64,000 nucleotides of DNA from Candidatus Eiseniibacteriota bacterium (GTDB lineage Bacteria > Eisenbacteria > RBG-16-71-46 > JABDJR01): positions 1,536,001 through 1,600,000 of the forward strand of contig CAWANH010000029.1 of NCBI GenBank assembly GCA_963783375.1, in the 5' to 3' direction. Shown here one piece after another: positions 1 to 64,000 of the stretch. The notes beneath the pieces are model-generated. The model searched no databases and was not told the DNA's origin. It worked only from the letters and a program-made list of their open reading frames with translations. The number at the start of each line of letters is the position of its first letter. Positions within the stretch are counted from its first letter, which is position 1. The position numbers and the translations under genes were made by a program.

Positions 1-113
1 GGAAGGTCCGGACCTACGACATGATGCGGCTTCCCGGCGGGGCCAAGGCGATCGGGATGGGGGCGGCCGCCACCTCCCGGATGACCGATGCGATCGTGGC
101 CAACCTGAAGTAG
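1..113 (+). CDS. C-terminal fragment of isocitrate/isopropylmalate dehydrogenase family protein (runs off window)
   Basis: Frame from nt 3 reads KVRTYDMMRLPGGAKAIGMGAAATSRMTDAIVANLK*, matching the typical 'vrTyDm...T.emtdAi..nl' tail of beta-decarboxylating dehydrogenases; TAG at 111-113. Confidence 0.65.
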   Translation, partial: KVRTYDMMRLPGGAKAIGMGAAATSRMTDAIVANLK

Positions 114-236
114 GCGGAGGCGGCCCGGGCGCGGATGCGCCGGGGTGCGATCGGACCGGGGTCGCGGGACGGCCGGGCGGCGTGGATGCGAGCCGGGGTG
201 GTCCTGGCGCGGGCCGCGGGACGAAGGAGGACGGAG

Positions 237-1445
237 ATGGCGACGGAAACCGGGGGACGCGGGGAAGCGGGCCGGAGGGGCGCCGACGTTCGCTCCGACC
301 TTTTCGCGGCGGTGGAGCCTCGAAAGGGCGGCGGCATCGACCTGGACCTCCGCTCCAAGGTGGAGCTCTATTACGGCGAAGCCACCCGGGATCTGGTGCT
401 CGCCACCCTGAAGGAACTCGGCGTGGCCAACGCCCGGGTGGAGATCGAGGATCAGGGCGCCCTCCCCTTCGCGATCATGGCCCGGGTGGAGGCGGCGGCC
501 AAGCGGGCCGGCCTCGGAGGGACGCACAAGGCGCGCCCGGAGCGGCAGGGCGCTCCGGTGGTGGCGATGCGTGACCGGCTCCGCCGCTCCCGCCTCTACC
601 TTCCCGGCTCCGAACCCAAGTACTTCGTCAGCGCCGGGCTCCACCGTCCCGATGCGGTGATCCTCGACCTGGAGGACTCGGTCCACCCCGACGAGAAGGA
701 CGCCGCCCGGATCCTGGTGCGAAATGCCCTTCGGGCGGTGGACTTCGGCGGGTGCGAGCGGATGGTGCGCATCAACCAGCTCCCCCTGGGGCTCAAGGAC
801 CTGGAGGAGATCGTCCCCGAAACCCCCGACCTGATCCTGATCCCCAAGGTGGAGACCGCCGACCAGGTCCGCGAGGCGGACGAGAAGATCCGGGGCATCC
901 TCGAGCACGGCGGCCAGGCGCATTCGATCTGGCTCATGCCGATCCTGGAATCGGCGCTGGGGGTGGAGAACGGGTTCGCCATCGCCGGCGCGTCGCCGCG
1001 GATCGTGGCCATGACGGTGGGACTCGAGGATCTGACCGCGGACCTGGGGGTGGTGAAAACCCCCGAGGGCGCCGAGACCCTCTACGCCCGGAGCCGGCTG
1101 GTGAACCTGGCCAGGGCGGCGCGGGTCCAGGCCATCGACTCGGTCTACGGCGACGTGGAAGATCTGGAGGGGCTCCTGGCCTACGGCCGGCGCTCGCGGG
1201 CCATGGGGTTCGAGGGGATGGGGTGCGTCCACCCGAGGCAGATCGAGGTGGTGCACGAGGCCTTCGCCCCCTCCGCGGCGGAGATCGAACGGGCGGTGCG
1301 GATCGTGGCCGCCTTCGACGAGGCCTCCGCCCGGGGGCTCGGGGTGGTGAGCCTGGGCTCCAAGATGATCGACCCGCCGGTGGTGAGCCGGGCGCAGAAG
1401 CTCGTGAAGCAGGCGCGGGACATGGGGCTCCTGCCGAAGGACTAG
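237..1445 (+). CDS. citDE: Citrate lyase gamma (ACP, CitD-like) fused to beta subunit (CitE, HpcH/HpaI aldolase fold)
   Basis: AGGAGG at 225-230 before ATG 237. N-terminal about 95 aa resemble CitD (SKVELYYGE...IEDQGALPFAIMARVEAA). C-terminal CitE motifs RRSRLYLPG, ILDLEDSV, VRIN, GMGCVHPRQ, MIDPPV. Confidence 0.85.
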   Translation: MATETGGRGEAGRRGADVRSDLFAAVEPRKGGGIDLDLRSKVELYYGEATRDLVLATLKELGVANARVEIEDQGALPFAIMARVEAAAKRAGLGGTHKARPERQGAPVVAMRDRLRRSRLYLPGSEPKYFVSAGLHRPDAVILDLEDSVHPDEKDAARILVRNALRAVDFGGCERMVRINQLPLGLKDLEEIVPETPDLILIPKVETADQVREADEKIRGILEHGGQAHSIWLMPILESALGVENGFAIAGASPRIVAMTVGLEDLTADLGVVKTPEGAETLYARSRLVNLARAARVQAIDSVYGDVEDLEGLLAYGRRSRAMGFEGMGCVHPRQIEVVHEAFAPSAAEIERAVRIVAAFDEASARGLGVVSLGSKMIDPPVVSRAQKLVKQARDMGLLPKD

Positions 1446-1563
1446 CGGGGGCCCGGACGCCTCGACCGGGCAGGGCACGGTTTCCACCCGGGGAACCGCG
1501 TGGTCACGGCGCCGTACGATTTGACCGGGCGGGGGCGCGGCTCCCGCTCAAGGAGTAGCCGAC

Positions 1564-3114
1564 GTGGATCTGGTGAAGAACGACGCGGGGCGGACGGTCC
1601 CCACCGAGGTGAACGGAAAGCCGCAGACCCCCTACCGGGGGGTGAACGCCCACCGGCCGGAGGGCGCGAAGCACGGCCCCCCCATCCGCTCCGCCGCGGA
1701 CTACCCGGCGAGCGGGAGCAAGCTGGCGCCGGACCTCGAAACCGCATTGAAGGAGTGCGGCCTCCGGGATGGAATGACGATCTCCAACCACCATCATCTT
1801 CGTAACGGAGACCGGGTGGCCCTGGCCGCCCTCCAGGCCGCGGGACGGCTGGGGGCGAAGGACCTGATGTGGTTCCCCAGCGCGTCCTTCCCCTGCCAAT
1901 CCCCGGTGGTGGACCTGATGGAATCGGGGGTGGTGCACCACATCGAGGGGAGCATGAACGGCCCCCTGGGCGAGTACTGCTCCCGGGGGAAGATGCGCGG
2001 GATGGGGGTGCTCCGCTCCCACGGCGGACGGTGGCAGGCGATCCAGGACGGCGAGGTCGGGATCGACATCGCGGTCATCGCCGCCCCCACCGCCGACGCC
2101 TTCGGAAACGCCGACGGCTCCCACGGACCCTCGGCCTGCGGGTCCCTGGGCTTCGCCCTCGCCGACTCCCTCTACGCCGACAAGGTCATCGTGGTGACCG
2201 ACAACCTGGTGGACTTCCCCTGCATCCCCTGGCAGATCCAGGGGAACAACGTGGACTACGTGGTGAAGGTGGACTCCATCGGCGATCCGGCCCAGATCGT
2301 CTCCGGCACCACCCAGATCACCAAGAGCCCGGACCGGCTCCTGATCGCCCGGAACATCGCGAGGTTCCTGGCCGCGGCGGGGATCATGAAGGACGGGTTC
2401 TCCTTCCAGGCCGGGGCGGGGGGGATCGCGCTGGCCTTCGTCGCCTATCTCCGCGACATGATGCGCGCGGCCGGGGTCCGCGCGCGCTTCATCCGGGGCG
2501 GCTCCACCCGGGTGCTGGTGGAGATGCTCCAGGAGGGGCTCACCGACTACATCCTCGACGGCCAGACCTTCGATCTCGACGCGGTGCGTTCCATCGGAAG
2601 CGATCCCCGCCACGTGGCCACCTCCCCCTTCACATCCTACAACTTCCACGGGAAGGGCAACTTCGCCTCGATGGTCGACGCGGTGGTGCTGGGGGCCACC
2701 GAGGTGGACGTGAACTTCAACGCCAACGTGAACACCCACTCCGACGGCCTGCTGCTGCACGGGATCGGCGGGTGGCAGAACTGCCTGTTCTCGGGCTGCA
2801 CGATCCTCGCCGTCCCCGCCTTCCGGGACCGCATCCCGGTGATCGTCGACCGGGTGACCACCCTGACCGGCCCCGGCGAGCTCATCGACGTGGTGGCCAC
2901 CGAGCGGGGCATCGCCATCAACCCGCGCCGGAAGGATCTCCTGGACGCGGTGCGCGGGTCGGACCTCCCCCTCCGCCCCATCGAGGAGCTCCAGCGCGAG
3001 GTGGAGGGGATCTGCGGCGGGAAACCCGCGTTCCCGAAGCTGGGCGACGAGCCGGTGGCGGTGATCAAGTGGGTGGATGGGACGGTGATCGACTCGGTGT
3101 GGAAGGTGGTGTAG
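1564..3114 (+). CDS. citF: Citrate lyase alpha subunit (citrate CoA/ACP-transferase)
   Basis: Motifs GMTISNHHHLRNGD, LRSHGGR, ACGSLGFA, FQAGAGG, LGATEVDVNFNANV; AGGAG before GTG start. Confidence 0.92.
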   Translation: MDLVKNDAGRTVPTEVNGKPQTPYRGVNAHRPEGAKHGPPIRSAADYPASGSKLAPDLETALKECGLRDGMTISNHHHLRNGDRVALAALQAAGRLGAKDLMWFPSASFPCQSPVVDLMESGVVHHIEGSMNGPLGEYCSRGKMRGMGVLRSHGGRWQAIQDGEVGIDIAVIAAPTADAFGNADGSHGPSACGSLGFALADSLYADKVIVVTDNLVDFPCIPWQIQGNNVDYVVKVDSIGDPAQIVSGTTQITKSPDRLLIARNIARFLAAAGIMKDGFSFQAGAGGIALAFVAYLRDMMRAAGVRARFIRGGSTRVLVEMLQEGLTDYILDGQTFDLDAVRSIGSDPRHVATSPFTSYNFHGKGNFASMVDAVVLGATEVDVNFNANVNTHSDGLLLHGIGGWQNCLFSGCTILAVPAFRDRIPVIVDRVTTLTGPGELIDVVATERGIAINPRRKDLLDAVRGSDLPLRPIEELQREVEGICGGKPAFPKLGDEPVAVIKWVDGTVIDSVWKVV

Positions 3115-3144
3115 GAGGCCACCCCGCCGGAGCGGACCCTCACA

Positions 3145-4071
3145 TCACGGTCGAACCCGCTCCACCCCGATCACGTTCGGGACCGGCCACGCGACGTGGT
3201 TGTCTTCGTTCTCGTTGAAGCCGGTCTCGTAGCTCCCCACGTACTCCTCCTCCACGTCGCCGGCGTGGACGTAGAGCTGGGCTTCCGGCCCTCCCTCCAC
3301 GTACATCGCCCGCGTGAGCCCGAGCGGGAGAGCCATGAGCCCGTCGATGAGATCGTGGACCGGGTACGGGGAACGCACGTGGATGAGGAGCACGCGCCCG
3401 GTGGAATCCTGGCCCACGCAGGCGGTGCTCCAGCGTCGATCCTGGCGGGACCAGGCGTTTCCGCCCCGGCAGGTGACCATGCGGATGTCCTGGATGAACG
3501 TGCCGTAGAGATCCCGCCAGTCCGCGTAGTCCTCGCACTGGAGATCGAGGAGCTTCACCGGCGGCACGTCCCGGAGACCCGAAGGATCGAACGCCAGCAC
3601 GGCGTTGTCGTCGCTCAAGGCGCCGTTGTTGACGTACTCCCCCGTCCGCATGTGGGCCACGCTGGTGCGCCCGTCCCCCTGGAACATGCTGGCGTTGATC
3701 GCCGCCGCCAGCCCGTACTCACTGCACCAATCCCGGGCGGTGTGGGCGCTGCCGTCGCCGAGATTCCCCGCGCACAGGAGTCTCAGGTGCCACAGCTTCG
3801 GGTCGATCCGGAGGACGCGTAGCCGGGAGTCGCCGACGTCGGAGGTCTCCGGCAAATCGAACTCCCCCAGTTCCAGCCCCGGCTCCAGCGTCCGCCACCC
3901 CGAGGTCTCGGCGGGCGGTGCGGGAGCCGCGACCGGGGCGGGCGCTTCCACGGTGGGCGCTCGGGCAGCAGCCTGGTGGGCGGAAGCCGGACCCGGACCC
4001 ACCAAGAGGACGGACATCACCGGAATCGAGAGCAACGACACTGGCTTCACGACGTACCTCCCGGATTGCAT
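3145..4071 (-). CDS. Secreted phosphodiester glycosidase (NAGPA-like) family protein; start uncertain
   Basis: Signal-like N-terminus; AAINASMF, STACVGQD..GRVLL, AMYVEGG and PVPNVIGV motifs. Confidence 0.7.
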   Translation of the reverse strand: MQSGRYVVKPVSLLSIPVMSVLLVGPGPASAHQAAARAPTVEAPAPVAAPAPPAETSGWRTLEPGLELGEFDLPETSDVGDSRLRVLRIDPKLWHLRLLCAGNLGDGSAHTARDWCSEYGLAAAINASMFQGDGRTSVAHMRTGEYVNNGALSDDNAVLAFDPSGLRDVPPVKLLDLQCEDYADWRDLYGTFIQDIRMVTCRGGNAWSRQDRRWSTACVGQDSTGRVLLIHVRSPYPVHDLIDGLMALPLGLTRAMYVEGGPEAQLYVHAGDVEEEYVGSYETGFNENEDNHVAWPVPNVIGVERVRP

Positions 4072-4333
4072 CTACGGAAACCCGGCTCCCGGTTCAACCG
4101 AACCCGTGCGCCGGTATCTCGACATATGGTGGCCATCATAGCGCCGGATCGGCAAATGGCGACGTTCACCCGCTGACCGAAGAATCCCCGAATTCGCTTC
4201 GGAGAGGCGCGTCACCCCCCCCCCCGGCGGCGCGCCCCGGCTGTCCAGGGGACCCGGTCTATGGATATGATCCCCGTGGCCGGCCGACCGGAGAACCGCG
4301 CCGTACCGCCGGGGCGGGAGGAAAGGAATCACC

Positions 4334-4771
4334 ATGCACCGAGAACGTGTTCAGACCGGCGCTCCCTGGGAGAGCCGGGTCGGCTATTGCCGGGCGATCC
4401 GCGCCGGAGAAGCGATCTACGTCTCCGGCACCGCGCCGGTGGACCCCGGGGGCGGAGTCCACGCACCCGGGGACGGGTACGCCCAGGCCCGGCGCTGCCT
4501 GGAGATCATCGAGCAGGCGCTCGCCGGTCTTGGGGCCGGTCCCGCCGACGTGGTCCGCACCCGGATGTTCACCACCGACATCGCGCGGTGGGAAGAGTAC
4601 GGCCGGGCTCATGCCGAGGCGTTCGGCGATCATCCCCCCGCCACCTCGATGGTGGAGGTGCGGGCGCTCATCCATCCCGACATGCTGATCGAGATCGAGG
4701 CGGATGCCGTCCGCGGCAATGCGGACTCCGTCCGCGGCAATGCGGACTCCGTCCGCGGCAATTCCGATTGA
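4334..4771 (+). CDS. RidA/YjgF family protein
   Basis: PWESRVGYCRA, YVSGT, VVRTRMF, PATSMVEV..LIHPDMLIEIEADA. Confidence 0.9.
   Translation: MHRERVQTGAPWESRVGYCRAIRAGEAIYVSGTAPVDPGGGVHAPGDGYAQARRCLEIIEQALAGLGAGPADVVRTRMFTTDIARWEEYGRAHAEAFGDHPPATSMVEVRALIHPDMLIEIEADAVRGNADSVRGNADSVRGNSD
4707..4762 (+). repeat. 21-bp tandem repeat (about 2.7 copies) encoding VRGNADS at the RidA C-terminus
   Basis: ccgtccgcggcaatgcggact at 4707-4727 and 4728-4748, partial third copy to 4762. Confidence 0.95.
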
Positions 4772-4784
4772 GGAGGAAACCATC

Positions 4785-5306
4785 ATGGCCGAGTTCGCAT
4801 CGCTCCTGGAAGAAACGCTCGAGGCCTGGCGGGACGTACGCGAAGGACTGATCGAGGAGGTGGAGAACATTCCCGCCCAGAAGTTCGACTTCCGGCCCGC
4901 CGAGGGGGTGCGAAGCGTGAAGGAACTGGTCCAGCACATCCTGGAGGTGGCGATGATGATGACCGGGGAGCTCTCGCGCCCCGACACCAACCTCCGTCGC
5001 GCTCCCTTCCCGAAGCTCGTCCGGACCTACGCCCGGCCGGCCTACGACGCCCAGACCAAGCGCCAGCTCGTCTCGCTCCTCAAGCACCAGATGAAGGACG
5101 CGGAAAAGCAGTTCCGGGCGGCGGGCGAGCTCTCGCTGCTCCAGTTCCTCACCCGCTTCGACGGCCGGAAGGGCACCAAGATGGCCTGGCTCCAGCACGG
5201 GATCGCCCAGGAGATGTACCACCGCGGGCAGATCACCCTCTACGCGCGGCTCCTGGGACTCACCCCGGCCCTGACCAGGCACATCCAGGGCTCCGCCGGC
5301 TCGTAG
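4785..5306 (+). CDS. DinB/YfiT family protein
   Basis: GAGGAGG RBS; FRPAEGVRSVKELVQHI and QEMYHRGQITLYARLLG motifs. Confidence 0.85.
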   Translation: MAEFASLLEETLEAWRDVREGLIEEVENIPAQKFDFRPAEGVRSVKELVQHILEVAMMMTGELSRPDTNLRRAPFPKLVRTYARPAYDAQTKRQLVSLLKHQMKDAEKQFRAAGELSLLQFLTRFDGRKGTKMAWLQHGIAQEMYHRGQITLYARLLGLTPALTRHIQGSAGS

Positions 5307-5316
5307 GCGACGCCGG

Positions 5317-6042
5317 CTACTGGTTCCCGAGGAGCCCGCCCAATAGTCCGCTTCCCCGTCCGCCCCCCGACGAGTTGTTCCGGGGAAGCCGGGGGATGAG
5401 CCAGTTCAGGAAGGATTGGGTGCTCCGGGTCTGGAGATAGAGCGTGCCGCTCCCCCGGAACTCGCACACCAGTCCCTCCCCGGAGAGGATCGTTGACTTC
5501 CAGCCGCCCACCCGCTTCACGTTGAAGTCGAGGCCACCGGTGAAGCCCACCACGTGTCCGGTGTCCACCACGTAGGGGGTACCGGAGAGCTGGACCATGT
5601 GGATGGCCCCGTAGCTGGAGAAGATCACCGGGCCGCTCCCGGTGGCCTTGAGAAGGAACAGCCCCTCGCTTCCGAAGAACGTCTTGGCCCCGCCCCAGCT
5701 CGCGTCCACGTTGATCTGCGGCGGCGCGGCCAGGTACGAGCCGGACTGGAGGAAGAACGGCTCCCCGGCCAGTTCCAGGGTCGAGATGTCCCCGGGAAGG
5801 GCCGGGGCGAGGCTGATCTCCCCCGGCCCCCCGCGGGAGACGAAGGTGTTGAAGAACAGCGACTCCCCTCCAAGCACCGTCCGCTTGAGCGCCCCCATGA
5901 TCCCGCCCTTCATCCCGGTCTGGATCTCCAGGTTCGCCGACATGCTCACCATCGCACCCCCTTCGGCCTGGACCGCTTCTTCGGGGTCGAGAGAGACCAG
6001 GGCCAGGGAGTAGGACGGCTGGTAGCGGATGTCGATCTTCAT
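5317..6042 (-). CDS. TIGR00266/AIM24 family protein
   Basis: AEGGAMVSMS, GGESLF.N.F, LAPALPGDI, VVDTGHVVGF, SGEGLVCEFRGSG.LYLQTR. Confidence 0.9.
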   Translation of the reverse strand: MKIDIRYQPSYSLALVSLDPEEAVQAEGGAMVSMSANLEIQTGMKGGIMGALKRTVLGGESLFFNTFVSRGGPGEISLAPALPGDISTLELAGEPFFLQSGSYLAAPPQINVDASWGGAKTFFGSEGLFLLKATGSGPVIFSSYGAIHMVQLSGTPYVVDTGHVVGFTGGLDFNVKRVGGWKSTILSGEGLVCEFRGSGTLYLQTRSTQSFLNWLIPRLPRNNSSGGGRGSGLLGGLLGNQ

Positions 6043-6270
6043 GCAAGGTCCTCCTTCGTCCGGACCGGCGCGCCCGCCCGCCCAAGACCTCGTAGCCGGG
6101 CAATCGCCGGCTCCACCACGCCGGGGCGCCTCGCCGCGGCGATCATTCTACTCCGCCCCACGCCGCCCACCGCCCCCCGGTTGCCCCCGAAAGGGCGGGG
6201 CCGCCGCGAACAGCGCGCGACGGCCCCCGGGGCTCCTCCGGCCGAAGCCGGTGCGGATGCTGCCGACGGG

Positions 6271-9200
6271 CTACTTCTTGAGCCCGTCCAGTTCCGGCGC
6301 GAAGGCCGCGCGCGTGCGCTGGCGGACCGGCCCGAACTGGGGTTCGATGGGCGGGCGCTCCTGGTGGAGCTTCATGACCTCCTGGATGGCCCGGTCGAGC
6401 TGGGGATCCTTCCCCTCCGCCACGTCCTCGGGCATGTTCTGGACCTCGATGTCCGGGTCCACTCCGTGGTTCTCGATGGTCCAGCCCGCGCCGGGCTCCC
6501 ACCAGGCGAACTCGGGCTGGGTCACCAGCCCGCCGTCCACGGTCTGCTTGTCGCCGCGGATCCCCACCACGCCGCCCCAGGACCGCATCCCGATCACCGG
6601 GGCCAGCTTCTCGAGCTGGATGGCCGCGGGGAAGATGTCCCCGTCCGATCCGGCGAACTCGTTGGTCAGGACCACGAAGGGGCCGTTCAGCACGCGGTCG
6701 GGATAGGTGGAGACCTGGCCCCAGCGCGCCCGATCGAAGCTCAGGACGTGCCGCCGGAACCGCTCCACGATCATCTGGGAGACCGCGCCGCCGCCGTTCC
6801 AGCGGTTATCGACCACCATCCCCTCCTTGTCGAGCTGGGGATAGAACCAGGTGTTGAACTCGATCAGCCCATCCTTCCACATGTCGGGAATGTGGATGTA
6901 TCCGATCTTCCCGCCGGTCTTCTGGGCCACGTACTCCCGGTTCCGCCGCACCCAGTCCGAGTAGCGAAGGTCGTGCTCGCTCCCCAGGGTCTTGACCACC
7001 ACGTCCCGGGAGCCGTCCATGACCGGCCGCGAGTTCACGGTCAGCAGCACGCTCTTTCCGGCCAGGTCCGCAAAGGCCGCATAGAAGGGCTCCCCGGAAG
7101 TGAACGGCCGGTGGTTGACCGCGACGATGTAGTCCCCTTCCTTCACGTCCACTCCGGGCATGCGGAGCGGAGACTCCACCTCGTCGGCGGGCGCGCCGTA
7201 GTAGATGCGGGTCACCTTGTAGGCGTTCCCTTCCCGCGCGACGTCGGCGCCCAGGAGCCCGGTGGAGACGCGCGTGACGTGGACCCCGGGATCACCGCCG
7301 AAGATGTAGGTGTGCGAGTTGTTGAGCTCGCCGATCACCTCCCCGACCAGATCCTGGAGGTCGCTCCGGCTGGCCAGGCGCGGCAGCAGCGTGGCGTACC
7401 GGTCCCGGATGGCCTTCCAGTTGAGGCCCCCCATCTTGGGATCCCAGAAGAAGTCCCGCTCGTTCCGCCAGGCCTCGTAGTAGATCTGCTCCCACTCCTC
7501 GTGGGGATCCAGATCGATGACCGCGTCGGCGAGGGAGACCTTGGCGTCGGAGAGATCGCCGGGCGGGCTCCCCGCGTCCACCACGTAGATCTCCCCCTTC
7601 CCCTTCATCACCGCGACCTTCCCCGACCTGGCGGCCAGGGAGTAGCCGGAGATTCCTTCCATGAACGGCGTCGGCTTCTTCTTTTCCAGGTCGAAGCTCA
7701 TCAGGGTGGCGTCGGGGCCTTCTTCCTGGAAGAGGCCCGCCTGTTCGGCGAACCCCTTCAGGGGAACCGACACGTAGAAGACCGCCTTCGAGGTGGCGGC
7801 GAGCCCGCCGTAGTTCCCCCGGGGGACGGGAAGCTCCAGGACCCGCGTGGCCAGTCCGTCGAAGTCGATGGCCACCGGCTTCACTTCGTCCTTCTTCTCC
7901 TCGTCCTTGTCGTCCTTGTCCTTCTTGTCGCCGGCCCCTTTCTCGGCCTCGTCGGCGGGGGGAAGGCCCTCCAGGTCGGCGAATGGGTTCTTGACGTCCT
8001 TCCGGAGGAGCACCATGTAGGGACGGGTGTCCTTGGCCTCGACGTTGTCCCAGTCCTGCAGTCCCAGGATCGGGTTGATGGCCCGGTCGCTCATGAAGTA
8101 GAGATAGCGGCCGTCGGGATCCCAGGCCGGGGACCCGTCGTTGGTGTCGGGACCGGTCACCTCGTGAATCGAGCCGTCGGTTACGTCGTAGATGTAGATG
8201 GAGCCGTACTGGTTCCGGAGCGGCTTGCGATAGGCCAGCCAGCGGCCGTCCGGGCTCCAGGCGTAGGAGCGGATCTCCCCGTCCGCGGCCTGGTCCGCCT
8301 TCCTGGGGGCGCCTCCATTCGCGGAGACCACGTAGAGGGTGTAGGTCTGATCGGCGTAGGCGATCCACTTGCCGTCCGGGGACCAGACCGGCGGGAAGTT
8401 CCATCCGGTCTCCCCGGAGGGCTTCACCGTCTTGGCGTCGCCGCGTCCCCAGGAGTCGATGGTGCGGATCGATTCCTCGTGGGTGGCGTCGGTCACGTAG
8501 ACCAGCTTCTTCCCGTCCGGGCTGAACGACGCGTAGCTCTCCCGCGCCCCGCTCCCCCGGGTCACCGGCAGGGTCACCCCGTCCTTGACCGGGACCGAGA
8601 ACACCTCGCCGCGCGCGGTGACCGCCAGGCGGTCTCCGTCGGGGGCCAGGTCGAAGAAAGTGAGGTACTGCCCGGCGTCGGGGTAGCGAACCCGGGTGAG
8701 CACGCGGTCGCTGGGGAGGTCCACCGCTACCTTCCGCACCGAATCGTCCTTGGGGTCGTAGACCTGGATGTCGGCGGCCAAGGTGAAGGCGATCCGCCCG
8801 TCCGGGCCCATCGAGGGCCAGCGGGCGTCCCATTTCCCGAAGTCGGTGTGGCGCTTCAGACCGCTCCCGTCCGGCTGGATGGACCAGATGTTGACCGTGC
8901 CCCCCTGGTCGCTCAGGTAGTAGATGCTCCCGGCGTGCCACATGGGAAACGCGTCGTTGCCTTCGAAGACGGTGATCTTCCGGTAGTCGGACTTCCCGGG
9001 GGCGCCCACCCAGATGTCCGAGGCGGTGCCCCCGCGGTACCGTTTCCAGGTAGCGAACTCGCGCTGCTTCCGGTTGAAGGCGTACATGCCGGTCCCGGGA
9101 TCGATGGAGAGCCGGGCGGCCCACCCCAGCGGAACCAGCACCGGGTCCCCGCCGGCCGCGGGGACGGTGTAGATCTCGGTGTTCCCGTGGGGGTCCGAGC

Positions 9201-9591
9201 GATTGCTCCGGAAGATCACGCTCTTCCCGTCCGGAGTCCAGCCCAGAACCATGTCGGCGGAGGGGTGCCAGGTGAGCCGGCGCGGTTCCCCCCCATCGGC
9301 GGGGATCACGAACACGTCGGTGTTTCCGTCGTACCCCCCGCTGAAAGCGATCTCCTTGCCGTCGGGCGAGAAGTGGGGGAAGGATTCGTTACCGGGATGG
9401 GTGGTGAGCCGGCGGGCGATTCCTCCCTGGTCGGAAGCCACCCACAGGTCGGCCTCGGCCGAAAACACGATCCGATTGCCGTTGATGTCGGGATAACGGA
9501 AGTAGGCGTCGTCGGCCCCCGCGCGGCCGGCGGTGAACAGGCCGAGCACGAAACCGAGGGCACAGGCGGCGACGAGGAGACGGGTCTTCAT
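6271..9591 (-). CDS. Secreted tricorn protease homolog (peptidase S41, PD40 propellers + PDZ)
   Basis: Signal peptide; PD40 repeats; WKRYRGG; GELNNSH; GYIHIPDM; NGGG; catalytic AGSDGD; IENHGVDPD. Confidence 0.93.
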   Translation of the reverse strand: MKTRLLVAACALGFVLGLFTAGRAGADDAYFRYPDINGNRIVFSAEADLWVASDQGGIARRLTTHPGNESFPHFSPDGKEIAFSGGYDGNTDVFVIPADGGEPRRLTWHPSADMVLGWTPDGKSVIFRSNRSDPHGNTEIYTVPAAGGDPVLVPLGWAARLSIDPGTGMYAFNRKQREFATWKRYRGGTASDIWVGAPGKSDYRKITVFEGNDAFPMWHAGSIYYLSDQGGTVNIWSIQPDGSGLKRHTDFGKWDARWPSMGPDGRIAFTLAADIQVYDPKDDSVRKVAVDLPSDRVLTRVRYPDAGQYLTFFDLAPDGDRLAVTARGEVFSVPVKDGVTLPVTRGSGARESYASFSPDGKKLVYVTDATHEESIRTIDSWGRGDAKTVKPSGETGWNFPPVWSPDGKWIAYADQTYTLYVVSANGGAPRKADQAADGEIRSYAWSPDGRWLAYRKPLRNQYGSIYIYDVTDGSIHEVTGPDTNDGSPAWDPDGRYLYFMSDRAINPILGLQDWDNVEAKDTRPYMVLLRKDVKNPFADLEGLPPADEAEKGAGDKKDKDDKDEEKKDEVKPVAIDFDGLATRVLELPVPRGNYGGLAATSKAVFYVSVPLKGFAEQAGLFQEEGPDATLMSFDLEKKKPTPFMEGISGYSLAARSGKVAVMKGKGEIYVVDAGSPPGDLSDAKVSLADAVIDLDPHEEWEQIYYEAWRNERDFFWDPKMGGLNWKAIRDRYATLLPRLASRSDLQDLVGEVIGELNNSHTYIFGGDPGVHVTRVSTGLLGADVAREGNAYKVTRIYYGAPADEVESPLRMPGVDVKEGDYIVAVNHRPFTSGEPFYAAFADLAGKSVLLTVNSRPVMDGSRDVVVKTLGSEHDLRYSDWVRRNREYVAQKTGGKIGYIHIPDMWKDGLIEFNTWFYPQLDKEGMVVDNRWNGGGAVSQMIVERFRRHVLSFDRARWGQVSTYPDRVLNGPFVVLTNEFAGSDGDIFPAAIQLEKLAPVIGMRSWGGVVGIRGDKQTVDGGLVTQPEFAWWEPGAGWTIENHGVDPDIEVQNMPEDVAEGKDPQLDRAIQEVMKLHQERPPIEPQFGPVRQRTRAAFAPELDGLKK

Positions 9592-9882
9592 GGCATTCCC
9601 TCTCTGTCCGGACTTCTGGGGATTGAGTGAGAGTGAGAGGACTGCGGGGAAGACAGGGTAACCCCGGGGCCGGCCCCAGACAAGGGGCGGATGCGCCGCG
9701 CCGGCCGGCAGGAAACATCTCGGGAGCGCGGCGCTCCGGGCTCCCGGCGGACCGCAGAAGCCCCCGGGCCCGGGCCGGTACGGCCCGAGCCCGAGAATGT
9801 TCCTTTCCGATCGGATCGATCGGAAATCCCCGGCCCGGACCCTCGCGGATCCGGGCCGGACCCGATTGCTTCCGGGACCGCG

Positions 9883-12084
9883 TCAGGGCTTGGCGAACAC
9901 CGATTCGGCCACCCCGGTGTTCAGCTTCACCACGGTCACCGTCGACGTGGCGAAGGGGTCCCCGTCCTGGCGCAGCTCCCGCTTGTGGGGCCACTGAATC
10001 CCGCCGACCTTCTTGTAGTCCTGGATGGATTCCTGGGCCATGACCGGCGCCCCGGTCATGGGGTTCCGGGACCGGTACTCCATGCGGACGATCCGGTGGG
10101 TTCCCTGGTCCAGGTACACCCGCCACTGCTTGATGTTCGGGCTCCGGATGAAGAGCACGTCGGCGGGCTTGCCGTCCACGTCCACCGGATCGGGCAGGGC
10201 CTGGATCTTCATGGTCGGGTACGTGTTCAGGAACACGTAGAGATCCCGTTCGTTCTCGGCCTTCTGCTCGGCCATGGCATCCGGGGCCAGATCCTGCACC
10301 CCCTGGGGGCTCTGCACCCACCCCTGGTCTCCGCAAATCGTCTGTACGACGGTACCCATCGGCGTCTTCTGCTCGGTCTTCTCGCAGTCCATCCCCTTCT
10401 TGATCGAGGTGGCGGAGAACTGGAGCTGCATCCCCCGGACGAAGATCGTCCCGTCCATCTCCACCGTCATGTCCTTGACCTTCTTGAGCGCGTCGCCGCC
10501 CACCGCGGCCGCCGCCTGGTCCATGAGCTTCTGGCCCCGGGCCAGGCTGGCCGGATCGGCGTCAGGAACACTGCCGCCCGGAGGTTCGGGGATGGTGACG
10601 TCGATGTCCTTGTAGGGTCCGAGCGCGGCCAGGGCGTCGGCGAACTTGGCCTTGGTGCCGATGATGACCTGGGCTTCCTTGGGATACTTCACCTCGCGCT
10701 TGGCCGCGGCCAGGATGTCCTGGGGGGTGAGGGCCTTCACCTCCTCCTGGTACTTCTGGAGGAAATCCTTCGGATAGCCGTAGTACTCGTATTGGGCCAT
10801 CCGGTTCAGCACCGCCCCCTTGGACGAGAACGAGAACACCAGGGAATTCAGGATGGCGTCCTTACCCTGCTTCACCTGCTTGGCGGTGAACGGCTCCTGG
10901 AGATACTTGGCCACGTCCACTTTCAGGTAGCCCAGGGTAGCCACGGTGGAGTCGGACTGGGTCAGGGCGTAGAAGAACATCCCCCCGGGGTGGTGGAGGC
11001 CCGCCCCCGGCGAGGAACCGGTGGCGTAGGCCAGACCATGCACGGTGCGGATGTCGTTGAAGAGCACGCTCCCGAAACCGCCGCCCATGATCTCGTGATA
11101 GACGGACATGGCGGCGAAGTCCGGGTTGTCCATTCTGAGACCGGTCTGGGCCAGAACCACCGCGCTGTTGGTGGTGTTCTCCTTGTCGATCACGAAGGTC
11201 CCGGTCACGTCGGTGGGAACGGCCGGCGGATCCGGGGGAAGGGCCTTCGTCGCCTTGGCCCAGTCCCCGAAGTCCTTCCGGAGAAGCTCCTTCACCTGCC
11301 CGCTGTCGAAGTCCCCGTACACCGTCATGATGATGCGGTCGGGATGGAAGTAGGTGTCGTGGAAGGCCACCATGTCGTCCCGGGTGATGGCGTCGATGGT
11401 GGCGTACTCGGTGTGGCGTGCGTAGGGGCTGTCCGCCCCGTAGAGGAGCTTGGGGATCTCGCGGGTAAGGATGTCCAGCATCTCGTCGTTCCGGCCCGCG
11501 ATTTCCGTCTGCTCCTGCTTCTTGGCCAGCTTGATCTTCTCGTCGGGGAAGGCGGGGTGGCGCATGACGTCGTTCAGGAACCCGAACCCCTTGACCAGGT
11601 CCTGGCTCAGCACCGACATCGAGACCGTCCCCTGGGTCTGGCCGATCGAAACCTCGACGCTGGCCCCCATCGATTCCAGGAGCACGTCCAGGGAGTCACC
11701 GGCAATGGAGGTGGTCCCCCCCGAGCGCATCACCGTGCCGGTGACCGAAGCGAGACCTACCTCGTCCGCCGGCTCGTAGATCGAACCCACCCGGACCAAC
11801 GCCTGGGCGTCCACCAGCGGGAAGTCGTGGTCCTCCAGGAGATAGACCACCATACCGTTGTCCAGCACGAATCGCTCGGGCTGGGGTACCTGGATCTGGT
11901 TCAGGTCGGGGACCTTCATCTGGCGGGGATCCACCCAGGGACCGGCCGCCGAGGCCGCATTGGCCATGAATACGAGGCCCAGGGCCAGTGCCAGGATGGC
12001 GGCCCAGCCGCTCATTCGTATCGAACGCATGCTCGGAACCTCCGCGAAACGGAAAACGCCGTATCGGTCGTGGGTGCGGCTCAT
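9883..12084 (-). CDS. M16 peptidase non-catalytic partner subunit with an extra C-terminal domain
   Basis: LDNGMVVYLLEDH, GGGFGS.LF..IR...GLAY; no HxxEH; about 240-aa C-terminal extension; ATGA overlap with upstream gene. Confidence 0.85.
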   Translation of the reverse strand: MSRTHDRYGVFRFAEVPSMRSIRMSGWAAILALALGLVFMANAASAAGPWVDPRQMKVPDLNQIQVPQPERFVLDNGMVVYLLEDHDFPLVDAQALVRVGSIYEPADEVGLASVTGTVMRSGGTTSIAGDSLDVLLESMGASVEVSIGQTQGTVSMSVLSQDLVKGFGFLNDVMRHPAFPDEKIKLAKKQEQTEIAGRNDEMLDILTREIPKLLYGADSPYARHTEYATIDAITRDDMVAFHDTYFHPDRIIMTVYGDFDSGQVKELLRKDFGDWAKATKALPPDPPAVPTDVTGTFVIDKENTTNSAVVLAQTGLRMDNPDFAAMSVYHEIMGGGFGSVLFNDIRTVHGLAYATGSSPGAGLHHPGGMFFYALTQSDSTVATLGYLKVDVAKYLQEPFTAKQVKQGKDAILNSLVFSFSSKGAVLNRMAQYEYYGYPKDFLQKYQEEVKALTPQDILAAAKREVKYPKEAQVIIGTKAKFADALAALGPYKDIDVTIPEPPGGSVPDADPASLARGQKLMDQAAAAVGGDALKKVKDMTVEMDGTIFVRGMQLQFSATSIKKGMDCEKTEQKTPMGTVVQTICGDQGWVQSPQGVQDLAPDAMAEQKAENERDLYVFLNTYPTMKIQALPDPVDVDGKPADVLFIRSPNIKQWRVYLDQGTHRIVRMEYRSRNPMTGAPVMAQESIQDYKKVGGIQWPHKRELRQDGDPFATSTVTVVKLNTGVAESVFAKP

Positions 12085-13598
12085 GACTGGGGCTTCCTGA
12101 TCACACCGACCACCCGGTTACCCGGCCGGAAGGTCTCCGCCGCCGCCTTCTGGATGTCCTCCGCGGTCACCGCGTCGATCTGGTCCAGGGTCTGGAACAG
12201 CCGGTGCCAGTCCCCGAGCTTCCCCTGGGCCTCGGCCAGCTTTCCGGCCAGACCCATGTTGGAGCGAAGGCCGCGAACGAAGGAGGCCCGGTTCATGGTC
12301 TTCACCTTTGCGAGTTCGTCGGCGGTCGGGCCGTCCTTGGCCAGCCGGTCCAGTTCCTCGTAGGCGGCCGCCTCGACCTGGTCGGTGGTGGACCCCTTGT
12401 TCACCAGGGCCTGCACGATCAACAGCGCCGGGTACTTGTTCCCCAGGAAACCCGCCCCGGCTCCGGCCTGGGCCGCCACCTGGTCTTCCTTCACCAGCCG
12501 CTGGTAGAGGCGGCTGGACCGACCGGAGCCCGCGATGTCCCCCAGGAGCTCATAGGTGAACCAGTGCGGGTTCCGCCGGCTGGGAATGTGGTAGCCGACC
12601 AGGACCAAAGGCTGGGCGTCCTCTTCCCGGACCACCCGCACCTCGGCTTCGTGCCGCGGCTCCACCGTCCGCAGAAACGGCGGCTTGGGTCCGGAATGCA
12701 CGCCGGAGAAGTACTTGTCCGCGAACTTCTTCACGTCGGAGAACTTCACGTCCCCCACCACCGCGATCGTGATGTTCGGGGCCACGTAGTACTTGTTGAA
12801 GAAGGCCCGGGCATCGTCCCGGGTGATCCGCTTGAGATCCGAGGAGATCCCGATCACCCCGCCGATCCCGTAAGGGTGGGCGAAGTAGCTCGACTGGATC
12901 CAGTCCAGGAACAGGCGGCCGGTGGGGCTCGATTCCTGGAAACGGCGCTCCTCGTACACCACGCTGCGCTCGGTGTAGAACTCGCGCAGCACCGGGTTGG
13001 TCAGCCGGTCCCCTTCCAGTCGCGCCCAGAGTTCCAGCCGGTTCGAAGGCAGGCTGTAGTAGTACTGGGTCCAGTCGGTGAAGGTGGAGGCGTTGAGCCC
13101 GACCACCCCGTTCTCCTCCAGCACCTTCCCGAAGTCGTTGGTCACCACGTACTTCTTGGCCGCGTCCTGCTTGGCCTTGAAGTCGTCCATGAGCTTTCCC
13201 AACCGGGTGGAGTCGGTGTCGAACCCCTTGTTCATCTCGTCGGACACCGCGGCCCAGGCCGCGTCCACCGCGTCCATGGCCTTCTTCTCGGCGGCGTAGT
13301 CCTTGGTGCCGACGGTCTGGGTGCCCTTGAAGGCCATGTGTTCGAACATGTGGGCGATGCCGGTGATCCCCGGCACCTCGTCCACCCCGCCCGCGTTCAC
13401 GTAGGTGCGGAAGGAGAAAACGGGCGCGTCATGGCGCTCCAGGACGAGAAAGGTCAGACCGTTGGGTAGGGTGTAGGACTGGACCTGGGATTCCAGATCC
13501 TTGAATCCCGCCGCGCCCGCGGATCCGACCCCGGTCAGGGTCGCGATCAGCACACAGGCGCCCAGCGCGCGAAATCTCATGGAAAGCCTCCGGTTCAT
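12081..13598 (-). CDS. M16 (pitrilysin-like) zinc peptidase, catalytic subunit, secreted
   Basis: LPNGLTFLVLERH, GIAHMFEHMAFKGT (HxxEH), NAST..D.T.Y, ER.VVYEERR; signal peptide after MNRRLSMRF. Confidence 0.9.
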   Translation of the reverse strand: MNRRLSMRFRALGACVLIATLTGVGSAGAAGFKDLESQVQSYTLPNGLTFLVLERHDAPVFSFRTYVNAGGVDEVPGITGIAHMFEHMAFKGTQTVGTKDYAAEKKAMDAVDAAWAAVSDEMNKGFDTDSTRLGKLMDDFKAKQDAAKKYVVTNDFGKVLEENGVVGLNASTFTDWTQYYYSLPSNRLELWARLEGDRLTNPVLREFYTERSVVYEERRFQESSPTGRLFLDWIQSSYFAHPYGIGGVIGISSDLKRITRDDARAFFNKYYVAPNITIAVVGDVKFSDVKKFADKYFSGVHSGPKPPFLRTVEPRHEAEVRVVREEDAQPLVLVGYHIPSRRNPHWFTYELLGDIAGSGRSSRLYQRLVKEDQVAAQAGAGAGFLGNKYPALLIVQALVNKGSTTDQVEAAAYEELDRLAKDGPTADELAKVKTMNRASFVRGLRSNMGLAGKLAEAQGKLGDWHRLFQTLDQIDAVTAEDIQKAAAETFRPGNRVVGVIRKPQS

Positions 13599-13860
13599 GG
13601 CGTTCTCTGCATCGGACGAAGTTGGACTGGGGGTTGGGCTGAGCATTGTAACGTCCCTCCCCGCGACTAACGAGGGTAAAAAGGGACCGGGAGGGGGACT
13701 GGGGAAGTCGTTGGGCCCGGGGGACTTCAGCCCGCTCCCGGCGGGGGCCTCCGCCCGTCGAGGCCTCGGGGGCACTCCCCGGAGCCGGAGGGAAGGTGGG
13801 AGCCGCAGGCGCCCGACGGTCCCGTGCCGGCGGGCGCCTCGGCCATGGATTGGGTTGCGC

Positions 13861-14520
13861 CTAGAAGATCCGGCCGAAGACCTGCTTGATCTTCCCCCAG
13901 GTGCTCTTCTCGTTCGGGGTCGGCACGGAGTCGCTGACCTGGATGTTCAAGGCAACGTCGAACACGTGGTACGTGATCCCGTCGATGATGAGGATGTCGC
14001 AGGGGCTCACCACCTGGTCGCCGTTCTCGTCGAGCCAGTCATCCACGTGGCCCAGACCGCAGAAGACGGGGGCCACCTGGTGCCACATCTCGCAGATCGG
14101 GTTACCCGGGTCGTGAACCGGGTCCTGGTCGGGCTCCCACCAAGTCTGCCCGCCGGTCTGCACCTCCTCCAGAACGTAGGTCGGCCCCACCCAGTCGACG
14201 TGCAGGTACATGTTGTCGAGCTGGATGCAGTCGCAGACGGAGAGGACACCGTCTCCGTTGTCTCCGAACGCCACCTGGTGATGGTCCACGCAGAAGTTGG
14301 GGTAGAGCTCGTGCCAGGTGGTGCAGGTGCCGGGAATCGCCGGTCCAACGCTGTTCACCCCGAAGACTCCCGGGGCTCCCGGCGCAGCCTGGAGTTCGAG
14401 GTACATCTGCGCAATCGGGTTGGTGGTCGCGCGATGGGTCGAGACGACAAGGAACACACCGGCCAGAACCACCACGGGGATCACGATCCAGCCGATTCGG
14501 CGAACTAGCCAGAGATTCAT
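13861..14520 (-). CDS. Secreted hypothetical protein with two Cys/Asp-rich repeats and C-terminal STWGKIK motif
   Basis: N-terminal hydrophobic helix; repeats WHELYPNFC...DNGDGVLSVCD and WHQVAPVFC...DENGDQVVSPCD; GGAGG RBS. Confidence 0.8.
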   Translation of the reverse strand: MNLWLVRRIGWIVIPVVVLAGVFLVVSTHRATTNPIAQMYLELQAAPGAPGVFGVNSVGPAIPGTCTTWHELYPNFCVDHHQVAFGDNGDGVLSVCDCIQLDNMYLHVDWVGPTYVLEEVQTGGQTWWEPDQDPVHDPGNPICEMWHQVAPVFCGLGHVDDWLDENGDQVVSPCDILIIDGITYHVFDVALNIQVSDSVPTPNEKSTWGKIKQVFGRIF

Positions 14521-14638
14521 GGCTGCCTCCGATCAAAACCCCGGCAGCGCCCGGGGGTGGGAGAGCGCCATCGTCGGGATCGAGGTTCAAGGCCTGCCGC
14601 GAAGACCTGAAACCCAGACTAACCCGGGTGAGGGACGA

Positions 14639-14710
14639 TTACAATTATATCTTAATTATTCAAATTAAATACTGCTTTGATCATGAGACCCAGGAACTCA
14701 TTAAAAATGG
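14639..14710. promoter_or_regulatory. AT-rich upstream region, probable promoter/regulator-binding zone of the 13861-14520 gene
   Basis: ttacaattatatcttaattattcaaattaaata is the most AT-rich stretch I noticed in the window, about 120-190 nt upstream of ATG 14520. Confidence 0.45.
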
Positions 14711-14803
14711 ATCCAGAATCGCCGGTGACCACCCCTTCCGGGCCGAGCCCGACCCATCCATGAAACCGTGTCGCGAGGGGGAGCGGATGGCCGCCGGGAA
14801 GGG

Positions 14804-15733
14804 CTAGAGCCGCCTGGTTCCCGCCGCGGTGACGTGGCGGAAGACCGCCTCCAGGGTGTTGTCCAGGGTCTCCAGCCGGCGGACCGGCGACCCGGTCCGG
14901 ACCACCGCCTGGGCCAGCTCGCGGTAGGCGGTCTCGGGCCGGTCGGTCACGAACTCGAACTGCTCCGCCCCCACCATCTTGAGCTCGCGCACGTGAGGCA
15001 GGCCCACCAGGGCCGCACCCAGGGTTCGCGGGTCGCCGGTCGTGACCTGCACCCGGTGGGGGTGGCGGTCGCGAAGCTCCACCAGGAGATCCTCGATCCG
15101 CCCGAACCCCAGAAGCCGTCCGTGGGCGAGGATCCCCACCCGGTCGGTCAGGGACTCGACCTCGTGGAGGACATGGGAGGAAACGAGCACGGTGCGCCCG
15201 CTCTCTCCCAGGAGGTGAACGAGTTCGGTCAGCTGACGCCGGGTGGGAGGGTCCACCCCCAGGAAAGGCTCGTCCAGGAGCACCAGATCGCTTTCGTCGG
15301 CGAGGGCCAGCCCGAGCTTGACGCGCTGACGCATTCCCCGGGAGTAGGCTCCCACCTTTCGCCCGCCGTGTTCGGTGAGCCGAACCACCTCCAGGGCGCG
15401 GTCGGCAAGCTCGCGGGCCCGGCGTCGGTTCTCGCCCCGGGCCAGGAACGCGACCTCGAGGTTCTTCCGCCCGGAAAGACTCTGGTGGAAGCACTCGGTG
15501 GCCGGCACCAGGCGGATGCGCGACCGGACCGAGGCCTGGGTGAAGGGCGTCCCCCCCAGCACCCGGACCGTGCCCTCGACCGGGGCCACCAGACCGGTCA
15601 GGACCCGCATGAGCGTGGACTTCCCGCTCCCGTTCGGCCCCACGATGCCGGTGATCCCGGGAGCCAGGCCGAGGGTCACGTTGCTGAGCCCCACCACCTC
15701 GCCGTAGAAGACGCTCACCCCGCGAAGCTCCAC
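14804..15733 (-). CDS. ABC transporter ATP-binding protein
   Basis: GPNGSGKST, YSRGMRQR, LLDEP, SSH. A coupled GTG at 15807 is out of frame across two G runs. Confidence 0.9.
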   Translation of the reverse strand: MELRGVSVFYGEVVGLSNVTLGLAPGITGIVGPNGSGKSTLMRVLTGLVAPVEGTVRVLGGTPFTQASVRSRIRLVPATECFHQSLSGRKNLEVAFLARGENRRRARELADRALEVVRLTEHGGRKVGAYSRGMRQRVKLGLALADESDLVLLDEPFLGVDPPTRRQLTELVHLLGESGRTVLVSSHVLHEVESLTDRVGILAHGRLLGFGRIEDLLVELRDRHPHRVQVTTGDPRTLGAALVGLPHVRELKMVGAEQFEFVTDRPETAYRELAQAVVRTGSPVRRLETLDNTLEAVFRHVTAAGTRRL

Positions 15734-15803
15734 CGGCGCCTCGGCGGGGGCGGCCCGGTCCGCGAGCGTCCCCCCCCCTCGCGGAGGACGTCCACCCCCC
15801 CGG

Positions 15804-16598
15804 TCACGGGATCATCTCCCGGCGCACCGCGCGCATGGTGACCATGGCGCCCGCCGCCGCGTAGAGGGAGAGCGCCAGGGCGGCCAGCGCCCCCCGCAGA
15901 AGCCCCGAGTCCCCGAAGAAGAACCCCAGGAGCGCCTGGGCGGCCTCGGCCGGACCCACCGCGTAGGCGTCGGAGCCCCAGATGGCTCGGAACACGTTGT
16001 CGGGAATCACGAAGAAGAACGCGGCGATGAGAAGCGCCCAGCGCGCGCGCTTGGTGCCCGCGCTCGGCCCCACCGAGACCCCGGCGTAGCCCGCGGCCAT
16101 GAACAGCCCCGCCACCACCACCTTGGCCACCAGGATCATCGACTCCCCGGTGCCCACCTTGTCCGGCATCACCCCCTGGCGGAGGACCGCGATCAGAAAG
16201 CCCGGCACCACCAGGAGCCCGAAGGTCGGAAGCGCCACCGCCAGCATCTTCCCCAGGGTGTAGTGCCAGGGCATGACCGGGCGGACGGCGTAGAGGTAGA
16301 GAACATCCTCGGAACGATCCCGGGCCACCAGCGGAGTGCCGAGGCCCAGGGCCAGGAGCGCCACCGGCATGGCCTGGATGAAGAGGAAGCGCAGGACGGG
16401 GTCCCAGCCGAGGTCGGTTCCGGTGGCCGATTCCGCCATGACCCGCACCACCAGGATCACCCCCATCACCAGGGGGGGAAGGGCGCTGAACAGGAAGAGC
16501 AGGCGCACGAGCTTCCGCCGCGAAGCGATGCCCAGCTCCCGTCGCGCGATGGAGCGGATCACGTGCCAGTGCGAGGGGGCGCGGCGTTCAACGGCCAC
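15804..16598 (-). CDS. ABC-2 type permease
   Basis: About six hydrophobic segments, DRS...LY..RP...Y..GK pattern; lies between two ABC ATPases. Confidence 0.8.
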   Translation of the reverse strand: MAVERRAPSHWHVIRSIARRELGIASRRKLVRLLFLFSALPPLVMGVILVVRVMAESATGTDLGWDPVLRFLFIQAMPVALLALGLGTPLVARDRSEDVLYLYAVRPVMPWHYTLGKMLAVALPTFGLLVVPGFLIAVLRQGVMPDKVGTGESMILVAKVVVAGLFMAAGYAGVSVGPSAGTKRARWALLIAAFFFVIPDNVFRAIWGSDAYAVGPAEAAQALLGFFFGDSGLLRGALAALALSLYAAAGAMVTMRAVRREMIP

Positions 16599-17514
16599 CG
16601 GTCTTCTCCATCACGCCCACCACGGCGTCCTCCAGGGTGGGGATCTCGCGGCCCAGGTGGCGCACCTCGGCCCCGCTCTCGTCCACCACCCGCCAGAAGG
16701 TCAGGAGTTCGGCGTCGGTCGCGGGCCTCACCACCAGCCGTCCGTCTCCGCGCGTTTCGGTCCGCACCCCCGAGGCCGTGAGCCGCTCGACCAGGGCCGC
16801 ATCGAATCCCGAGCCCTCGGCCACCAGCACCTCGGACTCCGGCCCCAGGATCCCGGTCACCGAGCCGTAGTAGGCCACCGCCCCCCCCTCCAGCAGCAGG
16901 AGCTCGTCGCAAAGGTACTCGGCGTCGTGGAGGATGTGGGTGCTGACCAGGATCTGGCGGCCCTCGTCGCGGAGGTCGCGGATGAGGCTCAGGAGCTGGG
17001 CCCGGCCGGGGGGATCGAGCCCCACCGTCGGCTCGTCCAGGATCAGGACTTCGGGGTCGTGGACCAGGCTCATGGCCAGCTTCGTCCGCTGGCGCATGCC
17101 GGTGGAGTAGCCCCGCGTGGCGCGGTAGCGTTCCTCTCCCACGTCGAGGGCGTCGAGAGCTCGATGGGCGCGCCGAAGCGCCTCACGCCGCGAGAGCCCG
17201 GAGAGCATGCCCGCGAATACCACCGCATCCACCCCCGATCCCCCGGGGAAGATTCCCGCCTGTTCGGCCATGACCCCGGCCCGCGCGCGGACTTCCATGG
17301 CGCTCTGGGGAAGGTCGAGTCCCAGGACCCGGACCCGCCCGCTCCGGGGGCGAAGAACCCCCAGGAGCGCGCCGATCAAGGTCGACTTGCCGGCGCCGTT
17401 CGCCCCCACCAGCCCCACCGCCCGGCCGGCCATGGAGGCGGTGATCCCCTGGAGCACCGGCCGACCGCCCCGGTAGAGGTTCACGTTCTCCAGCTCGATC
17501 CAGGGACGGCTCAT
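16588..17514 (-). CDS. ABC transporter ATP-binding protein
   Basis: GANGAGKST, YSTGMRQR, ILDEPT.GLDP, STH. Confidence 0.92.
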   Translation of the reverse strand: MSRPWIELENVNLYRGGRPVLQGITASMAGRAVGLVGANGAGKSTLIGALLGVLRPRSGRVRVLGLDLPQSAMEVRARAGVMAEQAGIFPGGSGVDAVVFAGMLSGLSRREALRRAHRALDALDVGEERYRATRGYSTGMRQRTKLAMSLVHDPEVLILDEPTVGLDPPGRAQLLSLIRDLRDEGRQILVSTHILHDAEYLCDELLLLEGGAVAYYGSVTGILGPESEVLVAEGSGFDAALVERLTASGVRTETRGDGRLVVRPATDAELLTFWRVVDESGAEVRHLGREIPTLEDAVVGVMEKTGGR

Positions 17515-17539
17515 CGCCGGCCCCCTCGGGTCCGCCGCC

Positions 17540-18283
17540 TCAACACAGCTCCCCCAGACTCTTCCGATTGAAGACCAGGACGGTGGCGGCCAGGAAGATC
17601 GCGCCGATTCCCAGGAGCACCGCGGCCGCGACCGCGTTCGAGGTCTGGGAGAGCGGGACCGAGAGCGGAAGGCGCATGTCGATGACGCGATCGGCCAGGA
17701 CGGACAGGTGATAGGAGGGAGACAGCCGCCGGAGGGCGAAGGGGAGCTGGGCCAGGGGTTGATCCAGGAGGAAGTAGAAGACCAGCCCGACGATGAGGCC
17801 GCGCCGAAACGCCAGGTGGAAGAACCCGAAAAGGGCGGTGTAGGCCAGCGATCCCATGAGAACGGCCAGGTATTCCCGGGGGAGGGGTCCCATCGGCATG
17901 CCGTCCAGGAGCCGGATCACCGTGACCACGATCAACCCGCCCGCGGTGAGGAGGAGGGCGGTGGTCAACGTTCGCACCACGGCCAGGGTGGAACGGGACA
18001 CCGGGCTCAGGAGCGCGTAGAGGAGCGTCCGCTGCCGGATCCCGTCCCCGAGCGACATCTCGCTCACCAGGATCGCGGTCAGGGGGACCCCGGGAACGAT
18101 CGCCACGAGCTGGAGGGAGCGGAGGAGGTTTCCGAACATGCTCGGGAGAAGACGCTCCAGGAGAAAGGCGACGCCGATCAGGCCGAAGGCGAGAAAGCCG
18201 ACCCCGAGCCCAAGCCGGAGTCCCCGGAAGGACGGCATCGGGGCGAGGTACGCGCGGAGCGCCACCAGCGTCGGTTGGGACAT
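17540..18283 (-). CDS. ABC-2 type permease
   Basis: Multi-TM protein with TLLY.L..PVSR pattern; first gene of the ABC operon. Confidence 0.75.
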   Translation of the reverse strand: MSQPTLVALRAYLAPMPSFRGLRLGLGVGFLAFGLIGVAFLLERLLPSMFGNLLRSLQLVAIVPGVPLTAILVSEMSLGDGIRQRTLLYALLSPVSRSTLAVVRTLTTALLLTAGGLIVVTVIRLLDGMPMGPLPREYLAVLMGSLAYTALFGFFHLAFRRGLIVGLVFYFLLDQPLAQLPFALRRLSPSYHLSVLADRVIDMRLPLSVPLSQTSNAVAAAVLLGIGAIFLAATVLVFNRKSLGELC

Positions 18284-18425
18284 CTCACTCCTCGTTCACG
18301 GACCCGCCCCCTCGGCGGCTCCGAACCGGGCTCCGCCGCCCGGCGATCCCCTCCGGCCGTGGCCGGAACGCATGGGCCGGCGCGTCTCCTGGGGAGAACT
18401 ACGCGATCGGGATCCCCGGGTTGCG

Positions 18426-19130
18426 TTAATCCTCCGGGACCGCCCCGGGGTCGGGGAACCGGGTGAGAACCTCACCCAGCCAATTGCCGACATCCTGGAT
18501 CTCCTCGGCGTCGACCTGGTGCTCCATGGGGTAGCTCCTCCAGACGGCATCGTACCCCAGCTCCACCAATCGCTGGTGGGCGGCCTTCCCCCGTTCCATC
18601 GGCACCATCGGGTCGAAGGTGCCGTGGCCCTGGAACACCGGCGTGGCGCGGTTCGCCTCCGAGGCCTCGGCGCCGAGGGTATCCTCCCCCACCAGGTAGG
18701 TGGAGAGGGCCAGGATCCCGGCCAGGGTCTTGGGGTAGCGGAGCCCCAGGTAGAGCGCGATCGCTCCGCCCTGGGAGAACCCGGCCAGTACGATCCGCTC
18801 CGGCGGCACGCCGCGCGCCTCTTCCCGCTCGAGGAGCAGGCGGACCGCGGCGACCGAACGCTCCACCCCGGCCTGATCGGGCTCGCGGCGGAGATCCGGA
18901 GTCCGGATGTCGTACCAGGCCGGCATGACCATGCCCATGTTGAGCGTCACCGGGATCCGCGGGGCGTGGGGAAAGACGAACCGGACGCCCAGCGCCGGGT
19001 CGAGCCCGAGATAGGGCACAATCGGCTCGAAGTCGTGGCCGTCGGCCCCGAGGCCGTGAAGCCAGATCACGCTCCGCGCCGCCGGGGCCTCCGGCTCGAT
19101 CTCGACACAGGCAAGCGTGTCCCGTTCCAT
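18426..19130 (-). CDS. Phospholipase/carboxylesterase (alpha/beta hydrolase)
   Basis: WLHGLGADGHDF, MPAWYDI, GFSQGG nucleophile, HGTFD, YPMEH; GGAGG before ATG 19130. Confidence 0.92.
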   Translation of the reverse strand: MERDTLACVEIEPEAPAARSVIWLHGLGADGHDFEPIVPYLGLDPALGVRFVFPHAPRIPVTLNMGMVMPAWYDIRTPDLRREPDQAGVERSVAAVRLLLEREEARGVPPERIVLAGFSQGGAIALYLGLRYPKTLAGILALSTYLVGEDTLGAEASEANRATPVFQGHGTFDPMVPMERGKAAHQRLVELGYDAVWRSYPMEHQVDAEEIQDVGNWLGEVLTRFPDPGAVPED

Positions 19131-19387
19131 GATCCTCCCTCGAAGAATTCCCGTCGCCCGCGACCCGATCGCGACCCGCGGGAAGCGCGGCCGCCTGAAT
19201 CGCCCGAGCCGGGGACGGAGACGATACAGGAACGAGCCGTAAAGCCGCCACTTCGGGCTCCGCGGAAGGAACGGACCCGCCCCGCGGGCCGCGAATAGCC
19301 GGGCCCCGGTCGATCCCACCGGATCGGCGCTTCGACGACCTGCCATGGCCCGGAATCCGATATGCTTCCCGGATGCTCGCGGGGAAC

Positions 19388-20065
19388 ATGCCCCCGGAAC
19401 GCTGGACGCTCCAGGGGATCGTCGATCATATGGCCGATGCCTTGCGAGGCCCCCTGCCGGGGCCCCGGGCCCAGATGCTCATGGCCCCCAACCCGCGCCC
19501 CGCGCTCTCCCCTCCCGCGACTCCCACCCGGGGCCGCCCCGCCGCCGCCCTCCTCCTCCTCTACCCGGTAACCCAGGCGGTGCACGTGCTCCTCACCGTC
19601 CGGAGCCGCGACCTCCCCAACCATCGCGGCCAGATCTCCCTCCCGGGAGGGCTGGTGGAGGAGAACGAGAGCCTCCGAACCGCCGCGCTCCGCGAAGCCC
19701 GGGAAGAGGTCGGTCTCACCCCGGAGCTGGTGAATATCCTGGGATCGCTGTCCGCGGTGTTCATCCCGGTCAGCGGCTTCATCCTCCATCCCTTCGTGGG
19801 CACCGTGCGCGAACTGCCGAAGCTCCGTCCCAACCCCGGGGAGGTGGAGCGGGTGCTCGAGGTTCCCCTCACCGACCTCGCCGATCCCGCGCGGCTCCAC
19901 GTCGAGCAGCGGGCGCTGGCCGGGCGCGAGGCCCGGATCCCCTACTTCGATGTCGAGGGCGAGAAGCTCTGGGGGGCGACCGCCATGATCCTGGCCGAGC
20001 TCTTGTGGATCCTCGGCGCCCCCCCGCGCCCCCCGGGTAGCCCCTACGACCCGGGAACTCCTTGA
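19388..20065 (+). CDS. Nudix hydrolase, CoA pyrophosphatase type
   Basis: LLTVRS..L..HRGQISLPGG plus Nudix box E.......ALREAREEVG; LWGATAMIL. Confidence 0.9.
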   Translation: MPPERWTLQGIVDHMADALRGPLPGPRAQMLMAPNPRPALSPPATPTRGRPAAALLLLYPVTQAVHVLLTVRSRDLPNHRGQISLPGGLVEENESLRTAALREAREEVGLTPELVNILGSLSAVFIPVSGFILHPFVGTVRELPKLRPNPGEVERVLEVPLTDLADPARLHVEQRALAGREARIPYFDVEGEKLWGATAMILAELLWILGAPPRPPGSPYDPGTP

Positions 20066-20348
20066 CGATTCGAGCCCCCCTGCGGAGCCCCGCCCCACCC
20101 GAAGGGTGAAAGAGAGTTGCCTTCACCGGCTGGATTCAAGTTCAAAGCGACCGATTCGTGGTGAGGTCCCATGGCAGCCGCGGGGATGAAGCGTCCAATA
20201 GACGGACAAGTTCAGTCGTTGTTGGGGGGCCGGCCGGTCGGATTGGCTCCAAGGGGGGGTATCGGGCTTCCGGATGGCCCGGAATTGTGAAAGGGTGTTA
20301 CCCCATCCGGGAGGACTCGCGCTCAAACCTCAATGACTCGTGAGAGAC

Positions 20349-21026
20349 TCATTCGATCCGGGTCACGGCCGCATCCCGTCTGACCGGCCCAAAGAAGGCA
20401 AGCCGGAAGCCCACCCACCCGAGAGCAAGCCCGGCTCCAAATAAGACCCAGGGAAAGTCCCCGTGCATGCCGGTGGTGCGGGCCGGGCCCTGGTTGGCGA
20501 GGAAGGATCCGAGAAGGAGCGCCAGCGACGCCAGGGCGACCAGCCAGACCCACCGGTTGGTCCGTGGCGCGCGCCCCCGGCTCACCCGGACGATCATCCA
20601 CGCCCCCGCCACGACCAGGGACGCGGCAACGAGGGCCGCTGAAAGAACCGGCCCGGTCCACGGCGCCGGAAGCAGGAATAGGATGTCCCAGGTGAGGAGC
20701 GACGGCGGCCAGCCCACGGCGAGCCGGAGCACGATGTAGAAGACAAGGTCCCAGACCCCGAAGAGGAACGCGAAGGCCCCGAAGCGGGCCCAGGGCTTGC
20801 GTTCGGCGAGGACCGCGACCGCGAGGAGCATGACCAGGGTCGCCGCCTCGCGAACCAGCTCGAGATCGAGAAGCGGGACGGCGGGGAGAGCGAGCGGAAA
20901 GCCGAACCCTTCGGGGTAGTAGTTCCGGCGGAGGTAAACCACCACCGCACCCTCGACGATGCCGAACGCGGCGCCGAAGAGGGTCAGCCAGACGAGCCGC
21001 TTCCCGGTTTTGAGGGATTCGGACAT
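20349..21026 (-). CDS. Hypothetical integral membrane protein
   Basis: About six TM segments; EGAVVVYLR, REAATLVML, FGVWDLVFY, WDILFLLP.PW; GAGGA RBS. Confidence 0.75.
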   Translation of the reverse strand: MSESLKTGKRLVWLTLFGAAFGIVEGAVVVYLRRNYYPEGFGFPLALPAVPLLDLELVREAATLVMLLAVAVLAERKPWARFGAFAFLFGVWDLVFYIVLRLAVGWPPSLLTWDILFLLPAPWTGPVLSAALVAASLVVAGAWMIVRVSRGRAPRTNRWVWLVALASLALLLGSFLANQGPARTTGMHGDFPWVLFGAGLALGWVGFRLAFFGPVRRDAAVTRIE

Positions 21027-21084
21027 GAGTTCCTCTCCCGAACTTCCCCCTCGCCGGCCCGACGCGACCCGGCCCCCGGCCGGG

Positions 21085-24000
21085 TTACCGCACCCGCACC
21101 AGTCGCCGTGACGCGGTGAGATCGCCGGCCTGGAGCCGGTAGAAGTAGATGCCGCCGGGAAGGTCCCCGCCCACGAAACGGACCGTGTGCGGCCCGGTTT
21201 CCATCCGGCCGTCGGCCAGGGTCGCCACCTCGCGCCCCTGGAGGTCGTACACCTTGAGGGTCACCCGTTCCCGACGGGGGAGATCGAAGGAGATCACCGT
21301 CGACGCCCCGAAGGGGTTGGGCGCGGCGCGCAGGGCCCGCTCCTGCGGGCCGGCCCCCGGCTCCACCGCGGTCGTGGCGGCGAGCGGGCAGAGCACGTAC
21401 TCGCTCGCGTCCAGGTTTGCGTCCCCGTTGCCGGCCGGGACCTGGCCGGCCAGGGCTCCCGCGTCGCCGGTTCCGTACCGGGCCGCGGCCACGTAGACCC
21501 CGGCCGGGACGGTACCGAACTCCCCGGCAAGGTTCAACGTCCCCTCGAGCCAGGCTCCCGCGCTCTGGGCGCCGGCCCCGGTTTGATCGAACCATCCCGA
21601 CCAGTTGCTCGCGCTCTCGTTCCCCAGGTACGCCGACCAGGCCGCCACCTGGCCGCTCTTGGCCCAGGGCGCCGCCCCCATGGCCCCCGGCGCTCCGGCC
21701 ACGAACAGGAACACGTCGTCGGCGGTTCCCCCCGCGGCCTGGGTGGCCACGTAGAGTTCGCTTCCGTTCCACCCCAGGTAGAGATCGCGGCCGCCGTCCG
21801 ACGCCGCCAGGTCCGCTCCGGCGTCCAGCGCCCCGTCCACGATCCACGGCGCACCTCCGCCTCCTCCCCCGCTCATCGTCACCACGTAATCCGATCCGCC
21901 GTGGTTGTCCCAGGTGTCGTCGTCGTAGTGGATCACGAACTCCACGGTCTGAACGGCCTGCGCCGGATCGTTGAACGGTCCCAGGGTGAGGACGAGATCC
22001 CCGTTCGAGGCGGTCGTCGGGGTCTCCACCGCCGGTCCCGTCCCCTGCCAGAGCACGGTTCCGGCCGGGCGATAGGCGGGGATCGGAAGCGCCCACCCGT
22101 TCACCCCCCAGTGGAGGCTCGCCCCGAGGCTCGACCCGGCCACGGTGACGGTGATGAAGTCGTCGGGGGTGGGGTCGGTGGGGGTCCAGCTCACCCCCGT
22201 CCCGCCGCCGCCCCCGGTTCCCGAGGCCCCGACCCACACGTGGCGGATCGGGGAACGGCTCACGTTTCCATTCCCGTCCACCGCCTCGACGTAGTAGTCG
22301 AGGAGGGTGTCCGCGGCCCCGGCCACCGTGGCCGCGTATCGCTCGGCCCGGAAGAGCGGCAGGGGATCGCTCCGCGAGGCCATGTCGCTCGCGGTCATGG
22401 GGAGCGACGACCAGGCCGTCACCCCCGGGCCGCCGGCGTAGGTGTCGTTGTCGGCGCCGGCGGGCGGGATCGCGCCGTCCCTGTCCCCACGGAGTTTCAG
22501 GGTCACCGAGGCGAGACCGCTCACGTCGAAGGCGTAGGTCCACACCTCGAAGTCCGACGGCTGGGCGATCCCCCACTCGGTCCCCCCGGGGTTGTAGGGC
22601 TCGCGCTGGGGCAGAAAAATGGTCGGCCCGGTGAGATCCGCGCCCCCCGCGATCACCGCCTGGGCGTAGGGAACGGCCTGGTTCGCCGCCCGGGTGGGAT
22701 GGGAGTCCCAGATCCCGTTCTGGGAACCGTCCCAGTACCAGTAGTCGCTGGCCTCGGCGTTCAGGAGATATTTCCAGGCATTGGCGGTGTTGGCCGAGGC
22801 GGGGTCGATCCGGTCCGCGGTCCGGACCAGGTTCCCGGCCGCGGTCACCACCGCCCAGGAGTTCCGGTCCGGGCTGTAGCCGTCGGCGGCGGGATCCCCC
22901 AGCCACTTCTTGAACTCGGGATCGCCGTTGTCGGCCCCGCTCCAGCTCCCGTCCTCCACGTGAATGACGTCGTTCGGGTCGGGGGGAAACTGATCGAGGT
23001 AGTCCTGCACCGTGGTGCAGACGAACCGGGTGGGGTTGGCCTGGAGCCAGTCCACGAAGGCCTGGAAATTGGACCCGTAGTAGCTGTCGGTGCCGCCCCC
23101 GTAGTTGTCGCCGTCGTGGTGGAGCACCACCAGGAGCGGGTGGGCGGGGTCGTGTTATGGGTTCGAGCTGGCTCATCACCGCGTCGTACTGGAGGGCGCC
23201 GAACCCGCCCCGGGCGTCCTCGTTCCCCATGTAGCGGTCGGCGGGGACGGCGACGATGCTCGAGACCGCCCCGGTGGCCGGATCGGTGTACTCCACGACG
23301 TGCGGCCGGTGCCCCCATCCTCCCGAGACCTTGGTGGGGGCCCAGAGGCCGTTCAGCTGAACCCAGTCCCCGGGATCGGGGTTCCGGGCGTCGGCGCGGT
23401 TGGGTTCCACGATGTTGCCGCCGGTGTTGTAGGGATAGTCGGCGGCGGCCCGGTCGAAGTGGATGTTGTCCACCAGCGCCCACTCGATCCCCTCGGCGGC
23501 CAGGGCGGGCGCCATGCGCGGGGAAAACGCGTTCTCGGGCGGGAAGATCCCCCGGGAGTAGCTTCCCCCGAAGTTGGCCAGGGTGGCGGCGCGGTGGGCC
23601 TCGATCTGCTTCTCGATGTCGAAGGTGTCGAGGAGCCCCATCAGAGGGTGGTGGTAGCCGAAGCCCACCATGTCGACCCGCGGGTTCCCGAGGCTCGTGG
23701 TCTGGCCCTTGATCCAGCTCCAGTTCCCCTTCCAGCCGGAGAAGTTGCCGTCACCGTTCGCTTCGAGCGCGTTCAGGTTCTCCATCAGGGATCCGGAGAA
23801 GCTCACCTGGGCCCCGAAGTGGGGCATGCCCGCGGCCATGCCCTTCACCACCGCGTCCTTGGGCCAGGTGGTGTAGGGACCGGTCCGCTGATCGTGGATG
23901 CCGGTGACCGAGTAGTCGTAACGGTGGTTGGCGTCGGTCTCGACCACCGACTCGTAGGGCCAGTAGATGGGCTGGTGCATGTGCCAGAGAAAGGCGATGT

Positions 24001-24097
24001 AGATCGGGGGATCGACGGTCTCCCCCGCCCGCGCGGGAGCGATGACGGCGAGGATCGAGATGCAGAGCGCGGCGGCCAGACGGCGCGAGGTGGTCAT
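21085..24097 (-). CDS. Secreted GH57-family glycoside hydrolase with carbohydrate-binding-like modules and FlgD/Por-type C-terminal domain; frameshift near 23155
   Basis: GH57 regions HMHQP, HHPLM and FPPENAF lie in the 24097 frame; HDGDNYG and AEASDYWYW lie in the 21085-23130 frame. C-terminal PNPF...[12 protein letters not shown]...GIYFYRL. Confidence 0.8.
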
Positions 24098-24409
24098 GGT
24101 GTCCTCGGTGGCGAACGCCCCCCGGAGCGCCCCCGGGGAGCCTCGGTGGACCGGTCCAAGCCCAAGGGGCGCAAGGCCCCGGACCGCCCGATTATACCGC
24201 GTCCGGGTGACCGGCGTTCCCGCCGCTTTCCGGCGGCGACGAAGCGAACCGGAACGGCTCCGCTTCGGGGGAAGGCGCCCGGCCGGGCGCGGCGGCTCCC
24301 CCTTCCCTCTTGGCCACATCCCCGGCGTCCCTTAGGATGCCCCGCGTGCATCCGGCCGCCCGGCGAGGGCGCGCTCGGGCCGATCCCGCCACCTGAAGGA
24401 GGGCGCGTC

Positions 24410-25771
24410 GTGTTCACCCGGCTCACCGAGACCCTCTCCGCCGCCTCCAGCTTCATCTGGGGACCCTGGCTCCTCATCCCCCTGCTACTCCTCACCGGGC
24501 TCTACCTGACCCTCCGGCTTCGCGGCATCCAGTTCACCAGGCTCTGGCACGCCCTCTACCTGGGGCTCATCGTGCGGAAGGAGAAGGGGGCGGAGGGGGA
24601 CATCTCCCACTTCCAGGCCCTCATGACCGCCCTGGCCGCCACGGTGGGGACCGGGAACATCGTGGGGGTGGCCACCGCCATCGCGGCGGGAGGCCCGGGC
24701 GCGCTCTTCTGGATGTGGATGACCGGCCTGGTGGGGATGGCCACCAAGTACTCCGAGGCGTTCCTGTCCGTCCGCTTCCGCACCGTGGACCGCCGGGGCG
24801 AGCAGGCCGGCGGACCGATGTACTACCTGACCGAGGGGATCCGCTGGCGCTGGCTGGGCCGGCCCCTCGGGTTCCTCTTCGCGCTGTTCGCCGCCTTCGC
24901 CGCGTTCGGGATCGGGAACATGGTGCAGTCGAACTCGGTGGCCTCCGCCCTGCAGCACTCCTTCGGCATCCCGATGTGGATCACCGGGGTGGCGCTGGCG
25001 GTGGGGGTCGGGGCGGTGATCCTGGGCGGGATCAAGTCCATCGGCCGGTTCACCGGGATCTTCGTCCCGGTGATGATCGTGCTCTACATGGCCGGCTCGG
25101 GGGTGGCGCTGATCCTCCACGCCGCGGCCATCCCCCACGCCTTCGCGGTCATCTTCCACGACGCGTTCTCCCCCACCGCGGCGGCGGGCGGGTTCCTGGG
25201 CGCCACCGTGGCCCAGGGGATCCGCTTCGGGGTGGCCCGGGGCATCTTCTCCAACGAGTCCGGCCTCGGCTCGGCGGGGATCGCCGCCGCCGCCGCCCAG
25301 ACCCGGAACCCCACCACCCAGGCCCTGGTCTCCATGACCCAGACCTTCATCGACACCATCGTGGTGTGCACCTTCACCGGCCTCACCATCGTGGCCACCG
25401 GTGCGTGGACGCAAGGGCTGGACGGGGCCAACCTCACCCAGGCCGCCTTTCGCGAGGGGCTCCCCGGCAACTGGGGCGGCTGGCTGGTGGCGGTCGGGCT
25501 CGCCACCTTCGCCTACTCCACCATCCTCGGCTGGAGCTACTACGGCGAGAAGAGCATCGAGTACCTCCTGGGGACCTGGACGATCATGCCCTACCGGGTG
25601 CTCTTCGTGATCGCGGCCTTCGTGGGCACGGTGCGGAGCCTCGAGTTCGTGTGGACCCTCTCCGACGTCATGAACGGACTCATGGCGCTCCCGAACCTGA
25701 TCGGATTGCTCCTCTTGAGCGGCCTGGTGGCGCGGGAGACGTGGGCGCACCTCCGAAACTCCGAGGGTTGA
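24410..25771 (+). CDS. Alanine/glycine:cation symporter (AGCS family)
   Basis: [50 protein letters not shown]; GGAGG before GTG 24410. Confidence 0.93.
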
Positions 25772-25863
25772 TCCCGATCCCGGAAGCGACGTGAACAAAA
25801 CGCCGCCTCGCGCGTTCCTGATGTAGACGGGCGGCGGAAACCCCGCCGGCCCGCCCGGGTGCG

Positions 25864-26706
25864 TCAACCCGCCGGCGGACCCCCGCCCATCCCGGTCGCG
25901 GAGAGCACCGAGCCCAGGAACTCGCGAAGCCGGGGACTCTTCGGCCGGTCCAGAACCTCTTCGGGGGTCCCCGATTCCACCATCCTCCCCCCGTCCAGGA
26001 AGCAGATCCGGTGGGCGACCCGGCGGGCGAAATAGAGATCGTGGGTCACCACCACCATGGTCATGCCCCCCTCGGCGAGTCCGGTGAGGAGATCGTTGAT
26101 CCCCGCGATCATCTCCACATCCAGGGCGCTGGTCACCTCGTCCAGGAGCAACACCTCGGGCTCCATGGCCAGGGCGCGGGCGATGGCCACCCGCTGTTTC
26201 TGGCCGCCGGAGAGCCGGGAGGGCCAGGCGTCGGCTTTCTCGGTCAGGCCCACCTGCTCCAGGAGCGCGCGCCCGCGTTCGATCGCCGCGCTCCGCTTTT
26301 CCCCCCGCACCTGCACCGGACCCTCGATCACGTTCTCCAGGGCGTTCCGGTGGGGAAAGAGGTGGAAGTGCTGGAACACCATCCCCATCCGGGTCCGATG
26401 GCGCGAGAGCGCGGCGGGATTCATCCGGCGGTAGTCCACCGGCTCCCCCTTCCAGCGGATGGCGCCCGCGTCGGGAAGCTCGAGGAGGTTCAGGCACCGG
26501 AGCAGCGTGCTCTTCCCCGAGCCCGACGCACCGATCAGCGCCACCACCTCGTGGCCGCGGACCTCGAAATCGACCCCGGAGAGGACCTGGAGCGTCCCGA
26601 ACCGTTTCTCGAGGCCTCGGACCTCGATCTCCACCGTCCGGTCCGGTGGCGCGCCGGCCGGGGCGGCGGCGGGAGGCCCCCCGGGGACGCGCGCTTTCCG
26701 GCTCAC
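25864..26706 (-). CDS. Polar amino acid ABC transporter ATP-binding protein (GlnQ/EhuA-like)
   Basis: GASGSGKST, MVFQHFHLFPH, LSGGQKQRVAIARALAM, LDEVTSALD; GTGA overlap. Confidence 0.92.
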   Translation of the reverse strand: MSRKARVPGGPPAAAPAGAPPDRTVEIEVRGLEKRFGTLQVLSGVDFEVRGHEVVALIGASGSGKSTLLRCLNLLELPDAGAIRWKGEPVDYRRMNPAALSRHRTRMGMVFQHFHLFPHRNALENVIEGPVQVRGEKRSAAIERGRALLEQVGLTEKADAWPSRLSGGQKQRVAIARALAMEPEVLLLDEVTSALDVEMIAGINDLLTGLAEGGMTMVVVTHDLYFARRVAHRICFLDGGRMVESGTPEEVLDRPKSPRLREFLGSVLSATGMGGGPPAG

Positions 26707-28292
26707 AGGCTCTTCCCCACCGATTGCCGGGACCGTCCCAGGCGCCGTTCCCAGGTGTTCACCCCCAGGGTGAGGGCGGAGATGATGGCCAGGTAGAACC
26801 CCGCGGCCAGAAGAAACGGCAGGAACGCCTGCCCGGTCTGAAAGACCACGTTCCGCGCGGCGTAGGTGAGCTCGATCAGGGTGATGGCCCCCACCAGCGA
26901 CGTGTCCTTGATGAGCACCACGAGATTGTTGCCCAGGGACGGGAGGGCGTCCCGGAAGGCCTGAGGGAGCACCACCCGGCGGAGGATCTTCCCCCGCGGC
27001 ATCCCCAGGGACGCGGCGGCGTCCCACTGGCCGCGGTCCACCGCGTTGATTCCGCCCCGGAGGGTCTCCGCGTTGTAGGCCGCGGTGTTCACCACCAGAG
27101 CGATCAGCGCCGCCCCGAAGGCGCCGATCACCTCGGCTCCGGCCAACCGGTTCACCGCGGTGGCCAGGACGAAGTACGACATGAAGAGCTGAACCAGGAG
27201 CGGCGTCCCCCGCACCACCCAGACGTAGGCGTTCGCCGCCGCGGCCACCCACCCGCGGGCGGAAACGGTGCCGACCCCGACGAAGGAGCCCAGGATGAGG
27301 GCCAGCACCGCGGTGAGGAGCGAGAGCTCCAGGGTGAGAACCGCCCCGCGGGCCAGAAGCGGCAGGATACCCGAGACCCGCTCCGCGAACTCGGGTTTCT
27401 TCCCGACGGCGGCGGTCTCCCCCGGTTCCGCGGCGGGGATCTTCGCCGCAAACTCCCCCCACGAATCCAGGAGCACGGCGAGGTCGGGCGGGGCGCCCAC
27501 CCACTTCTCGTAGATCCGGTCGTAGGTCCCGTCCTGGATCATGGCGAAGAGCGCCCGGTTCACCGCGCGAACCAGCGCTCCCTCGTCCTTCCGGGCGGCG
27601 ATGCCGCAGGCCTCGTGGTAGAGGAGCGGACCGAACGGCACGATGTCCCCGGCGCTCCCCTGCTTGATGTAGAACCCGCCCACGATGCGGTCGGAGACCA
27701 ACGCGTCCACCTTGTCCGCGTTCATGGCGGCCACGATCTCCGCCTCGCTCCCGTAGTGGAGCACATCGGCGCCGGGAAACTGCTCCGGATGCTCGTTGAT
27801 CCAGCGCTCGTAGGTGGAGTCCTCGGTGACCCCGATCTTCGCCCCCCGGAGCGAGGTCACGTCGCGCCGCGCGAACACCTGCGCCCCGCTCACGTAGTAC
27901 GGGAGCGTGAAATACATGGACTCGAGCCGCTGGGGGGTGATGGCCATGGAGCCGCAGATGAGCTCGTACTTTCCGCTCTGGAGACCGGCCTGGATCCCCG
28001 CCCAGTCGGTCTGGACCAGGACGGGCTCCCGACCCAGGCGCCGCGCCACCTCCCGGGCCACGTCGGCGTCGAATCCCACCAGCCGCCCCCCGGCGTCGGT
28101 GGTGGAGAAGGGACGGAAGGAGCCGGACATGGCCAGCCGGAGCGGCGTTCCGGGATCGGGGACGTGGGCGGGTCCGGCCGCGTCCGCGCTCGGCCCGCCG
28201 GCCGCCGGTTCCGCCGGAGCCTCGGCGGTCGCCCCCCCGAGACCCCAGAGGACGGCCGCGGCCAGTAGCATCGCCCGGAGCCGGCCGGTCAC
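26703..28292 (-). CDS. Polar amino acid ABC transporter, substrate-binding domain fused to permease
   Basis: SBP family 3 motifs (F.PFS, GFDADV, ITPQR, PYY.SG) then permease RGTPLLVQL, AYNAE.LRGG, IKDTSL. Confidence 0.9.
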   Translation of the reverse strand: MTGRLRAMLLAAAVLWGLGGATAEAPAEPAAGGPSADAAGPAHVPDPGTPLRLAMSGSFRPFSTTDAGGRLVGFDADVAREVARRLGREPVLVQTDWAGIQAGLQSGKYELICGSMAITPQRLESMYFTLPYYVSGAQVFARRDVTSLRGAKIGVTEDSTYERWINEHPEQFPGADVLHYGSEAEIVAAMNADKVDALVSDRIVGGFYIKQGSAGDIVPFGPLLYHEACGIAARKDEGALVRAVNRALFAMIQDGTYDRIYEKWVGAPPDLAVLLDSWGEFAAKIPAAEPGETAAVGKKPEFAERVSGILPLLARGAVLTLELSLLTAVLALILGSFVGVGTVSARGWVAAAANAYVWVVRGTPLLVQLFMSYFVLATAVNRLAGAEVIGAFGAALIALVVNTAAYNAETLRGGINAVDRGQWDAAASLGMPRGKILRRVVLPQAFRDALPSLGNNLVVLIKDTSLVGAITLIELTYAARNVVFQTGQAFLPFLLAAGFYLAIISALTLGVNTWERRLGRSRQSVGKSL

Positions 28293-29233
28293 GCCTCGTC
28301 CGCCGTCTTTGCCGTCCGGCACCAGACGTTCATCGACTCCCAACCGTTGGGCATCCGGCAGTTGTTAACCAGCCGCCCGGTGTAGTCGTAGCCGAGCTTG
28401 GCGAAGGCGCAGTTCATCCCGACCTCGTCCGCCCGGGCCAGGGTGTAGAGGTCGATGATCCCCTCCTCGCGGGCCAGATCCTGTTCCAGGGCGCGGAGGA
28501 TCCACACCATGAGCCCGCGACCCCGCTCCGATGGCCGCGTCGCGCAATCGGTCATCTCCGCGTTTAGCCGGGCGCGATCGATCTCCGCCGAAGCCACCGC
28601 AGCCATCCGTCCCGACCCGTCCCGCACCCACCGGAACCGGTTGGAGCCGCTCTCGATCAGCCGGGCCAGGTGATCCGGCGCGAGGGAGGTGGGGTAGTCC
28701 GGAAAGACCGATCCCATGAGGGCGGCGATCTCGGCGGCGTCTCCGGGACGCGCCGGCTCGGAGCGATAGCCTTCGGGGAGACGGGGCGTCGCCGGTTCCT
28801 TGGAGCGGGCCACGTCCACCGCGCGCCGGTGCTCGTCCGCCCGAGGCTCCTCCGCCCGCGCCGGGTCGGTGTAGCGGGCCCAGAGAACCGCGTCCGCGCC
28901 GTCGGGAAAGTAGCCCCGGATGGTCCCCTCCTCGCGCCAGCCGGCTTGGATCCACAGGTCGCCGCTCCCCGGGCGGGCGTAGGCGGTGACCTTGGTGAAA
29001 CGCGTGGGATCCTCTCCCGCGCCGGCGATCAGCGCCTTCGGATCCAGCGCGTTCGCGTCCTCGGGGGCGAGACCGTACAGCTTGAGGCGCCGGTTACGGG
29101 GATCGAAAACCGCCTCGCGATGTCCCGAGGGGGCGTCGAAGCCCGCCTTCCACGGGGCCCCCGTCGAGGCCTCGGAGGCCGCCGCCCGACGGCCGGAGCC
29201 TGCCGCGGCAGCCTTTTCCCCGTTCCCGCTCAC
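28289..29233 (-). CDS. ablB: Putative beta-lysine N-acetyltransferase (GNAT)
   Basis: NAEMTDCAT.P..RG.GLM, YTLARA...GMN..F..LGY.Y.G.LVNNC...G.ESMNVW; coupled to a KamA-family gene. Confidence 0.85.
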   Translation of the reverse strand: MSGNGEKAAAAGSGRRAAASEASTGAPWKAGFDAPSGHREAVFDPRNRRLKLYGLAPEDANALDPKALIAGAGEDPTRFTKVTAYARPGSGDLWIQAGWREEGTIRGYFPDGADAVLWARYTDPARAEEPRADEHRRAVDVARSKEPATPRLPEGYRSEPARPGDAAEIAALMGSVFPDYPTSLAPDHLARLIESGSNRFRWVRDGSGRMAAVASAEIDRARLNAEMTDCATRPSERGRGLMVWILRALEQDLAREEGIIDLYTLARADEVGMNCAFAKLGYDYTGRLVNNCRMPNGWESMNVWCRTAKTADEA

Positions 29234-30717
29234 CGAACCGCGGGCTCCAGCTCTCCGAGACCGGCGGCATCGATCGCCTCACCCACGATCCGCCGGTGCT
29301 CGGCGGGATCCCCCCACCGGCGCCGTCCCTCCTCGGGGAGGAGATGGATGGGATCGAAGTAGAGGTAGACCTTCTCCGGATCCACGCTCGGGCTGCGGTA
29401 GACGCTCACCCCGGTGGTCCCGTCGTAGTGATCGTAGCTGTGCGCGTCGCGCTTCCCACCCCCGCCGGGCACGTCGGTCACGAAGGTGGGGGTGTTGAAC
29501 CCGGCGGTGGACCCCCGGACGTGGCGCTCCACTTCGAGAGTGTCGGCCAGCCGGGTCCGCAGATCCTCCACTCCCTTCACCATGTCGTGCTGGTAGACGT
29601 AGTAGGGCTGGACGTTGATATGGGAAAGCCGCTTCACCAGCAGGGTCATGGAAACCGGATCGTCGTTCACCCCGCGGATGCAGACGCTCTGGTTCCGCAC
29701 CTTCACCCCGCGCTTGAACAGCACGGTCATGGCCTCACGGGTGATGTCGGTGATCTCGCGGTGGCTGTTGAAGTGGGTGTGGAGCGCCACCTCCTTGGCC
29801 CGTTCCCGTCCGTAGCGGACCACGTCCACCAGGGCGTCGGTCCACGCCTTGTGGGTGAGAATCTTCATCGGCATCACCGCCGGGCCCTTGGTGGCGAAGC
29901 GGAGCCGCCGGATGTGGGGAATCGAGAGCAGGGTGCGGCCGATGTGCTTGAGCCGGGCCGGGGGAAGGTGATAGGCGTCGCCGCCGGAGATCACCACGTC
30001 CTCCACCTCCGGGCGCGAGGCCAGGTAGGCGAACGCCTTCTCCCACTGCTCCACCACCGGCTTGTAGTTCACCTTCTCCACCGTCCCGGTGTCGCCCCCG
30101 ATGGCGTAGCTCCGGGTGCAGAAGCGGCAGTAGACCGGGCAGACGTCGAGGGGCAGGAAGAGCGTCTTGTCCGGATAGCGATGCACCAGGCCCGGGGTCG
30201 GCGAATCGGCCTGCTCGTGAAGCGAGTCCAGGCTGAGCCGGGGGTGGTCCGGGCGCCGGGTCGAGGCCACCGGGATGAACTGGATCCGGAGCGGATCGGT
30301 GTAGGGGTTCTCCCAGTCGATCCGGCTGAGGACGTAGGGGGAGAGCCGCATGTTCATGGGGGCGAGCCGCATTCCCCGCTGCACGTCCTCCAGGAAGTCC
30401 TCGCTCACCAGGTCCTTCAACAACCCGGTGAGGGTCTGCACGTCGGTGACGCTCTGGCGGTTCTGGAACTTGTGGTCCAGGAACTCGCTTCGCGACACCT
30501 TCTCGAAGGCGGGGATACGCTTCCAGAAGTCGCCGGCGTCGAGGCGGCGGTGTTCGAGGTCGTCCTCGACCACCGGGGTCTTCTGGGCTTCGGGCACCTC
30601 GACCCCGGCCAGGGCCTCGAGTTCGGGAATTTGATGAATCTGGTCGAAGAGTTCGCCCACGGTGGTCGAGGGTTCCTCGACGGGCGCGCTCGCGGTCCCC
30701 GGGTTCGGTGTCTGCAT
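29230..30717 (-). CDS. ablA: Lysine 2,3-aminomutase (KamA-family radical SAM/PLP enzyme)
   Basis: GLVHRYPDK, CPVYCRFC (CxxxCxxC), VISGGD, THFN, NQSV, PYYVYQHD, DVPGGGGK (PLP lysine). Confidence 0.88.
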   Translation of the reverse strand: MQTPNPGTASAPVEEPSTTVGELFDQIHQIPELEALAGVEVPEAQKTPVVEDDLEHRRLDAGDFWKRIPAFEKVSRSEFLDHKFQNRQSVTDVQTLTGLLKDLVSEDFLEDVQRGMRLAPMNMRLSPYVLSRIDWENPYTDPLRIQFIPVASTRRPDHPRLSLDSLHEQADSPTPGLVHRYPDKTLFLPLDVCPVYCRFCTRSYAIGGDTGTVEKVNYKPVVEQWEKAFAYLASRPEVEDVVISGGDAYHLPPARLKHIGRTLLSIPHIRRLRFATKGPAVMPMKILTHKAWTDALVDVVRYGRERAKEVALHTHFNSHREITDITREAMTVLFKRGVKVRNQSVCIRGVNDDPVSMTLLVKRLSHINVQPYYVYQHDMVKGVEDLRTRLADTLEVERHVRGSTAGFNTPTFVTDVPGGGGKRDAHSYDHYDGTTGVSVYRSPSVDPEKVYLYFDPIHLLPEEGRRRWGDPAEHRRIVGEAIDAAGLGELEPAVR

Positions 30718-30813
30718 CGTCGGTCTCCTCTGTGGTCCAGAATCCCCTTCCCCGGAGGGTCGCCGATCGGGGCTCGAAGGGATTGGGTTGGGTAGGTCTT
30801 CCTCCCAATGGGT

Positions 30814-31341
30814 TCAGCTTGCGGCCGGTGGATCCTCGTCGATGGGCCGCGATTCCAGAATGGGAGCCACGGCCAGGTGGCCCGCCTCCATGAGATCCAC
30901 CACGCGCTCCAGGGAGCGGGCGATCGCCGTCCGCTCGGATTCCGGCAGGGCGCGCAGGGCCTCCGCGAATCTGTCTTGCAGGGGGGAGGGGGCGCGGTCG
31001 GCCAGCCGGCGCCCTTCCTCGGTGAGGGAAACGTGGACGAGACGGCGGTCGCGGACGCCGCGCTCCCGCCGCACCCAGCCCTTTTCCTCGAGGCGGTCGA
31101 GGATTCCCACCACCGTGCTCGGGCTCAGGACGAGGCGCCGGGCGATGGCGGTCGGGGTGAGCGGACCTTCGTCCCGGATTGCGAGAAGGCAGATGAGCTG
31201 GGGCGTGGTGATCCGGTAGGTCGCGGAGAGCTTCCGGGAGTGGATCTCCACCGAGTGGAGGATCCGCCGGAGAGCCCTGAGAATCCGGACATCCTGTCCC
31301 GAGGCTTCCTGCGCCTCGCGCGTGGGGCTTGAATTCTCCAT
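30814..31341 (-). CDS. MarR-family regulator, EctR/CosR-like
   Basis: ILRALRRIL..VEIHSRKL...ITTPQL, STVVGILDRLE.KG.V.R.R...DRR, APSPLQ.RF, APIL tail. Confidence 0.85.
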   Translation of the reverse strand: MENSSPTREAQEASGQDVRILRALRRILHSVEIHSRKLSATYRITTPQLICLLAIRDEGPLTPTAIARRLVLSPSTVVGILDRLEEKGWVRRERGVRDRRLVHVSLTEEGRRLADRAPSPLQDRFAEALRALPESERTAIARSLERVVDLMEAGHLAVAPILESRPIDEDPPAAS

Positions 31342-31483
31342 GTCACTTTCCCTCAACGGCTTCCCCGTTTCGACCCACCCGTTCCGAACCGGTGGTTTGG
31401 TCCCAGCGGTCCCGGGAGCGCGGGCCCTCGCCGCGCCCCACCCCTTCAGAAGTGCCTTGGAGCCAAGTTGTTCGAGCTGAAAT

Positions 31484-31513
31484 ATTTGTACCACGAATGA
31501 ATGCTCCCGTCAA
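31484..31513 (-). promoter_or_regulatory. sigma70-like promoter TTGACG-N17-TACAAA with an imperfect palindrome over the -10 (candidate MarR operator)
   Basis: Minus strand -35 at 31513-31508 and -10 at 31490-31485; palindrome ATTTGT-acc-ACGAAT at 31484-31498. Confidence 0.6.
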
Positions 31514-31631
31514 GCCCCCGGTCCGCATATCCTCGCACCACCGAAGGTGTTAGGCTCACGGTCCCGGCCTCTGGGGCCGGAGCCGATGGGGATGGGTCCC
31601 ACCGGAGCGCTCCTCGTAGGTGCGGTAGAGC

Positions 31632-32576
31632 ATGAATCCCGCCGGCCATGTCTGGACCATCGCCCCCGATCTCCGCCACCGCGTCCTTCCCCTGCGGCCG
31701 CCGCCCTCCCGGGCGTGGTCGACGGTGCTCGAGGATCCGGACATCGGCCCCGTCCGCCTGACCGGGCGCCTGCGGGACTTCCCCGGAGCGGACACCCTGC
31801 TCGTGGTGGTTCACGGCCTGGGTGGCACCCCCCGACGCCACTACTGCATCCGCGCGGCGCGGGCGGCCGAGCGGGCGGGGTGGTCGAGCCTCCGGCTCGC
31901 CCTGCGCGGGGCGGACCGGCGCGGGGAGGACTTCTACCACGCCGGGCTCACCGCCGATCTCGAGGCGGCCGTCGCCTCCCCGGAGATCGTCCTCTATTCC
32001 CGCGTGTTGCTCCTGGGCTATTCCATGGGCGGCCACCTCGTGCTGCGTTACGCAGCCGGGCGGGTGGATCCGCGGGTCCTTGCCGCCGCCGCGGTTTCCG
32101 CCCCCCTCGATCTCGACCGTTCGGCCCGCTGGTTGGATGAGCGGGTGAGCGGGCTCTACCGGCGCCACGTGCTCCGCGCCCTGTTCGAGATGATCGAGGC
32201 GGTGGGCCGGAGACGGCCTCTCCCCGTCCCCTTCGACGAGGTCCGCCTCGTCCGCCGCATCCGGGAGTTCGACCGGCGGACGGTGGTCCCGCGCTTCGGA
32301 TTCGCCGACCCCGAGGACTACTACGTCTCGCAGAGCGCAGCCCGCGGTCTGGCGGATCTGCGGGTGCCGTCGCTCTACGTGGGAAGCCGAGCCGACCCCA
32401 TGGTCCCGCCCGAATCGGTGACCCCGGCGCTCACCGATCCGCCGGAGGCGCTGGAAGTGCGCTGGCTCTCCGCCGGGGGGCACATGGGATTTCCCGGGGG
32501 GACGGACCTGGGGCTCAATGCCCCGCGGGGTCTGGAGTCCCAGGTCCTGGCCTGGCTCGCTCGCGCGTCGGGGTGA
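31632..32576 (+). CDS. YheT-like alpha/beta hydrolase
   Basis: VHGLGG, FYHAG.T.DL, GYSMGG, IREFD.....PRFGF....YY, DPMVP, GGHMGF. Confidence 0.85.
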   Translation: MNPAGHVWTIAPDLRHRVLPLRPPPSRAWSTVLEDPDIGPVRLTGRLRDFPGADTLLVVVHGLGGTPRRHYCIRAARAAERAGWSSLRLALRGADRRGEDFYHAGLTADLEAAVASPEIVLYSRVLLLGYSMGGHLVLRYAAGRVDPRVLAAAAVSAPLDLDRSARWLDERVSGLYRRHVLRALFEMIEAVGRRRPLPVPFDEVRLVRRIREFDRRTVVPRFGFADPEDYYVSQSAARGLADLRVPSLYVGSRADPMVPPESVTPALTDPPEALEVRWLSAGGHMGFPGGTDLGLNAPRGLESQVLAWLARASG

Positions 32577-32727
32577 GGGGGGCCGGGGTCCCGGGAGCCG
32601 ATCGGCCGTCGAAGCGGGGCCCCCGTGAACGGTCCGGTGCTAGGATGGGGGAAGAACGGTCCGATCACGCGACCGGCGTCGCGGCGGTCCGGCGACCGCA
32701 CGCCGATCGCGTTCGGGGAGGAATACC

Positions 32728-33141
32728 ATGGCCCTGAACATTCGTCGTGTGGAGTACTTCTATACCAGCGTTCACGATCGCCTCGGCGAGGCCTACCGGC
32801 TGCTCTCCAAGCTCGCCAGCGAGGAGGTGAACCTCCTCGTCTTCAGCGCCGTACCCATGGGGACCGCCAACACCCAGCTCGTGCTCTTCCCGGAGAACGT
32901 CGAGCGCATGATCCGGGCGGCGGACAAGGCGGGCCTGACCCTGATCGGCCCCCAGCACGCCCTGCTCGTTCAGGGCGACGACGAGCTGGGCGCCCTGGCC
33001 GACGTCCACGGCCGCCTCTACGACGCGAAGACCAACGTCTACGCGTCTCACGGGGTCACCGACGGCAAGGGATGCTTCGGCTACGTCCTCTACGTCGCCG
33101 AGGAGGACTTCGAGCGGGCGGCCACCGCGCTGGGGGTCTGA
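32728..33141 (+). CDS. Hypothetical protein, probable tandem ACT-like domains
   Basis: GGAGG RBS; two units DRLGEAY.LL..LA...VNL and DELGALA.V...L.....NV, typical of ACT pairs. Confidence 0.65.
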   Translation: MALNIRRVEYFYTSVHDRLGEAYRLLSKLASEEVNLLVFSAVPMGTANTQLVLFPENVERMIRAADKAGLTLIGPQHALLVQGDDELGALADVHGRLYDAKTNVYASHGVTDGKGCFGYVLYVAEEDFERAATALGV

Positions 33142-33142
33142 G

Positions 33143-33242
33143 CCGGCGGGTTCGGGACTCCGGTTCGGCCGCGCCGGGGCCGGTCGTGCTACGCGTCCGC
33201 TCGCTCTCCCGCGGGACCGGCCCGGCGGGTTCGGGACTCCGG
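33143..33242. repeat. 21-bp direct repeat, two copies
   Basis: ccggcgggttcgggactccgg at 33143-33163 and 33222-33242, at the junction of convergent genes. Confidence 0.85.
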
Positions 33243-34121
33243 CCGGCCCGCGGGCGTCGGTCCGCTGTCCCGGGCATCCGGTATCCGCCGTGACCGCTTG
33301 AACACCCCGTGCGGATCGAGCTCGAAGTGATAGAGCTTGGCCACTTCGAACTCCAGCTTGCGGAGCGGGGTGGCGCGCTGGATGGCCACGGCCAGGAGCG
33401 CCCCCACCAGGGGACCCGCCGCGTATACCCACGCGTCCCGCCAGACACCGGACACCACCGCCGGCCCGAGGCTTCGCGCCGGGTTCGTGCTGGTGCCGGA
33501 AATCGGGGCCTCGAGGTAGACGAGCACCGCGTAGAGGATGGGAAAGAGCAGCGGGGTGTAGGCGCGAACCCGGCGGTGTCCCAGAAACACGAAAAGAAGG
33601 GCCACCAGAGCAAAGGTGGCTCCGGCTTCTCCGGCCAGGGCGGTGACGGAGCCGATGCCGGGACCAGGGAGGGTGGCGGCGAAATCGACGCCCTGTCCGA
33701 TCCGCCCCCAGAGGAGGAGCGGCGCCGCCCCGGCGAGCCCACCCGCGAGCTGGGCCAGGATATAGCCCAGGGCGTGGCCGCCGCCCATCTTGCCGCGGAG
33801 CCGGAACGCCAGGGTGACCGCGGGATTGATGTGGGCCCCGCTCTCCTTCCCCACCCAGGATACGGCGATCAGCGCGCCGGTGGTGCCGAACAGGAATCCG
33901 GTCACGAGCCGGCGGAGGCCGGGGTCGGGGATCCAGTTCGGGACCGGGCTTCCGGCGCCGAAGTCCGCGATCACCACCGAACAGCCGATCGCCACCAGGA
34001 GTGCGGTGCCGACGAACTCCGAGATGAAGAGGACAGGCGGCAGTTTCACGGGGCCGGGTCCAACCCTCCGGTGGCTTCCGATCCCGCTGTAGGGACGAGG
34101 CTCCGGCGACCGGACGGTCAT
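33189..34121 (-). CDS. MIP/aquaporin family channel; start uncertain
   Basis: EFVGTALL, SGAHINPAVT and GTSTNPARS (two NPA boxes), WVY..GP..GA. Confidence 0.9.
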   Translation of the reverse strand: MTVRSPEPRPYSGIGSHRRVGPGPVKLPPVLFISEFVGTALLVAIGCSVVIADFGAGSPVPNWIPDPGLRRLVTGFLFGTTGALIAVSWVGKESGAHINPAVTLAFRLRGKMGGGHALGYILAQLAGGLAGAAPLLLWGRIGQGVDFAATLPGPGIGSVTALAGEAGATFALVALLFVFLGHRRVRAYTPLLFPILYAVLVYLEAPISGTSTNPARSLGPAVVSGVWRDAWVYAAGPLVGALLAVAIQRATPLRKLEFEVAKLYHFELDPHGVFKRSRRIPDARDSGPTPAGRPESRTRRAGPAGERADA

Positions 34122-34134
34122 TCGGCCGCCGAAC

Positions 34135-34302
34135 TCACTCGCTCCTACCGCGATTCACCACACCACCGACCAGGAAAACGACTGAGAAGACGATGCTCAG
34201 CACACCCTCCACGATTCTGGAACCGGTGATCTGGTAAACCGCGATCGCGAGAGAAGCCACGCTGCATGTGAGCAGCGCGATCGACAGCGTCCTCTTGTTC
34301 AT
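34135..34302 (-). CDS. Small (55 aa) two-helix membrane protein, absent from the ORF track
   Basis: GGAGG upstream of ATG 34302; MNKRTLSIALLTCSVASLAIAVYQITGSRIVEGVLSIVFSVVFLVGGVVNRGRSE*. Confidence 0.6.
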   Translation of the reverse strand: MNKRTLSIALLTCSVASLAIAVYQITGSRIVEGVLSIVFSVVFLVGGVVNRGRSE

Positions 34303-34839
34303 GATCCCCCTCCCAGGGACTGCCGGGATCCCCTCCTGTCATGCCGAACCCAGGCTTCCGACATCCGAGGGAACACCACACCCGGCCGCCGGCACGATGC
34401 CCGAAGTGTACTCCGGATCGGAGCCATCACGGAAGGTTTGCATTGGCGAATCCGAGCTGAACGCGACGCGAACCGGCCTCGACGGACGTTTCGCCATCGG
34501 GCGGCGGACCGGCCCGGTTCATGCCCACCTGCTGGCGGAATTGCATCCGGGTGTAACTCGTTCGCAAGAAAACTTCGCCCGCGTTCCCCCGGGGAAGCAC
34601 GGTTGGCAACGAAGAACTCCCGGGACGGTACACGTCCCCGGGCGGCCTCCGGATCGTTCACGGGCGGGCCCCCCCCGCGGGTACACCCAGGTGAACGGCC
34701 TGCCCGGCGAACGTGCGCGCCTCTCACCGGATCCGCCCGGGCTCCGGGGTCGGCTGCCCCCCATTTCCCCGGCCCCGAGCGCCCGCCCCGCGCTACACTC
34801 GTGATCCTGGCCCGTAACCTGGAACCCGGGGGACTCGTC

Positions 34840-35613
34840 ATGAAAACAATTCGGGTGGCGGCGCTCATGCTGTGCTCCGTGCTCCTCACGTCCTGCTCCG
34901 AGGCCTCGGCGCCGCGAACGCAACCGGTGCTGGTGGAGCTCTTCACCTCCCAGGGCTGCTCGAGCTGTCCCCCCGCCGACAGCCTCCTGGAGCGGTTGGC
35001 CGCGAGCCCGGAGTACCGCGACCGGATCATCCCCCTCGCCCTTCACGTGGATTACTGGGACCGGCTCGGCTGGACCGACCCTCTGGGTCGGGCGGACTTC
35101 GCCGACCGCCAGCGCGCGTACGCGAAGCGCCTCTCCCCCACCAAGCTCTATACCCCCGAGCTGGTGGTGAACGGAGCCGGGGAGTGCATCGGGGACGATG
35201 AGTCGGCGGCGCGCGAACTCATCGACGGGGCGCTGGCCGTCGAGTCCCCGGGCCGGGTAACGCTGACCCGGCTCCCCGCGAAGCACGATTCGCTCCGGGT
35301 GCGGGTCGAGGCGGAGACGCACGCTGCGCCGGGAGACACCCTGGACGTCCTGGTGGCGATCTACGAGTCCGGGCTCGTGACCGCGATCACCGAAGGGGAG
35401 AACGCGGGGAAGACGCTTTCCGACGCGTTCGCGGTCCGGACGCTGGTGCCGGCGTTCACGCTCCCGGCGGCGGCGCCCCGGCGGGGCTCGGCCGTGCTCG
35501 CGGTGCCGCTGGGCCCCGCCTGGAATCCGGCGCGTCTCGGGGCGGCGGCGTTCATCCAGGACCGGAAGACCCTGGCGATCACCGGGGCCGCGCTCTCGCC
35601 CGCCGCCGACTGA
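34840..35613 (+). CDS. DUF1223 thioredoxin-like lipoprotein
   Basis: VELFTSQGCSSCPPAD, HVDYWD.LGW.DP, YTPELVVNG; lipobox LLTSC. Confidence 0.9.
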   Translation: MKTIRVAALMLCSVLLTSCSEASAPRTQPVLVELFTSQGCSSCPPADSLLERLAASPEYRDRIIPLALHVDYWDRLGWTDPLGRADFADRQRAYAKRLSPTKLYTPELVVNGAGECIGDDESAARELIDGALAVESPGRVTLTRLPAKHDSLRVRVEAETHAAPGDTLDVLVAIYESGLVTAITEGENAGKTLSDAFAVRTLVPAFTLPAAAPRRGSAVLAVPLGPAWNPARLGAAAFIQDRKTLAITGAALSPAAD

Positions 35614-35828
35614 CCCGGTCCGCCCGCGCTCCCGCCGAGCAACGGCGCCGGGACCCCAACGGACCGGGTTCCCCCCGAACAGGCCTTTTCCCCTTCTGCC
35701 CCCGACGGCGAGACTCTATAGTGGTTCCCCGGCCGTCGGTACCGGTCGCCGGGGCGGTTCTCCACCGGTACCGGTCGCCGGCCGCGCGCCGTGCCGTCCC
35801 GGCGCGAAAACCCTAGGAAACCAAGCGC

Positions 35829-37895
35829 ATGAAGTCCCAGGACCCCGCCAATTCCCCCGGCCTGCTCCCCCCACCGGACGTGAACCCGCGGCGGGACCCG
35901 CCCCTGGACTTTCCCGACCGGGACCTGGGGAAGATGACCGCCGACGACTACCGCTCGCTGGGGTTCATGTCCGGCCTGGAGGTGCACCAGCAGCTCCGGA
36001 CCCGGACCAAGCTCTTCTGCCGTTGTCCCTCCGGCCGCTACGTGGACCACTACGACGCCGAAGTGCTCCGCCACATGCGCCCCACCCTGAGCGAGCTGGG
36101 CGAGTACGACGGCACCGCGCTCATGGAGTTCAAGACCCGCAAGGAAATCGTCTACCAGCTCGAGCGCAGCACGGTCTGCACCTATGAGATCGACGATACC
36201 CCCCCCTTCGTGATCGACGAGGAATCGATCCGGGTGGCGCTGGAGATTTCCCTCCTCTTCAACCTGAACCTGGTGAGCGAGATCCACGTCATGCGGAAGC
36301 AATACCTGGACGGGTCCATCCCCACCGGGTTCCAGCGGACGGCGATGATGGGCCTGGCCGGAACCGTCCCCTTCCGGGTCCCCGAGCTCGGGGTGGACCG
36401 GGAGCTCCGCATCCGGCAGCTCTCGTTGGAGGAGGACGCCTGCCGCGAGATCTCGGATGTCGGACACCGCGTCACCTTCCGCACCGATCGGTTGGGGATG
36501 CCGCTCACCGAGGTGGTCACCGAGCCGGAGATGCTCACCCCCTGGGAGCTCCAGGCGGGGGCGCGGCTCATCGCCCGGACCACCCGGGTGTCGGGAAAGG
36601 TCCGGCGGGGTCCCGGCGCCGCCCGCCAGGACGTGAACGTCTCGGTGGCCGGAGGTCGCCGGATCGAGATCAAGGGGGTGGACAGCCATCGCCGGCTCCC
36701 CCTCCTGGTCCACGTCGAGGCGTTCCGGCAGCTGAACCTGCTCCGGGTCCGGGCCGAGCTGCTCCGGCGCGGGGTGGACGGGACCGGCCTCGCCGTCCCC
36801 GACGGCGGCCGGGCGTGGGAAACCTCTCCCCTGGCGCTCGGCGCCGGTTCGATCCTGAAGCGCTCCGACTACGCGCCCCTCCGCGACGCCCTGGACCGCG
36901 GCGAGACCGCGGGGGCCATCCGCCTTCCCGGCTTCGCCGGGCTGCTCCTTCATCGCACCCAGCCCGGGGTGACCTTCGCCAACGAGCTGGCCGACCGTGT
37001 GCGGGTGGTCGCGTGCCTCACCTCGCGGCCCTTCATGATCCACTCCGACCTCGAAGGGTACGGGATCTCCCACGCGGAGTGGCGCCAGATCAGGACCGCC
37101 CTCAAGGCCGGCCCCGAAGACTCCATGGTGGTGGTGTGGGGACCGGAACGCGACGTGGACACCGCGCTCCGCGAGGTGGCGATCCGGGCCCGCGAGGCCG
37201 TGGACGGCATCCCTGCCGAGACCCGGCAGTCCTACCCCGACGGCACCACCGGCTTCGAGCGGATCCTCCCCGGGGCCGACCGGATGTACCCCGACACCGA
37301 CACCCCGCCCGTCCCCATCCCCGATCCCTGGGTGGAGGCGATCCGGCTCGCCGAGCGCCCCTGGGAACGGGAGGCCCGGTACCGGGCCCTGGGGCTCGCC
37401 GACGCGGCCGCGCGCCGGCTGGCCGGCGCGTCCTGGGCGGATCTCTTCGACGCCCTGGCCCCGTCGGAAGGGGCGATGGCGAGGCGGCTGGCGTCGGCGC
37501 TGGAGACGCGCCTTCCTCATCTCCGCCGCCGCGGTGCGCGCCTCCCCGACGCCGCGCGCCTGGCTCCCTTGATCGAAGCCCTCGCCGCCGGCACGGTCCG
37601 GATGGAAGCGGCGGAACGCGCGCTCGACCGGCTGGTCACCGAACCCGAGGTTCCCTCCGGGAGCGTGCTCGCCGCCTTCACCCCCGGGCCCGGGGACGCC
37701 GCGGAACTCGACGGCCTGGTGCGGCGGGCGGTGGAACGGTCCGCTCCGCTCCGCGGCAAGCCGCACGACGTCGTGCTTCGATGGGCGATGGGCGAGGTCA
37801 TGCCGTCGGTGATCGGCCGCGCCGACCCGGCCGCGGTGCGCGCCCGCCTCGAGGCCGCCCTGGCCCCGGTCATGGAGGATGCGAATCGTGGATGA
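35829..37895 (+). CDS. gatE: Glu-tRNA(Gln) amidotransferase subunit E (archaeal type)
   Basis: GLEVHQQL, KLFCRCP, MRPTLSELGEYD, RKQYLDGSIPTGFQRT, LEEDA, DRLGMPL.EV, RQDVNVS, IEIKGV, GAD-like insertion, PGADRMYPDTD. Confidence 0.92.
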   Translation: MKSQDPANSPGLLPPPDVNPRRDPPLDFPDRDLGKMTADDYRSLGFMSGLEVHQQLRTRTKLFCRCPSGRYVDHYDAEVLRHMRPTLSELGEYDGTALMEFKTRKEIVYQLERSTVCTYEIDDTPPFVIDEESIRVALEISLLFNLNLVSEIHVMRKQYLDGSIPTGFQRTAMMGLAGTVPFRVPELGVDRELRIRQLSLEEDACREISDVGHRVTFRTDRLGMPLTEVVTEPEMLTPWELQAGARLIARTTRVSGKVRRGPGAARQDVNVSVAGGRRIEIKGVDSHRRLPLLVHVEAFRQLNLLRVRAELLRRGVDGTGLAVPDGGRAWETSPLALGAGSILKRSDYAPLRDALDRGETAGAIRLPGFAGLLLHRTQPGVTFANELADRVRVVACLTSRPFMIHSDLEGYGISHAEWRQIRTALKAGPEDSMVVVWGPERDVDTALREVAIRAREAVDGIPAETRQSYPDGTTGFERILPGADRMYPDTDTPPVPIPDPWVEAIRLAERPWEREARYRALGLADAAARRLAGASWADLFDALAPSEGAMARRLASALETRLPHLRRRGARLPDAARLAPLIEALAAGTVRMEAAERALDRLVTEPEVPSGSVLAAFTPGPGDAAELDGLVRRAVERSAPLRGKPHDVVLRWAMGEVMPSVIGRADPAAVRARLEAALAPVMEDANRG

Positions 37896-39276
37896 CGACC
37901 GCTACAAGGGCTACCGCGAACCCACCCGGGGGGTCATGAAGCGACACGACGTGACGGTGTGGTCGATCGTGACCGCCCATACCACCCGCGGAGACTTCCG
38001 CGGGCTCGTGCTGCCCCGCTCCGAGACCTCGGACGCCGATCACCTGGTCCTCAAGTTGAACACCGGCTACAACGTGGGTCTCCGTCACGACACCATCACC
38101 GGATTCGAGATCGAGGGGTTCAAGGAAGCCCACTACAAGATCCCCGAGCAGGAGTTCCCGGTGAGCCCGGACAAGCCGTCGGTGAAGCTGTTCGGGACCG
38201 GGGGCACCATCGCCTCCCGGCTCGACTACCGGACCGGCGCGGTCATCCCCGCCTTCAGCCCCGGCGAACTCTACGGCTCGGTGCCGGAGCTGGCCGACAT
38301 CTGCAACCTGGAGACCGAGAAGCTGTTCGGGGTGTTCTCGGAGAACATGGGACCCGAGCAGTACCTGGTCCTGGCCGAGCGGGTCGGCGAGGCGATCCGC
38401 GAGGGCTTCGCGGGGGTGGTGGTCGGCCACGGCACCGACACCATGCACCACACCGCCGCCGCCCTGAGCTTCATGGTCCAGAACCCGCCGGTTCCGGTGG
38501 TCATGGTGGGAAGCCAGCGGTCCTCGGACCGGCCCTCGTCCGACGCGGCCCAGAACCTCATCAACGCCACCTGGGCCGCGGCCCGGGGAACGATCGCCGA
38601 GGTCATGGTCTGCATGTTCGGCCCCACCTCCGACCGCTACAACCTGCTCCACCGCGGCACCCGGGTCCGGAAGATGCACAGCTCCTACCGGAGCACCTTC
38701 CGCACCGTCGGAGACATCCCGCTGGCCATGGTGGAGGAAGGCCGGATCACCCCTCTCAAGACCGACTACGCACTCCGCCGCGACGACCGCGAGGCCCGGG
38801 TGCAGGCGGTGTTCGAGGAGCGGGTGACCCTCCTCTACTACTACCCCAACATGCAGCCCGACGTGATCGACGCCCTCATCGACAAGGGGTACAAGGGGAT
38901 CATCATCGCGGGCACCGGCCTCGGCCACGTGAACCGCAAGGTCTACCCGGCGCTGGAACGGGCGCGGGCGGCCGGAGTCCTGGTGTTCATGACCCTTCAG
39001 ACCCTGTGGGGTTTCGTGCAGATGCACGTCTACGAGACCGGGCGGGAGATCCTGGGGTTGGGGGTGGTGCCCCTGGCCAACATGCTCCCCGAGACCGCCT
39101 ACATCAAGCTGGGCTGGGCCCTGGGGATGCACCCGGACGATCCCGAGGCGGCGGCGCGGCTCATGACCACCCCCATCGCCTCGGACATGACCGAGCGCGA
39201 GCCCCACGACGGGTATCTCATCTTCCAGGGCGGGGTGCCGGAGATCCAGGAGTTCCTGGGAAAGATCTGGAAGTAG
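37888..39276 (+). CDS. gatD: Glu-tRNA(Gln) amidotransferase subunit D (archaeal type, asparaginase-like)
   Basis: GatD N-terminal domain (LKLNTGYNVG), TGGTIASRLDYRTGAV.P, HGTDT, GSQRSSDRPSSD, HRGTRVRKMHSS, GTGLGH; GTG 37888 with GGAGG, overlapping gatE. Confidence 0.93.
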   Translation: MDDDRYKGYREPTRGVMKRHDVTVWSIVTAHTTRGDFRGLVLPRSETSDADHLVLKLNTGYNVGLRHDTITGFEIEGFKEAHYKIPEQEFPVSPDKPSVKLFGTGGTIASRLDYRTGAVIPAFSPGELYGSVPELADICNLETEKLFGVFSENMGPEQYLVLAERVGEAIREGFAGVVVGHGTDTMHHTAAALSFMVQNPPVPVVMVGSQRSSDRPSSDAAQNLINATWAAARGTIAEVMVCMFGPTSDRYNLLHRGTRVRKMHSSYRSTFRTVGDIPLAMVEEGRITPLKTDYALRRDDREARVQAVFEERVTLLYYYPNMQPDVIDALIDKGYKGIIIAGTGLGHVNRKVYPALERARAAGVLVFMTLQTLWGFVQMHVYETGREILGLGVVPLANMLPETAYIKLGWALGMHPDDPEAAARLMTTPIASDMTEREPHDGYLIFQGGVPEIQEFLGKIWK

Positions 39277-39297
39277 GAACCGCGGCGGGAGCGGATC

Positions 39298-39972
39298 ATG
39301 CGCATTCTCCTGATCGAAGACGACGAGCCCACCCGATCGCTGATCCGGCGTTCCCTCACCGCCCGCGGGCACTCGGTCCAGGAGGCGGATCGCGCGGCGA
39401 CCGGCGACGACCTGGCCCGAAGCGAGGAGTTCGACGTTCTCATCATCGACATCCAGCTTCCGGACGGAGACGGCCTGGACATCTGCCGCCGGCTTCGCCG
39501 TGACGGGGTGAGCGTTCCCATCCTGTTCCTGACCGCCCGGGGGGAAGTGGGCGACCGGGTGGCCGGGCTGGACGCCGGGGCGGACGATTACCTCAGGAAG
39601 CCCTTCGCGCTCGCCGAACTCGACGCGCGGGTGCGCGCCCTGGGGCGCCGGCGGGGAGCCGCCCCCCCCGCGCGCATGGAAGCGGCCGGGCTGGAGATCG
39701 ACTTCACCGCTCGCGTCCTCCGCCGGGACGGCTCGGAAATCCCGATGACCGCCCGGGAGTGGCGGGTCCTGGAGATCCTCGCGTCCCGATCCGGGCGCGT
39801 GGTGCGCCGCGACGACCTGTTGTCCCTGGCCTGGGGGGACGCCGGTCCCTCGGCCTCGGAGAGCCTGGACGTGATCATGAGCCGGATCCGCCGGAAGCTG
39901 GGCCGGAAGGGCGCCGCGAGCCTCATTCGAACGGTCCGCGGCGAAGGGTACGTCCTGGAGGCCCGGGAATGA
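39298..39972 (+). CDS. OmpR-family response regulator
   Basis: ILLIEDD, phosphoacceptor D in IIDIQLP, LTAR, GADDYLRKPF, IRTVRG.GY. Confidence 0.93.
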   Translation: MRILLIEDDEPTRSLIRRSLTARGHSVQEADRAATGDDLARSEEFDVLIIDIQLPDGDGLDICRRLRRDGVSVPILFLTARGEVGDRVAGLDAGADDYLRKPFALAELDARVRALGRRRGAAPPARMEAAGLEIDFTARVLRRDGSEIPMTAREWRVLEILASRSGRVVRRDDLLSLAWGDAGPSASESLDVIMSRIRRKLGRKGAASLIRTVRGEGYVLEARE

Positions 39973-41390
39973 GAGGACGTTCCCTGCGCGGCCGGCTGAC
40001 CTTCCTGCACGGATCGGCGATCGGGCTCTCGATGCTCATCTTTGCCGCGTCCGCGGTGTGGGTGACCGGCCACGTGCTGGAGCTGGAGGAGACGCGCGAG
40101 CTGGAGCAGACCTCCCGGAGGATCGGCGCCGACGTCGAGGAGGATCTTTCCCGAGGCGGCGAGCTTCCGGAAGTGGTCCGCGACGCATTGCAGGAGGAGC
40201 CCGTCACCGAAATCCGGATCGACGTCCACGATTCCCGTGGGATCCTCCTCGGTACGACGGGTTCCATGCGCCCGCGCCCGACCCCCTCGGCGAATTCCCC
40301 GGAAACCGGCGCTTCCACGACCACCGCGACCCGCGGGACCGAGGAAAGCCCCCGGCACCACGAACGTTTCGTCTCGACCCGGGGTTTCACGGTGGACGCT
40401 TCGATTCCCGTCGCCAGTCGCCGGCGGAGCATGACCGCGTTGATCCGTGCCCTGGCGCTCACCGGCGTCCCGCTCCTCGTCCTGGTGATTCTGGCCGAGC
40501 GGGTCATCACCACCCGGGCCCTGCGGCCGCTGGAGGACGTGACCCGGCGCGCGGACTCGGCGTCGGCGGAAGCCGGAGTGCGCTCGCTCGGTGAGCCGGT
40601 CGGAATCGACGAGGTGGACCGCCTCACCGCGGCGTTCAACCGGCTCCTGACCGGTCTGGATGACGCCCGCATGCTGGAGCGCCGCTTCGCCGCGGACGCT
40701 TCCCACGAGCTGCGCACCCCCCTGACCGTCCTCCTGGGAGAGTTGGAGCTGGCGGGCTCCGCCGTCCCTCCGGGGACCGCGGCGGCGGAGAGCATCGCCT
40801 CCGCGGGCGCACAGGCCCGGCGCATGAACAACCTGGTGGATGCCCTGCTTCTCCTGCGGCGCCTGAACGAGGAGGGGACCCGGCCCGCCGGAGAGTTCGA
40901 GACCGTGAACCTGGCCGACGTGGCCCGCGACGTGTGCCGCGCGGAGCTCGCCGCGCGACCGGATCGCGCCGGCGATCTGCGGCTCTCCGCGCCGGACGAG
41001 ATCCACGTCCTCGGACACCCGAGCCTTCTCGCCTCCGCCATGACCAACCTGGTGGACAACGCCCTCAAGTTCACCCAAGGCGGCGATGCGGTCGACGTGA
41101 CCCTGGAAGCCGTGGACGGCGAGGTCAGGGCGGTGGTGACCGACCATGGGCGCGGCGTGCCGCCCGCGGAGGTGGGCCGGCTCTTCGATCCGTTCTTCCG
41201 GGGCTCCGAGGCCCGGGCCAAGACCCAGGGCTTCGGACTGGGCCTTCCCCTCCTCCGCCAGGTGGCGCGAGCCCACGGCGGCGACGTGACCTACCGGCCC
41301 GCCCCCTCCGGCGGCGCCCGCTTCATCCTCCGGCTTCCATCGTGGGCGAACCCGCCGCGGACGGCTCCCCTACCCGAAGTCCGCCGGTAA
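39969..41390 (+). CDS. HAMP sensor histidine kinase
   Basis: Two TMs, HAMP, ASHELRTPL, NLVDNALKF, D.G.G, GFGLGL; ATGA overlap. Confidence 0.92.
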   Translation: MRGRSLRGRLTFLHGSAIGLSMLIFAASAVWVTGHVLELEETRELEQTSRRIGADVEEDLSRGGELPEVVRDALQEEPVTEIRIDVHDSRGILLGTTGSMRPRPTPSANSPETGASTTTATRGTEESPRHHERFVSTRGFTVDASIPVASRRRSMTALIRALALTGVPLLVLVILAERVITTRALRPLEDVTRRADSASAEAGVRSLGEPVGIDEVDRLTAAFNRLLTGLDDARMLERRFAADASHELRTPLTVLLGELELAGSAVPPGTAAAESIASAGAQARRMNNLVDALLLLRRLNEEGTRPAGEFETVNLADVARDVCRAELAARPDRAGDLRLSAPDEIHVLGHPSLLASAMTNLVDNALKFTQGGDAVDVTLEAVDGEVRAVVTDHGRGVPPAEVGRLFDPFFRGSEARAKTQGFGLGLPLLRQVARAHGGDVTYRPAPSGGARFILRLPSWANPPRTAPLPEVRR

Positions 41391-41540
41391 GCTCAATTCC
41401 TCCCGTTAAGCTGCGGTTCGGACTGGGTTGCTAGGCTGCCCTCATGTGGACCAACGGCGCCGACCGCTCGGAACAAGTCCTCTTCGTTCCGCGTGCTCGA
41501 ATCGCAGGACCCTCACTCATCGTGTATTGAGCTTCCCATC

Positions 41541-42824
41541 ATGATCCATTTTCACCGGATGCATTCATCGGGCGCGGCGGCCGCCGCCGCGCTCCTTCTC
41601 GTCGGGCTAGCCGCTCCTCCCGGAGCTTCGGCCCAGACCCGCCTCACCCTGGACGAGGCCCTCCAGGAGGCGCGCCGCGCCAACGCCCGGCTCCCGATGG
41701 CGGCCATCGATACCCTCATCGCCGGGGCTTCGGTGGAGGAAGCCCGCGGGGCCCTGGGGCCCGGCCTGGGACTCGACGGCGATCTCCACGGCGGGGCGCC
41801 CTCGAAATACGCCTCCGGCGACGCCCGGCTCCAGGCCGTGGTCGACCTCCCGATCTATGACGGAGGCCGCCTGCGCGCCGATCTCCACACCGCCCGCGCC
41901 GGGCTCGGCCTGAGCACGGCCCGGTACCGGACGGCGGTGGCCGATCTGGACCTGGAGGTGCGCCTCCGGTTCGCCGGGATCCTGGGGCTCGATCGGGAGG
42001 CGGAGCTGACGCGGCGGGGCCTGGACCGGCTCGAGCGCTACGTGGACATGATCACCGCGCGCAAGAGCTCGGGAGAGCCGGTGGCCGCGGACCTCCTCAA
42101 GGCCCGGGTCCGTCTCGACTCCGAGACGGCGGATCTCCACGACGTCGAGCGCCGGCGAGCCGACGCGCGCCTGGAGCTGAACGATCTCCTGGGGCGCGAC
42201 CCCGCCGACAGCCTGGCTCTGGTCCCGCTCCCCCCGCCGGCGCCGCCGGGACCCACGGGACAGGACCCCTGGGAGGCCGCGCCCGACCTCGCCGCCTCGA
42301 ATCTCGCCCACCAGATGGAGCTCACCCGGATCGACGCGGTGCGCGCGGAGCGACGGCCCCACCTGGACCTTTCCGCCAACGCCGGGGCCGAGCCCATCCT
42401 GGGGTCGAGCGACCTGGCGCCTCTCAACACCGGGCGGGGGATCGGCGCCGAGGTCACCCTCAACTTCTCCTGGCCGCTCTGGGACCGGGGCGCCTACCGG
42501 GGGCGGCTCCGGCAGGCGAAGCTGGGAGCGCGTCAAGCCGAGATGGAGACCGAGGCGACCCGTCGCGCGGTGCGTCTGGGCTGGAACGAGGCCCGGACCG
42601 ACATGGACCATCTCTACCGCCAGATCCAGACCTGGGAGCATGCGGTTCCCCTTGCCGAGGAGGCGTACTTGCAAGCCGAGAGTTCCTACCGCGGGGGCGG
42701 GGCCTCCGCCCTGGACGTCCTGGACGCATTCGATCAGTGGATCCAGGCCGGGCGAAGCGCCGCCCGGGCCGCCGCCGACTACCGGGAAGCCGAGGCACGC
42801 GCCCTTCGCTGGGGGAGGCCATGA
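41541..42824 (+). CDS. TolC-family outer membrane efflux protein
   Basis: Signal peptide, LTLDEAL..A...N, LPIYDGG, WPLWD.G, Y..G....LDVLDA. Confidence 0.85.
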   Translation: MIHFHRMHSSGAAAAAALLLVGLAAPPGASAQTRLTLDEALQEARRANARLPMAAIDTLIAGASVEEARGALGPGLGLDGDLHGGAPSKYASGDARLQAVVDLPIYDGGRLRADLHTARAGLGLSTARYRTAVADLDLEVRLRFAGILGLDREAELTRRGLDRLERYVDMITARKSSGEPVAADLLKARVRLDSETADLHDVERRRADARLELNDLLGRDPADSLALVPLPPPAPPGPTGQDPWEAAPDLAASNLAHQMELTRIDAVRAERRPHLDLSANAGAEPILGSSDLAPLNTGRGIGAEVTLNFSWPLWDRGAYRGRLRQAKLGARQAEMETEATRRAVRLGWNEARTDMDHLYRQIQTWEHAVPLAEEAYLQAESSYRGGGASALDVLDAFDQWIQAGRSAARAAADYREAEARALRWGRP

Positions 42825-43873
42825 CCGGAGCGCCGCTCCGCCGGGACGCGCGCTCTCGCGCCGGGGGGGCGGGGAACGGAACCGCGCGGGCGCGGGGAAT
42901 CCTGGCCCTGGCGGCGATGGTGACCCTGGTCGGCTGCTCGGGGGGCGCCGGGCGGGCGGACTCCGAGACCTCCGGCGCGTCGAGCGGCCCGGCCGCCGCC
43001 ACCCCGGTCCGGGTGGGTGCGATCCGGCGCGACACCCTCCGGGTCACGGTGACCGCCCCCGGCCGGACCGTGGTCCTCCGGGAGGAGACGGTGCGGGCTC
43101 CCTTCGCCGGCACCCTCACCCGGCTCGCGGTGACCGACGGGGATCGGGTCTCCGCGGGTGAGGAGCTGGGGCGGCTGGTCTCCCGGAGTTCCGAGGCGGC
43201 CCTCGAGGGCGCCCGGGCCATGCTGGCCTCGGCGCGGACCGCCCAGGACTCCGCCGATGCCCGCGACGCCCTGGACCTGGCCCGGCGGGATTGGGTGGAG
43301 CGGACCCTCGAGGCTCCCGAAGCGGGGGTCGTCCTCTCCCACGCCGCGAGCCTTGGGGACCGGCTGGGCGAGGGGGACGAGATACTGCGGATCGCCGCCG
43401 ACGGCTCGGCGGTGTTCCGGGCCGACGTGTCCCAGAACGATCTGGCCCTGATCGCGCCCGACCAACCCGCCCGGGTGCGCCTGGCCGCCCGCTCCGACAC
43501 CCTCGGCGGGACCGTCCACGGCGTCCTCCCCGCCGCGAGCAGCTCCACCTTCAGCGCGCCGGTGCGGATCGACTTCCGCCGGGGACTGCCCGTTCCCGCG
43601 GAAGGGCTTTTCGGCACCGCGACCATCGTGGTCGGGGAGCGCGCCGGGGTTCTCTCCGTCCCGGTGGACGCGGTCCTGACCGACGACGTCACCGGCGTGT
43701 CCCGGATCGCCGTGGTGGACGGCGGAACCGCGCACTGGATTCCCGTCCGAACCGGGGTCCGGGATCGCGGCCGGGTCGAGATCACCGGCCGGGGCATCTC
43801 CGACGGCGCCCGGGTGATCGTGTCCGGACAGGTGGGTCTTCCCGACAGCTCCGCGGTCCGGATCGCCTCATGA
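42821..43873 (+). CDS. RND efflux periplasmic adaptor (lipoprotein)
   Basis: Lipobox LVGC; lipoyl-like V.APFAG......GD.V..G; VP.DAV, V.TG; ATGA overlaps at both ends. Confidence 0.88.
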   Translation: MTGAPLRRDARSRAGGAGNGTARARGILALAAMVTLVGCSGGAGRADSETSGASSGPAAATPVRVGAIRRDTLRVTVTAPGRTVVLREETVRAPFAGTLTRLAVTDGDRVSAGEELGRLVSRSSEAALEGARAMLASARTAQDSADARDALDLARRDWVERTLEAPEAGVVLSHAASLGDRLGEGDEILRIAADGSAVFRADVSQNDLALIAPDQPARVRLAARSDTLGGTVHGVLPAASSSTFSAPVRIDFRRGLPVPAEGLFGTATIVVGERAGVLSVPVDAVLTDDVTGVSRIAVVDGGTAHWIPVRTGVRDRGRVEITGRGISDGARVIVSGQVGLPDSSAVRIAS

Positions 43874-46800
43874 CCGCTCTCCAGTCGATCCGGCGACGGT
43901 GGGTCGCCATCTTCGCCCTGGTGATCGTCCTGGCCGGCGCGGGGGCCTACGTGATCCGCGGGCTCCCCTCGGCGATCTTTCCCTCGGTCACCTTCCCCAT
44001 CGTCAAGGTGATCGTCGACGTGGGCGAGGAGCCGGCGGCCCGCATGATGCCCACGGTGACCCGCCCCCTGGAGGAGGCGGTCCACCGCGTGCCGGGCATC
44101 CAGGTGGTGCGCTCCACCACCTCCCGGGGCTCCTCGGAGCTCAGCACCCAGTTCGCCTGGGGCACCGACATGAAGGTGGCGCTCCAGCGCGTGCAGTCGG
44201 AGACCCAGCGCATCCTCCCCGACCTCCCCCCCGACACCCGGATCGACGTGGAGTGGATGAACCCGGCCTCGTTCCCCATCCAGGGGTACGCGCTGACCTC
44301 GAAGACCCGGAGCCAGGCCGAACTCCTCCGCCTGGCCGAGTTCACCCTGAAGCCGGAGCTGATCCGCATTCCCGGGGTGTCCCGGGTCGAGATCCAGGGG
44401 GGGCGGAAACGCGAGTTCCAGGTGCGTCTCGATCCGGCCGCGGTGGAGGGGCGCGGTCTCTCGGTGGGGGACGTGGTGTCGGCGATCCAGGAGAACAACG
44501 ACGTTCTCTCGGCCGGGTTGACCGAGGAGAACCACGAACTCTACCTGACCCTGGTGGACGGCCGTTCCCACGGACTGGACGACCTCTCCCGGCTCGCGGT
44601 GCCGGTTCCCGGCGCCTCTCCGGCCACCCTGGCCGAGCTGGGTACCCTGGAGGTGGCGGACGAGGTTTCCTACATCCGGACCACCGCCGACGGCGACTCG
44701 GCGGTGCTGGTCAACCTCATCCGCCAGCCCTCGGCCAACACCGTGGCCATCGCCGACGGGGTGCGCCGGCTGTTCCGGGAGAGCCCGGATCTCCTCCCCC
44801 ACGATGTCCGCTGGACCACCTTCTACGACCAGGCCCGGTTCGTGGCGGCCTCGGTGAACGGAACCCGTGACGCCATCCTGATCGGGGTGGTCCTGGCCGC
44901 GCTGGTGCTCCTGGCGTTCCTCGGCAAGGTGCGGCTCACCCTGATCGCCGTCCTCACCATCCCCTTCACCGCGGCCATCGTGGGCCTGGCCCTGGGCGCC
45001 CTGGACCAGACCGTGAACCTCATGACCCTGGCCGGGGTGGCGGCGGCGATCGGGCTGATCGCCGACGACGCGATCGTGGTGGTGGAGATGATCGAGCACG
45101 AGGCCTCGGAGAACCCCCACGGGGACCCGGCCGAGCGGGGCCTGGACAAGATCCTCCCCGCCCTCATCGGCTCCAGCCTTTCCACCACCCTGATCCTCCT
45201 CCCCTTCGCGCTCCTGACCGGGGTGGTCGGCGCGTTCTTCCGGCCGCTGGCCCTGACCATGGCGGTGGCCCTCACGGTGTCGTTCTTCCTGGCCTGGCTC
45301 TGGGTTCCGGCGGCGGTGGGCCGCTTCGGCATCCGGCGGCGGCACCCGTCCGAGGCCCCGCCGGACGAACCGGCCGGCGGCGAGTCGGCGCCGGAGGCGC
45401 GGAAGCAGGCGCCGGAGGCCGGGTCCTTGCGCGCCCGGTGGCGGGCGATCACCGCGACCCTGTCCCGAGGCTACGACGGGGTGGCGGCCTTCCTGGTGGA
45501 CTATCCGCTGGTGGCCGCGCTGGTGATCCTGGGGCTGATCGCGGGCACCGCGTACACCTACCGCCACATCGGCACGGACTTTCTGCCGAGCATGGACGAG
45601 GGGTCGATCATTCTCGACTACTGGACCCCGCCCGGGACCTCCCTCACCGAGACCGACCGCATGCTCCGCGAAGCGGAAAAAGTCATCCAGGAGGTCCCCG
45701 ACGTCCAGAGTTACTCGCGTCGCACCGGGACCCAGCTCGGCTTCTTCATCACCGAGCCCAACTCGGGCGACTACGTGATCAACCTGAAGCCGCGGGGAAC
45801 CCGCCGCCCGGTGGACGAGGTGATCGACGATCTCCGGACCCGGATCGCCGCGGTGGAACCGGCCATCAGCACCGACTTCGGACAGCTCCTGGAGGACAAC
45901 ATCGGGGACCTCACCGGGGGCACCCCCCAGCCGATCGACGTGAAGATCTTCGGGAGCGATCTCCAGGTGCTCGAGGACAAGGCCCGCCGGGCCGCGGACA
46001 TCATTTCCGGGGTACCGGGGGTCGAGGACGTGTTCGACGGCATCACCATCGCCGGTCCCGCCCTGAACATCCGGGTCGACACCCAGGCCGCTGGCGCGCT
46101 ACGGGCTCACCACCCAGGACGTCTTCCGGGCCCTGGAGCCGGCGGTCAACGGAACGGTGGTGGACCGGGTCCGGGTGGGCGACCGGGTCTACGATCTTCG
46201 CGTCCTGGCGCGGGGGGACCACCCCCTTTCCGATCTCCGCATCCGGGCCAACGACCCGCCGTCGACCCTGGTGCCGCTCTCCGAGCTGGCCAAGATCACC
46301 ACCGGGCCGCCCGAGGCCGAGATCGACCGGGAGAACCTCCGCACCTACTTCGGCGTGACCGCCCGCCTCTCCGGCCGGAGCCTGGGGGCGGGGATCGCGG
46401 ACATCCGGCGCGAGCTGGCCCGAAAGCTCCAGCTCCCCGCCGGCATGTCCATCCAGTTCGGGGGTCTCTACCAGCAGCAGCAGGAGTCGTTCCGACTCCT
46501 GCTCTACGTGCTCCTGGCCGGGCTGGCCCTGGTGGCGGTGGTGCTGCTCTTCGAGTTCGGGGACTGGCGGGCGCCGCTGGTGACCGCGTTCTGCGCGGCG
46601 GCGGTCCTGGCCGGGGTGCTGGTGGCGCTCCTGGTGACCGGCACCACCCTCAACATCTCGAGCTACGTGGGGGCGATCATGATGGTGGGGATCGTGGGTG
46701 AGAACGCGATCTTCGTGATCCACGAGGCGCGGTTGCAGCTGGAATCGGGGCGGACGGTCCGCGAGGCCTGGCTCAACGCGTCCCATCGCCGGCTCCGCCC

Positions 46801-46996
46801 GGTGGCCATGACGGTGCTGGCCACCTCGCTGGCCCTCGCGCCGCTGGCGGTGGCCCTCGGCCAGGGCTCCCAGCTCATGCAGCCCCTGGCCATCGCGGTG
46901 ATCGGCGGGTTCGTGCTCTCGGGGCCGATCGTGCTCCTCCTCCTCCCCGCGCTCTACCGCTGGCTGGACCCCACCGGGAAGCTCGGGTCGGCGTAG
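43870..46996 (+). CDS. RND efflux permease (AcrB/CzcA-like); frameshift near 46090
   Basis: FP.VTFP.V, N.MTL.G.AAAIGLIADDAIVVVE, FLPSMDEG; continues in the 46157-46996 frame with GIVGENAI and RLRPVAMT. Confidence 0.88.
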
Positions 46997-47042
46997 GCGC
47001 CGGACCGGGGATCGAAGGAGCGCCGGAATCGCGCCGGCGGGG

Positions 47043-47402
47043 TCAGCCGATTCCCAGCCCGCAGTCGGGGCACTCCCGGGGGCCGGTGGCGAAGGTGGTT
47101 CCGCAGGCCGGACAGGTGATCTCGGGAGCGTCGAGGTCGATCACGCACTCCGCCGCCGCGCGCTCGTCCTCGCCGGCGCTCCGGTACCAGTCCGCGCGCA
47201 GGGCGGCCAGGGCGTTCTCCGCGTCTTGGCTTGCGACCGCAAGCTGCACCTTGGGGCTTCAGGTGTTCCGCATCGCCGCCGGGCGGATGATGTGGGCCTC
47301 GATCCCGGCCTCGGTCAGGACGCTCCGATACTCCCTGATCTGGCGGATGCCCGCCTCGGCCAGGATGCTCAGTCCGGGCGCTTCGTTCACGTCTTTCTCC
47401 AT
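47043..47402 (-). CDS. Candidate selenoprotein: small protein with in-frame TGA (47261-47259) and C-terminal Zn ribbon CPACG...CPDCG
   Basis: One frame reads MEKDVNEAPG...IIRPAAMRNT-TGA-SPKVQLAVAS...TCPACGTTFATGPRECPDCGLGIG*; SECIS-like hairpin follows the TGA; alternative GTG start at 47390 has a GGAG RBS. Confidence 0.75.
47229..47244 (-). promoter_or_regulatory. Putative bacterial SECIS element
   Basis: GCUUGC-GGUC-GCAAGC, a perfect 6-bp stem starting 14 nt after the UGA, with a GGUC apical segment like the E. coli fdhF SECIS. Confidence 0.7.
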
Positions 47403-47663
47403 TCGCCCTGGCCCGGCCCGTCCACGAGCCGGCTGCATTGGGGCCTGCCTGAAGTCTAGCAGAGGCCGCGGACGCGGCCTCGGGGGATAGGACGCAGAAG
47501 CCCGGCCGGAGGTCACGATCCGGCCGGCGTTCGCCGACCGCGGTCCCCCCGGCACCCCGGGTGGGGTATGCTGGAGACCCCATGGCGTTCTGGTCCTTCG
47601 AGGTCCCGGTCCCGGATTCGGATCGGGGCTCGGCGGATCGCCGGTTGAGCGAGGCGGCGGACC

Positions 47664-48650
47664 ATGCCCACCAACGTACCTCCCCAGTACCGCGAAGCCG
47701 AGGCCCGCTACCGCGCGGCCCGCACCCCCGAGGACAAGCTGGCCGCCCTGGAGGAGATGCTTCGCATCATGCCGAAGCACAAGGGCACGGACAAGCTCCA
47801 GGCCGACGTCAAGGCGCGGATCGCCAAGCTCCACCAGCAGCAGGAGGGCTCGAGGCGGGGGGGCGGCGGCCGGAGTCACGTGATCGCCCGGGAGGGGGCG
47901 GGCCAGGTGGCCCTGGCGGGCCCCCCCAACGGCGGGAAGTCGTCCCTGGTGGCCGCGCTCACCGGGGCCGAGCCCAAGGTGGCCGACTACCCCTACACCA
48001 CCCTCGAGCCGGTACCGGGGATGATGCCCCACGAGGACGTCTTCCTGCAGCTCATCGACCTCCCGGCCATCTCCACCGAACACGTCGAGCCCTGGGTCTA
48101 CGACCTGGTCCGCCACGCGGACCTGCTCTGGATCGTGGTGGAGAGCGGCGGCGCGCTGGACGGGCTGGAAGCCACCCTCTCGCTCCTCGCGGCCAAGCAC
48201 ATCGAGACGTACCCGCTGGGGACGCCGGCCGGGGAGGGGGATCCCACCTGGGTCCGCAAGGCGGGCATCCTGGTGGTGACCGGCATGGACAAGCCAGGCT
48301 CCGCCGACAACCTGGAGATCCTTCGCGCGCTCATCGAGGCCCCATGGCCGATCCTCGCGGTGTCCCCGGTGAACGGTCACGGTCTGGAGGAACTCGGCCG
48401 GCGCACCTACGAGGCCCTCGACGTGATCCGGATCTACACCAAGGAGCCGGGGAAGCCTCCGGACCGGGTCCGCCCCTTCACCCTTCCCCGGGGCGCCACC
48501 GTGGCCGATCTCGCCGAGACCATCCATCGCGAGCTGGCCCAGGGGTTCAAGTTCGCCCGCCTCTGGGGGGAGGGGGTGTTCGACGGGCAGCAGGTCCAGC
48601 GGGACCACGTCCTCCAGGAGGGGAACGTGGTGGAGCTTCACCTGATGTAG
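47664..48650 (+). CDS. DRG-like OBG-family GTPase with TGS domain
   Basis: N-terminal PKHKGTDKL...K.RIAKL; G1 GPPNGGKSS; G2 YPYTT; RIYTKEPG; TV.DLA..IH, ARLWG, GQQV..DHVL. Confidence 0.88.
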   Translation: MPTNVPPQYREAEARYRAARTPEDKLAALEEMLRIMPKHKGTDKLQADVKARIAKLHQQQEGSRRGGGGRSHVIAREGAGQVALAGPPNGGKSSLVAALTGAEPKVADYPYTTLEPVPGMMPHEDVFLQLIDLPAISTEHVEPWVYDLVRHADLLWIVVESGGALDGLEATLSLLAAKHIETYPLGTPAGEGDPTWVRKAGILVVTGMDKPGSADNLEILRALIEAPWPILAVSPVNGHGLEELGRRTYEALDVIRIYTKEPGKPPDRVRPFTLPRGATVADLAETIHRELAQGFKFARLWGEGVFDGQQVQRDHVLQEGNVVELHLM

Positions 48651-50365
48651 GGCACCGCCTTCGCACCCGGAACCGCGAGGTAGAAGCGTCTCGTCTTCCG
48701 GTCGATGAGCGCGGAACGATCCCCCCCCACCATGATCCCCCAGATCTCCCCGGCGCGGATCTTGTGGAAGGCGTGGCCGGCCCGGGTGACCTCGTACCCG
48801 CCGAGTTGCAGGCTGTCCCGGGCCGCCTGGCCAAGAAGGAGCACCGGCCGTCCCCGTATCGCTTCGGGATCGCCGTTTCGGTTCACCGGCCAGACGCGGC
48901 CTCCGGTGAGGACCCGGATCTGGCTCAGGACCTGGTCGTTCAGTCCCACCGACGCCACGTCTTCGCCCGGGGGTACCGAACGCAGACCGAGGGCGAGGGC
49001 GGGCGCGGGGGAAACCGCGAACACCGGCCGGATGAGGACGTCGTACCCCCCGTAGAGAACGAGCATGTAGAGACCGATGGCCCCCAGACGAACGGGGTCC
49101 GAACGCTTCGAGACCAGGGCGTAGAAGACCAGGGCGGCGGCGATCCAGACCAGGCCGGCAACCAGGATCCGGGGGTCGAGGAAGAGCCCGATCGCCGAGG
49201 CGAGCAGTCCCGCGGCCACCCCGGCGGCCGGAAACCACGCCTTGAGCCGTCCCAGGAAACGGCGCACCGGGATCTCGGCCAGCGACTCGACCAGGAACGC
49301 GCCCAGAACCGCGGCCACCAGCGGATACGCGGGGAGGAAATACCGCGGCCGGAAAAGGTTGGCCGACGCGAAGATCACGAAGAGGACCAGGTACCAGGTG
49401 AAGGTGAACAGGATCGGCCCGCGATGGTCGCTCCAGAACCGCCCGAAGCTCCGCCGGGAAGCGAGGAGCACCGGAAGGACGAGGAGCGACCAGGGGAGGA
49501 AGTCCTTCACCAGGACCACGATGTACATCCAGGCGTTCACCAGGATCCGCACCGCCGAGGCGCCGAGCCGCACCCCGACCTGATCCCCCAGGAACACCCT
49601 GAGCGCCTCGGAACCGTGGAGCGCGACCATGGCCGCGAACCACGAAGCCCCCAGGATCGCCCCCGCCACCAGGCTCTTCGCGTCGAGGAGCCTTTGCAGA
49701 TCGCCGGGCCGGCGACGGCGGAAGTAGGTGAAGGCCCAGACGAAGAGCACGAACACCACCGGGAGGAGTCCCTTGGTTGCCACCGCCAGCCCGGCCCCGA
49801 CGTAGGCCATCCACGGATCGCGGGTCCGGCGCTCCCCCCCGAAGAGGAGGTGCACGAAGCCCAGGGTGCTCACGGCGAGGAAGAGAGTGAGGAGGACGTC
49901 GGGGTTGGCCCGGAGCGCGGCCCCGTAAAGCTCGTTGTTGGAGAAGGCGACCACCGCCGCGGCAAAGGCCGCGGCCTCGGAGCGGAAGAGAGCGCGCGCG
50001 ATCAACCAGGTGAGCCAGATGACCGCCCCGCCGGCCAGGAGGAAGAGGATTCGCGAGGCGAAGAAGCTCACCCCGAAGAGCTTGAACCCGGCCAGAACCG
50101 TCCAGTGGGTGAGGGCGGGCTTCTCGTAGAACGGGGTTCCGTCCGGGTAGGTGGGGGTGAGGACGTCCCCCGAGCGCATCATGTGGAGAGCGGCGTCGGT
50201 GTAGTACTGCTCGTCCGCGTGATAGCGGCTGGTCATGGGAAGAACCGGGAGGTGGAGGCCCACGAAGACGAGGATGAGAAGGAGAACGGCCGCTCCGGGG
50301 CGGCGCGGCCCGGACGCAGGCCGGGCGGCCTTGCGGCGGGCCGGGTTCGAACCGATGTCCAACAC
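48638..50365 (-). CDS. ArnT/PMT-like (GT-C) glycosyltransferase; start uncertain
   Basis: DEQYY...A..M..SGD.L.P...G.PFYEKP.L, ATKG, FLPWS, PRYFLP.YP; many TMs. Confidence 0.85.
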   Translation of the reverse strand: MLDIGSNPARRKAARPASGPRRPGAAVLLLILVFVGLHLPVLPMTSRYHADEQYYTDAALHMMRSGDVLTPTYPDGTPFYEKPALTHWTVLAGFKLFGVSFFASRILFLLAGGAVIWLTWLIARALFRSEAAAFAAAVVAFSNNELYGAALRANPDVLLTLFLAVSTLGFVHLLFGGERRTRDPWMAYVGAGLAVATKGLLPVVFVLFVWAFTYFRRRRPGDLQRLLDAKSLVAGAILGASWFAAMVALHGSEALRVFLGDQVGVRLGASAVRILVNAWMYIVVLVKDFLPWSLLVLPVLLASRRSFGRFWSDHRGPILFTFTWYLVLFVIFASANLFRPRYFLPAYPLVAAVLGAFLVESLAEIPVRRFLGRLKAWFPAAGVAAGLLASAIGLFLDPRILVAGLVWIAAALVFYALVSKRSDPVRLGAIGLYMLVLYGGYDVLIRPVFAVSPAPALALGLRSVPPGEDVASVGLNDQVLSQIRVLTGGRVWPVNRNGDPEAIRGRPVLLLGQAARDSLQLGGYEVTRAGHAFHKIRAGEIWGIMVGGDRSALIDRKTRRFYLAVPGAKAVPYIR

Positions 50366-50575
50366 GTTCCTCCGTGGGGTTCGCCGTCCCCGCGCTGCGG
50401 CTTCCTGGCGCCCGGCGCGCACTTTCCCGCCGCAAATCGTACCGAATCGATCAGGTTATGTCCGCAGTTTCGACGGCCGGGGAGGGAGATCTTGTTGATC
50501 CGCCCCCCCGGCCTGCCTATTCTCTGCCGAATGCCTTGCCAATGGTAGAGCGGGGTGCGGGAAGGAGCGAGGGAG

Positions 50576-51937
50576 ATGATGATGCGGACGCGGCGGGTGA
50601 CCGGGTGGATGCTCGGGGTCGCCTCACTAATTCTCGTGGGCGCGGGTTGTGTGGGGAGCGACAGCGGCACCGTCAACAACCCCGTGACCCCGGTCACCGG
50701 CGACTTCGTGGTGGTGGCCTGGAACGATCTCGGCATGCACTGCCTGAACCCCACCTACGACCAGGCGGTGATCCTTCCCCCCTACAACACGGTCTGGGCC
50801 CAGGTGATCCGGCGCGGAAGTCCGCCCCGGGTCGCCGTCGAGGGGCTGACCGTCGAGTACCGGATCCTCGACAACACCACCTCGTCGGGGAAGACCGACG
50901 CCTACGGGGGCGCGTTCGCGCAGTTCTGGGCCAACGCCAGGAAGCTCTTCGGGGTGGATCTCCCGGTGAACCAGGGGCTGAACCTCGAGACCCCGGGCCT
51001 TCACAACGGCCTCTCCGGGACCATGGTGGCCGCCTCGGACCACTTCATGGTGAACGGCATCCCCCTCACGCCGGTGAACGACGCCGGGGTCTGGAGTCCC
51101 TACCAGGTGGCCGAGATCACGGTGAAGAACTCGACCGGTGACGTGCTGGCCCGGACCCGGACCACCGTCCCCACCTCGGACGAGATCAACTGCGCCAAGT
51201 GCCACGCCCAGGGGGGAACCGGAACGGTTTCGATCGGGGGTGGGACCGCCGACCCGTTCAAGAACATCCTGGCCTCCCATGACGCCCTTCACGGAACCGC
51301 GCTCGCCGCCTCGGCGCCCGTGCTCTGCGCGAGCTGCCACGCCAGCCCCGTCCTGGGCACGCCGCCCCCGGCCACGACCTCCATGTACCTGTCCGCCGCG
51401 GTGCACGGCGCCCACGTCGGCCGGAACGCCGCCTGCTACGACTGCCATCCCGGCGGGGCGACCCGGTGCAACCGGAGCATCGCCCACACCGCCACCGACG
51501 GGAACTGCACCACCTGCCACGGCGACCTGGCCCAGGTGTCCCAGTCGATCCGCACCGGCGGGCGGGTGCCCTGGAACTCGGAGCCCACGTGCGCGACCTG
51601 CCACACCGCCACCGCCGGCGTGGACACCGGGACCGATCTCTACCGGAACGCCCGGGGCCACGGCGGGGTCTACTGCGCCGGGTGCCACGGGAGCCCCCAC
51701 GCCATGGTGCCCAGCAACCAGGACTCGGACAACTACCAGGCGAACCAGTACCAGGGGCGGGCGGTCACCCTGGGGAGCTGCGCCGCCTGTCATCGGAGCT
51801 CCCACGGGGGCGGGGCGGGCGAGTTCGCCGAAGAGCACGGGCCGGGCCGCCGGGCCTCGGCCTGCAACGTCTGCCACACCGCGGTATCCGGGAACACCTC
51901 GAACTGGCCCCACGCGTTCACCTGGAAGAACCACTGA
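50576..51937 (+). CDS. Multiheme (8 CxxCH) cytochrome c lipoprotein
   Basis: Lipobox GAGC; WNDLGMHC N-terminal domain; CAKCH, CASCH, CYDCH, CTTCH, CATCH, CAGCH, CAACH, CNVCH. Confidence 0.9.
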   Translation: MMMRTRRVTGWMLGVASLILVGAGCVGSDSGTVNNPVTPVTGDFVVVAWNDLGMHCLNPTYDQAVILPPYNTVWAQVIRRGSPPRVAVEGLTVEYRILDNTTSSGKTDAYGGAFAQFWANARKLFGVDLPVNQGLNLETPGLHNGLSGTMVAASDHFMVNGIPLTPVNDAGVWSPYQVAEITVKNSTGDVLARTRTTVPTSDEINCAKCHAQGGTGTVSIGGGTADPFKNILASHDALHGTALAASAPVLCASCHASPVLGTPPPATTSMYLSAAVHGAHVGRNAACYDCHPGGATRCNRSIAHTATDGNCTTCHGDLAQVSQSIRTGGRVPWNSEPTCATCHTATAGVDTGTDLYRNARGHGGVYCAGCHGSPHAMVPSNQDSDNYQANQYQGRAVTLGSCAACHRSSHGGGAGEFAEEHGPGRRASACNVCHTAVSGNTSNWPHAFTWKNH

Positions 51938-52111
51938 GCCGGGCCGGCGGGGGGGCCGGTCGGCTGAGCGATCGACCGCGAGGATTCCCCGCGGAAACTC
52001 CCGCACGGCGACGCGCGGCCCGCGCAGGTTCACCACCGGTTGCCCGATCGGTCCCGGACGTGCATCATGCCGACGATCCCGCGGCATTGGGCATGACCCG
52101 GAGGACGCGAC

Positions 52112-53605
52112 ATGACCGAGCGCGATCCGAACCTGGATAGCCAGGAGCAACCGATCCGGAAGAAGCTGGGCCTCTTCGGTGGGGCGATGCTCTTCGGGCT
52201 GTTGCTCTTCCTGCCGCCTGCCGGCGGGCTTTCGATTCCGGGATGGCGAACCGCGGCCATCGCGCTTCTCATGGCCGTATGGTGGATGACCGAGGCCATC
52301 CCGATCCCGGCCACCGCGCTCCTCCCCCTGGTTCTCTTCCCGGCGCTGGGCATCCTGAAGATGCCCGACGCCGCCTCGCCCTATGCCAACCACCTGATCT
52401 TCCTCTTCATGGGCGGTTTCTTCATCGCCATGGCCATGCAACGGTGGAACCTCCACCGGCGGATCGCCCTCTCCATCATCGCCCGGGTGGGAACCGGTCC
52501 CCGGCGGCTCGTCCTGGGGTTCATGCTGGCCACCGCGTTCCTCTCCATGTGGATCTCCAACACCGCCACCGCGGCCATGATGCTCCCGATCGCGCTGGCG
52601 GTGGGCGAGATGTTCCGCCCTCCGGGGATCGGATCCGGACGCTATCACTTCGGCATCGCCCTGATGCTGGGCATCGCCTACGGGTCCTCGATCGGCGGGG
52701 TGGCCACCCTGATCGGCACCCCGCCCAACGCGGTCTTCGCCGCCGCCGCCGGCGAACTCCTGGGCCGCCCGGTGGGGTTCCTGGAGTGGATGGCGGTCGG
52801 CCTCCCGGTGGCCGCGGTCTTCCTCCCGGTGGCCTGGCTCCTGTTGGTCGGGGTGCTCCACCGGCCGGGGGTGCTGTCCGGTGAAGCCGGCGCGGTCATC
52901 GCCGGGGAGCGCGCCCGCCTGGGCCCCATGAGCCGGGGCGAGCGCGGGGTGGCCACGGTGTTCGTCCTGACCGCGGCGGCCTGGATCCTCCGCGAGCCGA
53001 AGACCTTCGGCGGGATCACGATCCCCGGTATCCAGTCCCTGGCTCCGGGGGTCGAGGACTCGACCATCGCCATCGCCGCCTCGGTCGCGCTCTTCCTCCT
53101 CCCGGTCGACTGGCGGCGCGGGGTGTTCGCCCTGGACTGGCCCACCGCCCGGAAGATCCCCTGGGGGGTGCTGGTGCTGTTCGGCGGCGGCCTCTCCCTG
53201 GCCCGGGCCATGGACAAGAGCGGGCTGGCGGCGTGGATCGGGAGCCGGGTGGCGGGGATGAGCGGCCTCCCGGTGGTGCTGATCGTGGCCGCGGTGGCCG
53301 TGCTGTTCGTCTTCCTGACCGAGATCACCTCGAACACCGCCACCGCCACCATGGCCATGCCGGTCATGGCGGGGGCCGCGGCCGGCCTGGGGCTGGCCCC
53401 CATCACCCTCATGGCCACCGCCGCCCTGGCCTCCTCCATGGCCTTCATGCTCCCGGTGGCCACCCCGCCCAACGCCATCGTCTTCGCCTCCGAGTACCTG
53501 ACCATCCCCGAGATGTCCCGGGCCGGCTTCTGGATGAACATGGTGGCCGTGGCGCTCACCGCCCTGGCGGGGGCGTTCCTCGTCCCCTACTTCCTGGTCC
53601 GCTGA
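52112..53605 (+). CDS. DASS/SLC13 sodium:dicarboxylate (or citrate/sulfate) symporter
   Basis: WWMTEAIP, LSMWISNTAT, TLIGTPPN, TEITSNTAT, AFMLPVATPPNAIVF. Confidence 0.93.
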   Translation: MTERDPNLDSQEQPIRKKLGLFGGAMLFGLLLFLPPAGGLSIPGWRTAAIALLMAVWWMTEAIPIPATALLPLVLFPALGILKMPDAASPYANHLIFLFMGGFFIAMAMQRWNLHRRIALSIIARVGTGPRRLVLGFMLATAFLSMWISNTATAAMMLPIALAVGEMFRPPGIGSGRYHFGIALMLGIAYGSSIGGVATLIGTPPNAVFAAAAGELLGRPVGFLEWMAVGLPVAAVFLPVAWLLLVGVLHRPGVLSGEAGAVIAGERARLGPMSRGERGVATVFVLTAAAWILREPKTFGGITIPGIQSLAPGVEDSTIAIAASVALFLLPVDWRRGVFALDWPTARKIPWGVLVLFGGGLSLARAMDKSGLAAWIGSRVAGMSGLPVVLIVAAVAVLFVFLTEITSNTATATMAMPVMAGAAAGLGLAPITLMATAALASSMAFMLPVATPPNAIVFASEYLTIPEMSRAGFWMNMVAVALTALAGAFLVPYFLVR

Positions 53606-53829
53606 TCCGAGACCCCGAAGGGGCGCTCACCGGTCGGAGGGGCCGCCGGGAGGGCGGTCGGCCCCGCCGGGGCCGATGTATCGCGCCGGGGCCGATCCCG
53701 CCGGAGCCGGTCTCGAAACACGATTTCTCTTATAGCTTTTCTCTTGGTCCCCCCCGGGGGTGGTTCATCTATAGTCGGCCGCGGTTGAGCGCAACCAACC
53801 AATGACCTTCACCGGCACGGAGAACCCCC

Positions 53830-54591
53830 ATGAACACCAAGCACGCACGGATCCTGGTTACCGCGGCCGCGCTCCTCGCGGCGGTCGGATGTCAGAACAC
53901 AACATCCCAGAACGCCAACGGGGAGATGAACGCCTCCGCGGATTCCTCGGAAGCCCCGGGGGCCATGAGCTCGGCCAAGGCCGGCAAGGTCCTGGAGACC
54001 ATGAGCACCGCGGGCTATACCTACGTGCAGGTTGACACGGGCCGTGAAACCTTCTGGGCCGCCGCCCCCGAGTTCGACGTCGAAGTCGGCGACAAGGTGT
54101 CGGTTCCGGCGGGCATGGCGATGGAGAACTACCATAGTCAGACCCTGAACCGGGATTTCAACGTGGTCTACTTCGCTCCGGCCATCACGGTGGCCGGAAA
54201 AGAAGGGGTGGCCCAGGCGCTACCCGAGGGACACCCCTCCATGGGAGCGAAGACCCGGCCCGCAGACCTGGACCTTTCCGGGATCCAGAAGGCCGAGGGT
54301 GGGGACACCGTGGCCGGCTGGTTCGGCAAGAAGGCCGGGTTGGCCGGGAAGGAAGTCCGGGTGCAGGGGAAGGTGGTGAAGGTCAACAACGGCATCATGG
54401 GACGCAACTGGATTCACGTCCAGGACGGTTCCGGCGAGGCCGGGTCCAACGATCTCACCGTGACCACCGACGCGGTGGTGAAGGTGGGAGACGTCGTGCT
54501 GGTCAAGGGCACGGCGGCGATCGACAAGGACTTCGGGGCCGGGTACAAGTACGACCTCATCGTGGAGAACGCCGAGGTCACCGTCCAGTAG
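53830..54591 (+). CDS. NrfJ-like double OB-fold lipoprotein
   Basis: Lipobox AVGC; GKVLETM...GYTYV, SQTLNR.F..VYF, LPEGHP, IMGRNWIHVQDG, DKDFGAGY.Y. Confidence 0.75.
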   Translation: MNTKHARILVTAAALLAAVGCQNTTSQNANGEMNASADSSEAPGAMSSAKAGKVLETMSTAGYTYVQVDTGRETFWAAAPEFDVEVGDKVSVPAGMAMENYHSQTLNRDFNVVYFAPAITVAGKEGVAQALPEGHPSMGAKTRPADLDLSGIQKAEGGDTVAGWFGKKAGLAGKEVRVQGKVVKVNNGIMGRNWIHVQDGSGEAGSNDLTVTTDAVVKVGDVVLVKGTAAIDKDFGAGYKYDLIVENAEVTVQ

Positions 54592-54671
54592 CTTTGCATC
54601 TGCCATTTCACGCCCGGGGGCCATCCGGGCCGCGAAGTCGCCCTCCGGCCGCGAGGCCGGGGGGCGTACCT

Positions 54672-55271
54672 CTATACGAGCACCAGCTTCCGGTCCTTCC
54701 AGAGATCCCGCCACGCGCCCGGCGGCCCGAAGAACTCCTCCATGAAGCCATCGATCTCTCCCCGGGTTTGTTTCGAGAGCAGGGCGGCCAGCTCCTCCAT
54801 GGCCGTTCCACCGATGCCGAAGGGGAGCCCGGTGAAGAGCATGTCCCCCCCGTCGCACTGGGCGCAGACCTGGAACTCGGTCTCCCGGTCGAGCGGCGTG
54901 CCCTTCACCACGCAGGCGGAAAACCAGGGCTCCGGCTCCATCCCCGACTCGATCATCAACCGGTCTCGGCGCGCTTCCAGGTCCACGTTCCGCCCGAAGT
55001 AGGCGTTGATCCGCGCGGCGGACTCCTCCGAGAAGCTGGCCTGGACCTCCCCCATGCAGGGGACGCACATCGCGTACTCGAAGATCGTGGTGCGAAGGCC
55101 CGAGGCGGGATGGTTCCGGAACGCCTTTTCGATCACGTACTGCTCGCCGTCGATGAGCAGGTACCCTCCGCACTTGAGGCAGCGGTCGAAGGGGGCGTCC
55201 GTCTCCTCGGAATGGAGGAGCTTCGGGACCGGGATGTACTCGTAGACGGGGCGGACTTCGCGTTCGTTCAT
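54672..55271 (-). CDS. Hypothetical Cys-rich protein (possible Zn binding)
   Basis: CLKC, CVPC and CAQC pairs; GC3-rich codons; GAGG RBS. Confidence 0.7.
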   Translation of the reverse strand: MNEREVRPVYEYIPVPKLLHSEETDAPFDRCLKCGGYLLIDGEQYVIEKAFRNHPASGLRTTIFEYAMCVPCMGEVQASFSEESAARINAYFGRNVDLEARRDRLMIESGMEPEPWFSACVVKGTPLDRETEFQVCAQCDGGDMLFTGLPFGIGGTAMEELAALLSKQTRGEIDGFMEEFFGPPGAWRDLWKDRKLVLV

Positions 55272-55360
55272 GGTCGGGATTCCCTCAGGAACCGATCATA
55301 ACATCCGGCCACGGCCGACGTTTCGAGCCCGCGCGTGGCCCGCCCCGCCAGGGCTCCCGG

Positions 55361-55750
55361 CTAGCGCATCCCCGAGAGCGCGGCAAGCATGGTCCCGCCG
55401 CTCACGATCAAGGCGATCACCATGAAGGCCAGGCTCAACAGGACCAACACTCCCTGGACGGTGAAGAAGGTCTTGAGCCGGTTGAGGGAACCGACGAGCT
55501 GGGCCTTGTCCCCGCCGAGCTGGGCCGCCTCGGCGCCGTCGGCGGCCTTGAACAGGAGCACCCCCATCCAGATGGGGAGCCAGCACACGACAAGGCCGAC
55601 CAGGGTGATGGCGTACAGCACGCCGGTCACGATGAGGAGCACCCCCAGGAGCTTCATCCACCCCTTGGCCTGGAAGAGCGGGATGCTGATCTCCTTCACG
55701 GTCTGGGTGGGATCGGGCGAGGCGACGGCACGCGATTCGTAGTCGGTCAT
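55361..55750 (-). CDS. DUF5362-like small membrane protein
   Basis: GGAGG RBS; KGWMKLLGV....G.....T.VG...W.PIW.G.LLF, LKTFF..QGV. Confidence 0.75.
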   Translation of the reverse strand: MTDYESRAVASPDPTQTVKEISIPLFQAKGWMKLLGVLLIVTGVLYAITLVGLVVCWLPIWMGVLLFKAADGAEAAQLGGDKAQLVGSLNRLKTFFTVQGVLVLLSLAFMVIALIVSGGTMLAALSGMR

Positions 55751-55854
55751 GGATCGGACCTCCCGACGGTTCGATGGTGATCGGCCATTTTCAGCACTCG
55801 TGCCGGAAACTACACCGGGGCCGCGGAACTGCCAAGGGGGCGAGGAGAGCGGGA

Positions 55855-58521
55855 TTATCGCCGGGCGAGCCCAGCCGTCCAGTTCACCACGATCGAGGTC
55901 GGGGACACCAGGCCATGCCGGCTGTTGTCGATCGCCAGGAAACGGTCTCCGTTCCCGTGCACGGCGTAATGATTGCGGTATCCGTCGGCCCCGGAGGCGA
56001 AGGGAGCGGTGAAGAGGGGCTTGGGAAGCCCCGGCCGGAAACCATCCCGGGTGTCCACCTCCACCACGGTCACGACGTTGGGGAGCGTCACGTAGAAGAG
56101 CTCGGTGCCGTCCGCGCTCCACTGGGGCTCGTTGGCGCCCTGGGTGGAAATCTGCCACTTGCCGGTCCCCTGGGGGAACGGCCGGACGTAGACCTGGCGA
56201 GTGCCGCTCTCGGTACTCACATAGGCGATCCACCGTCCGTCCGGAGAGACCGTGCCGTGTCCCTGGTCGAACTTCTCCCGGATCACCGGGAACGGCTTGG
56301 CGTCTCCGGTGAGCGGCACCGCCCACACGTCCCGCCCGGTCTCCCGGGAGTTGCGCCTCACGATCAGGTACTTTCCATCCCGGGTCACGCCGGTGAGGGA
56401 TTTTCCTACGCTGTCCTCCCAGACCGGGCTCGTATCTCCGGTTCCCGAAGCCTCACGGGAATAGATGTTGCCGACCCCGGCGCGCTCGGAGACGAAATAT
56501 ACCCGCGCCCCGTCCGCGGACCATATCGGCTCGTAGTCCCACTTGGGATCGAAGGTGAGGCGCGACTCGGTCCCCCGCTGGGTGTCGTAGACCCACACGT
56601 CGCCCGCGCCGCCCTCGTTCGATCGGTCCGCGGCCACCCGGGTGCCGTCCGGAGAGAGCGCCGGATCCCCCCAATCCGACTCCGTCGCCATGGTCTTCAG
56701 CGTGCGCCCCTCCCGGTCTACCCATGCCAGACGCGACACCCGCCCCCCCTGCTCGCGATAGGCGAGGATGCCGGCGTCGGACAGGGAGAAGTCCGCGAGG
56801 CCCTGGCCGTTCCCACCCACCTGTTCGGTGACCGGGAAGGACTCCCCGGTGAAGCGAAGCTCGTCCGGGTCGAACTGCCGGCCCAGAAGCGTGCCTTCCT
56901 GGGCCCAGAGGAGATAGCCCGAGGGCGTGTATTCCATACGAGTTCCCGCCGGACCCAGGGTCCGGGTCTCGAAGGAGCCGACCTCGGCCAGCTTGAGGCT
57001 GTCGGCGGTCCCACCCCCGTGCAAGGCCAGGTAGAGGAAGTGCTTGCCGTCGGGAAGGAAGTGCGGCCACGCGCTCCCGGTCTCCCCCGCCGCGTGGTCG
57101 ATCCGGGTCATCGGCTTGGGCATGCCGCCCGAGGCGGGCACCGCCCGGATCGAGTCGGTGCTGCTCCCATCGAAGATGATGAGGCCGCCCTCACCCCAGC
57201 TGTCGTCTGAACCCTGGACGCCGTCCAGGAGGGTCTGGGTCGCCCCTCCGCCCACGTCGATGCGCTTGAGCCGCGTCCCGGTGAAGAAGGCCAGCGACTT
57301 GGAATCCGGCGACCAGCAGGGGCGGGTCGCGCCCTCGGTGCCGGCCAGCGGGTGCGCGTCGAAGCTGTCCAGGGGCTGGATCCAGATTCGCGCGGTGCCG
57401 GTGGAGTCGGTGGCGTTGTAGGCCAGGTACTTCCCGTCCGGTGAGAGCTTGGGGGAGTCGATCGACACGACGCCGTGGGGGGCGGGGATCTGGTAGCGAA
57501 GCACCCGTGGCGCCGGGGGTTTGGGGCGCATGAGGTCGCGCGCTCCCAGGGCGATCACCCCCAGCCCGAGAACCGCGGCGGCGATCCAGGCGACCCGTTC
57601 CCGGCTCCGCCGCCGGTGGGCCACCGGCTTCGGCACCCCCGCCGCCGATCCACCCTCGGCGATCCACTGAAGCTGCAACGCGACGTCGTGCGCGGTCTGC
57701 CACCGCTTCTCCGGGTCCTTGTCCAGGCACACCCGCACCACCCGGTCGAGCGCCGGCGGCGCCATGGCCTGGAAGGTGGAGATCGGGGCCGGCTGATCCT
57801 TGAGAATCGAGGCGATCAGGGACGCCTGGCTGTTCCCCTGAAACGCCGGCTTCCCCGTGGCCATCTCGTAGAGCACGGCTCCCAGGGCGAAGATGTCGGT
57901 CCGGTTGTCCGCCTCCTTCCCCTCCAGCTGCTCCGGGGCCATGTACTGGAAGGTCCCCAGGATCGTCCCCTCCGCGGTGAGCGGCGTCCTCGGATTCCGC
58001 GACTCCGCCTTCATGGTCAGGGACGACGTGGGGGTTGCCGCCTCCACCCCCATCTTGGCCAGCCCGAAGTCCAGGAGCTTGGCCCCGCTCCGGGTAAGCA
58101 TGATGTTCCCCGGCTTCAGGTCCCGGTGCACCACCCCGCTCCGGTGGGCGGCGGACAGGGCCTCGGCGATCTGGACCCCGAGCCGGAGAACCTCGTCGGA
58201 CGAGAGGGGCTCCCCACCGAGCCGGTCCGCCAGGCTCTGCCCCTCCAGGAACTCCATCACCAGGAAGTCCACCCCGTCCTGGTGCCCCACGTCGTAGAGG
58301 GAGCAGATATGGGGGTGCGAGAGCGAGGAGATCGCCCGGGCCTCGCGCTCGAAGCGCTCCCGGAGCTCCGGGTTGGCCGAGAGGTGGCCGGGCAGCACCT
58401 TGATCGCCACCAGGCGGTCGAGACGCGTGTCCTTGGCGCGATACACCTCGCCCATGCCGCCGGCGCCGAGGGGTTCCAGGATCTCGTAGGGGCCCAATCG
58501 CAGGCCGGGGTTCAAGGGCAT
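55855..58521 (-). CDS. Ser/Thr protein kinase - TM - TolB/PD40 beta-propeller
   Basis: LGAGGMGEVY, VAIK, HRDLKPGN, DFGLAK, GTFQYMAPE; TM; multiple SPDG repeats. Confidence 0.93.
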   Translation of the reverse strand: MPLNPGLRLGPYEILEPLGAGGMGEVYRAKDTRLDRLVAIKVLPGHLSANPELRERFEREARAISSLSHPHICSLYDVGHQDGVDFLVMEFLEGQSLADRLGGEPLSSDEVLRLGVQIAEALSAAHRSGVVHRDLKPGNIMLTRSGAKLLDFGLAKMGVEAATPTSSLTMKAESRNPRTPLTAEGTILGTFQYMAPEQLEGKEADNRTDIFALGAVLYEMATGKPAFQGNSQASLIASILKDQPAPISTFQAMAPPALDRVVRVCLDKDPEKRWQTAHDVALQLQWIAEGGSAAGVPKPVAHRRRSRERVAWIAAAVLGLGVIALGARDLMRPKPPAPRVLRYQIPAPHGVVSIDSPKLSPDGKYLAYNATDSTGTARIWIQPLDSFDAHPLAGTEGATRPCWSPDSKSLAFFTGTRLKRIDVGGGATQTLLDGVQGSDDSWGEGGLIIFDGSSTDSIRAVPASGGMPKPMTRIDHAAGETGSAWPHFLPDGKHFLYLALHGGGTADSLKLAEVGSFETRTLGPAGTRMEYTPSGYLLWAQEGTLLGRQFDPDELRFTGESFPVTEQVGGNGQGLADFSLSDAGILAYREQGGRVSRLAWVDREGRTLKTMATESDWGDPALSPDGTRVAADRSNEGGAGDVWVYDTQRGTESRLTFDPKWDYEPIWSADGARVYFVSERAGVGNIYSREASGTGDTSPVWEDSVGKSLTGVTRDGKYLIVRRNSRETGRDVWAVPLTGDAKPFPVIREKFDQGHGTVSPDGRWIAYVSTESGTRQVYVRPFPQGTGKWQISTQGANEPQWSADGTELFYVTLPNVVTVVEVDTRDGFRPGLPKPLFTAPFASGADGYRNHYAVHGNGDRFLAIDNSRHGLVSPTSIVVNWTAGLARR

Positions 58522-58543
58522 CGGGGTCTCCTGTCGGATCGGG

Positions 58544-61212
58544 TCACCGCCGGGCGATCTCGGCCGCCCAGTTCACGATCAGCGTGGTGGGCTCGAGCGT
58601 CTCGGCGGAGTTGGGCGAGAGGAGAAGGAACCGGCTGCCGTCACCGAACACGGCGTAGCGATTCCTTCCGTTCGTGGATTGGGTCACGTTGGCGGGAAAG
58701 AGGCGCCGGGGTGTCCCGGCCTGGAATCCCGCTTCGGTCCGGACGGCCACGGCCATGAGGTTCCGGTTGGGATCCATGTAGTAGATCGTCTCTCCGTCGT
58801 TGCTCCACTGGGGTTCGTCCCCGCCGTCGGTCGAGACCTGCCACTTGCCCCCAGGTCCCGGGAAGGGCTGCACGTAGACCTGGTTGATCTGGCTCTCCCC
58901 GCTGACGTAGGCGACCCACTTCCCGTCCGGGGAGAACATCCCCCGGCCTTCGTAGAGGGGGGTCTGGACGAACGGGTACGGTTTCGCATCCCCCTCGACC
59001 GGAACCACCCAGAGGTCGTTGCCGGACTTCGGGTCCGAACGCTGAGCCAGGATGAACTTGCCGTCCGGCGACCACGAACTGGGATACTTGGACATGTCGT
59101 CATGCCAGAGCGAGACGGCATCGCCGGTTCCGCTCGCATCCTTCACGAAGAGGTCCCTCGGGCCGTCACGGTCCGAGGTGAAGACGATCCGTCGGCCGTC
59201 CGGCGACCACACCGGGAAGAAATCCTGCTTGGGGCTGAAGGTGAGCCGGGACGCCGTACCCCGGGTGGTCTCCAGGACCCAGGTATCGAAGGACGCGAGT
59301 TTGTCGTCCAGGATCGAGACCGCGATCCGGGTGCCGGTAGGATCGATCACCGGGGCCATGTAGGCGGCGGGCTTTCCCACGCTCCCCTGGGGTTTGCCCG
59401 CCGGATCCACCCAGACCAGGCGCTGGTTCTGCACCTCCCCTCGCCGGTAGGCCAGGATGCCGTTCCGGGAGAGCGAGAAGTCCGCCAGCCCGTAGGAGGT
59501 CGTGGTCACCGCCTCGGTCACCGGAAAGGGATCGCCCTTGAACGTCGCGGCCCCCGGGTCGAACCGGCGCGCCAGCAGCGTTCCGTCCTGGACGTAGAGC
59601 AGGTACCCCGGATCCGCAAACTCGATCCGGGAGTTTCCCGGCCCGATCACCTTGGTCTCGAAATTTCCCAACTCACCGACCTTGAGCGATCCCACCTTGG
59701 CGTCGGCGTAGTCCACCTGGAACACGAAGTGCTTGCCGTCGGGGAGGAAGTACGGCCAGCCGTCGGTTACCTCCTTCTGCGAGCGGTCGAGCCGGGTGGC
59801 GGGAGCGGGCACGCCACCGCCGGCGGGAACGCGCCGCAGGGAGTCGCCGGCCTGGGCGTCGAACAGGATCACCCCTTCCGAGCTCCAGGAACCGTCCGAT
59901 CCGTTCACGACGTCGGTCAGGGTCTGCACCGGCCCGCCGCCCACATCCACCCGTTTCAGGCGCCCCTCGGCGAAGAAGGCCAGGGATCGGGAATCCGGCG
60001 ACCAGAAGGGCCGGCGGGCGCCGTCGGTGCCGTCCAGGGGATGGGCGGTGAAGGCGTCCAGGGGTTGGACCCAGATCCGCGTCGTTCCGGTGGAGTCGGT
60101 ACCGTTGTAGGCCAGGTAGCGCCCGTTCGGCGAGAGCTTGGGCGAGTCCATGAAGGTGAGCTCGGGAGGCGTGCCGAGCTTGTATCGCAGGGTCTGGACG
60201 TCGGGGCGGCTTCGATGAGTGACCATGTACCCCAGCGCCCCCGACGCCACCACCGCGAACACCGCGGCCGCGATCCAGGCCGTCCGCTCCCGGCTCCGTC
60301 GCCGCTGCGCCACCGGCTTCGGCACCCCCGCCGCCGATCCCCCCTCCGCGATCCACTCCAGCTGCAGCGCCACGTCGTGCGCGGTCTGCCACCGCTCCTC
60401 CGGATCCTTCTTCAGGCACGTCCGACCACCCGGTCCAGCGCCGGCGGCGCCAGCGGCATCACCTGCGAGATCGGCGCCGGGCTCGCCGACATGATCGACG
60501 CGATCAGCGACGCCTGGCTCTTCCCCTCGAACGCCCGCCTCCCCGTCACCATCTCGTACAGCACCGCCCCCAGCGCGAAGATGTCCGTCCGCGCGTCCGC
60601 CTCCACCCCCTCCAGCTGCTCCGGCGCCATGTACTGGAACGTCCCCAGGATCGTCCCCTCCGCGGTCAGCGGCGTCCGCGGGTCCTGCGTCGGCGCCTTC
60701 ATGGTCAAGGACGACGACGACGGCGCCTCCGCCTCCACCCCCATCCGCGCCAGACCGAAGTCCAAGAGCTTCACCCCGCTCCGGGTCAGCATCACGTTCC
60801 CCGGCTTCAAGTCCCGGTGCACCACCCCGCTCCGGTGCGCCGCGGCCAGCGCCTCCGCCATCTGACGGCCGATCCGGAGCACGTCCTCCAGCGGCATGGG
60901 ACCCCCGGCCACCTTGTCGGCCAGGGTCTGCCCCTCCAGGTACTCCATCACCAGGAAGTCCGTGCCGTCCTCGTGACCCACGTCGTAGAGCGCGCAGATG
61001 TGGGGGTGGGTCAGGGACGAGATCGCCCGCGCCTCCCGGTCGAACCGCTGCCGGAGCTCCGGGTTGGCGGAAAGATGGGTGGGCAGGATCTTGATCGCCA
61101 CCGAGCGGTCCAGACGCGTGTCCTTGGCCCGGTAGACCTCACCCATCCCTCCCGCGCCGAGGGGTTCGAGGATCTCGTACGGGCCCAGGCGATGGCCGGG
61201 GTTCAACGGCAT
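58544..61212 (-). CDS. Ser/Thr protein kinase - TM - PD40 propeller; frameshift near 60423
   Basis: Kinase ORF 60412-61212 and propeller ORF 58544-60373 join if one base is restored (gtc [c]gg acg tgc gives RVVRTCLKK, matching paralog RVVRVCL). Confidence 0.88.
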
Positions 61213-61234
61213 GGCGGTTCCCTTCGGAGGACGG

Positions 61235-63898
61235 TCACTGACTCTCCACCTCGGCGGTCCAGTTGAGGACGACGGTGATGGGCGGCAGCTGGGTCATCCG
61301 GGTGGAGATCAAGAGGAATCGCTGCCCGTCCTCCGAAGCGCAGAAGCGGTTCCGGGTGATGAAGTTGCCGGGAACGTCGGCGTGGAAGAGCACCTGGGGA
61401 GTGCCGGTGTGAAACCCCGAGGTCGCATCGACCGGAACCGCCATCACGGCTCTGTCCGTGGACAGGTAGTAGAGCTCCTTACCGTCTCCCCGCCACTGGG
61501 GCTCGCTTCCGCCGGCGTTCGAGACCTGCCACTTCCCCCCCGGTCCCGGGAACGGCTGGACATAGATCTGGACTTGGCCGCTCTCGTTGCTGGTGTACGC
61601 GATCCAGCGTCCGTCCGGGGAGAGCCGGCCCTGGACCTCGGCGAACTCGCCGGCCAGGACGGGGAACGGCTTCGTGTCTTCACCCACCGGGAGCGCCCAC
61701 GTGTCCCACTGTGAACTTCCCCCCAGCCGCTGCACCAGGATCGTGCGGCCGTCCCGCGACCAGTCGGTGGGCATCTTTCGGGTGCTGTCCTGCCAGACCG
61801 CCGTCGCCCCTCCCATGCCCCGGGAGTCCTTCACGTAGATGTCCCACTGTCCCCCGCGGCCGGAGGTGAACGCGATCCGGTCTCCCTGCGGAGACCACAG
61901 GCCGGCGAAGTCCTCCTTGGGGTCGTAGGTGAAGCGGGAGCTGACTCCACGCGCGTCGTCCACGATCCAGAGATCCTGGTTGGAGCTCGTTCCGTCCGTC
62001 ACTTCCACGACCACCCGGTGTCCGGCCGGATCGAGCGCGGGCTCCCCGTAGGCGCCGAGCGGCCCAACGTTTCCCATCAGCTTTCCGGAGCGGTCCACCC
62101 AGGTGAGGCGGCGCAGGCCGGAGTCGCCGGCCCGGCAGACCAGGACTCCGTTCCGGGACACCGAGAAGTTGGCCAGACCGTTGGAGCTGCTCGAGATCTG
62201 GGTGGTCACCGGGAAGGGCTCTCCCCGGAACGACATGGAGCCGACGTCGAACCGGCGGGCCCGGAGTGCCCCATCCTGGACCCAGAGGATGTACCCCGGC
62301 TCGGAATAGTCCATGAGCGAGCTGGCCGGGCCCAGGGTCCTGGTCTCGTACGAGCCCAGCTCGCCCACCATGAGGCTGTCGCCCGCACTTCCGCCGTACT
62401 GAGCCTGGAACAGGAAGTGCTTCCCGTCGGGAAGGAAGTGCGGCCAGGCACATTCGCTCTGGCCTCGCGCCCGGTCGATCCGGGTGGCGGGGCTGGCCAC
62501 GCCGCCGGTGGCGGGGACGCTCCGGATGGAATCTCCAGAGGACCCGTCGAAGAGGATGACGCCCTCGGGGCTCCAGCTGCAGTCCGAGCCCCGCACCCCG
62601 TCGAGCAGCACCCGGACCGCCCCTCCCGCCGCATCCACCCGCTTGAGCTGGGTGCCCGAGAAGAACGCCAACGTCCTGGAGTCGGGCGACCAGGTGGGGC
62701 GGGTGGTCCCCTCGGTGCCGTCCAGGGGATGCGCGGAGAGGGCGTCGAGCGGCTGGACCCAGATCCGGGAGGTCCCGGTGGAATCGGAGGCGTCGAAGGC
62801 GATGATCCGTCCGTCCGGCGAGACCTTGGGCATCCCCACCGAGGTGAGCCCCGCCGGCGCGGCGATCTGGAAGCGTATGGTCCGAGGCGTCGGCGGGGGT
62901 TCGCGAAGGAGTTCGCGGGCCCCAAGGCCGGCAGCCACGAGCGCGAAGACTGCGGCGGCGACCCAGGCCGCCCGCTCCCGGCTCCGCCGCCGGTGGGTGA
63001 CCGGCCGCGGCACCCCCGCCGCCGACCCTCCCTCGGCGATCCACTGCAACTGGAGACCCACGTCATGGGCGGTCTGCCACCGCGCGTCGGGGTCCTTCTC
63101 CAGGCACACCCGCACCACGCGATCCAGGGACGGCGGCGTCATGGCCTGAACCGAGGAGATCGGGGTCGGCTGGTCCTTGAGGATCGACGCGATCAACGAC
63201 GCCTGGCTCTTCCCCTGGAAGGCGCGGGTCCCGGTGGCCATCTCGTAGAGGATCGCGCCCAGGGCGAAGATGTCGGTCCGCGCGTCCGCCTCCTTGCCCT
63301 CCAGCTGCTCCGGCGCCATGTACTGGAACGTCCCCAGGATCGTCCCTTCCGCGGTCAGCGGCGTCCTCGGGTCCTGGGTCGGCGCCTTCATGGTGAGCGA
63401 CGAGTCCGAAACCACCGCCTCCACCCCCGTCCGGGCCAAACCGAAGTCCAGGAGCTTCACCCCGCTCCGGGTCAGCATCACGTTCCCCGGCTTCAAGTCC
63501 CGGTGCACCACCCCGCTCCGGTGCGCCGCGGCCAGCGCCTCCGCCATCTGCCGACCGATCCGGAGCACGTCCTCCAGCGGCAACGGTCCCCCGGCCACCT
63601 TGTCGGCCAGGGTCATCCCCTCCAGGTACTCCATCACCAGGAAGTCCGTGCCGTCCTCGTGACCCACGTCGTACAGCGCGCAGATGTGCGGGTGGGTCAG
63701 GGACGAGATCGCCCGCGCCTCCCGGTCGAACCGCTGGCGGAGCTCCGGGTTGGCGGAAAGATGGGTGGGCAGGATCTTGATCGCCACCGAGCGGTCCAGA
63801 CGCGTGTCCGTGGCTCGGTAAACCTCCCCCATCCCTCCCGCGCCGATGGGTTCGATGATCTCGTACGGGCCGAGGCGATGGCCGGGGTTCAACGGCAT
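61235..63898 (-). CDS. Ser/Thr protein kinase - TM - PD40 propeller
   Basis: Same motifs and architecture as its neighbours; GGAGG RBS. Confidence 0.93.
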   Translation of the reverse strand: MPLNPGHRLGPYEIIEPIGAGGMGEVYRATDTRLDRSVAIKILPTHLSANPELRQRFDREARAISSLTHPHICALYDVGHEDGTDFLVMEYLEGMTLADKVAGGPLPLEDVLRIGRQMAEALAAAHRSGVVHRDLKPGNVMLTRSGVKLLDFGLARTGVEAVVSDSSLTMKAPTQDPRTPLTAEGTILGTFQYMAPEQLEGKEADARTDIFALGAILYEMATGTRAFQGKSQASLIASILKDQPTPISSVQAMTPPSLDRVVRVCLEKDPDARWQTAHDVGLQLQWIAEGGSAAGVPRPVTHRRRSRERAAWVAAAVFALVAAGLGARELLREPPPTPRTIRFQIAAPAGLTSVGMPKVSPDGRIIAFDASDSTGTSRIWVQPLDALSAHPLDGTEGTTRPTWSPDSRTLAFFSGTQLKRVDAAGGAVRVLLDGVRGSDCSWSPEGVILFDGSSGDSIRSVPATGGVASPATRIDRARGQSECAWPHFLPDGKHFLFQAQYGGSAGDSLMVGELGSYETRTLGPASSLMDYSEPGYILWVQDGALRARRFDVGSMSFRGEPFPVTTQISSSSNGLANFSVSRNGVLVCRAGDSGLRRLTWVDRSGKLMGNVGPLGAYGEPALDPAGHRVVVEVTDGTSSNQDLWIVDDARGVSSRFTYDPKEDFAGLWSPQGDRIAFTSGRGGQWDIYVKDSRGMGGATAVWQDSTRKMPTDWSRDGRTILVQRLGGSSQWDTWALPVGEDTKPFPVLAGEFAEVQGRLSPDGRWIAYTSNESGQVQIYVQPFPGPGGKWQVSNAGGSEPQWRGDGKELYYLSTDRAVMAVPVDATSGFHTGTPQVLFHADVPGNFITRNRFCASEDGQRFLLISTRMTQLPPITVVLNWTAEVESQ

Positions 63899-63920
63899 GC
63901 TCGCGTGTCCTCCAGTCGAC

Positions 63921-64000
63921 TCAACGGCGGATCAGATCGCTGACCCAGTCCACCATGATGGTGGTGGGTGGGAGCGTGGCGGCGCCCCGGGGGGAGACGG
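63921..64000 (-). CDS. C-terminus of a probable fourth kinase-propeller paralog (runs off window)
   Basis: VSPRGAATLPPTTIMVDWVSDLIRR* matches the paralog tails PTSIVVNW, PTTLIVNW and PITVVLNW; same 22-nt spacer. Confidence 0.7.
   Translation of the reverse strand, partial: VSPRGAATLPPTTIMVDWVSDLIRR

Follow-up and report, generated by a model that had tools for sequence, protein, structure and literature searches.

Introduction

Reviews up to 2022 describe GatDE as exclusively archaeal, an archaeal signature protein, and reconstruct the history of the amide codons on the premise that bacteria either lost it or never possessed it (PMC8762117, PMC9499178). The other tRNA-dependent amidotransferase, GatCAB, carries an amidase-family glutaminase, GatA, where GatDE has the asparaginase-family GatD, and its GatB subunit is without an insertion domain and reads U1-A72 with a 3-10 turn. 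AsnA and AsnB activate aspartate through adenylation, whereas GatE activates by phosphorylation, and their folds are unrelated to that of GatDE. In Bdellovibrio and S. aureus, GatCAB is found beside GlnRS and AsnRS, looks redundant in genomes where AsnA and AsnB are absent, and is proposed to make Asn on tRNA, the role for which it would have been retained in Bdellovibrio (PMC4206432). Our search of the open-access literature returned no paper on bacterial GatDE; bacterial proteins are nevertheless already labelled GatE by NCBI and JGI, as the original prediction for this locus had thought possible. Here we describe such an operon in a Candidatus Eiseniibacteriota genome, and compare it with these systems.

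Results

The locus encodes GatE and GatD

The two genes lie on the + strand of the window, which is the whole 64,000-nucleotide stretch that was analysed, and the start of gatD overlaps the end of gatE, in agreement with the arrangement first proposed.

35829-37895, + strand: gatE, kinase/amidotransferase subunit, 688 aa; NF003107 and TIGR00134 over cut-off; domain order cradle, insertion, helical, YqeY-like tail
36882-37169, + strand: GatE insertion (GAD-like) domain, residues about 352-447; aligned to the insertion of 1ZQ1 and 2D6F
37659-37868, + strand: GatE YqeY-like tail, residues about 611-680; Pfam GatB_Yqey match weak
37879-39276, + strand: gatD, glutaminase/asparaginase subunit, 465 aa; TIGR02153 and NF003217 over cut-off
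37993-38097, + strand: GatD N-terminal domain, residues 39-73; PF18195 at 40.6 bits, cut-off 25.7

Profiles and trees identify the pair as a true GatD and GatE, neither GatB nor asparaginase. GatE scores 479.9 bits with NF003107 (cut-off 456) and 406 with TIGR00134 (cut-off 319.55), while all GatB models stay far under their cut-offs (TIGR00133, 103.5 against 314.8). GatD reaches 483.9 with TIGR02153 (cut-off 324) and 477.9 with NF003217 (cut-off 310), and its PF18195 domain is not found in plain type I asparaginases. The split between GatE and GatB has a support of 100 in three trees, with the locus protein on the GatE side. A passing GatB score, an amidase-type GatA partner and a missing insertion, by which a GatB would be recognized, do not describe this locus, and the host's real gatCAB is located elsewhere on contig C29. 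The trees and profiles thereby exclude a clustering with ordinary GatB and AnsA, which had been named as the result that would overturn the assignment.

The closest PDB matches by sequence for both subunits are P. abyssi 1ZQ1 and M. thermautotrophicus 2D6F, and the predicted GatE structure (pLDDT 90.6) has 1ZQ1_C as its best fold match. All six catalytic motifs named in the original prediction are present in the translations, and the two accessory domains that it listed are found as well: the GatD N-terminal domain passes its model, and the GatE insertion aligns to the archaeal one, though Pfam GAD scores it at 19.8 bits, below the 23.4 cut-off. In the predicted model this insertion has a weak fold likeness to AspRS chains. 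GatE H53, E201 and E228 align with M. thermautotrophicus H15, E157 and E184, which PMC2330236 gives as the Mg-binding residues of the kinase site, and are unchanged in 102/102 bacterial GatE; GatD T110, T186, D187 and K265 are unchanged in all 74 bacterial and all 32 archaeal GatD. Curated models, domain order, fold, Mg-binding and Thr-Lys-Asp residues and both accessory domains are thus the same as in archaeal GatDE. By analogy with the archaeal enzyme, ammonia would be released by GatD from either Gln or Asn (T110; T186-D187-K265) and pass through a tunnel to GatE, where ATP/Mg-dependent phosphorylation of a side-chain carboxyl (H53, E201, E228) would be followed by its amidation.

Since a GGAGG at 37874 directly abuts the gatD ATG at 37879, the real start of gatD may be the GTG at 37888. 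A promoter and terminator search at the operon gave no convincing candidate.

The operon is a long-standing resident of its genome

The operon resembles its host genome and has long resided in it. GC3 is 0.919 for gatE and 0.942 for gatD, compared with 0.805-0.927 for 11 neighbour genes, among them an OEP/HlyD/RND set; both the host-like GC3 and the Gram-negative, TolC/RND-type surroundings had been noted from the sequence. A chimeric assembly or a recent insertion from archaea, for which the archaeal origin of the best solved-structure matches would speak, is hardly credible, and we count it as refuted: the contig is 1.7 Mb long with flat GC, the gatE-gatD pair recurs together with response regulator and kinase genes in two relatives of the genus, the upstream 137-aa gene is found in a third relative, and the closest homologues are bacterial and up to 93% identical. 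The contigs of four sequencing runs are too short to cover the operon; one contig from run X1, which may be the source sample, joins gatD to the next gene (38754-39597).

The host has a bacterial route to Gln-tRNA

GatDE is not needed for Gln-tRNA in this host. A profile search found GlnRS, GluRS, AsnRS and gatCAB all present: glnS scores 726 with TIGR00440 (cut-off 425.8), the sole GluRS (gltX) is of the bacterial type (TIGR00464 439, cut-off 290; archaeal models far below cut-off), and both tRNA-Gln genes carry U1-A72, as does tRNA-Asn. The marks of the archaeal indirect pathway, namely no GlnRS, an A1-U72 tRNA-Gln and an archaeal-type GluRS, are all lacking. The suggestion that this lineage charges tRNA-Gln in the archaeal way is therefore not supported, and that of archaeal identity elements is rejected. 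A stand-in role for an absent glutamine synthetase was considered and rejected for this genome, which has a type I glnA.

Neither AsnA nor E. coli-type AsnB was found in the host genome. Two AsnB-family paralogues that were tested pass the TIGR01536 cut-off and so could make Asn. The host AspRS carries the RDHGG motif, as in the non-discriminating enzyme of P. aeruginosa; the host also has GatCAB, and four relatives likewise hold both amidotransferases.

The locus belongs to a large bacterial clade

The locus is no peculiarity of a single lineage: the bacterial clade to which it belongs is very large, and it is an ordinary member. This clade is monophyletic, spans more than 10 phyla, accounts for 32/119 GatE loci in a motif scan of species-representative genomes, and occurs in 57 of the 121 Bacteroidales-order genomes sampled. 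Across it, identity to the query is about 59-89% for GatD and 38-78% for GatE. It is separate from archaeal GatDE in both the GatD and the GatE tree. The first archaeal sample had been chosen by a motif that excluded intermediate forms, which a less biased motif then exposed, and the nearest archaeal kin proved to be Asgard-like (L425 Jordarchaeales, L381, L400). Their GatD joins the bacterial clade with a support of 99/99, and an AU test (38 rows, LG+G4) does not reject a bacterial-plus-Asgard clade (p 0.115); the outgroup of the GatD tree is too long for rooting. Among viral contigs searched for GatD, no real one was found, only one 24% fragment.

Several features set the bacterial enzymes apart from archaeal GatDE, beyond a bacterial host with GlnRS and U1-A72 tRNA-Gln. 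The order is gatE then gatD, whereas adjacent pairs in archaea mostly run D then E; the motif RKQYLDGSIP is invariant where archaea have RKxVxDGSN; the archaeal insertion motif HxDELPxYG is eroded; and GatD has a C-terminal extension particular to the clade. The archaeal GxxAxG-type tail motif, whose last-position G is kept in 77% of archaeal rows, is GRADP in the host GatE and of a GNV type in Bacteroidota. Y159 is common to bacterial GatE and GatB where archaeal GatE has V, and the equivalents of the archaeal-invariant Q285 and I265, near the acceptor stem region, are replaced. GatE here retains the shorter, GatE-type loop, unlike the 3-10 turn of GatB. Conservation exceeds that of archaea in the catalytic cradle (0.69 vs 0.51) and falls below it in the tail (mean pairwise identity 0.23 vs 0.31). 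The Asgard-like loci share the E-then-D order and an RKxYLDGS motif with the bacterial ones; unlike them, they retain the KGVQ, HSDE and tail features of archaea. No other GatE was found in their genomes, which gave no GlnRS match either, so that they are probably ordinary Glu amidotransferases.

Distribution relative to asparagine synthetases

Co-occurrence was examined in the Bacteroidales sample, which comprises 57 GatDE carriers and 64 non-carriers. AsnA is present in 9/57 carriers vs 34/64 non-carriers, E. coli-type AsnB in 5/57 vs 38/64, and either of the two in 13/57 vs 47/64, leaving 44/57 carriers and 17/64 non-carriers with neither. Among genomes of at least 3.3 Mb, a threshold picked after the data were seen, 33 carry GatE but no synthetase, 33 a synthetase but no GatE, 9 carry both and a single genome lacks both, so that 75/76 hold GatDE or a synthetase. 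The broad AsnB family TIGR01536 gives a weak contrast (28/57 vs 40/64). In independent phylogenetic pairs the predicted direction was seen in 2.6 vs 0.1 opposite, of 8 (median p 0.25), which is not significant, and shared ancestry or lifestyle may therefore explain the AsnA/AsnB pattern.

GatB is absent from 39/50 carriers, and from 52/57 in the Bacteroidales sample. In the kin sample, glnS was detected in 8 of the 9 genomes with a GatD over cut-off, the exception being a genome 75% complete, and AsnRS likewise in 8/9; at least two class Ib synthetase matches were found in 42/50 other carriers. At two AspRS anticodon-domain positions, 42 GatE-only Bacteroidales did not differ from 50 free of both GatE and GatB; His is found at the AspRS position in 0/100 Bacteroidales, including 8 GatB carriers, which makes this a weak test. 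No carrier-specific change was found in AspRS (100/118 genes tested, largest column difference 0.57) or GluRS (60/118 genes tested, largest column difference 0.38), and the GluRS anticodon-position Arg is invariant in 31 carriers and 29 non-carriers.

Discussion

Because GlnRS already covers glutamine in the host, we propose asparagine supply as the working role of this operon. Our preferred, still tentative reading, with a probability of about 0.42, is that the intact gatE-gatD pair supplies asparagine by amidating aspartate, most plausibly on Asp-tRNA(Asn). The complementary distribution with AsnA/AsnB and with GatB in other bacteria suggests asparagine as the product, which GatDE and the two synthetases might then have in common. 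The retention of the tail in 97/102 bacterial GatE favours a tRNA substrate, and the changed tail motif and the Y159 common to GatB would count for Asp-tRNA(Asn), a GxxAxG-type motif being linked in PMC2811023 to rejection of that substrate. In the host itself, the missing AsnA and E. coli-type AsnB, the RDHGG motif of AspRS and the U1-A72 tRNA-Asn would fit this reading too, and the GatCAB that Bdellovibrio retains alongside GlnRS and AsnRS offers a precedent (PMC4206432). Against amidation on tRNA, archaeal GatDE is reported not to associate with ND-AspRS, for which the insertion domain is blamed (PMC2943598), and this domain is still present in the host GatE. Nor would amidation on tRNA account for the coexistence of GatCAB and GatDE in the host and its relatives.

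Alternatively, the enzyme could still be a Glu-tRNA(Gln) amidotransferase, acting as a backup that repairs tRNA-Gln mischarged by an insufficiently selective GluRS, or as an additional route for times when free Gln runs short. Every characterised GatDE is Glu-specific (PMC1635274, PMC2330236), the GluRS-docking insertion domain is retained, glnS lies inside the fetched gatED flanks in 4/80 loci (L040, L041, L042, L049), and the Asgard-like genomes in which the only GatE found is of the E-then-D type yielded no second class Ib synthetase. The archaeon G220 also fits a Glu role and counts against asparagine: a bacterial-type GatE is its sole GatB/E-family gene found, alongside an archaeal GluRS and an A1-U72 tRNA-Gln. 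We consider this explanation unlikely, if well within reach, given that the host has both GlnRS and a glutamine synthetase, the GluRS of carriers and non-carriers are alike, and the AsnA/AsnB complementarity is not predicted by it. Moreover, the archaeal enzyme recognizes A1-U72 and works poorly on bacterial Glu-tRNA(Gln) (PMC2943598); the replaced Q285 and I265 equivalents also speak against this explanation.

The distribution data that point to asparagine on tRNA would equally suit a third, kinase-type asparagine synthetase independent of tRNA, in which GatE phosphorylates free Asp, GatD gives the ammonia and the Asn feeds AsnRS. Such an enzyme would account for the coexistence of GatCAB and GatDE in the host, and is consistent with the frequency of AsnRS in the kin sample, the lack of carrier-specific changes in AspRS and GluRS, the conserved cradle and less conserved tail, and an asnA-like gene that adjoins gatD in G163 (a single case, convergently oriented). 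It is improbable in view of helical and tail domains that are full length in 97/102 sequences and confidently modelled, of an archaeal GatD that is inactive without Glu-tRNA(Gln) (PMC2330236), and of the literature examined, which offered no precedent. There is a slimmer chance that the acceptor is something else, such as a peptide, carrier or small molecule, or that the pair is mainly a regulated asparaginase/glutaminase. The higher conservation of GatD than of GatE and the clade-specific GatD extension would fit this idea, while the kinase residues are all invariant, and no neighbour besides gatD is conserved clade-wide, the largest other cluster being found in 13/81 loci.

The archaea-only rule for GatDE is broken by a clade that makes up about a quarter of GatE loci and reaches about half of the sampled Bacteroidales-order genomes. 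It can now be tested whether the last universal ancestor already had both amidotransferases, and what sets Glu vs Asp specificity. If GatDE does make asparagine, it would supply a biosynthetic step that many environmental bacteria seem to miss, and the 'Glu-tRNA(Gln) amidotransferase' labels given automatically to these proteins would be wrong. If free Asp is the substrate, the enzyme would provide Asn for thousands of bacterial species that resemble auxotrophs.

Results

The operon consists of two overlapping genes:

35829-37895, forward strand: gatE ORF, above the cut-off of both curated GatE models and under every GatB model
37879-39276, forward strand: gatD ORF, overlapping gatE, above the cut-off of both GatD models, GatD N-terminal domain present

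The original prediction of a real GatDE was upheld in all protein-level tests (models, domains, structures and catalytic residues), and on its sequence the locus is a genuine GatDE. The closest solved structures are those of P. abyssi (1ZQ1) and M. thermautotrophicus (2D6F), whose chains rank first, and GatB chains after them, in a fold search with an AlphaFold model of GatE (pLDDT 90.6; 50-row alignment). GatE H53, E201 and E228 align with M. thermautotrophicus H15, E157 and E184, which passages of PMC2330236 give as Mg ligands of archaeal GatE, and are invariant across 102 bacterial GatE sequences; in GatD, T110, T186, D187 and K265 do not vary across the 74 bacterial and 32 archaeal sequences compared.

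An assembly chimera is ruled out by the large contig (1.7 Mb, in a 4.7 Mb genome that is 97% complete), its flat GC, host-like GC3 (gatE 0.919, gatD 0.942; 11 neighbour genes 0.805-0.927) and neighbours common to relatives. The operon with its downstream regulator and kinase recurs in two genus relatives, and the upstream 137-aa gene in a further one. Host ribosomal protein L1 has its best named matches in Ca. Eisenbacteria (63-67%; 4/64 parts of the collection scanned), which puts the host probably within that phylum or close to it.

Elsewhere in the window, an RND transporter ORF (43873-46996) spans only profile positions 5-727 of 1021, has an end that looks unrelated in sequence and is followed by another ORF, which probably reflects a frameshift or an error of assembly. 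Two complete Ser/Thr kinase-PD40 propeller genes (55855-63898, reverse strand) lie either side of a third, possibly split propeller ORF without a kinase part. A KamA-family radical SAM aminomutase-like gene (29230-31494, reverse strand), under all specific subfamily cut-offs, adjoins a MarR regulator, and an ARAGORN tRNA-Pro call (28935-29028) without CCA and with an odd acceptor stem is probably false.

It was suggested that homologues may be annotated already, and many do carry the GatE name at JGI and NCBI. The 80 best loci, taken from species-representative genomes, have a GC of 32 to 74% and come from Gemmatimonadota, Eisenbacteria, Krumholzibacteria, Acidobacteriota, Aminicenantes, Myxococcota, Calditrichota, Ignavibacteria, Planctomycetes and many Bacteroidales, with no archaea named among them; gatE precedes gatD in 70, and a contig edge ends 6 of the other 10. 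A scan with a motif common to bacterial and archaeal GatE yielded ~12,000 stretches, estimated from 1/64 parts; 119 of the 120 listed encode GatE (32 bacterial, all with RKQYLDGSIP[TA]GFQR, and 87 archaeal), which by extrapolation suggests ~3,000 bacterial carriers. GatD exceeded the cut-off in 9 of 41 kin-sample genomes, including our own, and of 121 genomes sampled from the order to which a Bacteroidales carrier belongs, 57 had GatE-type matches. Several DPANN GatE (L371, L388, L398, L413, L419 and similar loci) are only ~470-500 aa long and appear to be without the insertion domain.

Rows for the trees were hand-picked to span the diversity, giving sets of 77, 76, 38 and 40. In the proposed phylogeny against archaeal and bacterial sets, rooted with GatB, the bacterial GatE separated from GatB and formed a single clade (support 98, 99 and 99/96) that excludes canonical archaeal GatE. 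Three archaeal loci (L425, from Jordarchaeales; L381; L400) likewise place gatE before gatD and carry an RKNYLDGS motif. Their GatE had no placement under a mixture model and grouped with archaea under LG+G4 (98/96); a topology joining them to bacterial GatE was not rejected (p-AU 0.115), and two of them cluster with bacteria at 99/99 in a GatD tree whose root is unreliable. Two Thermoplasmatota carry bacterial-type GatE. We give about 55% to ancient transfer from an Asgard-related archaeon and about 45% to descent from the universal ancestor. A Jordarchaeales genome (G219) has an Asgard-type gatE-gatD, also E-then-D (L583:16420-19793), with an in-frame TAG inside gatE; the contig also holds gatA-gatB at a distance of ~11 kb.

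The suggestion that this lineage charges tRNA-Gln the archaeal way was not borne out. A bacterial GluRS gene lies directly 5' of a GlnRS gene, followed by tRNA-Gln(CUG) and tRNA-Glu, and the genome also encodes gatC-gatA-gatB, AspRS, AsnRS and type I glutamine synthetase; the presence check on gatCAB and glnS thus found both. Nor did the suggested A1-U72 identity hold, since U1-A72 is the first pair of both tRNA-Gln genes, as of tRNA-Asn. Extracts of PMC2330236 and PMC2943598 describe archaeal GatDE as recognising A1-U72 and bacterial Glu-tRNA(Gln) as a poor substrate. The archaeal route is therefore unneeded here and its tRNA signature absent. No AsnA and no E. coli-type AsnB (best match 32%) were found in this genome; it has six longer AsnB-family paralogues, and the two tested score above the broad TIGR01536 cut-off and below the E. 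coli-type equivalog. It also encodes tRNA-SeC and two glnA copies with near-equal scores (C28:828689-829690 and C25:5219-6220), possibly an assembly duplication.

GlnRS and AsnRS each occur in 8 of 9 GatD-positive kin-sample genomes, the sole exception for both being 75% complete (G007). Among 50 carriers of unstated completeness, picked from the 80 best loci for long contigs, GatB is absent in 39, and 42 have at least 2 class Ib synthetase matches. The Bacteroidales sample (n=121) comprises 52 genomes with GatE only, 5 with GatE and GatB, 3 with GatB only and 61 with neither. AsnA is present in 9/57 carriers vs 34/64 non-carriers, E. coli-type AsnB in 5/57 vs 38/64, and either in 13/57 vs 47/64; counting the broad AsnB family instead narrows the difference to 28/57 vs 40/64. 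The median size of the 17 genomes that have none of GatDE, AsnA and E. coli-type AsnB is 2.6 Mb vs 3.9, and at or above 3.3 Mb, a cut picked after the data were seen, 75/76 have GatDE or a synthetase (both in 9). Mapped on an AspRS tree that covers 100 of these genomes, GatE switches state 19 times; independent pairs, 8 in total, followed the predicted direction 2.6 times vs 0.1, a difference short of significance.

Flanks of gatE-gatD contain glnS at L040, L041, L042 and L049, with a divergent gltX also adjacent at L040. At L576:9020-10153 a divergent asnA-like gene (282.6 bits, slightly below cut-off) is convergent with gatD. An ARAGORN tRNA at L094:328-402 (forward strand; anticodon UUA, which would read UAA; A1-A72 mismatch; CCA encoded), possibly a dedicated or suppressor tRNA, lies 67 bases 5' of an open frame holding a deep-branching bacterial gatE without adjacent gatD.

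Our AspRS has RDHGG, as in the non-discriminating P. aeruginosa enzyme; that of T. thermophilus has RDLGG. We take this His and a downstream Gly as marks of relaxed specificity. The His is found in 0/100 Bacteroidales AspRS, carriers or not, 8 with GatB included. GluRS of 31 carriers and 29 non-carriers all have the Arg presumed to sit at the anticodon position, and no alignment column divides the two groups.

Mean pairwise identities of 102 bacterial vs 75 archaeal GatE, sets of unequal depth so that only ratios are informative, are 0.69 vs 0.51 for the cradle, 0.37 vs 0.40 for the insertion domain, 0.25 vs 0.26 for the helical domain and 0.23 vs 0.31 for the tail. The tail is kept in 97/102 bacterial sequences, and 4 of the 5 short ones stop at contig edges. 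Bacterial-clade GatE has Y159 and D484 in common with GatB and keeps the short, GatE-type loop at the first-base-pair site. We infer that its active site may be working hard while its recognition of tRNA has changed.

Discussion

By analogy with the archaeal enzyme, GatD would supply ammonia, and GatE would phosphorylate the acceptor carboxyl and then amidate it. We tentatively favour Asp-tRNA(Asn) as the acceptor, at a probability of roughly 0.4, because these enzymes disregard the anticodon and U1-A72 is common to bacterial tRNA-Asn and tRNA-Gln (both in parts of PMC1635274), because genomes with GatE are largely without GatB and AsnA/AsnB, and because sections of PMC4206432 provide a GatCAB precedent for an Asn-making role. 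Against it count the insertion domain, reported in part of PMC2943598 to block AspRS binding, the finding of no AspRS signature of carriers, and GatCAB, kept too in our genome and four relatives. Free aspartate as acceptor would account for all three, but leaves the kept GatE tail unexplained, and we think it improbable. Backup amidation of Glu-tRNA(Gln), which seems unlikely although a little less so, suits every known GatDE but fails to predict the asparagine pattern. It also suits a Thermoplasmatota archaeon (G220; L501:327-2090, L505, L511, L392) in which a bacterial-type GatE, the only GatB/E gene found, accompanies archaeal GluRS, A1-U72 tRNA-Gln and a GlnRS above cut-off. This GlnRS lies on a short contig, which makes its binning uncertain, and runs counter to the archaea without GlnRS described in portions of PMC9499178.

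GatDE is archaeal only according to passages of PMC2811023 (2009), PMC8762117 (2022) and PMC9499178 (2022), and is unmentioned in PMC13433404 (2026). Our search of the open-access literature, mostly titles and the starts of abstracts, found no report of bacterial GatDE. The bacterial clade is apparently unreported, and the GatDE of this Eiseniibacteriota genome is outside the archaeal Gln-tRNA pathway, with Asp-tRNA(Asn) as the acceptor that we tentatively favour.

Follow-up and report, generated by a model that had tools for sequence, protein, structure and literature searches.

The window analysed here, a 64,000-nucleotide stretch of a Candidatus Eiseniibacteriota genome, carries on its minus strand a short gene interrupted by an in-frame TGA. 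Reading of the sequence places this TGA (47261-47259) in one frame with an upstream ATG at 47402 and the stop TGA at 47045-47043. Read-through from the ATG gives 119 amino acids with selenocysteine (Sec) as residue 48 (U48), and there is no second internal TGA in the frame. The original prediction described this 119-residue protein. The read-through frame stands, but translation probably starts at the GTG at 47390-47388, because a Shine-Dalgarno-like GGAG motif (47397..47400, minus strand; putative function) lies 6 nt before it and because the ATG is missing both from the closest relative (locus L043), which keeps the GTG, and from a contig of an RNA run (X8). The probable extent of the gene is therefore 47043..47390 (minus strand), encoding 115 aa with Sec at position 44. 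The ATG start adds four codons, and residue numbers in the structure description below count from it.

The public annotation holds the window's gene as a 68-aa C-terminal fragment (P0190), so that the truncation expected from standard annotation is on record. Our first protein search returned 31 matches, mostly C-terminal fragments as well. No promoter-like site was found in 46900-47700. The gene stands alone, diverging from a GTPase gene and converging on an RND gene. The former (47664-48650, plus strand) encodes a 328-aa GTPase with a TGS domain, which scores under the cut-offs of the ObgE and YchF models and is presumably of the DRG type. The latter is an efflux gene of the AcrB/CusA type (about 43870-46996, plus strand) with a frame change near 46090, where L043 reads through intact; the change is an assembly indel or a real lesion.

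The TGA in reads and homologs

An in-frame TGA may stem from a sequencing error or mark a pseudogene, may be a genuine stop that separates two small genes, or may be read as Trp; for the window's gene we consider all of these very improbable. Contigs from four runs, belonging to four different studies, cover the TGA and its downstream hairpin with no other letter at 47259-47261 or in the hairpin, so the TGA held up in the read check proposed with the original prediction. One of the runs (X1) may be the source of the window, and four further runs with small shares (X6, X7, X9 and X10) were left out. The contigs of X4 and X8 differ from the window at 11 and 21 other places, respectively. X8 is an RNA library, and its contig covers 47086-47461, giving neither expression level nor strand. 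The gene's own stop is also TGA, which implies that UGA is not generally reassigned in this organism. In favor of a true stop, the databases carry C-terminal pieces of 66-72 aa; these fragments, however, begin just past the TGA and at differing codons. The same TGA also recurs across several phyla in alignment with Cys, and the two halves of the protein are both conserved and are modelled as a single domain.

We read the codon at this column in several sets of loci. Among 61 genomes, the source genome included, 7 have a homolog, and all 7 carry one TGA at the same column. The species-genome collection, the source genome and three relatives together gave 32 loci (four ribbon-only matches dropped, recurring loci counted once), of which 24 have TGA and 6 have Cys; the 2 loci with neither encode distant Anaeromyxobacteraceae proteins. 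For metagenomes, 27 of 32 loci were read (five ribbon-only matches dropped, near-duplicates kept), with 20 TGA, 5 Cys (one shifted by one residue) and 2 other codons. Matches were found in 38 of 401 genomes of a Myxococcota sample, and the 30 loci read there comprise 15 TGA, 13 Cys and 2 with neither. A Planctomycetota sample has matches in 45 of 401 genomes, and its 30 loci comprise 16 TGA, 12 Cys, 1 TGG and 1 CTC. Two loci in each of the last two sets repeat loci of the earlier sets. TGA or Cys thus dominates the column, the outcome looked for in the original prediction.

A few homologs have other residues there, which is a point for the non-Sec reading. Trp occurs in P0044, in a cluster of four proteins represented by P0169 and in L205, Arg in P0003 and Leu in L204. 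The Arg, Trp and L205 variants are a small minority whose codons each differ from TGA by a single base; we read them as probable losses. The existence of Trp, Arg and Leu variants implies that the residue is dispensable in some lineages. L205 (G676:C59) has TGG at the Sec column yet keeps a perfect hairpin, and its genome has selA. We considered whether UGG might be decoded as Sec in the Trp variants and set this idea aside, as L205 is more simply explained by a recent change of one base that left the hairpin as a relic.

The SECIS-like hairpin and the selenocysteine machinery

The hairpin (GCTTGC-GGTC-GCAAGC; 47229..47244, minus strand) lies over the codons for Q-L-A-V-A-S. It has a 6-bp stem and a GGUC loop and begins 14 nt after the TGA. 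Its position and sequence agree with the original prediction, which had also remarked on rare codons ending in A or T; in the long ORFs of the source genome, CTT accounts for 6.7% of the codons for Leu and GCA for 2% of those for Ala. These two codons make a U-A pair that stands in for C-G in 5 of 24 TGA loci. The SECIS of E. coli fdhF has the same GGUC loop. Published criteria for bacterial SECIS elements are a loop of 3-9 nt, a stem of 4-16 bp, a G at loop position 1 or 2, a UGA-to-loop distance of 16-37 nt and a minimum free energy ≤ -7.5 kcal/mol (accessible text of PMC13188914). The hairpin lies within all of these ranges, with a loop of 4 nt, a stem of 6 bp, GG at the start of the loop, 20 nt from TGA to loop and -7.8 kcal/mol.

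Taken alone, the stability of the hairpin is at chance level (z -0.98; 29 of 200 shuffles fold equally well). This point favors the non-Sec reading, and we dropped stability as evidence. About 14% of synonymous recodings of the window's gene yield 6 of 6 pairs, and the synonymous chance of full pairing is 3-21% per TGA locus, as codons for L-A-V-A-S favor pairing. Within the source genome, 16 of 96,470 TGAs show this stem, loop and offset, a pattern that was picked after seeing the site. The significance of the hairpin therefore comes only from comparison across homologs and not from the stability of a single sequence.

This comparison is clear. In the 32-locus set, all 24 TGA loci form the full six pairs at one common offset, so that 144 of 144 cells are paired, and two-sided, compensatory changes occur at 3 of the 6 pairs (7 cells). 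None of 500 shuffles pairs as highly, a figure that is not a probability because the rows are kin and not independent; slid controls are 19-51% paired. Among the six Cys loci of this set, one only has 6 of 6 pairs, with a different loop, and the Cys set as a whole pairs at 67%, a level reached by 52 of 500 shuffles. In the Planctomycetota sample, the six pairs are present in 13 of 15 mapped TGA loci versus 0 of 12 Cys loci. Ten Myxococcota TGA loci have a hairpin of other sequence, over other amino acids, at about the same place. Judged from these alignments, the hairpin pattern tracks the codon and not the protein alone. The covariation suggested as a check was thus found, with pairing kept in all TGA loci of the 32-locus set.

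The source genome (97% complete) has selA, selB and selD over the NCBIfam cut-offs, together with tRNA-Sec, as the original prediction required, and its selD itself has an in-frame TGA. We also examined the co-occurrence of selA with the gene. It is present in 30 of 31 carrier genomes, which says little given a background of 183 of 206 genomes of the phylum; moreover, selA occurs in all 5 tested carrier genomes with Trp, Leu or Cys at the Sec column. We regard this co-occurrence as uninformative. By analogy with established bacterial biology, SelB carrying Sec-tRNA would very probably bind the GGUC loop and decode the UGA as Sec.

Other UGA candidates were seen in the same genome. One gene outside the window (L167; G000:C28:2010677-2011240, minus strand) encodes a 188-aa protein with a signal-peptide-like N-terminus and an in-frame TGA; as in the window's gene, a hairpin with a perfect 6-bp stem and a GGTC loop starts 14 nt after the TGA. 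In 61 genomes, 9 of its 10 matches have TGA at the column, and 8 of those 9 have the same stem. No Cys homolog was seen among the matches, and a full-length relative (P0194) has Trp there. The L167 protein has no Pfam match (E ≤ 0.1) and no NCBIfam match (E ≤ 0.01), and its structural model (pLDDT 84) resembles the beta-sandwiches of CBM6/CBM35, with E about 1e-6. No selenoprotein of this kind was found in the accessible parts of a 2026 review (PMC13188914) or in a literature search. On its sequence features, L167 is a candidate exported selenoprotein family, possibly newer than that of the window's gene. A multiheme c-type cytochrome gene (L078; G000:C1:16688-18232, minus strand) has a TGA in frame, in the context G-E-G-U-G-G-E, and a hairpin after it; no selenoprotein cytochrome model passes for it. 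Two further genes score over the cut-offs of selenoprotein models: a predicted SelT/SelW/SelH selenoprotein (G000:C28:1346027-1346377, plus strand; TIGR02174) and a predicted selenoprotein with a TUGYCR-motif thioredoxin fold (G000:C28:396424-397131, minus strand; NF053656).

Relationship to the DG family and predicted fold

The original prediction recognized no classical selenoprotein family in the protein. This did not hold, as all 49 aligned members match the NCBIfam model NF049953 at E ≤ 0.001, a family published in 2025. The model (ribbon_DG_selen, "zinc ribbon-containing (seleno)protein DG"; profile length 172, cut-off 130 bits) represents a predicted selenoprotein, "hypothetical protein DG", which was reported with deep-Sep from two Desulfosediminicola genomes (Xiao & Zhang 2025, accessible text of PMC12013277) and is listed with the motif GUxG in the 2026 review (PMC13188914). 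The read-through protein matches NF049953 over profile positions 61-170 of 172 with E 7.5e-22 and 78.1 bits, under the cut-off. Its identity to the top-scoring member (P0057) is 32% over 112 aa.

A profile search returned 961 representatives at E ≤ 0.001. Represented among the best 150 of these 961 are long forms that carry a second ribbon at the N-terminus, short forms with Cys, and C-terminal fragments. When 40 proteins were scanned, 14 scored over the NF049953 cut-off, namely 13 long forms and a 132-aa protein resembling a long form that has been shortened. The long forms score 169-266 bits. A quick tree with 132 rows unites 22 long forms (SH-aLRT 93) and places the Sec loci apart from them, beyond a poorly supported branch (SH-aLRT 73), with Cys loci nested among the Sec loci. 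Nine changes between Sec and Cys are needed on this tree, 3 of them forced by well-supported branches; as these counts rest on the quick version only, the number is soft. Because its score is under the cut-off and the long forms occupy a separate branch, the window's gene is, on sequence comparison, a short sister subfamily of DG and not a member by the HMM's own terms. We assign a probability of roughly 0.9 to its identity as a Sec-recoded short relative of DG, a figure that does not extend to the carrier function. With high probability, then, this is a real, mis-annotated selenoprotein gene. A literature search on the family names gave only the deep-Sep paper (PMC12013277) and the review (PMC13188914) as relevant; it retrieved no selenoprotein with DUF2007 and nothing on Eisenbacteria with selenocysteine. 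The short form may already be included in BSepDB (PMC13326102) or in Haft & Tolstoy 2025.

We modelled the protein with AlphaFold2 on an alignment of 49 sequences (pLDDT 87.8, pTM 0.65). The model has a strand at residues 11-17, a helix at 19-31, a strand at 36-39, the Sec loop, a strand at 52-57 and helices at 58-75 and 78-84, followed by the ribbon; the domain thus has three strands, and the parts on both sides of the UGA belong to it. The predicted beta-alpha-beta-loop(Sec)-beta-alpha domain (residues 11-75) corresponds to 47178..47372 (minus strand). The ribbon (CPAC-x10-CPDC; 47061..47114, minus strand) follows the pattern CxxC-x10-CxxC, with four Cys that are invariant in the 49 sequences; it matches Zn_ribbon_3 at E 5e-5, under the cut-off, and zinc is its presumed metal. 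The model and the invariant Cys support the small alpha/beta N-terminal domain and zinc ribbon of the original prediction.

Sequence searches found no solved relative better than E 0.059, and Foldseek gave no match at E ≤ 0.001. The top hits in VIA-align are the ring-building domains of type III secretion proteins EscJ/PrgK (Z 7.8-8.6), a likeness that we take as a common fold arrangement only and not as a clue to function. VIA-align also places the model on 2hfv, which we take to be a DUF2007 structure, with Z 6.5 and an rmsd of 3.9 over 65 residues, which may mean only a common fold. In Pfam, PF09413 (DUF2007) matches 1 of the 49 members, with E 6e-4 and below the cut-off. The label "DUF2007-like" in the original prediction finds weak, sub-threshold agreement in Pfam.

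A second family of interest is PF11823 (DUF3343). In Pfam it matches 4 of the 49 members, all sub-threshold (best 19.9 versus a cut-off of 25 bits), and the window's own protein has no Pfam match to it. In hhalign, an alignment against 25 PF11823 members from the same phylum places the Sec on their invariant Cys with 81% probability; the value is 89% when Cys-type sequences are included and 36% for a Cys-free related set, all of these being pairwise scores and not database E-values. A 98% hhalign match to alignment A7, a set of ribbon-bearing proteins of the phylum, was set aside as functional evidence because ribbon columns inflate the score. We found no stand-alone PF11823 gene over the cut-off in the source genome.

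Candidate functions and comparison with known systems

The Sec is predicted to be exposed on a flexible loop between strands 2 and 3, and the C-terminal four-Cys ribbon to bind Zn as a structural or partner-binding module. In our lead guess, which we hold tentatively and at less than even odds, the protein is a small sulfur/selenium carrier: the selenol would take up sulfane sulfur or selenium as a per-chalcogenide and hand it to a partner protein, as proposed for DUF3343. The carrier role leads because the alignment sets the Sec against the Cys that is invariant in DUF3343. For that family, a function as a Se/S trafficking chaperone has been proposed from gene context only (Lin et al. 2015, accessible text of PMC5322559); its proteins are 80-100 aa long and often encoded beside YedF or Sec lyase genes (PMC5322559).

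The cysteines of the loop bear on a second reading, a redox sensor or switch (a sensor role was suggested in the original prediction), which is possible and in our judgment doubtful. The loop Sec would form a selenenylsulfide with an upstream or a ribbon Cys (the latter with release of Zn), and this would alter partner binding, as in PII-like or DUF2007-type signal proteins. We counted upstream Cys within 8 residues of the Sec column, with loci collapsed at 90% identity and L069 (a Cys type with a partner Cys) left unclassed. All Cys-type homologs have such a second Cys in the loop (21 of 21 loci), which agrees with a switch, versus 28 of 47 Sec-type loci; the spacings range from 1 to 8, unlike the CxxC of thioredoxin. 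The remaining 19 of 47 Sec forms, the window's protein among them, have no upstream Cys to serve as a partner. The absence of a CxxU motif noted in the original prediction is thus true of the window's protein and not of the family. Under the carrier reading, a second, resolving Cys would be needed nearby in the Cys versions, and the Sec versions would do without it. Weak Foldseek matches to PII proteins (E 0.07-0.2) and the 2hfv likeness also speak for a switch, but the modelled domain has three strands and PII has four.

CC and C-x(2-5)-C(C) loops resemble metal-binding loops, and such loops occur in the Cys homologs. They raise a third reading, unlikely in our view, of a chelator or chaperone for soft metals or metalloids (Hg, Cu, As) acting through the Gly-rich Sec/Cys loop. 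A lone Sec, however, makes a poor chelating site. The convergence on an RND-family efflux gene in the window would suit this reading, yet that neighbor is common to the window and its closest relative L043 only, and no metal-resistance genes recur among the 112 flanking ORFs (the nearest ORF on each side of the loci).

We searched the same 112 ORFs for other clues to function. None encodes YedE, YedF or Sec lyase, and no neighbor common across the Sec loci was found. One is a selB (L066:3322-4521), which lies tail to tail with a Sec-type homolog. A DRG-like GTPase is near the selenoprotein gene in 4 loci only. Two links to Cys types could favor the redox switch: a small PilZ-domain gene stands directly after the gene, on the same strand, in 7 of 7 long two-ribbon Cys-type loci (L142-L146, L148 and L149), and one Cys-type clade adjoins a peroxiredoxin gene. 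As the seven PilZ-linked loci also form one clade, both links are limited to single clades, and we rejected gene neighborhood as a functional clue. No result separates the carrier, redox and metal readings firmly.

A broader version of the carrier reading is speculative and, taken as a whole, rather improbable. The short DG subfamily could be a Sec branch of the DUF3343 carrier fold, a stand-alone S/Se shuttle in which one exposed Sec stands in for the Cys pair that its relatives have. It would occur in Eisenbacteria, Myxococcota, Planctomycetota and Nitrospirota, its genes would be broken up in gene calling, and it would have switched several times from Sec to Cys or back, the SECIS being lost or gained along the way.

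The parent DG family, itself a prediction, is already in print and in NCBIfam. Our analysis adds a shorter form, found under at least four other phylum labels, that the existing HMM cut-off misses and gene callers split. The family has corresponding Sec and Cys versions in which the SECIS is retained or has decayed and the partner Cys is kept or lost, a natural test set for the advantage of Sec over Cys. The placement of Sec on the invariant Cys of DUF3343 also points to a specific assay with which work on the function of both families could begin.

Among known systems, the PII superfamily has a four-stranded ferredoxin-like fold that forms a trimer; the domain modelled here has three strands. 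The likeness to DUF2007 (PF09413, "Putative prokaryotic signal transducing protein") consists of a weak profile match under the Pfam cut-off and a similar fold. The ribbon-bearing A7 proteins of the same phylum have no Cys in the loop equivalent to that of the Sec. DUF3343 (PF11823, "Putative Se/S carrier protein-like") has the same order of secondary elements as the window's protein, and the invariant Cys of its CG motif, in the loop before strand 3, is the aligned position of the Sec. The window's family differs in having a ribbon and no YedF or Sec lyase neighbors among the flanking ORFs scanned.

DG, the homologous family, differs in having an N-terminal ribbon (profile 1-60), of which there is none in frame upstream of the window's gene, and hence in length (170-195 versus about 115 aa). 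Its motif is GUxG, compared with T-U-S-P here, and it has an upstream partner Cys (C-x3-U; PMC12013277) that the window's protein lacks. In a by-eye reading of the alignment, the Sec of DG is one residue further from strand 3. An indel of this one-residue type is seen among the Sec forms at locus L141. The two Sec may correspond to one residue displaced by such an indel, with a single origin, or may occupy adjacent positions of the family's CC pair, with two separate origins. Common to DG and the window's protein are the core alpha/beta domain, the C-terminal CxxC-CxxC ribbon and the placement of Sec or Cys in the same loop just before strand 3.
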